Positions 1 to 64,000 of a stretch of 64,000 nt of DNA are shown in pieces. This stretch comes from Squalus acanthias (lineage: Eukaryota), in contig JASTWF010000033.1 of NCBI GenBank assembly GCA_030390025.1, forward strand, positions 3,412,001 to 3,476,000, in the 5' to 3' direction. Made by a program: the position numbers and the translations under genes. Every line of letters starts with the position of its first letter. The first letter of the stretch is position 1. The notes below the pieces were generated by a model that was not told the origin of the DNA, did not search any database, and worked only from the letters and a program-made list of their open reading frames with translations.

Positions 1-430
1 AGGATATTAGGTGGTGTGGGGAGGAGCTGAGGATATTAGGTGGGGTGGGGATGAGCTGAGGATATTAGGTGGGGCGGGGAGGAGCTGAGGATATTAGGTG
101 GGGTGGGGAGGAGCTGAGGATATTGGATGTGGTGGGGGGAGCTGAGGATATTAGGTGGGGTGGGGAGTAGCTGAGGATATTAGGTGTGGTGGGGAGGAGC
201 TGAATATATTAGGTGGGGTGGGGAGGAGCTGAGGATATTAGGTTTGGTGGTGAGGAGCTGAGGATATTAGGTGGGGTGAGGAGGAGCTGAGCATAATTGG
301 TGGGTTGGGGAGGACCTGAGGATATTAGGTGGGGTGGGGAGGAGCTGAGGATATTAGGTGGGGTGGGGATGAGCTGAGGATAATTGGTGGGTTAAGGAGG
401 AGCTGAGGATAAAAGGTGGGTTGGGGAAGA
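1..430. repeat. 29-bp G-rich minisatellite (GAGGATATTAGGTGGGGTGGGGAGGAGCT)n, ~14 copies, open at window start
   Basis: Tandem unit read directly from the sequence, with a few substitutions per copy. Confidence 0.95.
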
Positions 431-630
431 GTCGTGGTGACAAGTTGTTTTTCAGACTGGAGGGAGGTATACAGAAGTGTACCGTAGGAGTCGCTATTAG
501 AGTACTGCTATTTTTGATACATATTAATGACCTAGAGTTGGGTAAACACAACATCATTTTATAGTTTTCGAATTAAACGAAATTCTGAAATCCAGTACAC
601 AATGAGAAGGGCAGTAACAGAGTTCAGGAG

Positions 631-717
631 AAAAATGAGAAGTCGCACAACACCAGTTTATATTCTAACAGATTTATTTAAAATTACAAGCTTTCGGAGC
701 TGTCGCACCTTCCTCAG
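631..717 (-). mobile_element. Short Penelope-like terminal fragment with a minimal hammerhead-ribozyme-like core
   Basis: Minus strand reads CTGAGGA-AGGTGC-GACA-GCTCC-GAAA-GCTT, then AATAAA; GGAG flanks both sides (627-630, 718-721). Penelope assignment is from pattern recall, not a search. Confidence 0.55.
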
Positions 718-744
718 GGAGGACATGGACTGACTGGGCAAAAT

Positions 745-1140
745 AGGAACAATAGAAATAGGAGCAGGAGTAGGCGATTCGGGACTTCGAGCCTACTCCG
801 CCATTCAATACGTTCATGGCTGAACTTTGTTTAAAAACACATTGATGTAACATTTTCTAACAAACCCTCATTCCGGCATGTATCGTTATCTCATTACTCA
901 TTTTTCTGGTATATTTTGCATTCACAGAATAAATTATCAGTGTAACTTAAACAGACGCTAAATCCCACGTAAAACAGATCCTATGAAGCAAATTTGTCTG
1001 GGTCTTGACCCTCATAAAATGTTCTCAGGCTGCGGGTTCCGAGAGATTTATGAAGTCCGTGACCTGATGCTGCACTTCCCCGATGGAGTTTCTTTCCAAA
1101 TCCAATCCCTTCGCTTACAACATAAACCGAACTCTGATTC
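745..1140 (-). mobile_element. Insertion with a CR1-type 3' end (745-825) and an unidentified body; possible CR1-tailed SINE or chimera
   Basis: 745-825 resembles the CR1 3' UTRs at 3010-3080 and 19055-19125. AAAT at 741-744 and 1141-1144; the host CR1 resumes at 1141. Confidence 0.45.
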
Positions 1141-1984
1141 AAATGTGCAGACATATGGCAGATTAAATTTAACACAGAGAATTGTGAAGTGATGCATTTT
1201 GGTAGGATGAATGGGGAGATGCAATATGAAATAAATGGTACAATTTAAAAGTGAGTGTTGGTCAGAGAGACCTGAGGTGCATGTACACACATCTTTGATG
1301 GTGGCAGGACAAGTTGAGAAAGCTGTTAAAAAAGCATATGGGATTATTGTCTTTATTAATAGATCAATAGAGAACAAAAGCAAGGAATTCATGATAAAAC
1401 TTTATAGGCTTCAGTGGGAGTATTGTGTTCAATTCTGGCAACCAAACTTTAGGAAAGATATCAAGGCCTTGGAGCGTGAGCAGAAGAGATTGACCAGAAT
1501 GGTACCAGGGATGAGCAACTTCAGTTATGTGGAGAGACTGGAGAAGCTGGGGTTGTTCTCCTTCTACCAGTGAAGTTTTAGAGGAGATTTGATAGCGGTG
1601 TTCAAAATCTTAAATTGATTTGACAGAGTAAATAAGGAGCAACTGTTTCCAGTGGCAGATATGTCTTTAAACAGAGGACACAGATTCAACGTGAGTGGCA
1701 AAAGAACCAGAGACGACATGAGGAGGCATTTTTATTTACAAAGCGAGTTGTTGTGATCTGGAATGTACTGCCTGAACGGGGGGTGCAAGCAGATACAATA
1801 GTAACATTCAAAAGGGATTTGGAAAATGTACTTGATGTAAAAAAAATACCGGGGAAAGAGCAGAGGAGTGGGATTAATTGGGTCCCTCTACCAAAGAGCT
1901 GGCACAGGCACAATGGGCCGAATGGGCACCTTCAGCGCTGTATCATTCTATGTTTCTATAATCACCTGCAATTTAGACAATAAG

Positions 1985-2987
1985 AAACTGAATGGGGCAG
2001 AAGAACAAAGGGATCTAGGGATAAAGGTGAACAAATAATTAAAATCAGTATCACAGGTCAGCAAAGCAATTCAAGTGCTAACAATGAACTGGGGTTTATT
2101 TCTAAGGCTATTGAATCAAAAGTAGTGACCTTGGCAGAAGGTGGGAAGTGGTGTTCCAGAAGGATCGGTGCTGGGATTACTCTTGTTCACCATTTACAGA
2201 AACAATTTGAACTCGAGAATCGGAAAGGCAATTTCAAAGTTTGTGGATGCCACCGAAATGGGGTTTATAGTTAATACAGAGGAAGACAGCGACAGAATAC
2301 AGGAAGACGTTAATAAAGGTGCAGAATGGGCTTCTAATTGGCAAAGGAATTTCATTAGAGAAGTGTGAGGGAGGGCATTTTAATAGGAAGAATGAGGAGG
2401 TCACATAATACTTGGAAAATAAGTGCCTAAATGGGGTTGTGGAGAAGAGAGTCGCGAGAGTACAGATACATAAGTAACTAAATATAGTGACACATGTTAA
2501 TAAGGCCTTAAAAAACAAAGAAAGCACTACGGTTCATTTCTAGAGGGATAGACTTGTAAAGCAGGAAGTTATGTTAAACTTGTATAGGACCTTGGTTAGA
2601 ACGCACTTAGAGTATTGCGAACATTTCTGGTCGCCATCTTATAAAATGGGCACAGAGGCACTGGAGAAGATGCAAAAGGATTTACTAGAATGATACCAGA
2701 ACTGAGAGGCTATACTTATCAGGAAAGATTGAACAGGCTGGGGCTCATTTCTTTAGCAAAGAGAAGACTGAGTGTTGATAAGCTAGAGATCTTTAAGAAT
2801 ATGAAAGGGTTTGATCGGGTAGATGTAGAGCAGGCGTTTCCACTTGCGGGAGAGACCAGAACTCTGGGCCATAGATTTAAAATTGTCACAAATAAATCCA
2901 AAAGGGAATTCAGCAGAAACCTCTTAACTCAGGGAGTAGTCAGAATGTGGAAATCGCTCCCACAAGGAGTAGTTGGTGTAAATAGAA
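1985..2987 (+). mobile_element. Degraded CR1 LINE fragments (element A, left part)
   Basis: SGVPEGSVLGLLLF, ISKFVD, YQERLNRLGL and TQGVVRMWKSLP RT C-terminal motifs; continues at 10017. Confidence 0.85.
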
Positions 2988-5732
2988 ACATAGAAACATA
3001 GAAACATAGAAAATAGGTACAGGAGTAGACCATTCGGTCCTTCGAGCCTGCACAGCCATTCAATGCGTTCATGGCTGAACATGCTACCTCAGTACCCCAT
3101 TCCTGCTTTCTCGCCATACCCCTTGATCCCCCTAGTTGTGAGTATTATATCTAACTCCCTTTTGAATATATTTAGCGAACTGGCCTCAACAACCTTCTGT
3201 GGTAGAGAATTCCACAGATTCACCACTCTCTGGGTGAAGAAGTTCCTCCGCATCTCAGTCTTACATGGCTTCCCCTTTATCCTTAGACTGTGAACACTGG
3301 TTTTAGTTTTCCCTAACATTGGAAACATTCTGCCCGCATCTAATTTGTCTAAACCAGTCAGGATTTTAAACGTCTCTATAAGATCCCCCCTCATTCTTCT
3401 GAACTCCAGAGGATACAAGTTCAGTTGATCCAGTCTTTCTTGATATGTCAGTCTGGCCATCCCAGGAATCAATCTAGTGAACATTCGTTACACTCCCTCA
3501 ATAGCAAGAATGTCCTTCCTCAAGTTAGGAGACCAAAACTGCACACAATACTCCAGGTGTGGCCTCACCAAGGCCCTGTACAACTGTAGCATCACCTCCC
3601 TACTCCTGTACTCAAATCCCCTTGCTATGAATGCCATCATGCCATTTGCTTTCTTGACTGCCTGCTGCACTTGCCTTCCCACCTTCAGTGACTGATGTAC
3701 CATGACGCCCAGGTCTCGTTGCACCTCCCCTTTCCCTAATCTGCCACCATTCAGGTAATAGTCTGCCTCCCTATTTTTACCACCAAAGTGGATAACCTCA
3801 CATTTATCCACATTGTACTTCATCTGCCATACATTTGCCCATTCACCCAACCTGTCCAAGTCACTCTGTAGCCTCCTAACATCCTCCTCATTGTTCACAC
3901 TGCCTCCCAATTTAGTGTCATCCGCAAATTTGGAGATATTACAATTAATCCCTTCGTCCAAATCATTAATATATATGTTAGCAACTGGGGCCCCAGCACC
4001 GAACCCTGCGGTACCCCGCTGGTCACTGCCTGCCATTCTGAAAAGTACCCATTTACTCCTGCTCTTTGTTTCCTGTGTGCCAACCAGTTCTCAATCCATG
4101 TCAACACATTACCCCCAATCCCATGTGCTTTAACTTTGCACACCAATCTCTTGTGTGGGACCTTGTCGAAGGCCTTCTGAAATTCCAAATGCACCACATC
4201 TACTGGTTCCCCCCCGTTCACCCTATTGGAAACATCCTCCAAAAATTCCAGAAGATTTGTCAAGCATGATTTCCCTATCATAAATCCATGCTGACTTGGA
4301 CCTATCATGTCACCACTTTCCAAATGGTCTATTATGACATCTTTAATAATTGATTCCATCATTTTACCCACCACCGATGTCAGGCTGACAGGTCTATAAT
4401 TCCCTGCTTTCTCCCTCCCTCCTTTTTTAAAAAGAGGGGTTACATTAGCCACCATCCACTCCTTCGGAACTGATCCAGAGTCTAAGGAATGTTGGAAAAT
4501 GATCGTCAATGCATCCACTATTTCCAAGGCCACCTCCTTAAGTACTATGGGATGCAGACCATCAGGCCCTGAGGATTTATCAGCCTTCAGTCCCATCAAT
4601 TTCCCCAACACCTTTTCCCGACTGATAAGGATTTCCCTCAGCTCCTCCCTCTTACCAGATCCTTTGATCTCTTTTATTTCCGGAAGGTTGTTTGTGTCCT
4701 CCACAGTAAACACCGAACCAAAGTACTTGTTCAATTGATCTGACATTTCTTTGTTCCCCATTATGACTTCCCCTGTTTCTGACTGCAGGGGACCTACGTT
4801 TGTTTTTACTAACCTCTTTCTTTTTACATATTTATAGAAGCTTTTGCAGTCCGTTTTAATGTTCACCGCAAGCTTCCTTTCATATTTTATTTTCCCTGCC
4901 CTAATCAAACCCTTCGTCCTCCTCTGCTGAGTTTTAAAGTTCTCCCAGTCCCCGGGTTTGCTGCTACTTCTGGCCAATTTGTATGCCACTTCCTTGCTTT
5001 TAGTACAATCCCTGATTTCCCTTGTTAGCCATGGTTGAGCCACCTTCCCTTTTTAATTTTTAACCAGACAGGGATGTACAATTGCTGTAGTCCATCCATG
5101 CGATCTCTAAATGTCTGCCATTGCCCTTCCACTGATAACCCCTTAAATATCGCTTGCCAATCTAACCTCGCCAATTCACGCATCATACCCTCAAAGTTGC
5201 CCTTATTTAAGTTCTGGACCATGGTCTCTGAATTAACTGTTTCCTTCTCCATCCTAATGTAGAACTCCACCATACTATGGTCACTCTTCCCCAAGGGGCC
5301 TCGCACCACAAGATTGCTGATTAGTCCTTCCTCATTACACAACACCCAGTCCAGGATGGCCTCCCCTCTAGTTGGTACCTCAACATATTGTTTTAGGAAA
5401 CCATCCCTTAAACACTCTAGGAAATCGTCCTCCACCGTATTGCTTCCAGTTTGAGTAGCCCAATCTATATGCATATTAAAGTCACCCATGATAACTGCTG
5501 TGCCTTTTTTGCACGCACCTCTGATTTCCTGTTTCATACCCTCCCCGACCTCACTACTACTGTTTGAGGTCTGTACACAACCCCCACTAACGTTTTCTGC
5601 CCTTTGGTGTTCTGCAGCTCAACCCATATTGATTCCACATCCTCCAAGCTAATGTCCTTCCTAGCTATTGCATTAATCTCCTTTTTAACCAGCAATGCTA
5701 CCCCACCCCCTTTTCCTTTTATTCTATCCTTC

Positions 5733-8616
5733 AGACAGGAAGATGGCTTGAAGTGTGTCTACTTCAATGCAAGGAGCATCCGGAAAAAGGTAGGAGAACT
5801 TGGAGCGTGGATTGGTACTTGGGACTACGATGTGGTGGCCATTACGGAGACATGGTTAGAACAGGGACAGGAATGGTTGTTGGAAGTTCCGGGGTATAGA
5901 TGTTTCAGTAAGAGTAGGGAAGTTGGTAAGAAAGGTGGAGGAGTAGCATTGTTAATCAAGGGTAGTTTAACAGCGGCAGAAAGGCAGTTCGAGGGGGATC
6001 TGCCGTCTGAGGTAATATGGGCTGAAGTTAGAAATAGGAAAGGAGCGGTCACGTTGTTAGGAGTTTTCTACAGGCCCCCAAATAGTAATAGAGATGTGGA
6101 GGAAGAAATTGCAAAGCAGATTATGAATAGGTGTGGAGGTCACAGAGTAGTTGTCATGGGTGACTTCAACTTTCCAAATATTGATTGGAACCTTTATAGG
6201 TCAAACAGTTCGGATAGGATAGTTTTTGCACAGTGTGTGCAGGAGGGTTTCCTGACACAATATGTGGATAGGCCGACAAGAGGTGGGGCCACGTTGGATT
6301 TGGTACTGGGTAATGGACCGGACCAAGTGTTTGATTTGTATGTGGGAGAGCACTTTGGAGATAGTGACCACAATTCGGTAACTTTCACGATTGCAATGGA
6401 GAGGTATAGGGCCATACGGCAGGGCAGGGTTTATAATTGGGGGAGGGGTAATTATGATGCGATTAGGCAAGAATTAGGGAGTATAAGATGGGAACAGAAA
6501 CTATCAGGGAAAGGCACAAACGAAAAGTGGAGCTTTTTCATGGAGCAATTACTGCGTGTCCTTGATAGGTATGTCCCTGTCAGGCAGGGAGGAAATGGCC
6601 GAGTGAGAGAACCATGGTTCACAAAAGAGGTTGAATGTCTAGTCAAGAGGAAAAAGGAAGCGTATGTAAGGATGAGAAAACAAGGTTCAGTTGGGTCGAT
6701 TGAGGGGTACAAGGTAGCAAGGAATGAGCTAAAAAAAGAGCTTAGGAGAGCTAGGAGGGGGCATGAGAAGTCCTTGGCGGGTCGGATCAAGAAAAACCCC
6801 AAGGCTTTTTACTCTTATGTGAGAAATAAAAGAATGACCAGGGTGAGGGTAGGGCCGGTCAAGGACAGTAGTGGGAACTTGTGCACGGAGTCAGAAGAGA
6901 TAGGAGAGGTGATGAATGTATACTTTTCGTCAGTGTTCACCGAGGAGAGGGGCCATGTTCTTGAGGATGAGAGTGTGATAAAGGTGGATAGGCTGGAGGT
7001 GGTAGATGTTCTGAGGGAAGATGTTTTAGCAATTTTGATGAACCTGAGGGTCGATAAGTCCCCTGGGCCAGATGGGATATATCCTAGGATTCTTTGGGAG
7101 GCAAGGGAGGAGATTGCAGAGCCTCTGGCTTTGATCTTTGGGTCCTCACTGTCCACGGGGATGGTGCCAGAGGACTGGAGAGTGGCGAATGTTGTTGCTC
7201 TCTTCAAGAAAGGAAATAGGAATGACCCTGGTAATTATAGGCCGGTTATTCTTACTTCGGTGGTTGGTAAGATAATGGAAAAGGTCCTGAGGGATAGGAT
7301 TTATGACCATTTGGAAAGGGGCAACTTAATCAGGGATAGTCAACACGGATTCGTGAAGGGTAAGTCTTGCCTAACAAATTTGATTGAATTCTTTGAGGAG
7401 GTAACTAAGTGTGTAGATGAAGGTAGAGCAGTTGATGTCGTATACATGGATTTTAGTAAGGCGTTTGATAAGGTTCCCCATGGTCGTCTCATGAAGAAAG
7501 TAAGGAGTTGTGGGATAGAGGGAAATTTGGCCGATTGGATAAGTAACTGGCTATCTCATAGAAGGCAGAGGGTGGTGGTGGATGGAACATTTTCGGACTG
7601 GAGACCAGTTACCAGCGGTGTGCCACAGGGGTCGGTGCTGGGTCCTCTGCTGTTTGTGATTTTTATCAATGACTTGGAGGAGGGGACTGAAGGGTGGATC
7701 AGTAAATTTGCTGATGACACCAAGATTGGTGGAGTAGTGGATGAGGTGGAGGGCAGTTTTAGGCTGCAAAGAGACATTGATAGGATGCAGAGCTGGGCCG
7801 AAAAATGGTAGATGGAATTTAACCCTGATAAGTGCGAGGTGATTCATTTTGGTAGGGCAAATTTGAATAAGGATTACAGGGTCAACGGCAGGGTTCTGAG
7901 GAACGTGGAGGAGCAGAGGGATCTGGGGGTTCATATCCACAGATCTCTGAAGGTTGCCACTCAAGTGGATAGAGCAGTAAAGAAGGCCTATGGTGTGTTG
8001 GCGTTTATTAACAGAGGGTTTGAGTTTAAGAACCGTGAGGTTATGCTGCAACTGTACAGGACCTTGGTAAGACCACATTTGGAATATTGTGTGCAGTTCT
8101 GGTCACCTCACTATAGGAAGGACGTAGAAGCATTGGAAAGAGTGCAAAGGAGATTTACCAGGATGCTGCCTGGTTTGGGGGGGAGGTCTGATGAGGAAAG
8201 ATTGAGGGAGTTGGGGCTTTTCTCTTTAGAGCGGAGGAGGATGAGAGGCGACTTAATAGAGGTTTATAAGATGATGAGGGGGATAGATAGAGTGGATGTT
8301 CAGAGACTATTTCCTCGGTTAGAGGCAGCTGTTACAAGGGGGCATAACTATAAGGTGCATGGGGTGAGATATAGAAGGGATGTCCGAGGTAGATTCTTTA
8401 CTCAGAGAGTGGTTGGGGTGTGGAATGGACTGCCTGCTGTGATAGTGGAGTCGGACACTTTAGGAACTTTCAAGCGGTTATTGGATAAGCACATGGAGCA
8501 CACCAGAGTGATAGGGAGTGTGATAGCTTGATCTTGGTCTCGGACAATGCTCGGCACAACATCGAGGGCCGAAGGGCCTGTACTGTGCTGTACTGTTCTA
8601 TGTTCTATGTTCTATG
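5733..8616 (+). mobile_element. CR1 LINE (element C), 5'-truncated at the start of ORF2, young
   Basis: Continuous APE-RT ORF2 to 8531 with one TAG; 3' hairpin GGCCGAAGGGCC and (TTCTATG)3 tail at ~8596-8616. Confidence 0.95.
5736..8531 (+). pseudogene. CR1 element C ORF2, intact except for one in-frame TAG (7809-7811)
   Basis: [58 protein letters not shown] replaces the conserved W-Q-M and both ORF halves share one frame. Confidence 0.9.
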
Positions 8617-8950
8617 AATGTTGAATACCCCTGGAGATTCAGTTCCCAGCCTTGATTGTTCTGGAGCCACGTCTCTGTAATCCCAATCACATCATATCCG
8701 TTAACATCAATTTGCACAGTCAATTCATCCACCTTATTACGGATACTCCTTGCATTAAGACACAGAGCCTTTAGCCTTGTTTTATTAACACCCTTTGTCC
8801 TTTTAGACTTATGATTTAGTATGGCCCTTTGTGTTTCTTGCCTTTGTTTACTCGGATTTCCCTTATTGTTTCTCACCCTTCTAACATTTGTTTCTGACTG
8901 CAAATTACTTCCCCCTGTTTCGCTACATAGGTTCCCATTCCCCTGCCATA

Positions 8951-9895
8951 TTAGTTTAAATCCTCCCGAACTGCCTTAGCAAATATTACCCCGAGGACAT
9001 CGGTTCCAGTCCTGCCCAAGTGCAGACCGTCCCTTTTGTACAGGTCCCACTTCCCCCAGAACTGGATCCAATGCCTCAGGTATTTGAATCCCTCCCTACT
9101 GCACCACTGCTCAAGCCACGTATTTAATCTCGCTATCCTGTTCATGCTACTCTGATTAGCACGTGGCACTGGTAGCAACCCAGAGATTACTACCTTTGAG
9201 GTCCTACTTTTCAATTTAGCTCCTAGCTCCCTAAATTCTGCTTGTAGGACCTCTTCCCGCTTTTTACCTATATCGTTGGTACCTACATGCACCACGACAG
9301 CTGGCTCTTCACCCTCCCTTTCCAGAATGTTCGGCAGCCGCTCCGAGACATCCTTGACCCTTGCACCAGGGAGGCAACATACCATCCTGGAATCTCGGTT
9401 GCGGCCACAGAAACTCCTGTCTATTCCCCTTACAATTGAGTCCCCTATCACTATAGCTCTGCCACTCTTTTTCCCGCCCTGCTGTGCAGCAGAGCCAGCC
9501 ATGGTGCCATGAACCTGGCTGCTGGTGCCTTCCCCTGGTAGTTAATTTCCCCCAACAGTATCCAAAACGGTATATCTGTTTTGGAGGGAGACGACCGCAG
9601 GGGACTCCTGCACTACCTTCCTGATATTGCCCTGCCTCTTGGACACCCATTTACTTTCTCACCTAGCCTTTACCCACGGTGTGTTCAACTCACTAAATGA
9701 GTAATCCACAAAGTTCTCGGCATCGTGGATGCTCCAGAGTGAGTCCATCCGCAGCTCCAGCGCCGCCATGCGGTCCGTCAGGAGCTGCAGCTGGACGCAC
9801 TTCCTGCACACATAGTTGTCAGGGACACTGGAAGTGTCCCTGATTTCCCACATAGCACAGGAGGAGCACGACACGGTTCCGAGATTTCCTGCCAT
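8951..9895 (-). pseudogene. CR1 element B ORF1: N-terminal CxxC...CxxC zinc-finger/leucine-zipper region and SGNH/GDSL esterase-like domain, disrupted
   Basis: CSSC...CRKCVQLQLL at 9895-9659; IVIGDSIVRG, CLPGA, VHVGTND, DGLHL at 9502-8951. Confidence 0.88.
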
Positions 9896-10016
9896 GACTT
9901 AACCCTTATATTACTTTATTATGTTAAGTCCCTGAAAACAAAATATAAATCGAACCTACCTTTTAAATTCCCTCTACCCCTAAAGGTTAGAGGAGGTGGT
10001 GGGTTGGAGACACTAC

Positions 10017-10188
10017 TAGAATAGATACATTTAAGGGGAAGCGAGATAAGCACATGAGGGAGAAAGGAATAGTGAATATTGTGACTTGGTTAGATGAAGG
10101 AGGGTGGGAGGGGGCTCGGGTGGAGCACGAACACCGACATGGACATTGTGAGCCGAATGGCCTGTCTCTGTACTGTAAATACATTGTA
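10017..10188 (+). mobile_element. CR1 element A, right part (ORF2 end and 3' UTR)
   Basis: ATAGATACATTTAAGGGGAAG continues the sequence broken at 2987; ends with GCCGAATGGCCTGT hairpin. Confidence 0.8.
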
Positions 10189-11620
10189 AGTTGTGTTAAA
10201 GTTGTATAGGATTTGTCTCACTTAGAGAACTGTGCATAGTTATGGTTTCCATAATACAAAAACGCTACAGAATTACTGGAGAAAGTGCAAGAAATATTTA
10301 CAATAATAATTTGCATTTATATAGCGTCTTCAAAGTAGTGAAACATCCCAAGGCGCTTCATAGGACGTTATCAAACAGAACTTGACACCAAGCCACATAA
10401 GGAGATATTAGGAAAGATGAACAAAATATTGTTCAAATAGGTAAGTTTTAAGGAGCATGATAAAAGGAGGAGCGAGAGCTTGAGAGGCAGAGACGTTTAG
10501 GGAGGGGATCCCAGAGCTTTGGGCCCAGGCAGCTGAAGGCACGGCCCCCAATGGCGGAGCGGTTAAAATCGGGCCTGTGCACGATGCCGGATTTGGAGGA
10601 GTCCAGAGATGTCGTGGGGAGGGGTGGGGTGGGGGGAGGAGTCTCAGAGCTGGTGGAGGTTTTAGAGATAGGGAGGCCATGTAAAGATTTGAAAACAAGC
10701 AAGATAATTTTAAAATTGAGACTTTGCCGGAATGGGAGCCAATGTAGGTCAGCGACCGCAGTGGTGGTATGTGAACGGCTCTTGGTGTGAGTTAGGACAC
10801 GGGCAGCAGAGTTTTGGATTAGCTGAAGTTTATGGACGGTTGGAGATGGGATGCCGGCCAGAAGAGCCTTGGAGTAGTCAAGTCTAGAGCGAGCAAAAGT
10901 GATGGATGAACGTTTGATGAACAGATGAACTGGGGCAGGTGTGGAGTTTAGCTATGTTACGGAGGTGGAAGTTGGCTGTCCTGGTGATGGAGTGGATATG
11001 TGGTCGGAAAATCACCCTGCGGTCAAATACCACACCAAGGTTGTGAATGGTCTAGTTCAGCCTTAGACAGTTGCCAGGGACAGGGATGGAGTCGCTGGCT
11101 AGACAACGGAGTTTGTGGTGGGAGCCAATGGCTTCGGTCTTACAAATACTTCGTTGGACGGCACCAGAACTGAGAGTTTACAGCCACCAGAAAGATTGAA
11201 CAGGCTGGGTCTTTCAGCTTTAGGAGAAAGTCGACACAGAGAAGGCCTGATAGAGTTCTTGAAAATTATAAATATTTTGAACAATTAATGTGGATAGAAT
11301 GATTACACTTGTGGTAGAATCCAAAACTAGAGGGCCATAAATGTTAGAAAAATACTAATAAATGCAACAGGGAAATAAGGAGCAATTCCATTTATCAGAG
11401 AGTGAATAGAATGTGGAATTAATTACCATAGGGAGTGGTTCAGTCAAATAGCTTAGATGCTATCAAAGGGAAATTAGACGAGTGAATGAGAGAAAAGGGA
11501 ACAGAAAGAAATGCTGAGAGGCTGAGATGAGGAAGATACAATAGGAGGAGACTCGTGGGGAGCATAAACATCAGAAAAGTCTAGTTGAGTCGAATGAAGT
11601 TTTTTAGCTGTACATTCGAT
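10189..11620 (+). mobile_element. Degraded CR1 3' fragment, split by an L2 insertion (10302-11160)
   Basis: GGAGAAAGTGCAAGAAATATTTACA resumes as GCACCAGAACTGAGAG...GATTGAACAGGCTGGG at 11161; similar to 2560-2980 and 10021-10185. Confidence 0.75.
10302..11160 (-). mobile_element. L2-clade LINE 3' fragment
   Basis: LVFKSLHGL...[19 protein letters not shown]-terminal motif; 3' end GAAGCGCCTTGGGATGTTTCACTAC...GCTATATAAATGCAA plus (ATT)n on the minus strand. Confidence 0.8.
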
Positions 11621-11963
11621 GCAATGTGATCCTCTGAACGGCAGCTCAGCTCAGCTCTGTCTGTCTGCCTATTGAAGAGGATCTTACTCTGGAAGCTGCA
11701 AATGAATTGCTGCACTCAATAGCTGAAGTGACTCATTACAGAAGAGCTCAGACAGAATGCAACAAATTAGTGGTCCTGTCCCGAAAGTCAATCTGGGAAC
11801 TGTCAGTCAGATATAGTGCCGTGTCCTAAACAGAGTGTTTGCCCCGCCGCCGGTTGTATTTTCAGATCACCAGCGGTTCCTGATGTAATTCAGTTGCTGG
11901 ACGTCTGGGGCTAAATATTAATGTCCTGGACTGGAAACACTGGGACCCGCCTCTGGGCTGCGC

Positions 11964-12856
11964 TCAGTTGTTGTGATTCTTAATCAATTGAATAATTGAG
12001 GTAACCGGATATTTCACCTGCTCTCTGAACTTGGACTGGGTCACTCCATAAATAAATGTGTTTGTACAGCAACTTAAACACCGCAGCATATAGCCGACTT
12101 GCTGAAATATCACTAAAGAAACAATGTAATTATCTATTCCTACAATGCTATAATAACAGAAGTTTATAACATTTGCCAACCACAGCAGTATGAAGCTGCC
12201 AGATATGGTGAAGAGTAAAATCACAGACTTCCTTCTGCTCTCCATCTCTGGGTCTCTGCCATTCTCTCCCTTGCTCTGACCCCTCAGTCTCTTACGGACG
12301 CGACTGGCCACTAAAATGTGTCTGACTGTCAGAGCGTTGAGCAACAAAATTCAAGCGAATGGAAGCAATGGGGTTAGAACTGAATCAAACCAGTCAAATA
12401 CCACCCATCCTGGCTCAGTGTAGTAGCTTGGCTTGACAGTACAGAACCACGGTACATTGTCGATTATCCTTCCAGGGACGCGTGTAAAGTAGAAAGGGAC
12501 GTTTTTTAAACAGAGCAGAATGCAACTTGTTGCTAGAACCACAGCTGCAGTTTTCTCGGTACAATATTTTGTTTTCAGCTTTTGGCAGCAAATGGCTACA
12601 AATCGATCAAAGGTGAAAGTAACGGTGAACCACACAGAACAATCTACGGCTGCCGCAGACAGGACAAGGGTAACAGTACACACAGGGGTGGTGTCCAGGA
12701 TAGACCCCGGGAAATAATAAGAGCTTATCTGGCTCAGTATGACCTCAGTGATAATGAACAGTAGATCCGCCGCTGCCATGGCCACCAGGTAGCGAGTGGT
12801 GCAGGTGGAGAGTCCGCACTTTCCCCGGGACAGGATCACAATCGCCACTAAATTAA
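11964..12856 (-). CDS. GPR139-like GPCR exon 2 (end of TM1 to TM7 and C-tail), contains premature TGA
   Basis: ORFs 12351-12848 and 11964-12347 share one frame; DRF motif and hydrophobic helices; AG acceptor at 12858-12857. Confidence 0.85.
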
Positions 12857-12930
12857 CTGTAAAACACAGAGGGGAAAGGAGAATGGAAATTACTGATCAA
12901 ACATTCTCTGTGTCTGAGACCTGACAGTAA

Positions 12931-13300
12931 GGGCTGGATTTTTGCTCCCCAAATCTGTTGTGTTAAGGTCGGTTCAGAGATTGATGTTAAAAAAATCTCA
13001 TCATAAACCCAACTTGTCTCCAACCTGCCCACTTCTGAGTGTAATGGAGACGGGACGGTGGAGGGTAAGGTTGGAGGGAGGAAGGGGGCTACAATGAGAC
13101 GGGTTGGAAATTTAATTATTTTAATGAGGCTGTCAGCCTCTGATTTAACATTTTTTTACAGGATTAACAGTGGCCGGCCTGGTTTTCCAGTCCTCGGGAA
13201 TCCCGGCAGCTGAGGAGAGGCGAGGACAGCGTCGGGGAGAGTTTTAATGCATTCACAACACTGATTGTAGACCAGGAGGAGCAGGAGTGCTTCGTAGTCA
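12931..13300. mobile_element. Possible non-autonomous DNA transposon fragment (Harbinger-like left end) in the GPCR intron
   Basis: TAA|GGGCTGGATTTT start resembles the TIR at 22419; no matching right end found. Confidence 0.3.
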
Positions 13301-13309
13301 GCACGTATT

Positions 13310-14225
13310 CAAAAAGGAATGTCATGCTTTACCAAATTTAGTAAATTCTTTGAGTAAGTATAGGCAAATGCAGATAAGGGTAATTTGATAGATGTAATAT
13401 ACCTTGATTTTCTAAAACCCTTCGATAAGTTGCAGACTTCGATATGTCCCATTGCAGACTCATGACTAATCTCAGAGCAAGTGGAGCTAGGGGACAAGCA
13501 GCAGAATGGATAGCAGGCTCGCTATAAAAACAGAAAACATGGAGTAGGTGATGAAGGTATTTACCCAGATTAGCGGAAGGTGAGAACTGGTCTTTGACAA
13601 GGACTGGCTCTTGGACCACAGTTGTTCACAATTTACATAACCGATATGGACCCGGGAAGCTGAAGCACAAATGCAACATTTGCAGGCGGATCCAATTTGG
13701 GAGTACAGTTAATACAGTGAAAGAATGCGACCAAATAACTGAAGACATTAAAACATTTGCTGAATGGGCGTTTAAATGGTACATTAATTTCAATGTAGCT
13801 AAATCTGAAGTGCTGCATTTTGGCGGGGAGAATGAGGTTCTCAAATATCCCTTGGAAAAAAAAGTCTGAATGGGGTAGAGGCAATGTGTTTTCGGGCTAC
13901 AGACTCACAAATCATTTAAAGTAGCAAGGCAGGTTAACAAGGCCATCAAATGCACACACAGCACTGGGGCTCATTTCAAGAGGAATGAAATCGAAAAGCA
14001 AAGAGGTTATGTTAAAATGGTAGAACCCTGGTAATACCGTACTGAGCATACTGTGTAGAGTTCAGGACTCCATATTACTAAATGGATTTCCAGGCAGTGC
14101 GGAAGGTCCCAAGATTTTACAAGGATGATTCCAGAACTGAGAGATTATAACTGTCAGGTAACATTGAACAGGCTGGGCCTCTTTCTCTAGATTAGAGAAG
14201 GCTGAGGGGTGATCGAATACAGGCC
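13310..14225 (+). mobile_element. Highly degraded CR1 RT fragment in the GPCR intron
   Basis: GTCATGCTTTACCAAATTTA, CCTTGATTTTCTAAAACCCTTCGATAAG and FAEWAFKW..FNVAKSEVLHFG remnants. Confidence 0.75.
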
Positions 14226-14389
14226 TAGGAAACAGAACAACATCAATCTCTCTACGCTTAGAACCAAACATCTTCAACTAACAGCAAAAATCTTCCCCTT
14301 TACATTCGTAAAACACGAAGGCAGCTCCATGGAAGGGAGAGATCAGTCACCTGAAAAAATGATAGCAAAGTAGTCCTTCTTCTTCCACA

Positions 14390-15050
14390 TCAGTTACAAT
14401 TCTACAGTAAGAGATACTCCCAGTAAAACATGGCCACTGGGGTCAGGTGTTCCACTCCGGTTAGTGAACTACACTCAGTACAGTTCTACAGTGAAAGATA
14501 CTCCCAGTAATAAATGGCCACTGGGGTCAGGTGTTCCACTCCGGTTAGTGACCCACACTCAGTACAGTTCTACAGTGACAGATGCTCCCAGTAATACATG
14601 GCCACTGGGGTCAGGTGTTCCAATCCAGTTAGTGACCCACACTCAGTACAGTTCTACAGTGACAGATATTCCCAGTAATACATGGCCACTGGGGTCAGGT
14701 GTTCCACTCCAGTCAGTGACCCACACTCAGTACAGTTCCACAGTGACAGATACTCCCAGTAATGCATGTCCACTGGGGTCAGGTGCTCCACTCCAGTTAG
14801 TTACCCACACTCAGTAGTTCTACAGTGACAGATACTCCCTGTAATACATGGCCACTGGGGTCAGGTGTTCCACTCCAGTTAGTGACCCACACTCAGTAGT
14901 TTTACAGTGACAGATACTCCCAGTAATACATGGCAACTGGGGTCAGGTGTTCCACTCCGGTTAGTGACCCACACTCAGTACAATTCTACAGTGACAGATA
15001 CTCCCAGTAATGCATGTCCACTGGGGTCAGGTGTTCCGCTCCAGTTAGTG
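14390..15050. repeat. 84-bp minisatellite, ~8 copies, in the GPCR intron
   Basis: Unit ACCCACACTCAGTACAGTTCTACAGTGACAGATACTCCCAGTAATACATGGCCACTGGGGTCAGGTGTTCCACTCCAGTTAGTG; 28-aa periodicity in the ORF track; two copies have a 3-bp deletion. Confidence 0.95.
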
Positions 15051-15302
15051 ATGGATTTTCCAGTAAAGGCAATAACTTCACAATTCAGCGAGAAAGGAGT
15101 TAGAAACAGAGGTTTAATTTACGTTGAGGCAATGGAATAAACCCGCCGAGGTAACTCAGGACATGAACGAAATGATATCACTGATCGGGTGTCTCTATAA
15201 TGGGGATCACGAGACCTGCATGTAACATTGTCAGTCACATAGCAAAACCAGAGACCAGCTCACACACAGATTTACACAACTTCAATGGTTATAGTCACTT
15301 AC

Positions 15303-15369
15303 CAGGAACACCAACGACAGCAATGGTCATGTAGTATATTTTCGCTATTTTGTCAGTTGGTCGATGCAT
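15303..15369 (-). CDS. GPR139-like GPCR exon 1 (short N-terminus and start of TM1)
   Basis: ATG at 15369, 67 nt, GTAAGT donor at 15302; joins exon 2 in frame to give VVGVPVNLVAI. Confidence 0.85.
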
Positions 15370-15453
15370 TTTCTACGTGAAGCGATTTGCCCTTCGTGTT
15401 GCAGGAAATCTCTCTGAATTGAATTGTAAGGCGATACATTCCCAGAGCCTTTA

Positions 15454-15460
15454 ATTTATA
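15454..15460 (-). promoter_or_regulatory. Candidate TATA box (TATAAAT) of the GPCR gene
   Basis: 85 bp upstream of the exon-1 ATG on the coding strand. Confidence 0.45.
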
Positions 15461-15884
15461 CACAGCGGGATCTCCACGGGGACATTGAGATTGCAACATC
15501 GTTCAAAATAGTTATTTTTTAAAATTTGAACAAACAGATTACGACAGCCGAATTAAGTCCCTGTTGTGATGAAATATATTTAGTGCTGAGATTAAAATTG
15601 AAAACCCCAAAGACTGGAGAATTCTGATCACATTAATGAAGTCATGCAAATTGCCAGCTGTATTCTCCCAGCAATGGGGATGTTGTTTCAAACACAATCA
15701 GGCACATCTGTAGATAGCTTATTGTTTCGGTGATGTCCTTCGCTCTGCTGTGGCCATTCATTAATTATATTACAATTGTTAGAGTGTCCTCTCAGGGCTG
15801 GTCTGTTGTACTCTGTGATGTGGCTGCCCTATTTAAATGTGGCGATTCAGTTAAGAAAATCAAATGGGGAATTAGTGTCGAACG

Positions 15885-17630
15885 ATCCTCAAACTAATAC
15901 AGCCAATCAAATCTACATACATTCTCAAATTAATAAACTAACTCTAATGAAAATAAGCAAACTGAAGCAGCCCCTCATAACAATACAACACCTCAAACTA
16001 ATACAGCCTCTCAAACTAATACTGGACCTCAAACTAATACAGCGCCTCAAAGTAATACTGTACCTCAAACTAATACAGCCCCTCAAACTAACACAGCACC
16101 TCAAAATAATACAGCACCTCAAACTAATACAGCACCTCAAACTAATACAGCCCCTCAAACTAATACTGCCCCTCAAACTAATACAGCCCCTCAAACTAAT
16201 ACAGCCCCTCAAACTAATGCAACACCTCAAATTAATACAGTAAATCAAACTAATACAGACCCTCAAACTAATACTACCCCTCAAACTAATACAGCCCCTC
16301 AAACTAATACTGCCCCTCAAACTAATACAGTACCTCAAACTAATACAGCCCCTCAAACTAATACAGCCCCTCAAACTAATACAGTACCTCAAACTAATAC
16401 AGTCCCTCAAACTAATTATGCCCCTCAAACTAATACAGTACCTCAAACTAATTCAGCCCCTCAAACTAATACAGCCCCTCAAACTAATACAGATCCTCAA
16501 ACTAATACAGCTCCTCAAACTAATACTGCCCCTCAAACTAATACAGTACCTCAAACTAATACAGCCCCTCAAACTAATACAGCATCTCAAACTAATACAG
16601 CACCTCAAACTAATACAGCACCTTAAACTAATACACCCCCTCAAACTAATACTGTACTTTAAACCAATACAGCCCCTCAAACTAATATAGTCCCTCAAAC
16701 TAATATAGCAACTCAAACTAATACAGCCCCTCAAACTAATACAGCCCCTCAAACTAATACAGCCTCTCAAACTAATACAGCCCCTCAAACTAATAAAGCT
16801 CCTCACACATATACAGCCCCTCAAACTAATGCAGCCCCTCAAACTAATACAGCCCCTCAAACTAATACAGTCCCTCAAATTAATACAGCCCCTCAAACTA
16901 ATACAGTCCCTCAAACTAATACAGCCCCTCAAACTAATACAGCTCCTCACACTAATACAGCCCCTCAAACTAATACAGCCCCTCAAACTAATACAGCCCC
17001 TCAAACTAATACAGCCCCTCAAACTAATACAGCCCCTGAAACTAATACAGCTCCTCACACTAATACAGCCCCTCATACTAATACAGCCCCTGAAACTAAT
17101 ACAGCACTCAAACTAATACAGCCCCTCAAACTAATACAGCCCCTCAAACTAATACAGCTCCTCACACTAATACAGCCCCTCAAACTAATACAACTCCTCA
17201 AACTAATACAGCCCCTCAAACTAATACAGATCCTCAAACTAATACAGCTCCTCAAACTAATACTGCCCCTCAAACTAATACAGTACCTCAAACTAATACA
17301 GCCCCTCAAACTAATACAGCATCTCAAACTAATACAGCACCTCAAACTAATACAGCACCTTAAACTAATACACCCCCTCAAACTAATACTGTACTTCAAA
17401 CCAATACAGCCCCTCAAACTAATACAGCCCTCAAACTAATACAGCCCCTCAAACTAATACAGCCCCTCAATCTAATAAAGCTCCTCAAACTAATACAGAC
17501 CCTCAATCTAATACAGCACCACAAACTAATTCACACCCTCAAAATAATACAGCCCCTCAAACTAATACAGCCCCTAAATCTAATACAGCCCCTCAATCTA
17601 ATACAGCACCTCAAACTAATACACCACCAT
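15885..17630. repeat. 18-bp minisatellite (CCTCAAACTAATACAGCC)n, left part
   Basis: About 90 tandem copies, degenerate at the left edge. Confidence 0.97.
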
Positions 17631-20600
17631 AAAAAGCAAGACCTCAAAGGCTGTAATCTCTGGATTACTCCCGGTGCAACGTGCTAGTGAGTATAGGAAT
17701 AGGATGATAAAGCAGATGAATGCGTGGCTAAATAGTTGGTGCAGGAGGGAGGGATTTCGTTTCCTGGATCACTGCGTCTGCTTTTGGGGAAGATGGGACC
17801 CGTAGAAGTTGGACAGGTTGCACCTGAACCGGAACGGGAGCAACATCCTTGTGGGGAGCTTTTCTATTACTGCTGGGGCGTGGGTGGGTCGGTTGGGGGG
17901 CGTTAAACTAACTTGGCAGGGGGATGGGATATGGTGTGAAGCTGTAGTGGGGGGGATGCACAGCCAAATTAAGAGGAAAAAAACAATCAGTCTGAAAGGC
18001 AGAGCATATATGTAATGGCATAAGGGAGTATGGCTAGGCTGGAGGCATTTATTTTAATGCAAGGTGTCTTGCGACTAAGGTAGATGAATTGAAGGTGTTG
18101 ATGAACACATGCGGGGATGATATTGTGGCTATCACAGAGACATGGTTGAGGGAGGTGCAGGACTGGCAGCTCAATATTCCGGGGTATAGAATCTTCAGGC
18201 GAGACAGAGTGTGGTATAAAATTGAAGAGGTTGTCGCAATATTAACCAAGGAGTCAATTACTGCAGGCAGGAGGGATGATATCTTAGCAGGTTCCTCTAA
18301 TGAGGCTATATGGGTAGAACTTAAAAACAAAAAGGTGTCAAGCACTTTGCTGGGAGTGTACTATAGGCCTCCAAACATTCAGGGGATGAAAGAGGAACAG
18401 ATATGGAGGCAAACCATAGAGAAGTGTAGTAAAAGTATGGTAATAATAGTAGGGAATTTCAACTTCCCCAATATTAACTGGGATAGTCAGAGTGTGAAAG
18501 GGTTAGAGGGTGCAAAATTTTTAAAGTGCATCCAGGAGAGCTTTTTGAGCCAGCATGTAGAAAGTCCAACAAGAGAGGGGGCGGTACTGGACCTAATTCT
18601 GGAGAATGTAGCTGGGCAAGTGGTAGAAGTGTTAGTAGGAGAGCATTTTGGTGACAGTGACCATAATTCGGTGAGATTTAAGGTCCTCATGGAAAAGGAC
18701 AAAGATGGACCGGAAATAAAGTTTCTAAATTGGGGGAAGCCCGATTTTAATATAGAGGACTGGAGAAAAGCTACCGTTGCATCATTTTTCAAGAAGGGTA
18801 GTAGGGATAAACCAGGGAAGTATAGGCCAGTGAAGTAGGGAAATTATTGGAAAAATTCTGAGGGACGGAATTAGTCTCCACTTGGAGAGCAAGGATTAAT
18901 AAAGGATAGATATGCATGGCTTTGTCAGAGGGAGATCATGTCTGACCAAATTGATAGAATTTTTCGAGGGGGTGACTAGGTGTGTGGATGAGGGTAGTGC
19001 AGCTGATGTGGTGTACATGGACTTCAGTAAGGCTTTTAAGAACATAAGAACATAAGAAATAGGAGCAGGAGTAGACCAATCGGCCCCTCGAGCCTGCTCC
19101 GCCATTCAATGTGATCATGGCTGATCTGATCCAACCTCAACTCTAAACAACTCAAGAAGTAGGAGCAGGACCAGGCAACTCGGCCCCTGGGCCCGCTCCT
19201 CCACCCACAGGGCCTTGACCGAACCGAACTCAAACTCATGTCCAATTTCCAGCACGCTCCCTGTAACCCCTGATTCCCTTTACTTCTAGGAAACGGTCTA
19301 GTTCTGTTTTAAATTTATTTAATGATGTAGCTTCCACAGCTTCCTGTGGTAGCAAATTCCACAGACCCACTACCCTCTGAGTGAAAAAGTTTCTCCTCAT
19401 CTCAGTTTTGAAAGAGGAGCCCCTTATTCTAAGATTATGTCCCCTAGTTCTAGTTTCACCCATCATTGGGAACATCCTAACCGCGTCCACCCGATCAAGC
19501 CCCTTCACAATCTTATATGTTTCAATAATATCGCCTCTCATTCTTCTGAACTCCAATGAGTAGAGTCCCAATCTACTCAACCTCTCCTCGTATGTCCACC
19601 CCCTCATCCCCGGAATTAACCGAGTGAACCATCTTTGTACTGCCTCGAGAGCAAGTATGTCTTTTCTTAAGTATGGACACCAAAACTGTATGCAGTATTC
19701 CAGGTGCAGTCTCACCAATACCCTATACATCTGCAGCAATACCTCCCTGTTATTATATTCTATCCCCCTAGCAATAAAAGCCAACATTCCATTGGCTTTC
19801 TTGATCACCTGCTGCACCTGCATACTAACTTTTCGATTTTCTTGCACCAAGACCCCCAGATCTCTTTGTACTGCAGTACTTTCCAGTTTCTCGCCATTAA
19901 GATACTAACTTGCTCTCTGATTTTCCTGCCAAAGTGCATAAACTCACATTTTCCAATATTGTATTGCATCTGCCAAATCTCTGCCCACTCACCCAGCCCG
20001 TCTATATACCCTTGTAGGTTTTTTATGTCCTCCTCACTCTCTACTTTCCCTCCCATCTTTGTATCATTTGCAAACTTTGATATGTTACACTCGGTTCCCT
20101 CCTCCAAATCGCTAATATAGATTGTAAAGAGTTGGGGACCCAGCACCGACCCCTGTGGAACACCACTGGCTACTGGTTGCCAGTCCGAGAATGAACCATT
20201 TATCCCAACTCTCTGCTTCCTGTTAGATAACCAATCCTCCACCCATGCCAGAATATTACCCCCAATCCAGTGATTTTTTATCTTGAGTAATAATCTTTTA
20301 TGTGGCACCTTGTCGAATGCCTTCTGGAAGTCTAAATACACTACATCCACTGGTTCCCCTTTATCCACCCTGTACGTTATGTCCTCAAAGAACTCGAGCA
20401 AATTTGTCAGACATGACTTCCCCTTCATAAAGCCATGCTGACTTTGTCCTATTAAATTATGTTTATCGAAATGTTCTGTTACTGTCTCCTTAATAATAGA
20501 CTCCAAAATTTTACCCACCACAGATGTTAGGCTAACTGGTCTATAATTTCCAGCCTTCTGCCTACAACCCTTTTTAAATAAGTGTGTTACATTAGCAGTT

Positions 20601-22418
20601 TTCCAATCTGCTGGAACCTTTGCTGAGTTCAGGGAGTTTTGGAAAATTATTACCAAAGCATCCAGAATTCCTACTGTTACTTCCCTCAAGACCCTAGGAT
20701 GTAAGCCATCAGGTCTAGGGGATTTATCCGCCTTGAGTCCCATTATTTTACTGAGTACCAATTCCTTAGTGATTTTAATCGTATTTAGCTCCTCCCCCAC
20801 TAGAGCCCCCTGTTTGTCCAGTGTTGGGGTATTCTTAGTGTCCTCTACCGTAAAGACTGAAACAAAATATTTGTTCAGCATTTTAGCCATCTCCATGTTT
20901 CCCACCATTAATTTCCCGGTCTCATCCTCTGAGGGACCTACGTTTGCCTTAACCACCCTTTTTCTTTTGATATAACTATAGAAACTCTTGCTATCTCTGT
21001 TTATATTTTTTGCTAATTTATTTTCATAGTCTATTTTCCCTTTCTTAATCAATCCTTTAGTTACTTTTTGTTGTCTTTTGTAGACTTCCCAATCTTCTAT
21101 CCTCCCACTAACTTTGGCTACCTGATATGTCCTTGTTTTTAGTTGGATACTTTCTTTAATTTCTTTACTTAGCCATGGATGGCTGTCATTTCTTTGACAC
21201 CCTTTTTTCCTCAGTGGAATATATTTATTTTGAAAGTTGTAATATAACTCCTTGAATGAACACCACTGCTCATGTCCCGCATGGGAGATCGATCAAGACG
21301 GTAAGAGCCCATGGAATCCAGGGCAACTTGGCACATTGGATCCAAAATTGGCTTAGTAGCAGGAGGCAGAGGATGATGGACGAAGGTTGGTTTTGTGACT
21401 GGAAGCCTGTGTCCAGTGGTGTACAGCAGGGATCGGTGCTGTGTCCTTGGCTGTTTGTAGTGTACATTAATGATTCAGATATGAATGTAGGAGGTATGAT
21501 CAGTAAGTTCGCAGATGACACGAAAATTGGTGGGTTGGTAACTAGCGAGGATGCAATCCTTAGGCTACAGGACAATATAGACGGGTTGGTCAGAAGGGCA
21601 GAACAGTGGCAAATGGAATTTAACCCTTAAAATTGTGAGGTGATGCATTTTGGGAGGAGTAAAAAGGCAATGGAATACACAATGAATGGTAGGACTCTAG
21701 GAAGAACAGAGAATCAGAGGGACCTTGGTGTGCATGTACATAGATCTCTGAAGGTAGCAGGACAGGTAGATAAGGTGGTTAAAAAGGCATATGGTATACT
21801 TGCCTTCATTAGCCGAGGCATAAAATATAAGAGCAGGGAGGTTATGATGGAGCTGTACAAAACGCTAGTTAGGCCACAGCTGGAATACTGTGTGCAGTTC
21901 TGTTCGCCGCACTATAGGAAGGATGTGATTGCATTGGAGAGGGTACAGAGGAGATTCACCAGGATGTTACCTGGGCTGCAGCGCTTCAGCTATGAAGAAA
22001 GACTGGACAGGCAGGGGTTGTTTTCCTCAGAGCAGAGAAGTCTGAGGAGGGACCTGATTGAGGTGTACCGAATTATGAGGGGCATAGATAGGGTAGATAG
22101 AAAGGAACATTTCCCTTAGTAGAGGGGTCAATAACCAGGGGGCATAGTTTCAAGGTAAGGGGCTGGATATTTAGAGGGGATTTGAGGAAAAACTTTTTCA
22201 AACAGAGGGTGGTTGGAATCTGGAACTCATTGCATGAAAGGGTGGTAGAGGCAGGAACCCTCACAACATTCAAGAAGCATTTAGATGAGCACTTGAAATG
22301 CCATAGCGTACAAGACTACGGACCAAGTGCAGGAAAATGGGATTAGAATAGACAGGACTTGATGGCCGGCGGAGACACAATGGGCCGAAGGGCCTCTTTC
22401 TGTGCTGTATAACTCTAT
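17631..22418 (+). mobile_element. CR1 LINE (element D): ORF1 esterase end, ORF2 with internal deletion, 3' UTR; interrupted by element E
   Basis: KSKTSKAVISGLLPV at ~17631; endonuclease ORF 18089-18750 joined directly to EDWRKA (RT); DFSKAF|VPHG split at 19037/21274; RT ORFs 21274-22119; hairpin and ACTCTAT tail at 22381-22418. Confidence 0.9.
19038..21273 (-). mobile_element. 5'-truncated CR1 LINE (element E) nested in element D
   Basis: RT ORFs 21052-19805 and 19850-19236 (one frameshift; FAND instead of FADD); (TTCTTATG)n tail at 19038-19058. Confidence 0.93.
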
Positions 22419-22726
22419 GGGGTAAAAATTCACTTGGTTGCGCCTCCCGTTAGCGCCTTAAGAGAGCGCTAATGGGGCGTTAAGCCGCTAACGCCCGGGC
22501 GCAGCGCTGTTTGCGCCGCTCGAGAACTTAACTTGAGATTGTGCGGCGGTGCTAAAACTTACCGCTGCGACCACCTGCGCGCGCAGATTGTGACGTCATT
22601 CCATGGTGCAACGCCCTTGGGGCGCCCCGGAGCGGAAATTGAGTGGCGCCCCCTGCCTTACCGCCTGGCGCTTCCAACGACCGGAAGACTGGAACGTTAT
22701 CAATCGGTGTGGGGCTGGGGGGGGCG

Positions 22727-22735
22727 CTATTTAAA
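22727..22735 (+). promoter_or_regulatory. Candidate TATA-like box (TATTTAAA) for the transposase gene
   Basis: Follows a GC-rich segment, ~210 bp upstream of the ATG. Confidence 0.35.
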
Positions 22736-22788
22736 GGGGGCCTCTTCCTGTCTTTTTCTGTGGTCGACATTTATGCACCACTCGTTCT

Positions 22789-22825
22789 GAGAGAGAGAGA
22801 GAGATTCGGAGAGAGAGAGAGAGAG
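22789..22825. repeat. Interrupted (GA)n microsatellite in the transposase 5' region
   Basis: Directly visible. Confidence 0.9.
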
Positions 22826-22942
22826 ACTTCTACATTGACTCAACGCTTTGTGAGGTAGTTTTGCCTAGTTCATCCTAACTTTGTTGCTACTTTAGTTGCT
22901 GTACCTCATTACTTTTCTTGCAAAGAGAATATTGGGGCTGCA

Positions 22943-24091
22943 ATGATTGGGGGCGTCGTCCTGCTCCAGCTGAATCGGAGGATAGTGAGACGCAGACAGA
23001 GAGTGGCAATGATGGCCAGACGGAGGAGGGCCATCAGGCGCATGTACAGGAGAGCTTACCCTCCCAGGGTATATCGTGAACAGCTCTCCTACATCCATAT
23101 GTCCGAGGAGCTGTGTTTGCGAAGGCTGCGATTCAGCAAGGAGGTGGTCACTGAGCTCTGCCACCTGCTGCAGCCAGATCTGCAGCCTCAGCTGAGGTCC
23201 AGGACGTCTCTGTCGGTGGCAGTGAAGGTCACAGTGGCTTTGAACTTCTACGCCACTGGCTCATTCCAAGCTGCTGTTGGGGACCTCGCCAATATCTCCC
23301 AGTTTGCGGTGCATCGCTGCATCCGGCAGGTCACCAATGCCCTCTTCAGAAGGAGACGAGACTTCATCTCTTTCCCTATGACCCCAGACAAGCAGCGTGA
23401 CCGTGCTCTGGGCTTTGCGAGGGTAGCGGGCTTCCCCATGGTGCAGGGCGCCATTGACTGCACGCGTGTGGCTTTGCGTGCTCCGCGAGAGAATGCAGAG
23501 GAATTCAGGAACAGAAAGGGGTTCCATTCCTTGAATGTGCAGTTGGTCTGTGACCACAGACAGGAGATACTCGCTGTCAATGCCCACTATCCGGGCAGCT
23601 GCCACGATGCTTTCATCCTGCGCCAGACTACTGTGGCAGAAGTTTTCGAGGCACCACATCAGCCAGTTGGTTGGCTTCTGGGGGACAAGGGGTACGCATT
23701 GAGCACCTGGCTGATGACACCGCTCCGTACGCCAAACACCCCTGCTGAGCTGCGGTACAATGAAAGCCATCAAGCAACCAGGAACATTATTGAGCGCACA
23801 ATCGGCGTGCTGAAACAACGGTTCCGCTGTCTGGACCATTCCGGAGGAGCCCTGCAGTACTCGCCTGAGCAAGTTTCGAACTTCGTAGTCGTGTGCTGCA
23901 TGTTGCACAACATGGCAATCCTCAGGACCCAGCCAATGCCACCAGGCCTTGTAGCACCACCAGAGGAGGAGGAGGAAGAGGAGGAACAGGACGAGGACGA
24001 TGATCATCAGCAGCACCAAGGCAGGAGGGCGGCCCACAATGGTCAAACTGCAAGGGCCGTCCGTCAACGACTAATAGCAAGCCGCTTCTAG
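22943..24091 (+). CDS. Harbinger DDE transposase (HARBI1-like nuclease), 382 aa, intact ORF
   Basis: LRRLRFSK, ALNFYATGSFQ HTH region, GAIDCT, NRKGFHSLNVQLVCD, YPGSCHDAFIL, LLGDKGY, IERTIGVLKQRFRCL, acidic tail. Confidence 0.95.
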   Translation: MIGGVVLLQLNRRIVRRRQRVAMMARRRRAIRRMYRRAYPPRVYREQLSYIHMSEELCLRRLRFSKEVVTELCHLLQPDLQPQLRSRTSLSVAVKVTVALNFYATGSFQAAVGDLANISQFAVHRCIRQVTNALFRRRRDFISFPMTPDKQRDRALGFARVAGFPMVQGAIDCTRVALRAPRENAEEFRNRKGFHSLNVQLVCDHRQEILAVNAHYPGSCHDAFILRQTTVAEVFEAPHQPVGWLLGDKGYALSTWLMTPLRTPNTPAELRYNESHQATRNIIERTIGVLKQRFRCLDHSGGALQYSPEQVSNFVVVCCMLHNMAILRTQPMPPGLVAPPEEEEEEEEQDEDDDHQQHQGRRAAHNGQTARAVRQRLIASRF

Positions 24092-24385
24092 GGCCCCTGC
24101 CATTGCTACAAACACTAATCAACCCAGCACGCAACCCCTAAGCCGGCCAAGGCACCAATAATTCCAACCACCAGCCATGTATATTTTGAATACAGAAACT
24201 TATTTATTTTACAAACTCTGTGTGTGTCAATTCCTCATGACAAACTCATAGAAATAAACACAAAAAAACAGTCAATAACATAACTGGTTCTCACAACCTG
24301 GAGATAATGTCCAAAACACTAAACAAAAGTTGGACCATGAACCTCGGCCTTTAATAAAAAAATGACCAGCATTTTGGCACACCTC

Positions 24386-26372
24386 CTACTTTTTGCCCTT
24401 CGAGGGTGATCTCCTTCCCTTGCGCACTTCCCCCCTTCTAACCCTACTGCTCCTCCGTAATGGGACCTCAGTGGCTGCAGCAAGGCTGGTGGAAGGCTGC
24501 TGCTCGTCAGACCCTGACACTGCAGATGCCCCTGAAGGACGGCCTCGACCACTTCTGGGACTGGAGGGCCCGGCTGCAGACTGCACCAACTCTGCATGGG
24601 CGGCAGCAGTCTGTCCTACAGGCGGTGGCAGGTGCAGTGGAGAAGTGACAGTGTTGGCAGCAGGAATGCTGTCATCGTGAGAGGGGCCAGCAACTCCCTG
24701 CTCGCCCGACACACTGGCACTCCCACGGGGCAGCACTTCAGCATCCGGAGCAATTTGCCGGAGAACAGATTGCTGGCCTGCTGCGGCGCGGTGACAGCCC
24801 CGGGGACATGTGCACGAACCATCGAGGTTGGCAGCAGTCTGTGCTCGCGTGGCCTCCATCTGAGTCTGTATGAGAGCAATCAGAGGTGGGATCACGGCAG
24901 CCAGTGACTGAATTGCAGCACTAAGCGTTAGTGTGGCATCCGCCTGTGCTACAGCGAAGTGCTCCACACTCCTTGCCAATGACTCAATGCAATCGGGCAC
25001 CCTTCCCACTGCACCCATGAGCTCAGTGTGCATGCTCACCGCCTGGGTGTTCATTTCTGCAATCAGCCGCTCCTCCTCTGCGTCCATTGCAGTAGGAGTG
25101 TCTGGCATACTCTCCCTCTGGGGAGAAGGCCCCCGTTCTTCCCTACCCCCCCCCCCCATGGCGTTGCTGCAGCCCGCTGGGTCCTGGAGCTTCACCATCA
25201 TCAGCCCCTTCCCCCCTGCTCCCCTCCGGGGAAGGCGTGTTCCCAGTGTGGGCATGGGCTTCCTCGGGAGAGGGTGGCACTGATGCTCCGGCTTCCTCTT
25301 CCTCCTCAGCTGCAGCATCACTCCCAGTGGCAGCTTCAGGGCCCGTCTCCTCAGCTGGTGAATCACCATCTGAAAGCAGGGAGGTACAAGAGTGGCTTTA
25401 GCGTGAGGACAGGGTGGCAGTAAGGGAGGAATAAGTGCAGCGAGTTAGCAAGTTGGATTGAAAGTGTCAAAGGCTGGTATTGTGAGGGACAAGTGGAAGG
25501 ACAGAGGACAAAAAGGTGATGACCTTACCATTGCTGTCCACAACGGGGTCGGCGTCTCCAGTGGCGACGGGACCGATCACCCGGCTTGCCACAATCCTGT
25601 GGACGCGCTCCTCCAGATCGCTGAGGGGTTGCAGCTGAAGCCGCCCTCCACCCGTCCATTGCTGCTGTCTCCGATTATGAGCCAGCTTAGCCTGCAAGAA
25701 AAAGGACAGCATCTGAGTAAATATACAGCCATGGTCTTGCCTGATGTGCCTCCCATAGGTGAATAGCCCTTACAATATACAGCCATGGTCTGGCCTGATG
25801 AGCCTCCCAAAGGTGAATAGCCCTTACAATATACAGCCATGGTCTTGCCTGATGTGCCTCCCATGGTTGAATAGCCCTTACAATATACAGCCATGGTCTT
25901 GCCTGATGTGCCTCCCATAGGTGAATAGCCCTTACAATATACAGCCATGGTCTTGCCTGATGTGCCTCCCATAGGTGAATAGCCCTTACTGTATGCAAAG
26001 TGTGGAATGTGTGTGTGTTTGATGAAAGGGCCATAGGTGTTGGAATTGAGTTGTGCATTGGGGTTTTAAGACCTTCTGGCCATAGAGTGAGGTTGCGATG
26101 GAGGGATGGAGAGGTATTGAGAAAAAGCCACTCACCCTGACGACCCGAGTGAGGTCGTTGAACTTTTTGCAGCATTGAACATGGGTCCTGGGCACCATGC
26201 TCCTGGAGGAGACGCTCTGAGCCACCTCCCTCCACACTCTTCTGAACTCGCGTGGCAAAGGCCTCCTGCCACTCTCCGGGAACAGCATGCATCGTCTGCG
26301 CTCCACTGCGTCAACCAAAGCATCCAAGGCCCGCTCGGTGAAGCGATGAGCGCGTTCTCTCACCCTCTCCAT
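24386..26372 (-). CDS. Harbinger Myb/SANT-like DNA-binding protein, three exons (26372-26136, 25691-25529, 25369-24386), +1 frameshift in G12 run at 25157-25146
   Basis: Exon 1 RFTERALDALVDAV...WREVAQSV...RTHVQCCKKFNDL; exon 2 AKLAHNRRQQQWTGGG; GTGAGT/TTGCAG and GTAAGG/TTTCAG splice sites with consistent phases 0 and 1; basic C-terminus RRSSRVRR...KGKK. Confidence 0.85.
25718..25989. repeat. 54-bp minisatellite, 5 copies, in intron 1 of the Myb-like gene
   Basis: Unit TACAATATACAGCCATGGTCTTGCCTGATGTGCCTCCCATAGGTGAATAGCCCT. Confidence 0.95.
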
Positions 26373-26747
26373 GCTTGGCAGCAAAATGGATTACAGGTCT
26401 CTCCAGGCTGAGATTCAAGGCTGCAATGAGCAGGGTGTGGCTGGGGAGCAAGTGCCCCCCCCCCCCCCCCGCTTTAAGAAGTGTCCGGCGCCATTGTGTC
26501 TGTGTTCCCTCGCTAACTGGCAGCAGCTGCGCTGCGCTCGTGCGCTGAGTTAGCGCCTCACTCCTTGGCCTTTAGCCTTAAGAGAGGTGTCCAGTGCCTA
26601 CTTTAGCGCTCCACTCCCCTCCCGGGGCGGTAAAAGTGAAGTTTCCTGCCAGTGCCGATAATTAGCACCAGGCGCTAATATTTGCGTCCGGACGATATTT
26701 GCGCCCCAAATGGGGCGCGACCTAATTTCTACACCACTGACTCTATT

Positions 26748-27520
26748 TCTCAAAATTAATACCGCCCCTCGAACTGATACAGACCCTCAAACTAATACAG
26801 CCCCTCAAACTAATAGAGAATCTCAAACTAATAGAGCTCCTCAAACTAATACAGACCTCAAACTAATACAGATCCTCAAACTAATAGAGCTCCTCAAACT
26901 AATAGAGCCCCTCAAACTAATACAGATCCTCAAACTAATACAGCTCCTCAAACTAATACAGACCCTCAAACTAATAGAGAACCTCAAACTAATAGAGCTC
27001 TTCAAACTAATACAGACCCTCAAACTAATACAGCCCCTCAAAATAATACAGCCCCTCAAACTAATACAGCTCCTCAAACTAATATAGCCCCTCAAACTAA
27101 TACAGACCCTCAAACTAATACAGACACTCAAACTAATACAGCACCTAAAACTAATACAGCCCCTCAAACCAATACAGACCCTCAAACTAATAAAGCCCCT
27201 CAAACTAATACAGCCCCTCAAACTAATACAGCAAATCAACCTAATACAACTCCTCAAACTAATACAACACCTCAAACTAATACAGCACCTCAAACTAATA
27301 CAACCGCTCAAACTATTACAGCACCTCAAACTAATACAGAACCTCAAACTAATACAGCACCTCAAACTAACACAGCACCTCAAAATAATACAGCACCTCA
27401 AACTAATACAGCACCTCAAACTAACACAGCACATTAAAATAATACAGCACCTCAAACTAATACACCCCCTCAGACTAATACAGCTCCTCATACTAATACA
27501 GACCCTCAGACTAATACAGA
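26748..27520. repeat. 18-bp minisatellite (CCTCAAACTAATACAGCC)n, right part
   Basis: Same unit and orientation as 15885-17630. Confidence 0.97.
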
Positions 27521-27524
27521 AACT

Positions 27525-28897
27525 GTGACAGCTCAGAGTCAGACACTGAAAACACTGAATCCACAGTGACATCACACACGGCCCCCTCCAAGGGACAGCT
27601 CAGAGTCAGAGACTGAAAACACTGCACCCACAGTGACATCACACACTGCACCCTCCCTGGGACAGCTCAGAGTCAGTCACTGAACAAACTGCACCCACAG
27701 TGACATCACACACTGCCCCCTCCCTGGGGCAGCTCAGATTTAGACACTGAATACACTGCACCCACAGTGACATCACACACTGTCCCCTCCCTGGGACAGC
27801 TCAGGGTCAGGCACTGAACACACTGCACCCACAGTGACATCACACACTGTCCCCTCCCTGGGACAGCTCAGGGTCAGACACTGAACACACTGCACCCACA
27901 GTGACAGCACTCACTGCCCCCTTCCTGCGGCAGCTCAGAGTCATGACACTGAACACACTGCACCCACAGTGACATCACACAGAGCCCCCTTCCGGGAACA
28001 GCTCAGAGTCGGTCACTGAAAATACTGCACCCAAAGTGACATCACAAACTGCCCCCTTCCTGGGGCAGCTCAGAGTCATGACACTGAACACACTGCACCC
28101 ACAGTGACATCACACACTGCCCCCTCCCGGGAACAGCTCAGAGTCGGTCACTGAAAATACTGCACCCAAAGTGACATCACAAACTGCCCCCTCCCTGGGA
28201 CAGCTCAGAGTCAGACACTGAACACACTGCACCCACAGTGACAACACACACTGCCCCCTCCCTGGGAAAGCTCAGAGTCAGACACTGAACATACTGCACC
28301 CACAGTGACATCACATACTGCGCCCTCCCTGGGAAAGGTCAGAGTCAGACACTGAACATACTGTACCCACAGTGACATCACACACTGCGCCCTCCCTGGG
28401 ACAGCTCAGGGTCAGACACTGAACATACTGCACCCACAGTGACATCACACACTGCCCCCTCCCTGGGACAGCTCAGCGTCAGACACTGAACATACTGCAC
28501 CCACAGTGACATCACACACTGCCCCCTCCCTGGGACAGCTCAGTGTCAGACACTGAACATACTGCACCCAGAGTGACATCACACACTGCCCCCTCCTTGG
28601 GGCAGCTTAGGGTCAGACACTGAACACACTGCACCCACAGTGACATCACACACTGCCCCCTCCCTGGGACAGCTCAGAGTCAGACACTGAACATACTGCA
28701 CCCACAGTGACATCACAAAGAGCCCACTCCCTGGGACAGCTCAGATTCAGACACTGAACTCACTGCAACTAAAGTAACATCACATACTTCACCCTCACTG
28801 GGACAGCTCAGAGTCAGACACTGAACCCACTGCACCTACAGTGACATCTAAAACTGCCCCCTCCCTGGTACCGCTCTGAGTCAGACACTGAACACAC
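27525..28897. repeat. 67-bp tandem repeat, ~20 copies, runs into assembly gap
   Basis: Unit GACAGCTCAGAGTCAGACACTGAACACACTGCACCCACAGTGACATCACACACTGCCCCCTCCCTGG; GACATC at 28441 and 28508. Confidence 0.96.
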
Positions 28898-29397
28898 NNN
28901 NNNNNNNNNNNNNNNNNNNNNNNNNNNNNNNNNNNNNNNNNNNNNNNNNNNNNNNNNNNNNNNNNNNNNNNNNNNNNNNNNNNNNNNNNNNNNNNNNNNN
29001 NNNNNNNNNNNNNNNNNNNNNNNNNNNNNNNNNNNNNNNNNNNNNNNNNNNNNNNNNNNNNNNNNNNNNNNNNNNNNNNNNNNNNNNNNNNNNNNNNNNN
29101 NNNNNNNNNNNNNNNNNNNNNNNNNNNNNNNNNNNNNNNNNNNNNNNNNNNNNNNNNNNNNNNNNNNNNNNNNNNNNNNNNNNNNNNNNNNNNNNNNNNN
29201 NNNNNNNNNNNNNNNNNNNNNNNNNNNNNNNNNNNNNNNNNNNNNNNNNNNNNNNNNNNNNNNNNNNNNNNNNNNNNNNNNNNNNNNNNNNNNNNNNNNN
29301 NNNNNNNNNNNNNNNNNNNNNNNNNNNNNNNNNNNNNNNNNNNNNNNNNNNNNNNNNNNNNNNNNNNNNNNNNNNNNNNNNNNNNNNNNNNNNNNNN
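28898..29397. other. Assembly gap (500 N)
   Basis: N run of round length, so true size unknown. Confidence 0.99.
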
Positions 29398-32300
29398 TGC
29401 TCTCCTCACTGTTTCCTACATTTCAACAGTCCGTCTCTGTGCTCCTGAAGTCTGCTACTCTCCTCAATGTTTAATACATTTCACCAGTCTGTTTTTGTGC
29501 TCCTGAAGTATGCTACTCTGCTCACTGTTTACTACATTTCACCAGTCTGTTAATGTGATCCTGAAGTCTGCCAATCTCTTCACTGTTTACAACGTTTCAC
29601 CAGTCTGTCTGTGTGCTCCTGAAGTCTGCTGCTCTCCTCACTGTTTACAACATTTCACAAGTCTCTCTGTGGGCTCCTGAAGTCTGCTAATCTCCTCACT
29701 GTTAACCACATTTCAACAGTCTGTCTGTGCTCCTGAAGTCTGCGACTCTCCTCACTGTTTTCTGCATTTCACCAGTCTGTCTGTCTGTTCCTGAAGTCTG
29801 CTCATCTCCTCACTTTTTGCTGCATTTCACCAGTCTGTCTGTGTGCTCCTGAAGTCTGTTACTCTCCTCACTGTTTACTACATTTCCCCAGTCTGTCTGT
29901 GTGCGTCTGAATTCTGCTACACTCCTCACTGTTTACTACATTTCACCAGTCAGTCTGTTTTCTCCTAAAGTGTGTTACTCTCCTTACAGTTTACTACATT
30001 TCACCAGTCTGTCTGTGTGTTCCTGAAGTCTGCTACTCTCCTCACTGTTTACTACATTTCACCAGTCTGTCTGTGTGCTCCTGATGTCTGTTATTCTCCA
30101 AACTGTTTAATACATTTCGCCAGTCTGTCTGTGTGCTTCTGCAGTCTGCTACTCTCCTCACTGTTTACTACATTTCAACAGTCTGTCTATGTGCTCTACA
30201 AGTCTGCTACTCTCCTCACTGTTTACGACATCTCACCAGTCTGTCTATGTGATCCTGAAGTCTGATAATCTCCTCACTCTTTACTACATTTCACCAGTCT
30301 GTCTGTGTGCTCTTTAAGTCTGCTACTCTCCTCACTGTTTACTACATTTCTTCAGTCTGTCTGTGTGATCCTGAAGTCTGCTACTCTCCTCTCTTTTTAC
30401 TACATTTCTCCAGTATGTTTGCGTGTTCCTGAATTCTGCTAATATCCGCCCTGTTTACTACATGTCACCTGTCTGTCTGTGTGCTCCTGAAGTTTGTTAC
30501 TCTCCTCACTTTTACTACATTTCACCAGTCTGTCTGTGTGCTCCTGAAGTCAGCTATTCTCCTCACTGTTTTCTACATTTCAACTTCTCTCAATGTGATC
30601 CTGATGTCTGCTACTCTCCTCAGTGTTTACTACATTTAACCAGTCTGTCTTTGTGCTCCTGAAGTCTGCTACTCTCCTCACTGTTTACCACATTTCACCA
30701 GTCTGTCTGTGCTCCTGAAGTCTGCCACTCTCCTCACTGTTTTCTACATTTCACCAGTCTGTCTGTGTGCTCCTGAAGTCTGATACTCTCCTCACTGTTT
30801 ACTACATTTCACCAGTCTGTCTGTGTGCTCCTGAAGTCAACTGCTCTCCTCACTGTTTACTACATTTCACCAGTCTCTCTGTGTGATCCTGAAGTCTGCT
30901 ACTCTCATCACTGTTTACGACATTTCACCAGTCCGTCTGTGTGCTCCTGAACTCTGCTACTTTCCTCACTGTTTACAGCATTTTACCAGTCTGTCTGTGT
31001 CCTCCTGAAGTATGCTACTCTCCTCACTGTTTACTGCATTTCACCAGTCTGTCTGTGCTCCTAAAGTCTGCTGCTCTCCTCGATGTTTACTACATTTCAC
31101 CAGTCTGTCTGTGCTCCTGAAGTCTGCTGCTCTCCTCACTGTTTACTACATTTCAACAGAGTCTCTGTGTGCTCCTGAAGTCTGGTACACTCTTCACTGT
31201 TTACTAAATTTCACCAGTCTGTCTGTGTGCTCCTGAAGTCTGCTACTCTCCTCACTGTTTACTACATTTCACCAGTCTGTCTGTGTACTCCTGAAGTCTG
31301 CTGCTCTCCTCACTGTTTTCTACATTTCACCAGTCTGTCTGTGTGCTGCTGACGTCTGGTACTCTCTTCACTGTTTAATACGTTTCACCAGTCTGTCTCT
31401 GTGCTCCTGAAGTCTGCTACTCTCCTCAATGTTTAATACATTTCACCAGTCTGTTTTTGTGCTCCTGAAGTCTGCTACTCTCCTCACTGTTTACGACATT
31501 TCAATATGTCTGTCTATGTGCACCTGAAGTCTACTACTCTCCTCAATGTTTACTACATTTCACCAGTCTGTCTGTGTGTTCGTGAATTCTGCCACTCTCC
31601 TCACTGTTTGCTGCATTTCACCAGTCTGTCTGTCTGTTCCTGAATTCTGCGACTCTCCTCACTGTTTACTACATTTCACCAGTCTGTCTGTGTGCTCCTG
31701 AATTCTGTCACTCTCCTCACTGTTTAGTACATTTCAACAGGCTCTCTGTGCAACTGAAGTCTGCTACTCTCCTCACTGTTTATTACATTTCACCAGTCTG
31801 TCTGTGTGATCCTCAAGTCTGCGACTCTCCTCACTGTTTCCCTCCATTTCACCAGTCTGTCTGTGTGCTCCTGAAGTCTGCTACTTTCCTCACTGATTGC
31901 TACATTTCACCTGTCTGTCTGTGTGCTCCTGAAGTCTGCTACTCTCCTCACTGTTTACTGCATTTCACGAGTCTGTCTGTGTGCTGCTGAAGTCTAGTAC
32001 TCTCTTCAGTGTTTAATACGTTTCACCTGTCGGTCTGTGTGCTCCTGAAGTCTGTTACTCTCCTCACTGTTTACTACATTTCACCAGTCTGTCTTTGTGC
32101 TCCGGAATCTGTTACTCTCCTCACTGTTTACCACATTTCACCAGTCTGTCTGTGTGCTCCTGAAGTCTGCTGCTCTCCTCACTGTTTACTACATTTCACA
32201 AGTCTGTCTGTGCGCTCCTGAAGTCTGATACTCTCCTCACTGTTTACTACATTTCACCAGTCTGTCTTTGTGCTCCTGAAGTCTGATACTCTCCTCACTG

Positions 32301-35300
32301 TTTACTGCATTTCACCAGTCTGTCTGTGTGCTCCTGAATTCTGATACTCTCATCACTGTTTACTGCATTTCACCAGTCTGTCTGTGTGCTTCTGAAGTCT
32401 GTTACTCTCTTCACTGTTTACAGCATTTCACCATTCTGTCTGTCTGTTCCTGCAGTCTGATAATCTCCTCACTTTTTGCTGCATTTCACCAGACTGTCTG
32501 TGTGCTCCTGAATTCTGCTACACTCCTCACTTTTTACTACATTTCACCAGTCTGTCTGTGTGCTCCTGAAGTCTGCTACTCTCCTCACTGTTTACCACAT
32601 TTCAACAGTCTGTCTGTGCTCCTGAATTCTGCGACTCTCCTCACTGTTTTCTACAATTCACCAGTCTGTCTGTGTGATCCTGAAGTCTGCTACTCTGCTC
32701 ACTGTTTACTACACTTCACCAGTGAGTCTGTGCTCCTGAAGTCTGCTGCTCTCCTCACTGTTTACTACATTTCAACAGACTGTCTGTGTGCTCCTGAAGT
32801 ATGGTACTCTCTTCACTGTTTACTACATTTCACCAGTCTGTCTGTGTGCTCCTGAAGTATGGTACTCTCTTCACTGTTTACTACATTTCACCAGTCTGTC
32901 TGTGTGCTCCTGAAGTCTGTTACTCTCCTCAGTGTTTACTACATTTCACCAGTCTGTCTGTGTGCTCCTGAAGTCTGTTGCTCTCCTCACTGTTTACTAC
33001 ATTTCACCAGTCTGTCTTTGTGCTCCTGAAGTATGCTACTCTCCTCACTGTTTACTACATTTCACCAGTCTGTCTGTGTGATCCTGAAGTCTGCTACTCT
33101 CTTCACTGTTTACAACGTTTCACCAGTCTGTCTGTGTGCTCCTGAAGTCTGCTGCTCTCCTCACTGTTTACTACATTTCACAAGTCTGTCTGTGTGCTCC
33201 TGAAGTCTGCTATTCTCCTCACTGTTTACCACATTTCAACAGTCTGTCTGTGCTGCTGAAGTCTGCGACTCTCCTCACTGTTTTCTACATTTCACCAGTC
33301 TGTCTGTCTGTTCCTGAAGACTGCTCATCTCCTCACTGTTTACTACATTTCACCAGTCTGTCGGTGCTCCTGAAGTCTGGTACTCTCTTCACTGTTTACT
33401 ACATTTCACAAGTCTGTCTGTGTGCTCCTGAAGACTGTTACTCTCCTCAGTGTTTACTACATTTCACCAGTCTGTCTGTGTGCTCCTGAAGTCTGTTGCT
33501 CTCCTCACTGTTTCCTACATTTCACCAGTCTGTCTGTGTGCTCCTGAAGTCTGCTACTCTCCTCACTGTTTACTACATTTCACCAGTCCGTCTGTGTGCT
33601 CCTGAAGTCTGCTACTCTCCTCACTGTTTACTACATTTCACCAGTCTGTCTTTGTGCTCCTGAAGTATGCTACTCTCCTCACTGTTTACTACATTTCACC
33701 AGTCTGTTAATGTGATCCTGAACTCTGCTACGCTCTTCACTGTTTACAACGTTTCACCAGTCTGTCTGTGTGCTGCTGAAGTATGCTGCTCTCCTCACTG
33801 TTTACAACATTTCACAAGTCTGTCTGTGTGCTCCTGAAGTCTGCTACTCTCCTCACTGTTTACCACATTTCAACAGTCTGTCTGTGCTCCTGAAGTCTGC
33901 GACTCTACTCACTGTTTTCTACATTTCACCAGTCTGTCTGTCTGTTCCTGAAGTCTGCTCATCTCCTCACTTTTTGCTGCATTTCACCAGTCTGTCTGTG
34001 TGCTCCTGAAGTCTGGTACTCTCTTCACTGTTCACTACATTTCACCAGTCTGTCTGTGTGCTCCTGAAGTCTGCTGCTCTCCTCACTGTTTACTACATTT
34101 CACGAATCTGTCTGTGTGCTCGTGAAATCTGTTGCTCTCCTCACTGTTAACTGCATTTCACAAGTCTGCCTGTGTGCTCCTGAAGTCTGTTACTCTCCTC
34201 ACTGTTCACTACATTTCACCAGTCTGTCTATGTGGTCCTGAAGTCTGCTACTCTCCACACTGTTTACGACATTTCACCAGTCTGTCTGTGTGCTCCTGAA
34301 GTCTGATACTCTCCTCAAAGTTTACTACATGTCACCAGTTTGTCAGTGTGCTCCGGAAGTCTGATACTCTCCTCACTGTTTAGTACATTTCACCAGTCTG
34401 TCTGTTTGCGTCTGAATTCTGCTAATCTCCTCACTGTTTGCTGTATTTCACCAGTCTGTCTGTGTGCTCCTGAATTCGGCTACTCTCCTCACTGTTGCTG
34501 CATTTCACCAGTCTGTCTGTGTGCTCCTGAAGTCTGTTACTCTCCTCACTGTTCACTACATTTCACCAGTCAGTCTGTGTGCTCCTGAAGTCTGTTAATG
34601 TCCTCACTGTTTACTACATTTCACCAGTCTGCCTGTGTGCTCCTGAAGTCTGGTACTCTCTTCACTGTTTACAACATTTCACCAGTCTGTCTGTGTGCTC
34701 CTGAAGTCTGCTGCTCTCCTCACTGTTTACTACATTTTACATGGTTGTCTGTCTGTTCCTGAATTCTGCTGCTCTCTTCACTGTTTACTACATTTCACCA
34801 GTCTGTCTGTGTTCTCCTGAAGTCTGCTACTTTCCTCACTGTTTACTGCATTTCACCAGTCTGTCTGTCTGTTCCTGAAGTCTGCTGCTCTCCTCACTGT
34901 TTACTACATTTCACCAGTCTGTCTGTCTGTTCCTGAAGTCTGCTGCTCTCCTCGATGTTTACTACATTTCACCAGTCTGTCTGTGTTCTCCTGAAGTCTG
35001 CTACTCTCCTCACTGTTTACTGCATTTCACCAGTCTGTCTGTCTGTTCCTGAAGTCTGCTGCTCTCCTCACTGTTTACTACATTTCAACAGATATTCTTT
35101 GCTCCTAAAGTCTGCTGCTCTCCTCGATGTTTACTACATTTCACCAGTCTGTCTGTGTGCTCCTGAAGTCTGCTACTCTCCTCACTGTTTACTACATTTC
35201 AACAGACTGTCTGTGTGCTCCTGAAGTCTGGTCCTCTCTTCACTGTTTACTACATTTCAGCAGTCTGTCTGTGCTCCTGAAGTCTGCTGCTCTCCTCACT

Positions 35301-38300
35301 GTTTACTGCATTTCAACAGACTGTCTGTGTGCTCCTGAAGTCTGGTACTCTCTTCACTGTTTACTACATTTCACCAGTCTGTCTGTGTGCTCCTCAAGTC
35401 TGCTACTTTCGTCACTGTTTGCTACATTTCACCTGTCTGTCTGTGTGCTCCTGAAGTCTGTTACTCTCCTCAGTGTTTACTACATTTCACAAGTCTGTCT
35501 GTGTGCTCCTGAAGTCTGCTGCTCTCCTCACTGTTTCCTACATTTCAACAGTCCGTCTCTGTGCTCCTGAAGTCTGATACTCTCCTCAATGTTTAATACA
35601 TTTCACCAGTCTGTTTTTGTGCTCCTGAAGTATGCTACTCTGCTCACTGTTTACTACATTTCACCAGTCTGTTAATGTGATCCTGAAGTCTGCCAATCTC
35701 TTCACTGTTTACAACGTTTCACCAGTCTGTCTGTGTGCTCCTGAAGTCTGCTGCTCTCCTCACTGTTTACAACATTTCACAAGTCTGTCTGTGGGCTCCT
35801 GATGTCTGCTAATCTCCTCACTGTTAACCACATTTCAACAGTCTGTCTGTGCTCCTGAAGTCTGCGACTCTCCTCACTGTTTTCTGCATTTCACCAGTCT
35901 GTCTGTCTGTTCCTGAAGTCTGCTCATCTCCTCACTTTTTGCTGCATTTCACCAGTCTGTCTGTGTGCTCCTGAAGTCTGTTACTCTCCTCACTGTTTAC
36001 TACATTTCCCCAGTCTGTCTGTGTGCGTCTGAATTCTGCTACACTCCTCACTGTTTACTACATTTCACCAGTCAGTCTGTTTTCTCCTAAAGTGTGTTAC
36101 TCTCCTTACAGTTTACTACATTTCACCAGTCTGTCTGTGTGTTCCTGAAGTCTGCTACTCTCCTCACTGTTTACTACATTTCACCAGTCTGTCTGTGTGC
36201 TCCTGATGTCTGTTATTCTCCAAACTGTTTAATACATTTCGCCAGTCTGTCTGTGTGCTTCTGCAGTCTGCTACTCTCCTCACTGTTTACTACATTTCAA
36301 CAGTCTGTCTATGTGCTCTACAAGTCTGCTACTCTCCTCACTGTTTACGACATCTCACCAGTCTGTCTATGTGATCCTGAAGTCTGATAATCTCCTCACT
36401 CTTTACTACATTTCACCAGTCTGTCTGTGTGCTCTTTAAGTCTGCTACTCTCCTCACTGTTTACTACATTTCTTCAGTCTGTCTGTGTGATCCTGAAGTC
36501 TGCTACTCTCCTCTCTTTTTACTACATTTCTCCAGTATGTTTGCGTGTTCCCGAATTCTGCTAATATCCGCCCTGTTTACTACATGTCACCTGTCTGTCT
36601 GTGTGCTCCTGAAGTTTGTTACTCTCCTCACTTTTACTACATTTCACCAGTCTGTCTGTGTGCTCCTGAAGTCAGCTATTCTCCTCACTGTTTTCTACAT
36701 TTCAACTTTTCTCAATGTGATCCTGATGTCTGCTACTCTCCTCAGTGTTTACTACATTTAACCAGTCTGTCTTTGTGCTCCTGAAGTCTGCTACTCTCCT
36801 CACTGTTTACCACATTTCACCAGTCTGTCTGTGCTCCTGAAGTCTGCCACTCTCCTCACTGTTTTCTACATTTCACCAGTCTGTCTGTGTGCTCCTGAAG
36901 TCTGATACTCTCCTCACTGTTTACTACATTTCACCAGTCTGTCTGTGTGCTCCTGAAGTCAACTGCTCTCCTCACTGTTTACTACATTTCACCAGTCTCT
37001 CTGTGTGATCCTGAAGTCTGCTACTCTCATCACTGTTTACGACATTTCACCAGTCCGTCTGTGTGCTCCTGAACTCTGCTACTTTCCTCACTGTTTACAG
37101 CATTTTACGAGTCTGTCTGTGTCCTCCTGAAGTATGCTACTCTCCTCACTGTTTACTGCATTTCACCAGTCTGTCTGTGCTCCTAAAGTCTGCTGCTCTC
37201 CTCGATGTTTACTACATTTCACCAGTCTGTCTGTGCTCCTGAAGTCTGCTGCTCTCCTCACTGTTTACTACATTTCAACAGAGTCTCTGTGTGCTCCTGA
37301 AGTCTGGTACACTCTTCACTGTTTACTAAATTTCACCAGTCTGTCTGTGTGCTCCTGAAGTCTGCTACTCTCCTCACTGTTTACTACATTTCACCAGTCT
37401 GTCTGTGTACTCCTGAAGTCTGCTGCTCTCCTCACTGTTTTCTACATTTCACCAGTCTGTCTGTGTGCTGCTGACGTCTGGTACTCTCTTCACTGTTTAA
37501 TACGTTTCACCAGTCTGTCTGTGTGCTCCTGAAGTCTGTTACTCTCCTCACTGTTTACTACATTTCACCAGACTGTCTTTGTGCTCCTGAAGTCTGTTAC
37601 TCTCCTCACTGTTTGCCACATTTCACCAGTCTGTCTGTGTGCTCCTGAAGTCTGCTGCTCTCCTCACTGTTTACTACATTTCACAAGTCTGTCTGTGTGC
37701 TCCTGAAGTCTGCTACTCTCCTCACTGTTTACTGCATTTCACCAGTCTGTCTGTCTGCTCCTGAATTCTTATACTCTCATCACTGTTTACTACATTTCAC
37801 CAGTCTGTCTGTGTGCTTCTGAAGTCTGGTACTCTCTTCACTGTTTACAGCATTTCACCAGTCTGTCTGTCTGTTCCTGAAGTCTGATAATCTCCTCACG
37901 TTTTGCTGCATTTCACCAGTCTGTCTGTGTGCTCCTGAATTCTGCTACTCTCCTCACTGTTTACTACATTTCACCAGTCTGTCTGTGCTCCTGAAGTCTG
38001 TTACTCTCCTCACTGTTTACTACATTTCACCAGTCTGTCTGGGTGCTCCTGAAGTCTGTTACTCTCCTCACTGTTTACCACATTTCACCAGTCTGTCTGT
38101 GCTCCTGAAGTCTGCGGCTCTCCTCACTGTTTTCTACATTTCACCAGTCTGTCTGTGTGATCCTGAAGTCTGCTGCTCTCCTGACTGTTGACTACATTTC
38201 ACCAGTCTGTCTGTGTGCTCCTGAAGTCTGATACTCTCCTCACTGTTTACTACATTTCACCAGTCTGTCTGTGTGCTCCTGAAGTCTGATACTCTCCTCA

Positions 38301-41300
38301 CTGTTTATTACATTTCACCAGTCTGTCTGTGTGCTCCTGAAGTCTGCTACTCTCCTCACTGTTTACTACATTTCACCAGTCTGTCTGTCTGTTCCTGAAG
38401 TCTGCTACTCTCCTCACTGTTTACTGCATTTCACCAGTCTGTCTGTGTGCTCCTGAAGTCTGCTACTCTCCTCACTGTTTACTACATTTCACCAGTCTGT
38501 CTGTGTGCTCCTGAAGTCTGTTACTCTCCTCACTGTTTACTACATTTCACCAGTCTGTCTGTGTGCTCCTGAAGTCTGTTACTCTCCTCACTGTTTACTA
38601 CATTTCACCAGTCTGTCTGTGCTCCTGAAGTCTGCTACTCTCCTCACTGTTTACTACATTTCACCAGTCTGTCTGTGTGCTCCTGAAGTCTGCTACTCTC
38701 CTCACTGTTTACTACATTTCACCAGTCTGTCTGTGTGATCCTGAAGTCTGCTGCTCTCCTCACTGTTTACTACATTTCACCAGTCTGTCTGTGTGCTCCT
38801 GAAGTCTGCTGCTCTCCTCACTGTTTACTACATTTCACCAGTCTGTCTGTGTGATCCTGAAGTCTGCTGCTCTCCTCACTGTTTTCTACATTTCACCAGT
38901 CTGTCTGTGTGATCCTGAAGTCTGCTGCTCTCATCACTGTTTACTACATTTCAATAGACTGTCTGTGCTCCGAAAGTCTACTACTCTCCTCACTGTTTAC
39001 TACATTTCACCAGTCTGTCTGTGTGATCCTGAAGTCTGCTGCTCTCCTCACTGTTTTCTACATTTCACCAGTCTGTCTGTGTGATCCTGAAGTCTGCTGC
39101 TCTCCTCACTGTTTTCTACATTTCACCAGTCTGTCTGTGTGCTCCTGATGTCTGTTATTCTCCAAACTATTTCTACATTTCGCCAGTCTGTCTATGTGCT
39201 TCTGCAGTCTGCTACTCTCCTCACTGTTTACTATATTTCACCAGTCTGTCTGTGTGCCCCTGAAGTCTGTTACTCTCCTCACTGTTTACTACATTTCACC
39301 AGTCTGTCTGTGTGCGTCTGAATTCTGCTACTCTCCTCACTGTTTCCTACATTTCACCATTCTGTCTGTGTGCTCCTGAAGTCTGCTGCTCTCGTCACTT
39401 TTTACTACATTTCACCAGTCTGTCTGTTTGCTCCTGAAGTCTGCTACTCTCCTCACTGTTTACCACATTTCAACAGTCTGTCTGTGCTCCTGAAGTCTGC
39501 TACTCTCCTCACTGTTTTCTACATTTCACCAGTCTGTCTGTGTGATCCTGAAGTCTTCTACTCTGCTCACTGTTTACTACATTTCAGCAGTCTGTCTTTG
39601 CTCCTGAAGTCTGCTGCTCTCCTCACTGTTTACTGCATTTCAGCAGACTGTCTGTGTGCTCCTGAAGTCTGGTACTCTCTTCACTGTTTGCTACATTTCA
39701 CCTGTCTGTCTGTGTGCTCCTGAAGTCTGTTACTCTCCTCAGTGTTTACTACATTTCACCAGTCTGTATGTGTGCTCCTGAAGTCTGGTACTCTCCTTAC
39801 TTTTACTACATTTCACCAGTCTGTCTGTGTGCTCCTGAAGTCTGTTGCTCTCCTCACTGTTTCCTACATTTCACCAGTCTGTCTGTGTGCTCCTGAAGTC
39901 TGCTGCTCTCCTCACTGTTTACAACATTTCACAAGTCTGTCTGTGTGCTCCTGAAGTCTGCTACTCTCGTCACTGTTTACCACATTTCAACAGTCTGTCT
40001 GTGCTCCTGAAGTCTGCGACTCTCCTCACTGTTTTCTACATTTCACCAGTCTGTCTGTCTGTTCCTGAAGTTTGCTCATCTCCTCACTTTTTGCTGCATT
40101 TCACCAGTCTTTCTGTGTGCACCTGAAGTCTGTTACTCTCCTCACTGTTTACTACATTTCACCAGTCTGTCTGTGTGCGTCTGAATTCTGCAACTCTCCT
40201 CACTGTTTACTACATTTCACCAGTCAGTCTGTGTTCTCCTAAAGTCTGTTACTCTCCTTACAGTTTACTATATTTCTCCAGTCTGTCTGTGTGTTCCTCA
40301 AGTCTGCTACTCTCCTCACTGTTAACTACATTTCACCAGTCTGTCTGTGTGCTCCTGATGTCTGTTATTCTCCAAACTGTTTAATACATTTCGCCAGTCT
40401 GTCTGTGTGCTTCTGCAGTCTGCTACTCTCCTCACTGTTTACTATATTTCACCAGTCTCTCTGTGTGCTCATGAAGTCTGCTGATCTCCTCACTGTTTAC
40501 TACATTTCACCAGTCTGTCTGTGTGCTCCTGAAGTCTTCTACTCTCCTCACTGTTTACTACATTTCACCAGTCTGTCTGTGTGCTCCTGAAGTCTGTTAT
40601 TCTCCTTACTGTTGACTACATTTCACCAGTCTGTCTGTGTGCTCCTGAAGTCTGCTACTCTCCTCACTGTTTACTACATTTCACCAGTCTGTCTGTGTGA
40701 TCCTGAAGGCTGTTAATCTCCTCACTGTTTACTGCATTTCACCAGTCTGTCTGTGTGTTCCTGAAGTCCGCTAATCTCCTCACTGTTTACTACATTTCAA
40801 TATGTCTGTCTATGTGCACCTGAAGTCTACTACTCTCCTCAATGTTTACTACATTTCACCAGTCTGTCTGTGTGTTCGTGAATTCAGCCACTCTCCTCAC
40901 TCTTTGCTGCATTTCACCAGTCTGTCTGTGTGTTCCTGAATTCTGCTATTCTCCTCACTGTTTACTACATTTCACCAGTCTGTCTGTGTGCTCCTGAATT
41001 CTGTTACTCTCCTCACTGTTTACTACATTTCAACAGACTCTCTGTGCTCCTGAAGTCTGCTACTCTCCTCACTGCTTATTACATTTCACCAGTCTGTCTG
41101 TGCTCCTAAAGTCAGCTGCTCTCCTCGATGTTTACTACATTTCACCAGTCTGTCTGTGCTCCTGAAGTCTGCTGCTCTCCTCACTGTTTACTACATTTCA
41201 CCAGTCTGTCTTTGTGCTCCTGAAGTCTGTTACTCTCCTCACTGTTTACCACATTTCACCAGTCTGTCTGTGTGCTCCTGAAGTGTGCTGCTCTCCTCAC

Positions 41301-44300
41301 TGTTTACTACATTTCACAAGTCTGTCTGTGTGCTCCTGAAGTCTGCTACTCTCCTCACTGTTTACTACATTTCACCAGTCTGTCTGTGTGCGTCTGAATT
41401 CTGCAACTCTCCTCACTGTTTACTACATTTCACCAGTCAGTCTGTGTTCTCCTAAAGTCTGTTACTCTCCTTACAGTTTACTATATTTCTCCAGTCTGTC
41501 TGTGTGTTCCTCAAGTCTGCTACTCTCCTCACTGTTAACTACATTTCACCAGTCTGTCTGTGTGCTCCTGATGTCTGTTATTCTCCAAACTGTTTAATAC
41601 ATTTCGCCAGTCTGTCTGTGTGCTTCTGCAGTCTGCTACTCTCCTCACTGTTTACTATATTTCACCAGTCTCTCTGTGTGCTCATGAAGTCTGCTGATCT
41701 CCTCACTGTTTACTACATTTCACCAGTCTGTCTGTGTGCTCCTGAAGTCTTCTACTCTCCTCACTGTTTACTGCATTTCACCAGTCTGTCTGTGTGCTCC
41801 TGAAGTCTGTTATTCTCCTTACTGTTTACTACATTTCACCAGTCTGTCTGTGTGCTCCTGAAGTCTGCTAATCTCCTCACTTTTTACTACATTTCACCAG
41901 TATGTTTGCGTGTTCCTGAATTCTGCTAATATCCGCCCTGTTTACTACATTTCACCAGTCTGTCTGTGTGCTCCTGAAGTCTGATACTATCCTCATTGTT
42001 TATTACATTTAACCATCCTGTCTGTGTGCTCCTGAATTCTGATACTCTCCTCACTGTTTACTGCATTTCACCAGTCTGTCTGTCTGTTCCTGAAGTCTGC
42101 TAATCTCCTCACTGTTTACTACATTGCACTAGTCTGTCTGTGTGCTCCTGAAGTCTGTTACTCTCCTCACTCTTTACTACATTTCACCAGTCTGTCTGTT
42201 TGCGTTTGAATTCTGCTACTCTCCTCACTGTGTACTACATTTCAATAGACTGTCTGTGCTCCGAAAGTCTACTACTCTCCTCACTGTTTACTACATTTCA
42301 CCAGTCTGTCTGTGTGCTCCTGATGTCTGTTATTCTCCAAACTATTTAATACATTTCGCCAGTCTGTCTGTGTGCTTCTGCAGTCTGCTACTCTCCTCAC
42401 TGTTTACTATATTTCACCAGTCTGTCTGTGTGCCCCTGAAGTCTGTTACACTGCTCACTGTTTACTACATTTCACCAGTCTGTCTGTGTGCGTCTGAATT
42501 CTGCTACCCTCCTCACTGTTTACTACATTTCACCATTCTGTCTGTGTGCTCCTGAAGTCTGCTGCTCTCCTCACTTTTTACTACATTTCACCAGTCTGTC
42601 TGTTTGCTCCTGAAGTCTGCTACTCTCCTCACTGTTTACCACATTTCAACAGTCTGTCTGTGCTCCTGAAGTCTGCTACTCTCCTCACTGTTTTCCACAT
42701 TTCACCAGTCTGTCTGTGTGATCCTGAAGTCTTCTACTCTGCTCACTGTTTACTACATTTCACCAGTCTGTCTGTGCTCCTGAAATCTGCTGCTCTCCTC
42801 ACTGTTTACTACATTTCAACAGACTGTCTGTGTGCTCCTGAAGTCTGGTACTCTCTTCACTGTTTGCTACATTTCACCTGTCTGTCTGTGTGCTCCTGAA
42901 GTCTGTTACTCTCCTCAGTGTTTACTACATTTCACCAGTCTGTCTGTGTGCTCCTGAAGTCTGGTACTCTCCTCACTTTTACTACATTTCACCAGTCTGT
43001 CTGTGTGCTCCTGAAGTCTGTTGCTCTCCTCACTGTTTCCTACATTTCACCAGTCTGTCTGTGTGCCCCTGAAGTCTGCTACTCTCCTCACTGTTTACTA
43101 CATTTCACCAGTCCGTCTGTGTGCTCCTGAAGTCTGCTACTCTCCTCACTGTTCACTACATTTCACCAGTATGTCTTTGTGCTCCTGAAGTATGCTACTC
43201 TCCTCACTGTTTACTACATTTCACCAGTCTGTCTGTGTGATCCTGAAGTCTGCTACTCTCTTCACTGTTTACAACGTTTCACCAGTCTGTCTGTGTGCTC
43301 CTGAAGTCTGCTGCTCTCCTCACTGTTTACAACATTTCACAAGTCTGTCTGTGTGCTCCTGAAGTCTGCTACTCTCCTCACTGTTTACCACATTTCAACA
43401 GTCTGTCTGTGCTCCTGAAGTCTGCGACTCTCCTCACTGTTTTCTACATTTCACCAGTCTGTCTGTCTGTTCCTGAAGTCTGCTCATCTCCTCACTTTTT
43501 GCTGCGTTTCACCAGTCTGTCTGTGTGCTTTTGAAATCTGTTATTCTACTCACTGTTTACTACATTTCACCAGTCTGTCTGTGTGCGTCTGAATTCTGCT
43601 ACTCTCCTCACTGTTTACTACATTTCACCAGTCAGTCTGTGTTCTCCTAAAGTCTGTTACTCTCCTTACAGTTTACTACATTTCTCCAGTCTGTCTGTGT
43701 GTTCCTCAAGTCTGCTACTCTCCTCACTGTTTACTACATTTCACCAGTCTGTCTGTGTGCTCCTGATGTCTGTTATTCTCCAAACTGTTTAATACATTTC
43801 GTCAGTCTGTCTGTGTGCTTCTTCAGTCTGCTACTCTCCTCACTGTTTACTATATTTCATCAGTCTCTCTGTGTGCTCATGAAGTCTGCTGATCTCCTCA
43901 CTGTTTACTACATTTCACCAGTCTGTCTGTGTGCTCCTGAAGTCTGCTACTCTCCTCACTGTTTATTACATTTCACCAGTCTGTCTGTGTGATCCTGAAG
44001 TCTGCTAATCTCCTCACTTTTTACTACATTTCACCAGTATGTTTGCGTGTTCCTGAATTCTGCTAATATCCTCCCTGTTTACTACATTTCACCAGTCTGT
44101 CTGTGCTCCTGAAGTCTGCTGATCTCATCACTTTTTACTACATTTCACCAGTCTGTCTGTGTGCTCCTGAAGTCTGGTACTCTCTTCACTCTTTACAGCA
44201 TTTCTCCAGTCTGTCTGTCTGTTCCTGAAGTCTGCTACTCTCCTCACTGTTTACTACATTGCACCAGTCTGTCTGTGTGCTCATGATGTCTGCTAATCTC

Positions 44301-44880
44301 CTCACTTTTTGCTGCATTTCACCAGTCTGTCTTTGTGCTCCTGAAGTATGCTACTCTCCTCACTGTTTACTACATTTCACCAGTCTGTCTGTGTGCTCCG
44401 GAAGTCTGTTACTCTCCAAACTGTTTAATACATTTCGCCAGTCTCTCTGTGTGCTTCGGCAGTCTGCTACTCTCCTCACTGTTTACTACATTTCACCAGT
44501 CTGTCTGTGCTCCTGAAGTCTGCTGATCTCCTCATTGTTTACTACATTTCACCAGTTTGTCTGTGTGCTCTTGAATTCTGCTACTCTCCTCACTGTTTAC
44601 TACATTTCACCAGTCTGTCTGTGTGCTCCTGAAGTCTGCTAATCTCCTCACTATTTACTATATTTCACCAGTCTGTCTGTGTGCTCCTGAAGTCTGCTGC
44701 TCTCCTCACTGTTTACTGCACTTCACCAGTCTGTCTGTGTGCTCCTGAAGTCTGTTACTCTCCTTACTGTTTACTGCATTTCACCAGTCAGTCTGTGTGC
44801 TCCTGAAGTCTGCTACTCTCCTCACTGTTTACTACATTTCACCAGTCTGTCTGTGTGATCCTGAAGTCTGCTACTCTCCT
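29398..44880 (+). repeat. 58-bp satellite array, pyrimidine-rich strand on top, diverged monomers with block duplications
   Basis: Unit TGCTCCTGAAGTCTGCTACTCTCCTCACTGTTTACTACATTTCACCAGTCTGTCTGTG, with frequent 56-bp variants. Confidence 0.98.
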
Positions 44881-45380
44881 NNNNNNNNNNNNNNNNNNNN
44901 NNNNNNNNNNNNNNNNNNNNNNNNNNNNNNNNNNNNNNNNNNNNNNNNNNNNNNNNNNNNNNNNNNNNNNNNNNNNNNNNNNNNNNNNNNNNNNNNNNNN
45001 NNNNNNNNNNNNNNNNNNNNNNNNNNNNNNNNNNNNNNNNNNNNNNNNNNNNNNNNNNNNNNNNNNNNNNNNNNNNNNNNNNNNNNNNNNNNNNNNNNNN
45101 NNNNNNNNNNNNNNNNNNNNNNNNNNNNNNNNNNNNNNNNNNNNNNNNNNNNNNNNNNNNNNNNNNNNNNNNNNNNNNNNNNNNNNNNNNNNNNNNNNNN
45201 NNNNNNNNNNNNNNNNNNNNNNNNNNNNNNNNNNNNNNNNNNNNNNNNNNNNNNNNNNNNNNNNNNNNNNNNNNNNNNNNNNNNNNNNNNNNNNNNNNNN
45301 NNNNNNNNNNNNNNNNNNNNNNNNNNNNNNNNNNNNNNNNNNNNNNNNNNNNNNNNNNNNNNNNNNNNNNNNNNNNNNNN
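44881..45380. other. Assembly gap (500 N)
   Basis: N run of round length. Confidence 0.99.
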
Positions 45381-48300
45381 CAGACTTCAGGAGGACACAG
45401 ACAGACTGTTGAAATGCAGTAAACAGTGAGGAAAGTAGCAGAGTTCAGGAGCACACAGAGAGACTGGTGAAATGGAGTAAGCAGTGAGGAGAGTAGCAGA
45501 CTTCAGGATCACACAGAGAGACTGGTGAAATGTAGTAAACAGTGAGGAGAGTAGTAGACTTTCGGAGCACAGACAGTCTATTGAAATGTAGTAAACAGTG
45601 ATGAGAGCAGCAGACTTCAGGATCACACAGACAGACTGGTGAAATGTAGAAAACAGTGAGGAGAGCAGCAGACTTCAGGATCACACAGACAGACTGGTGA
45701 AATGTAGTAAACAGTGAGGAGAGCAGCAGACTTCAGGATCACACAGACAGACTGGTGAAATGTAGAAAACAGTGAGGAGAGTCGCAGACTTCAGGAGCAC
45801 AGACAGACTGGTGAAATGTGGTAAACAGTGAGGAGAGTAACAGACTTCAGGAGCACACAGACAGAATGGTGAAATGTAGTAAACAGTGAGGAGAGTAACA
45901 GACTTCAGGAGCACAGACAGACTGGTGAAATGTAGTAAACAGTGAGGAGAGTAGCAGACTTCAGGAGCACACAGACAGACTGGTGAAATGTAGTAAACAG
46001 TGAGGAGAGTATCAGACTTCAGAGCACACAGACAGACTGGTGAAATGCAGTAAACAGTGAGGAGAGTATCAGACTTCAGGAGCACACAGACAGACTGGTG
46101 AAATGTAGTAAACAGTGAGGAGAGTAGCAGACTTCAGGAGCACACAGACAGACTGGTGAAATGTAGTAAACAGTGAGGAGAGCAGCAGACTTCAGGAGCA
46201 CACAGACAGACTGGTGAAATGTAGTAAACAGTGAGGAGAGTATCAGACTTCAGGAGCACACAGACAGACTGGTGAAATGTAGTAAACAGTGAGGAGAGTA
46301 GCAGACTTCAGGAGCACACAGACAGACTGGTGAAATGTAGTAAACAGTGAGGAGAGCAGCAGACTTCAGGAGCACAGACAGACTGCTGAAATGTAGGAAA
46401 CAGTGAGGAGAGTAACAGACTTCAGGAACACACAGACAGACTGGTGAAATGGAGGAAACAGTGAGGAGAGTCGCAGACTTCAGGATCACACAGACAGACT
46501 GGTGAAATGTAGTAAACAGTGAGGAGAGCAGCAGACTTCAGGAGCACACAGACAGACTGGTGAAATATAGTAAACAGTGAGGAGAGTAGCAGACTGCAGA
46601 AGCACACAGACAGACTGGCGAAATGTATTAAATAGTTTGGAGAATAACAGACATCAGGAGCACACAGACAGACTGGTGAAATGTAGTAAACAGTGAGGAG
46701 AGTAGCAGAATTCAGGAGCACACAGACAGACTGGTGAAATGCAGCAAAACGTGAGGAGATTATCAGACTTCAGGAACAGACAGACAGACTGATGAAATGC
46801 AGTAAACAGTGAGGAGAGTATCAGACTTCAGGAGCACACAGACAGACTGGTGAAATGTAGTAAACAGTGAGGAGAGTAGCAGACTTCAGGAGCACACGAC
46901 AGACTTGTGAAATGTAGTAAACAGTGAGGAGAGCAGCAGACTTCAGGAGCACACAGACAGACTGGTGAAATGTGGTAAACAGTGAGGAGAGTAACAGACT
47001 TCAGGAGCACAAAGACAGACTGGTGAAATGTAGTAAACAGTGAGGAGAGTAGCAGACTTCAGAAGCACACAGACAGACTGGTGAAATGTCGTAAACAGTG
47101 ATGAGAGTATCAGAATTCAGGAGCACACAGATAGACTGCTGAAATGTAGTAAACAGTGAGGAGATCAGCAGACTTCAGGAGCACAGACTGACTGGTGAAA
47201 TGTAGTAAACAGTGAGGAGAGTAGCAGACTTCAGGACGCACACAGACAGACTGGTGAAATGCAGCAAACAGTGAGGAGATTAGCAGACATCAGGAAGACA
47301 CAGACAGACTGGTGAAATGTAGTAAACAGTGAGGAGAGTAGAAGACATCAGGAGCACACAGACAGACTGTTGAAATGTAGTAAAGTGTGAGGAGATTAGC
47401 AGACGTCAGGAGCACACAGACAGACTGGTGAAATGTAGTAAACAGTGAGGAGAGTAACAGACTTTAGGAGCACACAGACAGACTTGTGAAAGGTAGAAAA
47501 AGTGAGGAGAGCAGCAGAATTCAGACGCACACAGACAGACTGGTGAAATGCAGTAAATAGTGAGGAGAGCAGTGGAATTCAGGAGTACACAGACAGACTG
47601 GTGAAATGTAGTAAACAGTGAGGAGAGTAGTAGACTTCAGGTGCACATAGACAGACATATTGAAATGTCGTAAACAGTGAGGAGAGTAATAGACTTCAGG
47701 AACAGACAGACAGACTGCTGAAATGCTGTAAACAGTGAAGAGAGTAACAGACTTTGGGAGCACACAGACAGCCTGGGGAAATGCAGTAAACAGTATGGAG
47801 AGTATCAGAATTCAGGAGCACACAGACAGGATGGTTAAATGTAGTAAACAATGAGGAGTGTATCAGAATTCAGGTTCACACAGACAGACTGCTGAAATAT
47901 AGTAAACAGTGAGGAGAGTAGCAGAATTCAGACGCACACAGACAGACTGGTGAAATGCAGTAAATAGTGAGGAGAGCAGTAGAAATCAGGAGTACACAGA
48001 CAGACTGGTGAAATGTAGTAAACAGTGAGGAGAGTATCAGACTTCAGGATCACACAGACAGACTGGTGAAATGTGGTAAACAGTGCGGATATTAGCAGAA
48101 TTCAGGAACACGCAAACAGACTGGTGAAATGTAGTAAACAGAGAGGAGAGTAGCTGACTTCAGGATCACATAGACAGACTGGTGAAATGTAGTAAACAGT
48201 GAGGAGAGTAACAGACTTCGGGAGCACACAGACAGACTGGTGAAGTGCAGTAAACAGTGAGGAGAGCAGCAGACTTCAGGAGCACACAGACAGACTGGTG

Positions 48301-51300
48301 AAATATAGTAAATAGTGAGGAGATTAGCAGACTTCAGGAGCACACAGACAGACTGGTGAAATGTAGTAAACAGTGAGGAGAGTAGCAGAATTCAAGAGCA
48401 CACAGACAAACTGGTGAAATGTAGTAAACAATGAGGAGATCAGCAGACTTCAGGAGCACAAAGACAGACTGGTGAAATGCAGTAAACAGTGAGGAGAGTA
48501 GCAGAATTCAGGAGCACACAGACAGACTGGTGAAATGCAGCAAAAAGTGAGGAGAGTAGCAGACTTCAGGAGCACACAGACAGACTGGTGAAATGTAGTA
48601 AAAAGTGAGGAGATCAGCAGACTTCAGGAGCACAGACAGACTGGTGAAATGTAGTAAACAGTGAGGAGAGTAGCAGACTTCAGGAACACACAGACAGACT
48701 GGTGAAATGTAGTAAACAGTGAGGAGAGTAGCAGAATTCAGACGCACACAGACAGACTGGTGAAATGTAGTAAAGAGTGAGGAGAGTAACAGACTTCAGG
48801 AGCACACAGACACACTGGTGAAATGCAGCAAACAGTGAGGAGATTAGCAGACATCAGGAAGATACAGACAGACTGGTGAAATGCAGTAAACAGTGAGGAG
48901 AGTAGCAGAATTAAAACGCAAACAGACAGACTGGTGAAATGTAGTAAAGAGTGAGGAGAGTAACAGACTTCAGGAGCACACAGACAGACTAGTGCAATGT
49001 AGTAAACAGTGAGGAGATTAGCAGACTTCAGGAACAGACAGACAGACTGGTGAAATGCAGTAAACAGTGAGGAGAGTATCAGAATTCAGGAGCACACAGA
49101 CAGGAAGGTTAAATGTAATAAACAATGAGGATAGTATCAGACTTCATGAGCACACAGACAGACTGGTGAAATGTAGTAAACAGGGAGGATATTAGCAGAA
49201 TTCAGGAACACGCAAACATACTGGTGAAATGTAGTAAAAAGTGAGGAGATTAGCAGACTTCAGGATCACACAGACAGACTGGTGAAATGTAGTAAACAGT
49301 GAGGAGAGTAGCAGACTTCAGGAGCACACAGACAGACTGGTGAAATGTAGTAAACAGTAAGGAGAATAACAGACTTCAGGAGCACACAGACAGACTGGTG
49401 AAATGTAGTAAACAGTGAGGAGAGTAGAAGACTTCAGGAGCACACAGACAGACTGGTGAAATGTAGTAAACAGTGAGGAGATCAGCAGACTTCATGAGCA
49501 CACAGAGAGACTGGTGAAATATAGTAAACAGTGAGGAGAGTAGCAGACTGCAGAAGCACACAGACAGACTGACGAAATGTATTAAACAGTTTGGAGAATA
49601 ACAGACATCAGGAGCACACAGACAGACTGGTGAAATGTAGTAAACAGTGAGGAGAGTAGCAGACTTGAGGAACACACAGACAGACTGGAGAAATGTAGTA
49701 AACTGTAAGGAGAGTAACAGACTTTAGGAGAACACAGACTGACTGGTGAAATGTAGTAAACAGTGAGGAGAGTTGCAGAATTCAGACGCACACAGACAGA
49801 CTGGTGAAATGTAGTAAACAGTGAGGAGAGTAACAGACTTCAGGAGCAAACAGAAAGACTGGTGAAATGCAGCAAAAAGTGAGGAGATGAGCAAACTTCA
49901 GGAACAGACAGACAGACTGGTGAAATGTAGAAAACAGTGAGGAGAGTCGCAGACTTCAGGAGCACAGACAGACTGTTGAAATGTGGTAAACAGTGAGGAG
50001 AGTAGCAGACTTCAGGAGCACACAGACAGACTTGTGAAATGTTGTAAACAGTGAGGAGAGCAGCAGACTTCAGGAGCACACAGACAGACTGGTGAAACGT
50101 TGTGAACAGTGAAGAGAGTAGCAGACTTCAGGATCTCACAGACAGACTGGTGAAATGTAGTAAACAGTGAGGAGAGTAGCATACTTCAGGAGCAGAAAGA
50201 CATACTGGTGAAATGTAGTAAACAGTGAGGAGAGTAGCAGACTTCAGGAGCACACAGACGGACTGGAGAAATGTAGTAAACAGTGAGGAGAGTAGCAGAC
50301 TTCAGGGGCACACAGACAGACTGGTGAAATGTAGGAAACAGTGAGGAGAGCAACAGACTTCAGGAGCACACAGACAGACTGGTGAAATGTAGTAAAAGTG
50401 AGGAGAGTACCAGACTTCAGGAGCACACAGACAGACTGGTGAAATGTAGTAAACACTGAGGAGAGTAACAGACTTCAGGAGCACACAGACAGACAGGTGA
50501 AATGTAGCAAACAGTGAAGAGAGTACCAGACTTCAGGAGCACACAGACAGTCTGTTGAAATGTAGTAAACAGTGAGGAGAGCAGCAGACTTCAGGAGCAC
50601 AGACAGACTGGTGAAATGTAGTAAACAGTGAGCAGAGTAGAAGACTTCAGGATCACACAGACAGACTGGTGAAATGTAGAAAACAGTGAGGAGAGTAGCA
50701 AACTTCAGGAGCACAGACAGACTGTTGAAATGTGGTAAACAGTGAGGAGAGTAGCAGACTTCAGGAGCAAACAGACAGACTGGTGAAATGTAGTAGAAAG
50801 TGAGGAGAGCAGCAGACTTCAGGAGCACACAGACAGAATGGTGAAATGTAGTAAACAGTGAGGAGAGTAGCAGAATTCAGACGCACACAGACAGACTGGT
50901 GAAATGTAGTAAACAGTGAGGAGAGTAACAGACTTCAGGGCACACAGACAGACTGGTGAAATGTAGTAAACAGTGAGGAGAGAAGCAGACTGCAGAAGCA
51001 CACAGACAGACTGGTGAAATGTATTAAATAGTTTGGAGAATAACAGACTTCAGGAGCACACAGACAGACTGGTGAAATGTAGTAAACAGTGAGGAGAGTA
51101 GCAGACTTCAGGAGCACAGACAGACTGTTGAAATGTAGTAAACAGTGAGGAGAGTAGCAGAATTCAGACGCAAACAGACAGACTGGTGAAATGTAGTAAA
51201 CAGTGAGGAGAGTAACAGACTTCAGGAGCACACAGACAGACTGGTGAAATGTAGTAAACAGTGAGGAGAGTAGCAGACTTCAGGAGCACACAGACAGAAT

Positions 51301-54300
51301 GGTGAAATGCAGTAAACAGTGAGGAGAGCATCAGAATTCAGGAGCACACGACAGACTGGTGAAATGTAGTAAACAGTGAGGAGAGTATCAGACTTCAGGA
51401 GCACACAGACAGACTGGTGAAATGTAGTAAACAGTGAGGAGATTAGCAGAATTCAGGAACACGCAGACAGACTGGTGAAATGTAGTAAAAAGTGAGGAGA
51501 GTAGCAGACTTCAGGATCACACAGACAGACTGGTGAAATGTAGTAAACAGTGAGGAGAGTAGCAGACTTCAGGAGCACAGACAGTCTGTTGAAATGTAGA
51601 AAACAGTGAGGAGAGCAGCAGACTTCAGGATCACACAGACAGACAGGTGAAATGTAGAAAACAGTGAGGAGAGTCGCAGACTTCAGGAGCACAGACAGAC
51701 TGGTGAAATGTAGTAAACAGTGAGGAGAGTAACAGACTTCAGGAGCACACAGACAGACTGGTGAAATGTAGTAAACAGTGAGGAGATTAACAGCCTTCAG
51801 GATCACACAGACAGACTGGTGAAATGTGGTAAACAGTGAAGAGAGTAGCAGACTTCAGGAGCACACAGACAGACTGGTGAAATGTAGTAAACAGTGAGAG
51901 AGTAGCAGACTTCAGAAGCACACAGACAGACTGGTGAAATGTAGTAAACAGTGAGGAGAGTATCAGACTTCAGGAGCACACAGACAGACTCGTGAAATGT
52001 AGTAAACAGTGAGGAGAGTAGCAGACTTCAGGAGCACACAGACAGACTGGTGAAATGTAGTAAACAGTGAGGAGAGTATCAGACTTCAGGAGCACACAGA
52101 CAGACTGGTGAAATGTAGAAAACAGTGAGGAGAGTAGCAGACTTCAGGAGCACACAGACAGACTGGTGAAATGTAGTAAACAGTGAGGAGAGTATCAGAA
52201 TTCAGGAGCACACAGACAGACTGGTGAAATGTAGTAAACAGTGAGGAGAGTAGCAGACTTCAGGAGCACACAGACAGACTGGTGAAATGTAGTAAACAGT
52301 GAAGAGAGTAGCAGACTTCAGGAGCACACAGACAGACTGGTGAAATGTAGTAAACAGTGAGGAGAGTAGCAGACTTCAGGAGCACACAGACAGACTGGTG
52401 AAATGTACTAAACAGTGAGAAAAGTAGCAGAATTCAGGAGCACACAGACAGAATGGTGAAATGTAGTAAACAGTGAGGAGAGTAGCAGAATTCAGACGCA
52501 CACAGACAGACTGGTGAAATGTCGTAAACAGTGAGGAGAGTAACAGACTTCAGGAGCACAGACAGACTGGTGAAAGGTAGTAAACAGTGAGGAGAGTAGC
52601 AGAATTCAGCAGCACACAGACAGACTGGTGAAATGCAGCAAAACGTGAGGAGATTATCAGACTTCAGGAACAGACAGACAGACTGGTGAAATGCTGTAAA
52701 CAGTGAGGAGAGTAACAGACTTCAGGAGCACAAAGACAGACTGGTGAAATGTTGTAAACAGTGAGGAGAGCAGCAGACTTCAGGAGCACAGACAGACTGG
52801 TGAAATGTAGTAAACATCGAGGAGAGCAGCAGACTTTAGGAGCACTGACAGACTGGTGAAATGTAGGAAACAGTGAGGAGAGTAACAGACTTCAGGAACA
52901 CACAGACAGACTGGTGAAATGTAGGAAACAGTGAGGAGAGTCGCAGACTTCAGGATCACACAGACAGACTGGTGAAATGTAGTAAACAGTGAGGAGAGTA
53001 GCAGACTTCAGGAGCACACAGACAGTCTGGTGAAATGTAGTAAACAGTGAGGAGAGTAACAGACTTCAGGAGCACACAGACAGACTGGTGAAATGTAGTA
53101 AACAGTGAGGAGAGTAGCAGACTTCAGGAACACACAGACAGACTGGTGAAATGTAGTAAACAGTGAGGAGAGTAGCAGACTTCAGGAGCACACAGACAGA
53201 CTGTTGAAATGTAGTAAACAGTGAGGAGAGTAGCAGACTTCAGGAGCACACAGACAGACTGGTGAAATGTAGTAAACAGTGAGGAGAGTAGCAGACTTCA
53301 GGAGCACACAGACAGACTGGTGAAATGTAGTAAACAGTGAGGAGAGTAACAGACTTCAGGAGCACACAGACAGACTGGTGAAATGTAGTAAACAGTGAGA
53401 GAGTAGCAGACTTCAGGAGCACACAGACAGACTGGTGAAATGTAGTAAACAGTGAGGAGATTAGCAGACTTCAGGAGCACACAGACAGACTGGTGAAATG
53501 TAGAAAACAGTGAGGAGAGTAACAGACTTCAGGAGCACACAGACAGACTGGTGAAATGTAGTAAACAGTGAGGAGAGTATCAGACTTCAGGAGCACACAG
53601 ACAGACTGGTGAAATGTAGTAAACAGTGAGGAGAGCAGCAGACTTCAGGAGCACACAGACAGACTGGTGAAATGTAGTAAACAGTGAGGAGAGTAGCAGA
53701 CTTCAGGAGCACACAGACAGACTGGTGAAATGTAGTAAACAGTGAGGAGAGTAGCAGACTTCAGAGCACACAGACAGACTGGTGAAATGTAGTAAACAGT
53801 GAGGAGAGTAACAGACTTCAGGAGCACACAGACAGACTGGTGAAATGTAGTAAACAGTGAGGAGAGTAGCAGAATTCAGACGCACACAGACAGACTGGTG
53901 AAATGTCGTAAACAGTGAGGAGAGTAACAGACTTCAGGAGCACAGACAGACTGGTGAAAGGTAGTAAACAGTGAGGAGAGTAGCAGAATTCAGGAGCACA
54001 CAGACAGACTGGTGAAATGCAGCAAAACGTGAGGAGATTATCAGATTTCAGGAACAGACAGACAGACTGGTGAAATGCTGTAAACAGTGAGGAGAGTAAC
54101 AGACTTCAGGAGCACAAAGACAGACTGGTGAAATGTTGTAAACAGTGAGGAGAGCAGCAGACTTCAGGAGCACAGACAGACTGGTGAAATGTAGTAAACA
54201 TCGAGGAGAGCAGCAGACTTTAGGAGCACTGACAGACTGGTGAAATGTAGGAAACAGTGAGGAGAGTAACAGACTTCAGGAACACACAGACAGACTGGTG

Positions 54301-57300
54301 AAATGCAGGAAACAGTGAGGAGAGTCGCAGACTTCAGGATCACACAGACAGAATGGTGAAATGTAATAAACAGTGAGGAGAGTAGCAGACTTCAGGAGCA
54401 CAGAGAGTCTGTTGAAATGTAGTAAACAGTGAGGTGAGTAACAGAATTCAGGAGCACACAAGCAGACTGGTGAAATGTAGTAAACAGTGAGGAGAGTGGC
54501 AGAATTCACGAACACACAGACAGACTGGTGAAATGTAGTAAACATGGAGGAGAGTAGTAGTCTTCAGGTGCACATAGACAGACATATTGAAATGTCGTAA
54601 ACAGTGAGGAGAGTAGCAGACTTCAGGAGCACACAAACAGACTGGTGAAACGTAGTAAACAGTGAGGAAAGTAGCAGACTTCAGGAGCACTCAGACAGAT
54701 TGATGAAATGTAGTAAACAGTGAGGAGATTAACAGCCTTCAGGATGACACAGACAGACTGGTGAAATGTAGTAAACAGTGAGGAGAGTATCAGACTTCAG
54801 GAGCACACAGACAGACTGGTGAAATGTAGTAAACAGTCAGGAGAGCAGCAGACTTCAGGATCACACAGACAGACTGGTGAAATGTAGAAAACAGTGAGGA
54901 GAGCCGCAGACTTCAGGAGCACAGACAGACTGGTGAAATGTGGTAAACAGTGAGGAGAGTAACAGACTTCAGGAGCACAGACAGACTGGTGAAATGTAGT
55001 AAACAATGAGGAGAGCAGCAGAATTCAGGAGCACACAGACAGACTGGTGAAATGCAGCAAAACGTGAGGAGATTATCAGACTTCAGGAACAGACAGACAG
55101 ACTGGTGAAATGTTGTAAACAGTGAAGAGAGTACCAAACTTCAGAAGCACACAGACAGACTGGTGAAATGTAGTAAACAGTGAGGAGAGTATCAGACTTC
55201 AGGAGCACACAGACAGACTCGTGAAATGCAGTAAACAGTGAGCAGAGTATCAGACTTCAGGAGCACACAGACAGACTCGTGAAATGTAGTAAACAGTGAG
55301 GAGAGCAGCAGACTTCAGGCGCACACAGACAGACTTGTGAAATGTAGTAAACAGTGAGGAGAGCAGCAGACTTCAGGAGCACACAGACAGACTGGTGAAA
55401 TGTAGTAAACAGTGAGGAGAGTAGCAGACTTCAGGAGCACACAGACAGACTGGTGAAATGTAGTAAACAGTGAGGAGAGTAGCAGACTTCAGGAGCACAC
55501 AGACAGACTGGTGAAATGTAGTAAACAGTGAGGAGAGTAGCAGACTTCAGGAGCACACAGACAGACTGGTGAAATGTAGTAAACAGTGAGGAGAGTAGCA
55601 GACTTCAGGAGCACACAGACAGACTGGTGAAATGTAGTAAACAGTGAGGAGAGTAGCAGACTTCAGGAGCACACAGACAGACTGGTGAAATGTAGTAAAC
55701 AGTGAGGAGAGTAGCAGACTTCAGGAGCACACAGACAGACTGGTGAAATGTAGTAAACAGTGAGGAGAGTAGCAGACTTCAGGAGCACAGACAGACTGGT
55801 GAAATGTAGTAAACAGTGAGGAGAGTAGCAGACTTCAGGAGCACACAGACAGACTGGTGAAATGTAGTAAACAGTGAGGAGAGTAGCAGACTTCAGGAGC
55901 ACACAGACAGACTGGTGAAATGTAGTAAACAGTGAGGAGAGTAGCAGACTTCAGGAGCACACAGACAGACTGGTGAAATGTAGTAAACAGTGAGGAGAGT
56001 AGCAGACTTCAGGAGCACACAGACAGACTGGTGAAATGTAGTAAACAGTGAGAGAGTAGCAGACTTCAGGAGCACACAGACAGACTGGTGAAATGTAGTA
56101 AACAGTGAGGAGAGTAGCAGACTTCAGGAGCACACAGACAGACTGGTGAAATGTAGTAAACAGTGAGGAGAGTAGCAGACTTCAGGAGCACACAGACAGA
56201 CTGGTGAAATGTAGTAAACAGTGAGGAGAGCAGCAGACTTCAGGAGCACACAGACAGACTGGTGAAATGTAGTAAACAGTGAGGAGAGTAGCAGACTTCA
56301 GGAGCACACAGACAGACTGGTGAAATGCAGTAAACAGTGAGGAGAGCAGCAGACTTCAGGAGCACACAGACAGACTGGTGAAATGCTGTAAACAGTGAGG
56401 AGAGTAGCAGAGTTCAGGAGCACACAGACAGACTGGTGAAATGTCGTAAACAGTGAGGAGAGTAGCAGACTTCAGGATCACACAGAGAGACTGGTGAAAT
56501 GTAGTAAACAGTGAGGAGAGCAGTTGACTTCAGGAGCACACAGACAGACTGGTGAAATGTAGTAAACAGTGAGGAGAGTATCAGACTTCAGGAGCACACA
56601 GACGGACTGGGGAAATGTTGTAAACAGTGAGGAGAGTAGCAGACTTCAGGATCACACAGACAGACTGGTGAAATGTAAAAAACAGTGAGGAGAGTCGCAG
56701 ACTTCAGGAGCACAGACAGACTGGTGAAATGTGGTAAACAGTGAGGAGAGTAACAGACTTCAGGAGCACAAAGACAGACTGGTGAAATGTAGTAAACACT
56801 GAGGAGAGTAGCAGACATCAGGATCACATTGAGAGAAGTTGAAATGTAGAAAACAGTGAGGAGAATAGCTGACTTCAGAAGCACACAGACAGACTGGTGA
56901 AATGTAGTAAACAGTGAGGAGAGTAACAGACTTCAGGAGCACACAGACAGACTGGTGAAATGTAGTAAACAGTGAGGAGAGTAGCAGACTTCAGGAGCAC
57001 ACAGACAGACTGGTGAAATGTAGTAAACAGTGAGGAGAGTAGCAGACTTCAGGAGCACACAGACAGACTGGTGAAATGTAGTAAACAGTGAGGAGAGTAG
57101 CAGACTTCAGGAGCACACAGACAGACTGGTGAAATGTAGTAAACAGTGAGGAGAGTATCAGACTTCAGGAGCACACAGACAGACTGGTGAAATGTAGTAA
57201 ACAGTGAGGAGAGTAGCAGACTTCAGAGCACACAGACAGACTGGTGAAATGTAGTAAACAGTGAGGAGAGTAGCAGACTTCAGGAGCACACAGACAGACT

Positions 57301-60300
57301 GGTGAAATGTAGTAAACAGTGAGGAGAATAACAGACTTCAGGAGCACACAGACAGACTGGTGAAATGTAGTAAACAGTGAGGAGAGTAGCAGACTTCAGG
57401 AGCACACAGACAGACTGGTGAAATGTAGTAAACAGTGAGGAGAGTAGCAGACTTCAGGAGCACACAGACAGACTGGTGAAATGTAGTAAACAGTGAGGAG
57501 AGTAGCAGAATTCAGACGCACACAGACAGACTGGTGAAATGTAGTAAACAGTGAGGAGAGTAACAGACTTCAGGAGCACACAGACAGACTGGTGAAATGC
57601 AGTAAACAGTGAGGAGATGAGCAGACTTCAGGAACAGACAGACAGACTGGTGAAATGCAGTAAACAGTGAGGAGAGTAGCAGACTTCAGGAGCACAGACA
57701 GACTGGTGAAATGTAGTAAACAGTGAGGAGAGTAGCAGACTTCAGGAGCACACAGACAGACTGGTGAAATGTAGTAAACAGTGAGGAGAGTAACAGACTT
57801 CAGGAGCACACAGACAGACTGGTGAAATGTAGTAAACAGTGAGGAGAGTAGCAGACTTCAGGAGCACACAGACAGACTGGTGAAATGTAGTAAACAGTGA
57901 GGAGAGTAGCAGACTTCAGGAGCACACAGACAGACTGGTGAAATGTAGTAAACAGTGAGGAGAGTAGCAGACTTCAGGAGCACACAGACAGACTGGTGAA
58001 ATGTAGTAAACAGTGAGGAGAGTAGCAGACTTCAGGAGCACACAGACAGACTGGTGAAATGTAGTAAACAGTGAGGAGAGTAGCAGACTTCAGGAGCACA
58101 CAGACAGACTGGTGAAATGTAGTAAACAGTGAGGAGAGTAGCAGACTTCAGGAGCACACAGACAGACTGGTGAAATGTAGTAAACAGTGAGGAGAGTAGC
58201 AGACTTCAGGAGCACACAGACAGACTGGTGAAATGTAGTAAACAGTGAGGAGAGTAGCAGACTTCAGGAGCACACAGACAGACTGGTGAAATGTAGTAAA
58301 CAGTGAGGAGAGTAGCAGACTTCAGGAGCACACAGACAGACTGGTGAAATGTAGTAAACAGTGAGGAGAGTAGCAGACTTCAGGAGCACAGACAGACTGG
58401 TGAAATGTAGTAAACAGTGAGGAGAGCAGCAGACTTCAGGAGCACACAGACAGACTGGTGAAATGTAGTAAACAGTGAGGAGAGTAGCAGACTTCAGGAG
58501 CACACAGACAGACTGGTGAAATGTAGTAAACAGTGAGGAGAGTAGCAGACTTCAGGAGCACACAGACAGACTGGTGAAATGTAGTAAACAGTGAGGAGAG
58601 TAGCAGACTTCAGGAGCACACAGACAGACTGGTGAAATGTAGTAAACAGTGAGGAGAGTAGCAGACTTCAGGAGCACAGACAGACTGGTGAAATGAAGTA
58701 AACAGTGAGGAGAGCAGCAGACTTCAGGAGCACACAGACAGACTGGTGAAATGTAGTAAACAGTGAGGAGAGTAACAGACTTCAGGAGCACAAAGACAGA
58801 CTGGTGAAATGTAGTAAACAGTGAGGAGAGTAGCAGACTTCAGGAGCACAGACAGACTGGTGAAATGTAGTAAACAGTGAGGAGAGTAGCAGACTTCAGG
58901 AGCACACAGACAGACTGGTGAAATGTAGTAAACAGTGAGGAGAGTAGCAGACTTCAGGAGCACACAGACAGACTGGTGAAATGTAGTAAACAGTGAGGAG
59001 AGTAGCAGACTTCAGGAGCACACAGACAGACTGGTGAAATGTAGTAAACAGTGAGGAGAGTAGCAGACTTCAGGAGCACACAGACAGACTGGTGAAATGT
59101 AGTAAACAGTGAGGAGAGTAGCAGACTTCAGGAGCACACAGACAGACTGGTGAAATGTAGTAAACAGTGAGAGAGTAGCAGACTTCAGGAGCACACAGAC
59201 AGACTGGTGAAATGTAGTAAACAGTGAGGAGAGTAGCAGACTTCAGGAGCACACAGACAGACTGGTGAAATGTAGTAAACAGTGAGGAGAGTAGCAGACT
59301 TCAGGAGCACAGACAGACTGGTGAAATGTAGTAAACAGTGAGGAGAGTAGCAGACTTCAGGAGCACACAGACAGACTGGTGAAATGTAGTAAACAGTGAG
59401 GAGAGTAGCAGACTTCAGGAGAACACAGACAGACTGGTGAAATGTAGTAAACAGTGAGGAGAGTAGCAGAATTCAGGAACAGACAGACAGACTGGTGAAA
59501 TGTAGTAAACAGTGAGGAGAGCAGCAGACTTCAGGAGCACACAGACAGACTGGTGAAATGTAGTAAACAGTGAGGAGAGTAACAGACTTCAGGAGCACAC
59601 AGACAGACTGGTGAAATGTAGTAAACAGTGAGGAGAGTAACAGACTTCAGGAGCACACAGACAGACTGGTGAAATGCAGTAAACAGTGAGGAGAGTAGCA
59701 GACTTCAGGAGCACACAGACAGACTGGTGAAATGACAGTAAACAGTGAGGAGAGTAGCAGAATTCAGACGCAAACAGACAGACTGGTGAAATGTAGTAAA
59801 CAGTGAGGAGAGTAGCAGACTTCAGGAGCAGACAGACAGACTGGTGAAATGTAGTAAACAGTGAGGAGAGTATCAGACTTCCGGAGTACACTGACAAACT
59901 GGTGACATGCAGTAAACTTTGAGGAGAGTATCAGACTTCAGGAGCACACAGACAGACTGGTGAAATGTCGTAAACAGTGTGGAGATTAGCAGACTTCAGG
60001 AGCACACAGACAGACTGGTGAAATGTAGCAAACAGTGAGGAAAGTAGCAGACTTCAGGACCACATAGACAGACTGGTGAAATGTAGTGAACAGTGAGGAG
60101 AGTAACAGATTTCAGGAGCACACAGGCAGAATTGTGAAATGCAGTTAACAGTGAGGAGAGCAACAGATTTCAGCAGCACACAGACAGACTCGTGAAATGC
60201 AGTAAACAGTGAGGAGAGTAGCAGACTTCAGGAGCACACAGACAGACTGGTGAAATGTAGCAATCAGTGAGGAGAGTAACAGACTTCAGGAGCACACAGA

Positions 60301-63300
60301 CAGACTGGTGAAATGCAGCAAAAAGTGAGGAGATGAGCAGACTTCAGGAACAGACAGACAGACTGGTGAAATGTAGAAAACAGTGAGGAGAGTAGCAGAC
60401 TTCAGGAGCACAGACAGACTGGTGAAATGTTGTAAACAGTGAGGAGAGTAGCAGACTTCAGGAGCACACAGACAGACTGGTGAAATGTAGTAAACAGTGA
60501 GGAGAGTAGCAGACTTCAGGAGCACACAGACAGACTGGTGAAATGTAGTAAACAGTGAGGAGAGTAGCAGACTTCAGGAGCACACAGACAGACTGGTGAA
60601 ATGTAGTAAACAGTGAGGAGAGTAGCAGACTTCAGGAGCACACAGACAGACTGGTGAAATGTAGTAAACAGTGAGGAGAGTAGCAGACTTCAGGAGCACA
60701 CAGACAGACTGGTGAAATGTAGTAAACAGTGAGGAGAGTAGCAGACTTCAGGAGCACACAGACAGACTGGTGAAATGTAGTAAACAGTGAGGAGAGTAGC
60801 AGACTTCAGGAGCACACAGACAGACTGGTGAAATGTAGTAAACAGTGAGGAGAGCAGCAGACTTCAGGAGCACAGACAGACTGGTGAAATGTAGTAAACA
60901 GTGAGGAGAGTAGCAGACTTCAGGAGCACACAGACAGACTGGTGAAATGTAGTAAACAGTGAGGAGAGTAGCAGACTTCAGGAGCACAGACAGACTGGTG
61001 AAATGTAGTAAACAGTGAGGAGAGTAGCAGACTTCAGGAGCACACAGACAGACTGGTGAAATGTAGTAAACAGTGAGGAGAGTAGCAGACTTCAGGAGCA
61101 CACAGACAGACTGGTGAAATGTAGTAAACAGTGAGGAGAGTAGCAGACTTCAGGAGCACACAGACAGACTGGTGAAATGTAGTAAACAGTGAGGAGAGTA
61201 GCAGACTTCAGGAGCACACAGACAGACTGGTGAAATGTAGTAAACAGTGAGGAGAGTAGCAGACTTCAGGAGCACACAGACAGACTGGTGAAATGTAGTA
61301 AACAGTGAGGAGAGTAGCAGACTTCAGGAGCACACAGACAGACTGGTGAAATGTAGTAAACAGTGAGGAGAGTAGCAGACTTCAGGAGCACACAGACAGA
61401 CTGGTGAAATGTAGTAAACAGTGAGGAGAGTACCAGACTTCAGGAGCACACAGACAGTCTGTTGAAATGTAGTAAACAGTGAGGAGAGCAGCAGACTTCA
61501 GGAGCACAGACAGACTGGTGAAATGTAGTAAACAGTGAGCAGAGTAGCAGACTTCAGGATCACACAGACAGACTGTTGAAATGTGGTAAACAGTGAGGAG
61601 AGTAGCAGACTTCAGGAGCACACAGACAGACTGGTGAAATGCAGTAAAAAGTGAGGAGAGTAGCAGACTTCAGGAGCACACAGACAGTCTGGTGAAATGC
61701 AGCAAAAAGTGAGGAGATTATCAGACTTCAGGAACAGACAGACAGAATGGTGAAATGCTGTAAACAGTGAAGAGAGTAACAGACTTCAGAAGCACACAGA
61801 CAGACTGGTGAAATGCAGTAAACAGTGATGAGAGTATCAGAATTCAGGAGCACACAGACAGACTGGTGAAATGCAGTAAACAGTGAGGAGAGTAGCAGAC
61901 TTCAGGAGCACACAGACAGACTGGTGAAATGTAGTAAACAGTGAGGAGAGTAGCAGACTTCAGGAGCACACAGACAGACTGGTGAAATGTAGTAAACAGT
62001 GAGGAGAGTAGCAGACTTCAGGAGCACACAGACAGACTGGTGAAATGTAGTAAACAGTGAGGAGAGTAGCAGACTTCAGGAGCACACAGACAGACTGGTG
62101 AAATGTAGTAAACAGTGAGGAGAGTAGCAGACTTCAGGAGCACACAGACAGACTGGTGAAATGTAGTAAACAGTGAGGAGAGTAGCAGACTTCAGGAGCA
62201 CACAGACAGACTGGTGAAATGTAGTAAACAGTGAGGAGAGTAGCAGACTTCAGGAGCACACAGACAGACTGGTGAAATGTAGTAAACAGTGAGGAGAGTA
62301 GCAGACTTCAGGAGCACACAGACAGACTGGTGAAATGTAGTAAACAGTGAGGAGAGTAGCAGACTTCAGGAGCACACAGACAGACTGGTGAAATGTAGTA
62401 AACAGTGAGGAGAGTAGCAGACTTCAGGAGCACACAGACAGACTGGTGAAATGTAGTAAACAGTGAGGAGAGTAGCAGACTTCAGGAGCACACAGACAGA
62501 CTGGTGAAATGTAGTAAACAGTGAGGAGAGTAGCAGACTTCAGGAGCACACAGACAGACTGGTGAAATGTAGTAAACAGTGAGGAGAGTAGCAGACTTCA
62601 GGAGCACACAGACAGACTGGTGAAATGTAGTAAACAGTGAGGAGAGTAGCAGACTTCAGGAGCACACAGACAGACTGGTGAAATGTAGTAAACAGTGAGG
62701 AGAGTAGCAGACTTCAGGAGCACACAGACAGACTGGTGAAATGTAGTAAACAGTGAGGAGAGTAGCAGACTTCAGGAGCACACAGACAGACTGGTGAAAT
62801 GTAGTAAACAGTGAGGAGAGTAGCAGACTTCAGGAGCACACAGACAGACTGGTGAAATGTAGTAAACAGTGAGGAGAGTAGCAGACTTCAGGAGCACACA
62901 GACAGACTGGTGAAATGTAGTAAACAGTGAGGAGAGTAGCAGACTTCAGGAGCACACAGACAGACTGGTGAAATGTAGTAAACAGTGAGGAGAGTAGCAG
63001 ACTTCAGGAGCACACAGACAGACTGGTGAAATGTAGTAAACAGTGAGGAGAGTAGCAGACTTCAGGAGCACACAGACAGACTGGTGAAATGTAGTAAACA
63101 GTGAGGAGAGTAGCAGACTTCAGGAGCACACAGACAGACTGGTGAAATGTAGTAAACAGTGAGGAGAGTAGCAGACTTCAGGAGCACACAGACAGACTGG
63201 TGAAATGTAGTAAACAGTGAGGAGAGTAGCAGACTTCAGGAGCACACAGACAGACTGGTGAAATGTAGTAAACAGTGAGGAGAGTAGCAGACTTCAGGAG

Positions 63301-64000
63301 CACACAGACAGACTGGTGAAATGTAGTAAACAGTGAGGAGAGTAGCAGACTTCAGGAGCACACAGACAGACTGGTGAAATGTAGTAAACAGTGAGGAGAG
63401 TAACAGACTTCAGGAGCACACAGACAGACTGGTGAAATGTAGTAAACAGTGAGGAGAGTAGCAGACTTCAGGAGCACACAGACAGACTGGTGAAATGTAG
63501 TAAACAGTGAGGAGAGTAGCAGACTTCAGGAGCACACAGACAGACTGGTGAAATGTAGTAAACAGTGAGGAGAGTAGCAGACTTCAGGAGCACACAGACA
63601 GACTGGTGAAATGTAGTAAACAGTGAGGAGAGTAGCAGACTTCAGGAGCACACAGACAGACTGGTGAAATGTAGTAAACAGTGAGAGAGTAGCAGACTTC
63701 AGGAGCACACAGACAGACTGGTGAAATGTAGTAAACAGTGAGGAGAGTAGCAGACTTCAGGAGCACACAGACAGACTGGTGAAATGTAGTAAACAGTGAG
63801 GAGAGTAGCAGACTTCAGGAGCACACAGACAGACTGGTGAAATGTAGTAAACAGTGAGGAGAGTAGCAGACTTCAGGAGCACACAGACAGACTGGTGAAA
63901 TGTAGTAAACAGTGAGGAGAGTAGCAGACTTCAGGAGCACACAGACAGACTGGTGAAATGTAGTAAACAGTGAGGAGAGTAGCAGACTTCAGGAGCACAC
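45381..64000 (-). repeat. Same 58-bp satellite in reverse orientation, increasingly homogeneous, open at window end
   Basis: Unit CAGACTTCAGGAGCACACAGACAGACTGGTGAAATGTAGTAAACAGTGAGGAGAGTAG is the reverse complement of the left-array unit. Confidence 0.98.

Follow-up and report, generated by a model that had tools for sequence, protein, structure and literature searches.

Among the described systems closest to the locus examined here is Harbinger3_DR of zebrafish, which corresponds to NuwaI-2_DRer in the accessible text of PMC4482050 and which, according to excerpts of PMC2836001, PMC3016246 and PMC9710019, was reconstructed by Sinzelle et al. (2008). Both Harbinger proteins are required for transposition, as the available portions of PMC2836001, PMC9392472 and PMC9710019 state and as the initial annotation of this DNA had held. 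In cartilaginous fishes, a survey reported no Harbinger in the elephant shark (PMC9179366), and in a reef-shark genome Tourist/Harbinger elements were the commonest DNA transposons, the families not being described (PMC12498223). Intact vertebrate Harbingers and one reconstructed element have already been published.

The window, the whole stretch of 64,000 nucleotides from Squalus acanthias that was analysed, contains a Harbinger element of 4,317 bp (22419..26735) with terminal inverted repeats (TIRs), a transposase gene and a convergent Myb/SANT-like gene; no further copies were found within the window. In this cartilaginous-fish genome it very probably represents the genuine insertion of a once-autonomous PIF/Harbinger transposon that has since been in neutral decay. 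Contrary to what had been proposed initially, the copy is not nearly active but an ordinary, decaying member of an abundant family; that proposal had missed that the third exon of the Myb gene is frameshifted and that the first transposase start codon is lost, and the H175R change that it noted proved to be private. The description as a full-length two-gene Harbinger, with its boundaries, was upheld by the TIRs, the restoration of a LINE tail when the element is deleted from the sequence, and matches to DDE_Tnp_4 and PF13873.

Comparison of the ends gave a left TIR of 12 bp starting with a purine (22419..22430, + strand) and a right TIR (26724..26735, - strand) with two mismatches in twelve, as first reported. 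The 12-mer is not unique at up to two mismatches (five other sites in the 64 kb), whereas a 13-mer of the TIR end matches only the two element ends in the window. The element is nested in the octamer tail of a LINE that is older than itself, decayed and left with reverse-transcriptase remnants (17624..22418, + strand, 5' limit approximate), which we take to be a CR1; the rest of the tail is recognised by its sequence at 26739..26746 (+ strand). The LINE and the Harbinger together split an 18-bp minisatellite, delimited by repeat search, into a left (15968..17623) and a right part (26753..27519). Deleting 22419-26735 together with one triplet from the sequence restores the LINE octamer tail with no indel. 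In this register the flanks fit the Harbinger3_DR target at 8 of 12 letters, a fit reached by 121 of 22,385 background positions. The registers 22418/26736 (with CTA/CTG) and 22420/26734 (with ATG/CAC) were rejected, each fitting at 3 of 12. Therefore, the boundaries hold, since the LINE tail is restored and only this register of the three resembles the Harbinger3_DR flanks.

The left target triplet TAT (22416..22418, + strand), which sits in the LINE tail, and the right triplet ACT (26736..26738, + strand) have the spacing of a 3-bp duplication and agree at one letter of three at this one decayed site, so that the target duplication is not clean, as had been noted. Neither triplet is TWA, the narrow PIF/Harbinger duplication, in the best register of this single, decayed site, and the element is not filed under NuwaI, whose duplication is CWG. 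In one head-to-tail contig, two ends are separated by CTG when three G are assigned to the TIR, and one contig (joint 26732 to 22418) has a family end with C at 26733. A joint of 22419 to 26753 in sequencing run X1 was considered as an empty allele and rejected, its 11 inserted letters differing from the predicted empty site. Inside the ends, the motif TWWGCGCY occurs three times in the CpG-rich left subterminal region (22431..22700) and four times in the right one (26480..26723), and is absent from the 3,779-nt element middle and from window positions 1-15000. The motif, picked after inspection of the element ends, is a candidate binding site of the Myb protein.

The transposase frame (22943..24091, + strand) runs uninterrupted for 382 aa with D172 (GAID), D248 (GDKGY) and E284 (IERT), as first annotated, and matches Pfam DDE_Tnp_4 (PF13359, E=1e-38). 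In the confidently predicted structure (pLDDT 89.9), D172 lies in a strand, D248 right after a strand and E284 in a helix, a placement also described in the part of PMC4482050 consulted. DDE enzymes ranked highest in Foldseek, with no matches at E<=0.001; a PDB search with the sequence returned nothing below E=0.18. A predicted complex of transposase residues 30-335 with the Myb C-terminal helices, for which alignments were not used, scored 0.00. Among 8,000 candidates scored, the nearest proteins are from Pristiophorus japonicus, the top three being 61-66% identical, and in a tree made of database hits only the transposase falls within a 39-row clade (support 100/99) with the closest shark and ray hits.

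Comparison with run contigs and homologues shows two changes in the transposase. Codon 175 (23465..23467, + strand) specifies Arg in the element and His in the family: position 23466 is A (His) in 1050986 of 1051848 depth in X1 and in all depth in runs X6 and X15, and His is found in 103 of 116 homologues, which bears out the earlier remark that R replaces the usual H. Arg stands there in 3 of 47 longer homologues. No paper on a conserved histidine at this position was found in a literature search of partly available texts. The first start codon (22931..22933, + strand), four codons upstream of the next ATG, is ATT here and ATG in the family; 22933 is G in 247678 of 247697 depth in X1 and in all depth in X6 and X15, and the homologues P0001 and P0002 start with MGA. 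Both changes, at codon 175 and at the first ATG, are private to this copy.

Beyond a spacer with AATAAA on both strands (24092..24385) lies the convergent Myb/SANT-like gene, on the - strand. Its exon 1 (26136..26372, 79 codons) carries the Myb domain and matches PF13873 (E=4e-8), exon 2 (25529..25691) has 163 nt, and exon 3 (24386..25369) encodes an acidic region followed by a C-terminal region in another frame. The three-exon structure proposed earlier stands, both introns being bounded by GT-AG, but the gene is not intact: spliced at canonical sites, its frame ends at 208 aa. The break (25143..25157, - strand) consists of a 12-base C run (25146-25157) followed by a stop (25143-25145). Protein P0123 aligns with the Myb cDNA at 13-618 in frame 1 (43%) and at 623-1372 in frame 2 (32%), with a joint E of 3.5e-69, and P0123, P0124 and P0121 all change frame at the C run (cDNA 613-624). 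The frameshift removes about 250 C-terminal residues from a protein that, with the break bridged, would have about 460 aa; the predicted 208-aa product retains the whole Myb domain. The copy therefore falls outside the 'potentially active' class of Han et al. (2015), in which both ORFs are intact. Since transposition needs both proteins and the Myb gene is frameshifted, it is most likely non-autonomous and unable to move on its own.

Seven other AG acceptor sites in 25500-25100 give more than 250 aa and were rejected, as the acidic region is then read in a frame unused by homologues or is mostly skipped; an open 460-aa product was rejected because it needs the donor shifted by one base to a non-GT site. 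Intron 1 holds a 54-bp tandem repeat in five copies (25720..25989), whose additional units are seldom present in the family: X1 depth at 25773-25923 is 30,712, against 628,113 and 361,110 in the flanks. No RNA run is listed among those sharing the element's 31-mers; a contig of X15 (guessed to be an RNA run) spanning 25968-26423 is unspliced, and none of the 15 joints listed (of 36) is a predicted splice junction. When longer proteins were searched by words for Myb exon 1, 156 candidates emerged, none of which was scored.

The family is interspersed and multi-copy, with 31,304 contigs in X1 (of varied identity, from 55% of the run), 7,419 in X6 and 639 in X15, and this copy lies about 1-2% from its majority letters; the family is abundant and not very diverged, which agrees with the initial reading. 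Over 4,501 positions compared, at least 25% of the depth differs at 118 (X1), 108 (X6) and 120 (X15), and in 15 of the 39 in-element rows listed another letter holds at least 95% of X1 depth. Recent activity, which had also been proposed, holds only in a relative sense, since seven organisms (A-G), each with a run containing 0.48-0.79 of the element's 31-mers, share the family at an implied identity of 97.7-99.2% and sharks mutate slowly (PMC10587355). At the epaulette-shark rate, 1.5-2.6% corresponds to 21-37 million generations, a figure too uncertain to serve as an age and inflated by subfamily differences. The CpG retention cited earlier is borne out in part. Observed/expected CpG is 0.55 in the element (0.98 over 22419-22942) and 0.18 elsewhere in the window; the latter value is low because of the satellites (0.06-0.12), bases 1-14000 having 0.41 and the host LINE 0.32-0.33.

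In most of the family, codon 175 specifies His, the first ATG is present and the length of the run keeps the frame. This, together with the retention of both ends and seven subterminal motifs here, would suit a family still transposing via intact copies elsewhere that could mobilise this broken copy in trans, as one-gene Harbingers are mobilised according to the accessible parts of PMC13668399 and PMC8437027. Such a reading, although compatible with the preferred one, is unlikely: 15,639 of the 31,304 X1 contigs are less than 95% alike, which with the sharing by seven organisms fits an older spread, and the 5,266 contigs at least 99% alike are no sign of young copies because they are short (the longest X1 pieces listed have 98-126 nt).

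It is less likely still that the copy itself is nearly intact and competent, with a C run misassembled so as to mimic a frameshift and with tolerated amino-acid changes. Long homopolymers are error-prone in assemblies, the run length was read from the assembly and not from reads of this copy itself, and a true run of 11 or 14 bases, which the 12 may misrepresent, would restore the frame. However, the run has 5 bases in two of the three runs covering the site, namely in an X15 contig (220.5 of 220.5 depth), in one X6 contig and in seven X6 loose ends, so that real slippage has happened; the short-run evidence rests on X15 and X6, since none of the contigs listed for X1, which has the greatest depth, shows a shorter run. 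The open transposase with D, D and E and its confident fold also favour competence, as does Arg175 in 2 of the 19 homologues with all three residues. Nevertheless, 39-59% of copies simulated at this divergence keep the 382-codon frame stop-free and about 27% escape small indels; an open frame is unremarkable when a sizeable share of neutral copies keeps it, and there are many more private changes (TIR, start codon, intron). That the genes are a domesticated host pair, as HARBI1 and NAIF1 are, is extremely improbable, as the database name 'putative nuclease HARBI1' appears, from the many hits per species, to be an automatic label on many transposon copies, and it is contradicted by the TIRs, by the nesting in a LINE tail within a minisatellite, by variant contigs numbering in the tens of thousands and by the disabling changes private to this copy.

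The preferred history, a once-autonomous insertion in neutral decay, is as follows, on the view that the family worked like Harbinger3_DR, whose mechanism is taken from the literature. The Myb-like protein would bind the subterminal motifs and carry the DDE transposase to the nucleus and to the ends, and the transposase would excise the element and integrate it into a favoured 15-bp palindrome, duplicating 3 bp. The octamer tail of the LINE fits this site, and its similarity may be the cause of the insertion there. Afterwards, expansion of the homopolymer frameshifted the Myb gene, and the copy acquired H175R, the loss of the first ATG, the TIR change and the tandem expansion in intron 1. Points against this history are the possible assembly error in the homopolymer, the lack of short-run contigs in the X1 listing, the Myb domain retained in a 208-aa product that is little shorter than the 221-aa Myb protein of Harbinger3_DR, Arg175 in some homologues, the confident transposase model and triplets alike at one letter of three.

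As it stands, the locus matters little, because it holds one decaying copy and transposons of this kind are already known, and it adds detail on a thinly described group. It also cautions against taking an open frame for the transposase, CpG retention and a divergence of 1-2% as proof of near-activity in a slowly mutating lineage. A wider proposition, that the family keeps competent copies which insert today and are steered into LINE tails by a Harbinger3_DR-like target preference, is doubtful. If true, cartilaginous fish would gain their first characterised active Harbinger, none having been found in the partial texts of our literature search, and the family would be a natural two-component system in which to probe the roles of the conserved histidine and of the Myb protein's long C-terminus; intact mobile copies would offer a shark-derived, sequence-selective two-protein transposon for study.

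Compared with known systems, the family resembles Harbinger-Snek of sea kraits, likewise a vertebrate Harbinger that has two genes, is abundant and includes numerous defective copies. Harbinger-Snek differs, according to the available text of PMC8437027, in its 269 copies that are intact in L. colubrina, in the RNA evidence for it and in its horizontal transfer. With so many intact copies in one sea krait, the earlier statement on the decay of most vertebrate copies makes intact ones seem rarer than they are. The expansions in Pleurodeles waltl and coelacanth are likewise large Myb-bearing families in slowly evolving vertebrate genomes, although Harbinger expression was shown in the newt (PMC5741667, in part). 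Closer by lineage are unannotated chondrichthyan Harbinger families, labelled in NCBI and UniRef 'putative nuclease HARBI1' and 'myb-related transcription factor, partner of profilin-like'. The Myb gene is colinear with P0123 over its length; since no match above 66% identity occurs among the 8,000 candidates, the family is without a close record in the protein collection searched. Harbinger3_DR differs in its CWG duplication, against TAT/ACT here, and in its Myb protein of 221 aa, against about 460 aa here once the frame break is bridged. It is alike in its length of about 4.2 kb, its 12-bp TIR and its DDE_Tnp_4 and Myb_DNA-bind_5 domains (Table S5 of PMC4482050, as far as accessible), and the GGG with which NuwaI TIRs start in the same partial source is counted as a further likeness; the two are likened by architecture and by flanks that match the published target at 8 of 12 letters.

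The element at 22419-26735, a 4,317-bp Harbinger transposon, is real yet is an ordinary defective copy. Its transposase frame (22943-24091, plus strand) is open over 382 aa, carries the catalytic residues D172, D248, and E284, as described in the initial annotation, and matches Pfam DDE_Tnp_4 with E=1e-38. A Myb/SANT domain (PF13873, E=4e-8) is encoded on the minus strand by the exon at 26372-26136. Insertion took place in the octamer tail of a decayed LINE, presumably a CR1 (reverse-transcriptase match at 21256-21627), and that LINE itself interrupts an 18-bp minisatellite; therefore, the minisatellite came first, followed by the LINE and then by the Harbinger. A second LINE fragment (about 19040-21270, limits approximate, minus strand) appears to be inserted within the host LINE in reverse orientation.

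Inverted repeats of 12 bp, mismatched at 2 of 12 positions as annotated, are present at both ends; since the left end is matched equally well at five other places in the 64-kb window, their resemblance says little by itself. Three terminal registers were compared for restoration of the LINE tail and for fit of the flanks to the target of Harbinger3_DR, a zebrafish two-gene Harbinger (PMC3016246). Of these, only 22419/26735 rebuilds the tail with no indel, and its flanks fit at 8 of 12 positions versus 3 and 3 for the others, a score of 8 being reached at 121 of 22,385 background positions. The target triplets, TAT on the left and ACT on the right, form a poor duplication, in agreement with the earlier reading, and one contig joining two ends head to tail is compatible with a CTG duplication and a three-G inverted repeat, which leaves both repeat length and target duplication provisional. 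At 26733-26737 on the right end, three apparent substitutions in five bases (one in the inverted repeat, two in the target triplet) exceed the expectation from 1-2% divergence and perhaps represent one complex event.

The family is abundant. Scoring of 8,000 candidate proteins gave 254 matches, of which the best 120 were listed; the best of all come from sharks and rays, the top three at 61-66%. Twenty listed sequencing runs, from 11 studies, contain the stretch, and seven organisms each have a run in which 0.48-0.79 of the 31-mers recur, or 97.7-99.2% identity by a naive conversion. Contigs were compared for four of the 21 listed runs (X1, X6, X15, and X21, the last contributing none): X1 gave 31,304 (5,266 at ≥99%, 10,399 at 95-99%, 13,175 at 90-95%, and 2,464 below 90%), X6 gave 7,419, and X15 gave 639, summed depth not being equivalent to copy number. 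Places with at least 25% of depth differing number 118, 108, and 120 of 4,501 in X1, X6, and X15, an upper bound of 2.4-2.7% in which flanks and subfamily variants are counted as well. Of the 40 listed rows (of 146), 39 lie inside the element, and at 15 of these another letter stands in at least 95% of X1 depth, so that divergence is no less than 0.35%. In five deep X15 contigs there are 28 differences in 1,483 (1.9%), or 10 in 1,025 (1.0%) with the most divergent removed. This copy thus lies about 1-2% from its family and, at a shark mutation rate of 7e-10 per generation (PMC10587355), it is not young.

The convergent three-exon Myb gene proposed initially retains its domain and its GT-AG junctions (exons 26372-26136, 25691-25529, and 25369 onward), but it is not intact, as the spliced frame stops after 208 aa directly behind a 12-base run at 25146-25157. 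Sixty-two homologues, of which the seven looked up by name are shark proteins, were aligned to the unchanged spliced sequence. P0123 follows frame 1 until cDNA position 618 and frame 2 over 623-1372 (joint E=3.5e-69), the change of frame falls at 615/614 in P0124 and P0121, and P0129, P0133, and P0134 likewise match C-terminally in frame 2; many of the remainder match N-terminally alone and are uninformative on the switch. A five-base run, which is in frame, is found in one X15 contig (220.5/220.5 depth), one X6 contig, and seven X6 loose ends, and none of the X1 contigs listed has a gap giving a shorter run at 25146-25157. The Myb gene of this copy is broken, with about 250 C-terminal residues lost, including a helical stretch common to homologues; since the 208-aa product retains the DNA-binding domain, the gene has probably, though not certainly, lost its function. 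The run length of exactly 12 could be an assembly error. Slippage has occurred repeatedly in this copy: a second C run (26455-26470) has 16 bases, exceeding its length in the contigs of X6 and X15 by 7, and the intron repeat at 25720-25989 has grown to five 54-bp units.

The transposase is open but altered. Position 23466 is A in 1,050,986 of 1,051,848 X1 depth and in all X6 and X15 depth, so the family has His175 where this copy has Arg, the departure already noted in GAIDCTRV. Of 116 homologues, 103 have His at this position; the figure for D172 is lower (95 of 117), since many matches are themselves decayed. Arg is found in 3 of 47 longer homologues, two of them within the 19 bearing D, D, and E, which argues against a firm conclusion on H175R. 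Nearly all contigs carry G at 22933, where the family has an ATG four codons upstream (start MGA, as in homologues P0001 and P0002) and this copy ATT, probably a mild loss. The predicted structure is confident (pLDDT 89.9); Foldseek returned no significant match for it, with DDE enzymes ranking top. In simulations at 1.5-2.6% divergence, 39-59% of frames remain stop-free and about 27% stay clear of indels at the local rate; therefore, an open transposase requires neither selection nor recent activity. Among the homologues, P0021, P0025, P0057, and P0070, as well as P0010 and P0012, form short-branched clades that reach across distantly related genera of sharks and rays. Catalytic residues are changed in some of these proteins, which are candidates for domesticated Harbinger transposases.

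Harbinger transposition requires both proteins, the Myb-like protein binding the ends and importing the transposase (PMC2836001, PMC9392472, PMC9710019), and this family would presumably work in the same way. We infer that this copy is unable to move alone. The initial suggestion that it is close to active does not hold, given the frameshifted Myb gene, the private H175R and first-ATG changes, and an open frame that is unremarkable at this divergence.

The motif TWWGCGCY, picked after inspection of the ends, has three copies within the leftmost 281 nt, four within the rightmost 256 nt, and none in either the intervening 3,779 nt or positions 1-15000 of the window. By analogy with the subterminal 9-bp site of Harbinger3_DR (PMC9710019), it may be a Myb binding site. 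The CpG retention noted earlier (observed/expected 0.55 versus 0.18 for the remaining window) owes much of its contrast to satellite (0.06-0.12), which makes up most of that remainder; the LINE-rich first 14 kb has 0.41. The excess is genuine at the element ends (0.98 and 0.66) but modest in its other parts.

Elsewhere in the window, a LINE ORF2-like stretch (5568-8531, plus strand) with endonuclease and reverse-transcriptase matches is open for 747 aa, followed by one stop and 239 aa more in frame, and is fairly well preserved amid the stacked fragments of 1-10000. A GDSL/SGNH esterase-like frame (8951-9541, minus strand, E=1.6e-12) is of a kind typical of ORF1 proteins in such LINEs. The rhodopsin-family GPCR-like frame at 11964-12896 (minus strand; 7tm_1, E=5e-11 and 4e-5), in which a stop divides 181 aa from 128 aa, looks like a pseudogene. 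Tandem arrays comprise 8 copies of 84 bp (14385-15051), 20.5 copies of 67 bp (27523-28897), and 268 and 322 copies of a 58-bp satellite in opposite orientation (29400-44880 and 45381-64000). The latter two abut a 500-N gap (44881-45380), a further gap lying at 28898-29397, and their inversion may be a scaffolding artefact.

By its transposase, Myb gene, inverted repeats, and copy number, the element belongs to the PIF/Harbinger superfamily, the level at which it is assigned because the target duplication is unclear. Literature listings, together with passages of PMC9179366 and PMC12498223, yielded no description of shark Harbinger families. Size class, inverted repeat length, and domain pair are all shared with Harbinger3_DR (PMC4482050), and the two presumably work alike; this copy falls outside what that paper counts as potentially active. 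Intact vertebrate Harbingers are already known, with 269 intact copies in a sea krait (PMC8437027) and expressed expansions in a newt (PMC5741667), and this element adds a member to a known kind.
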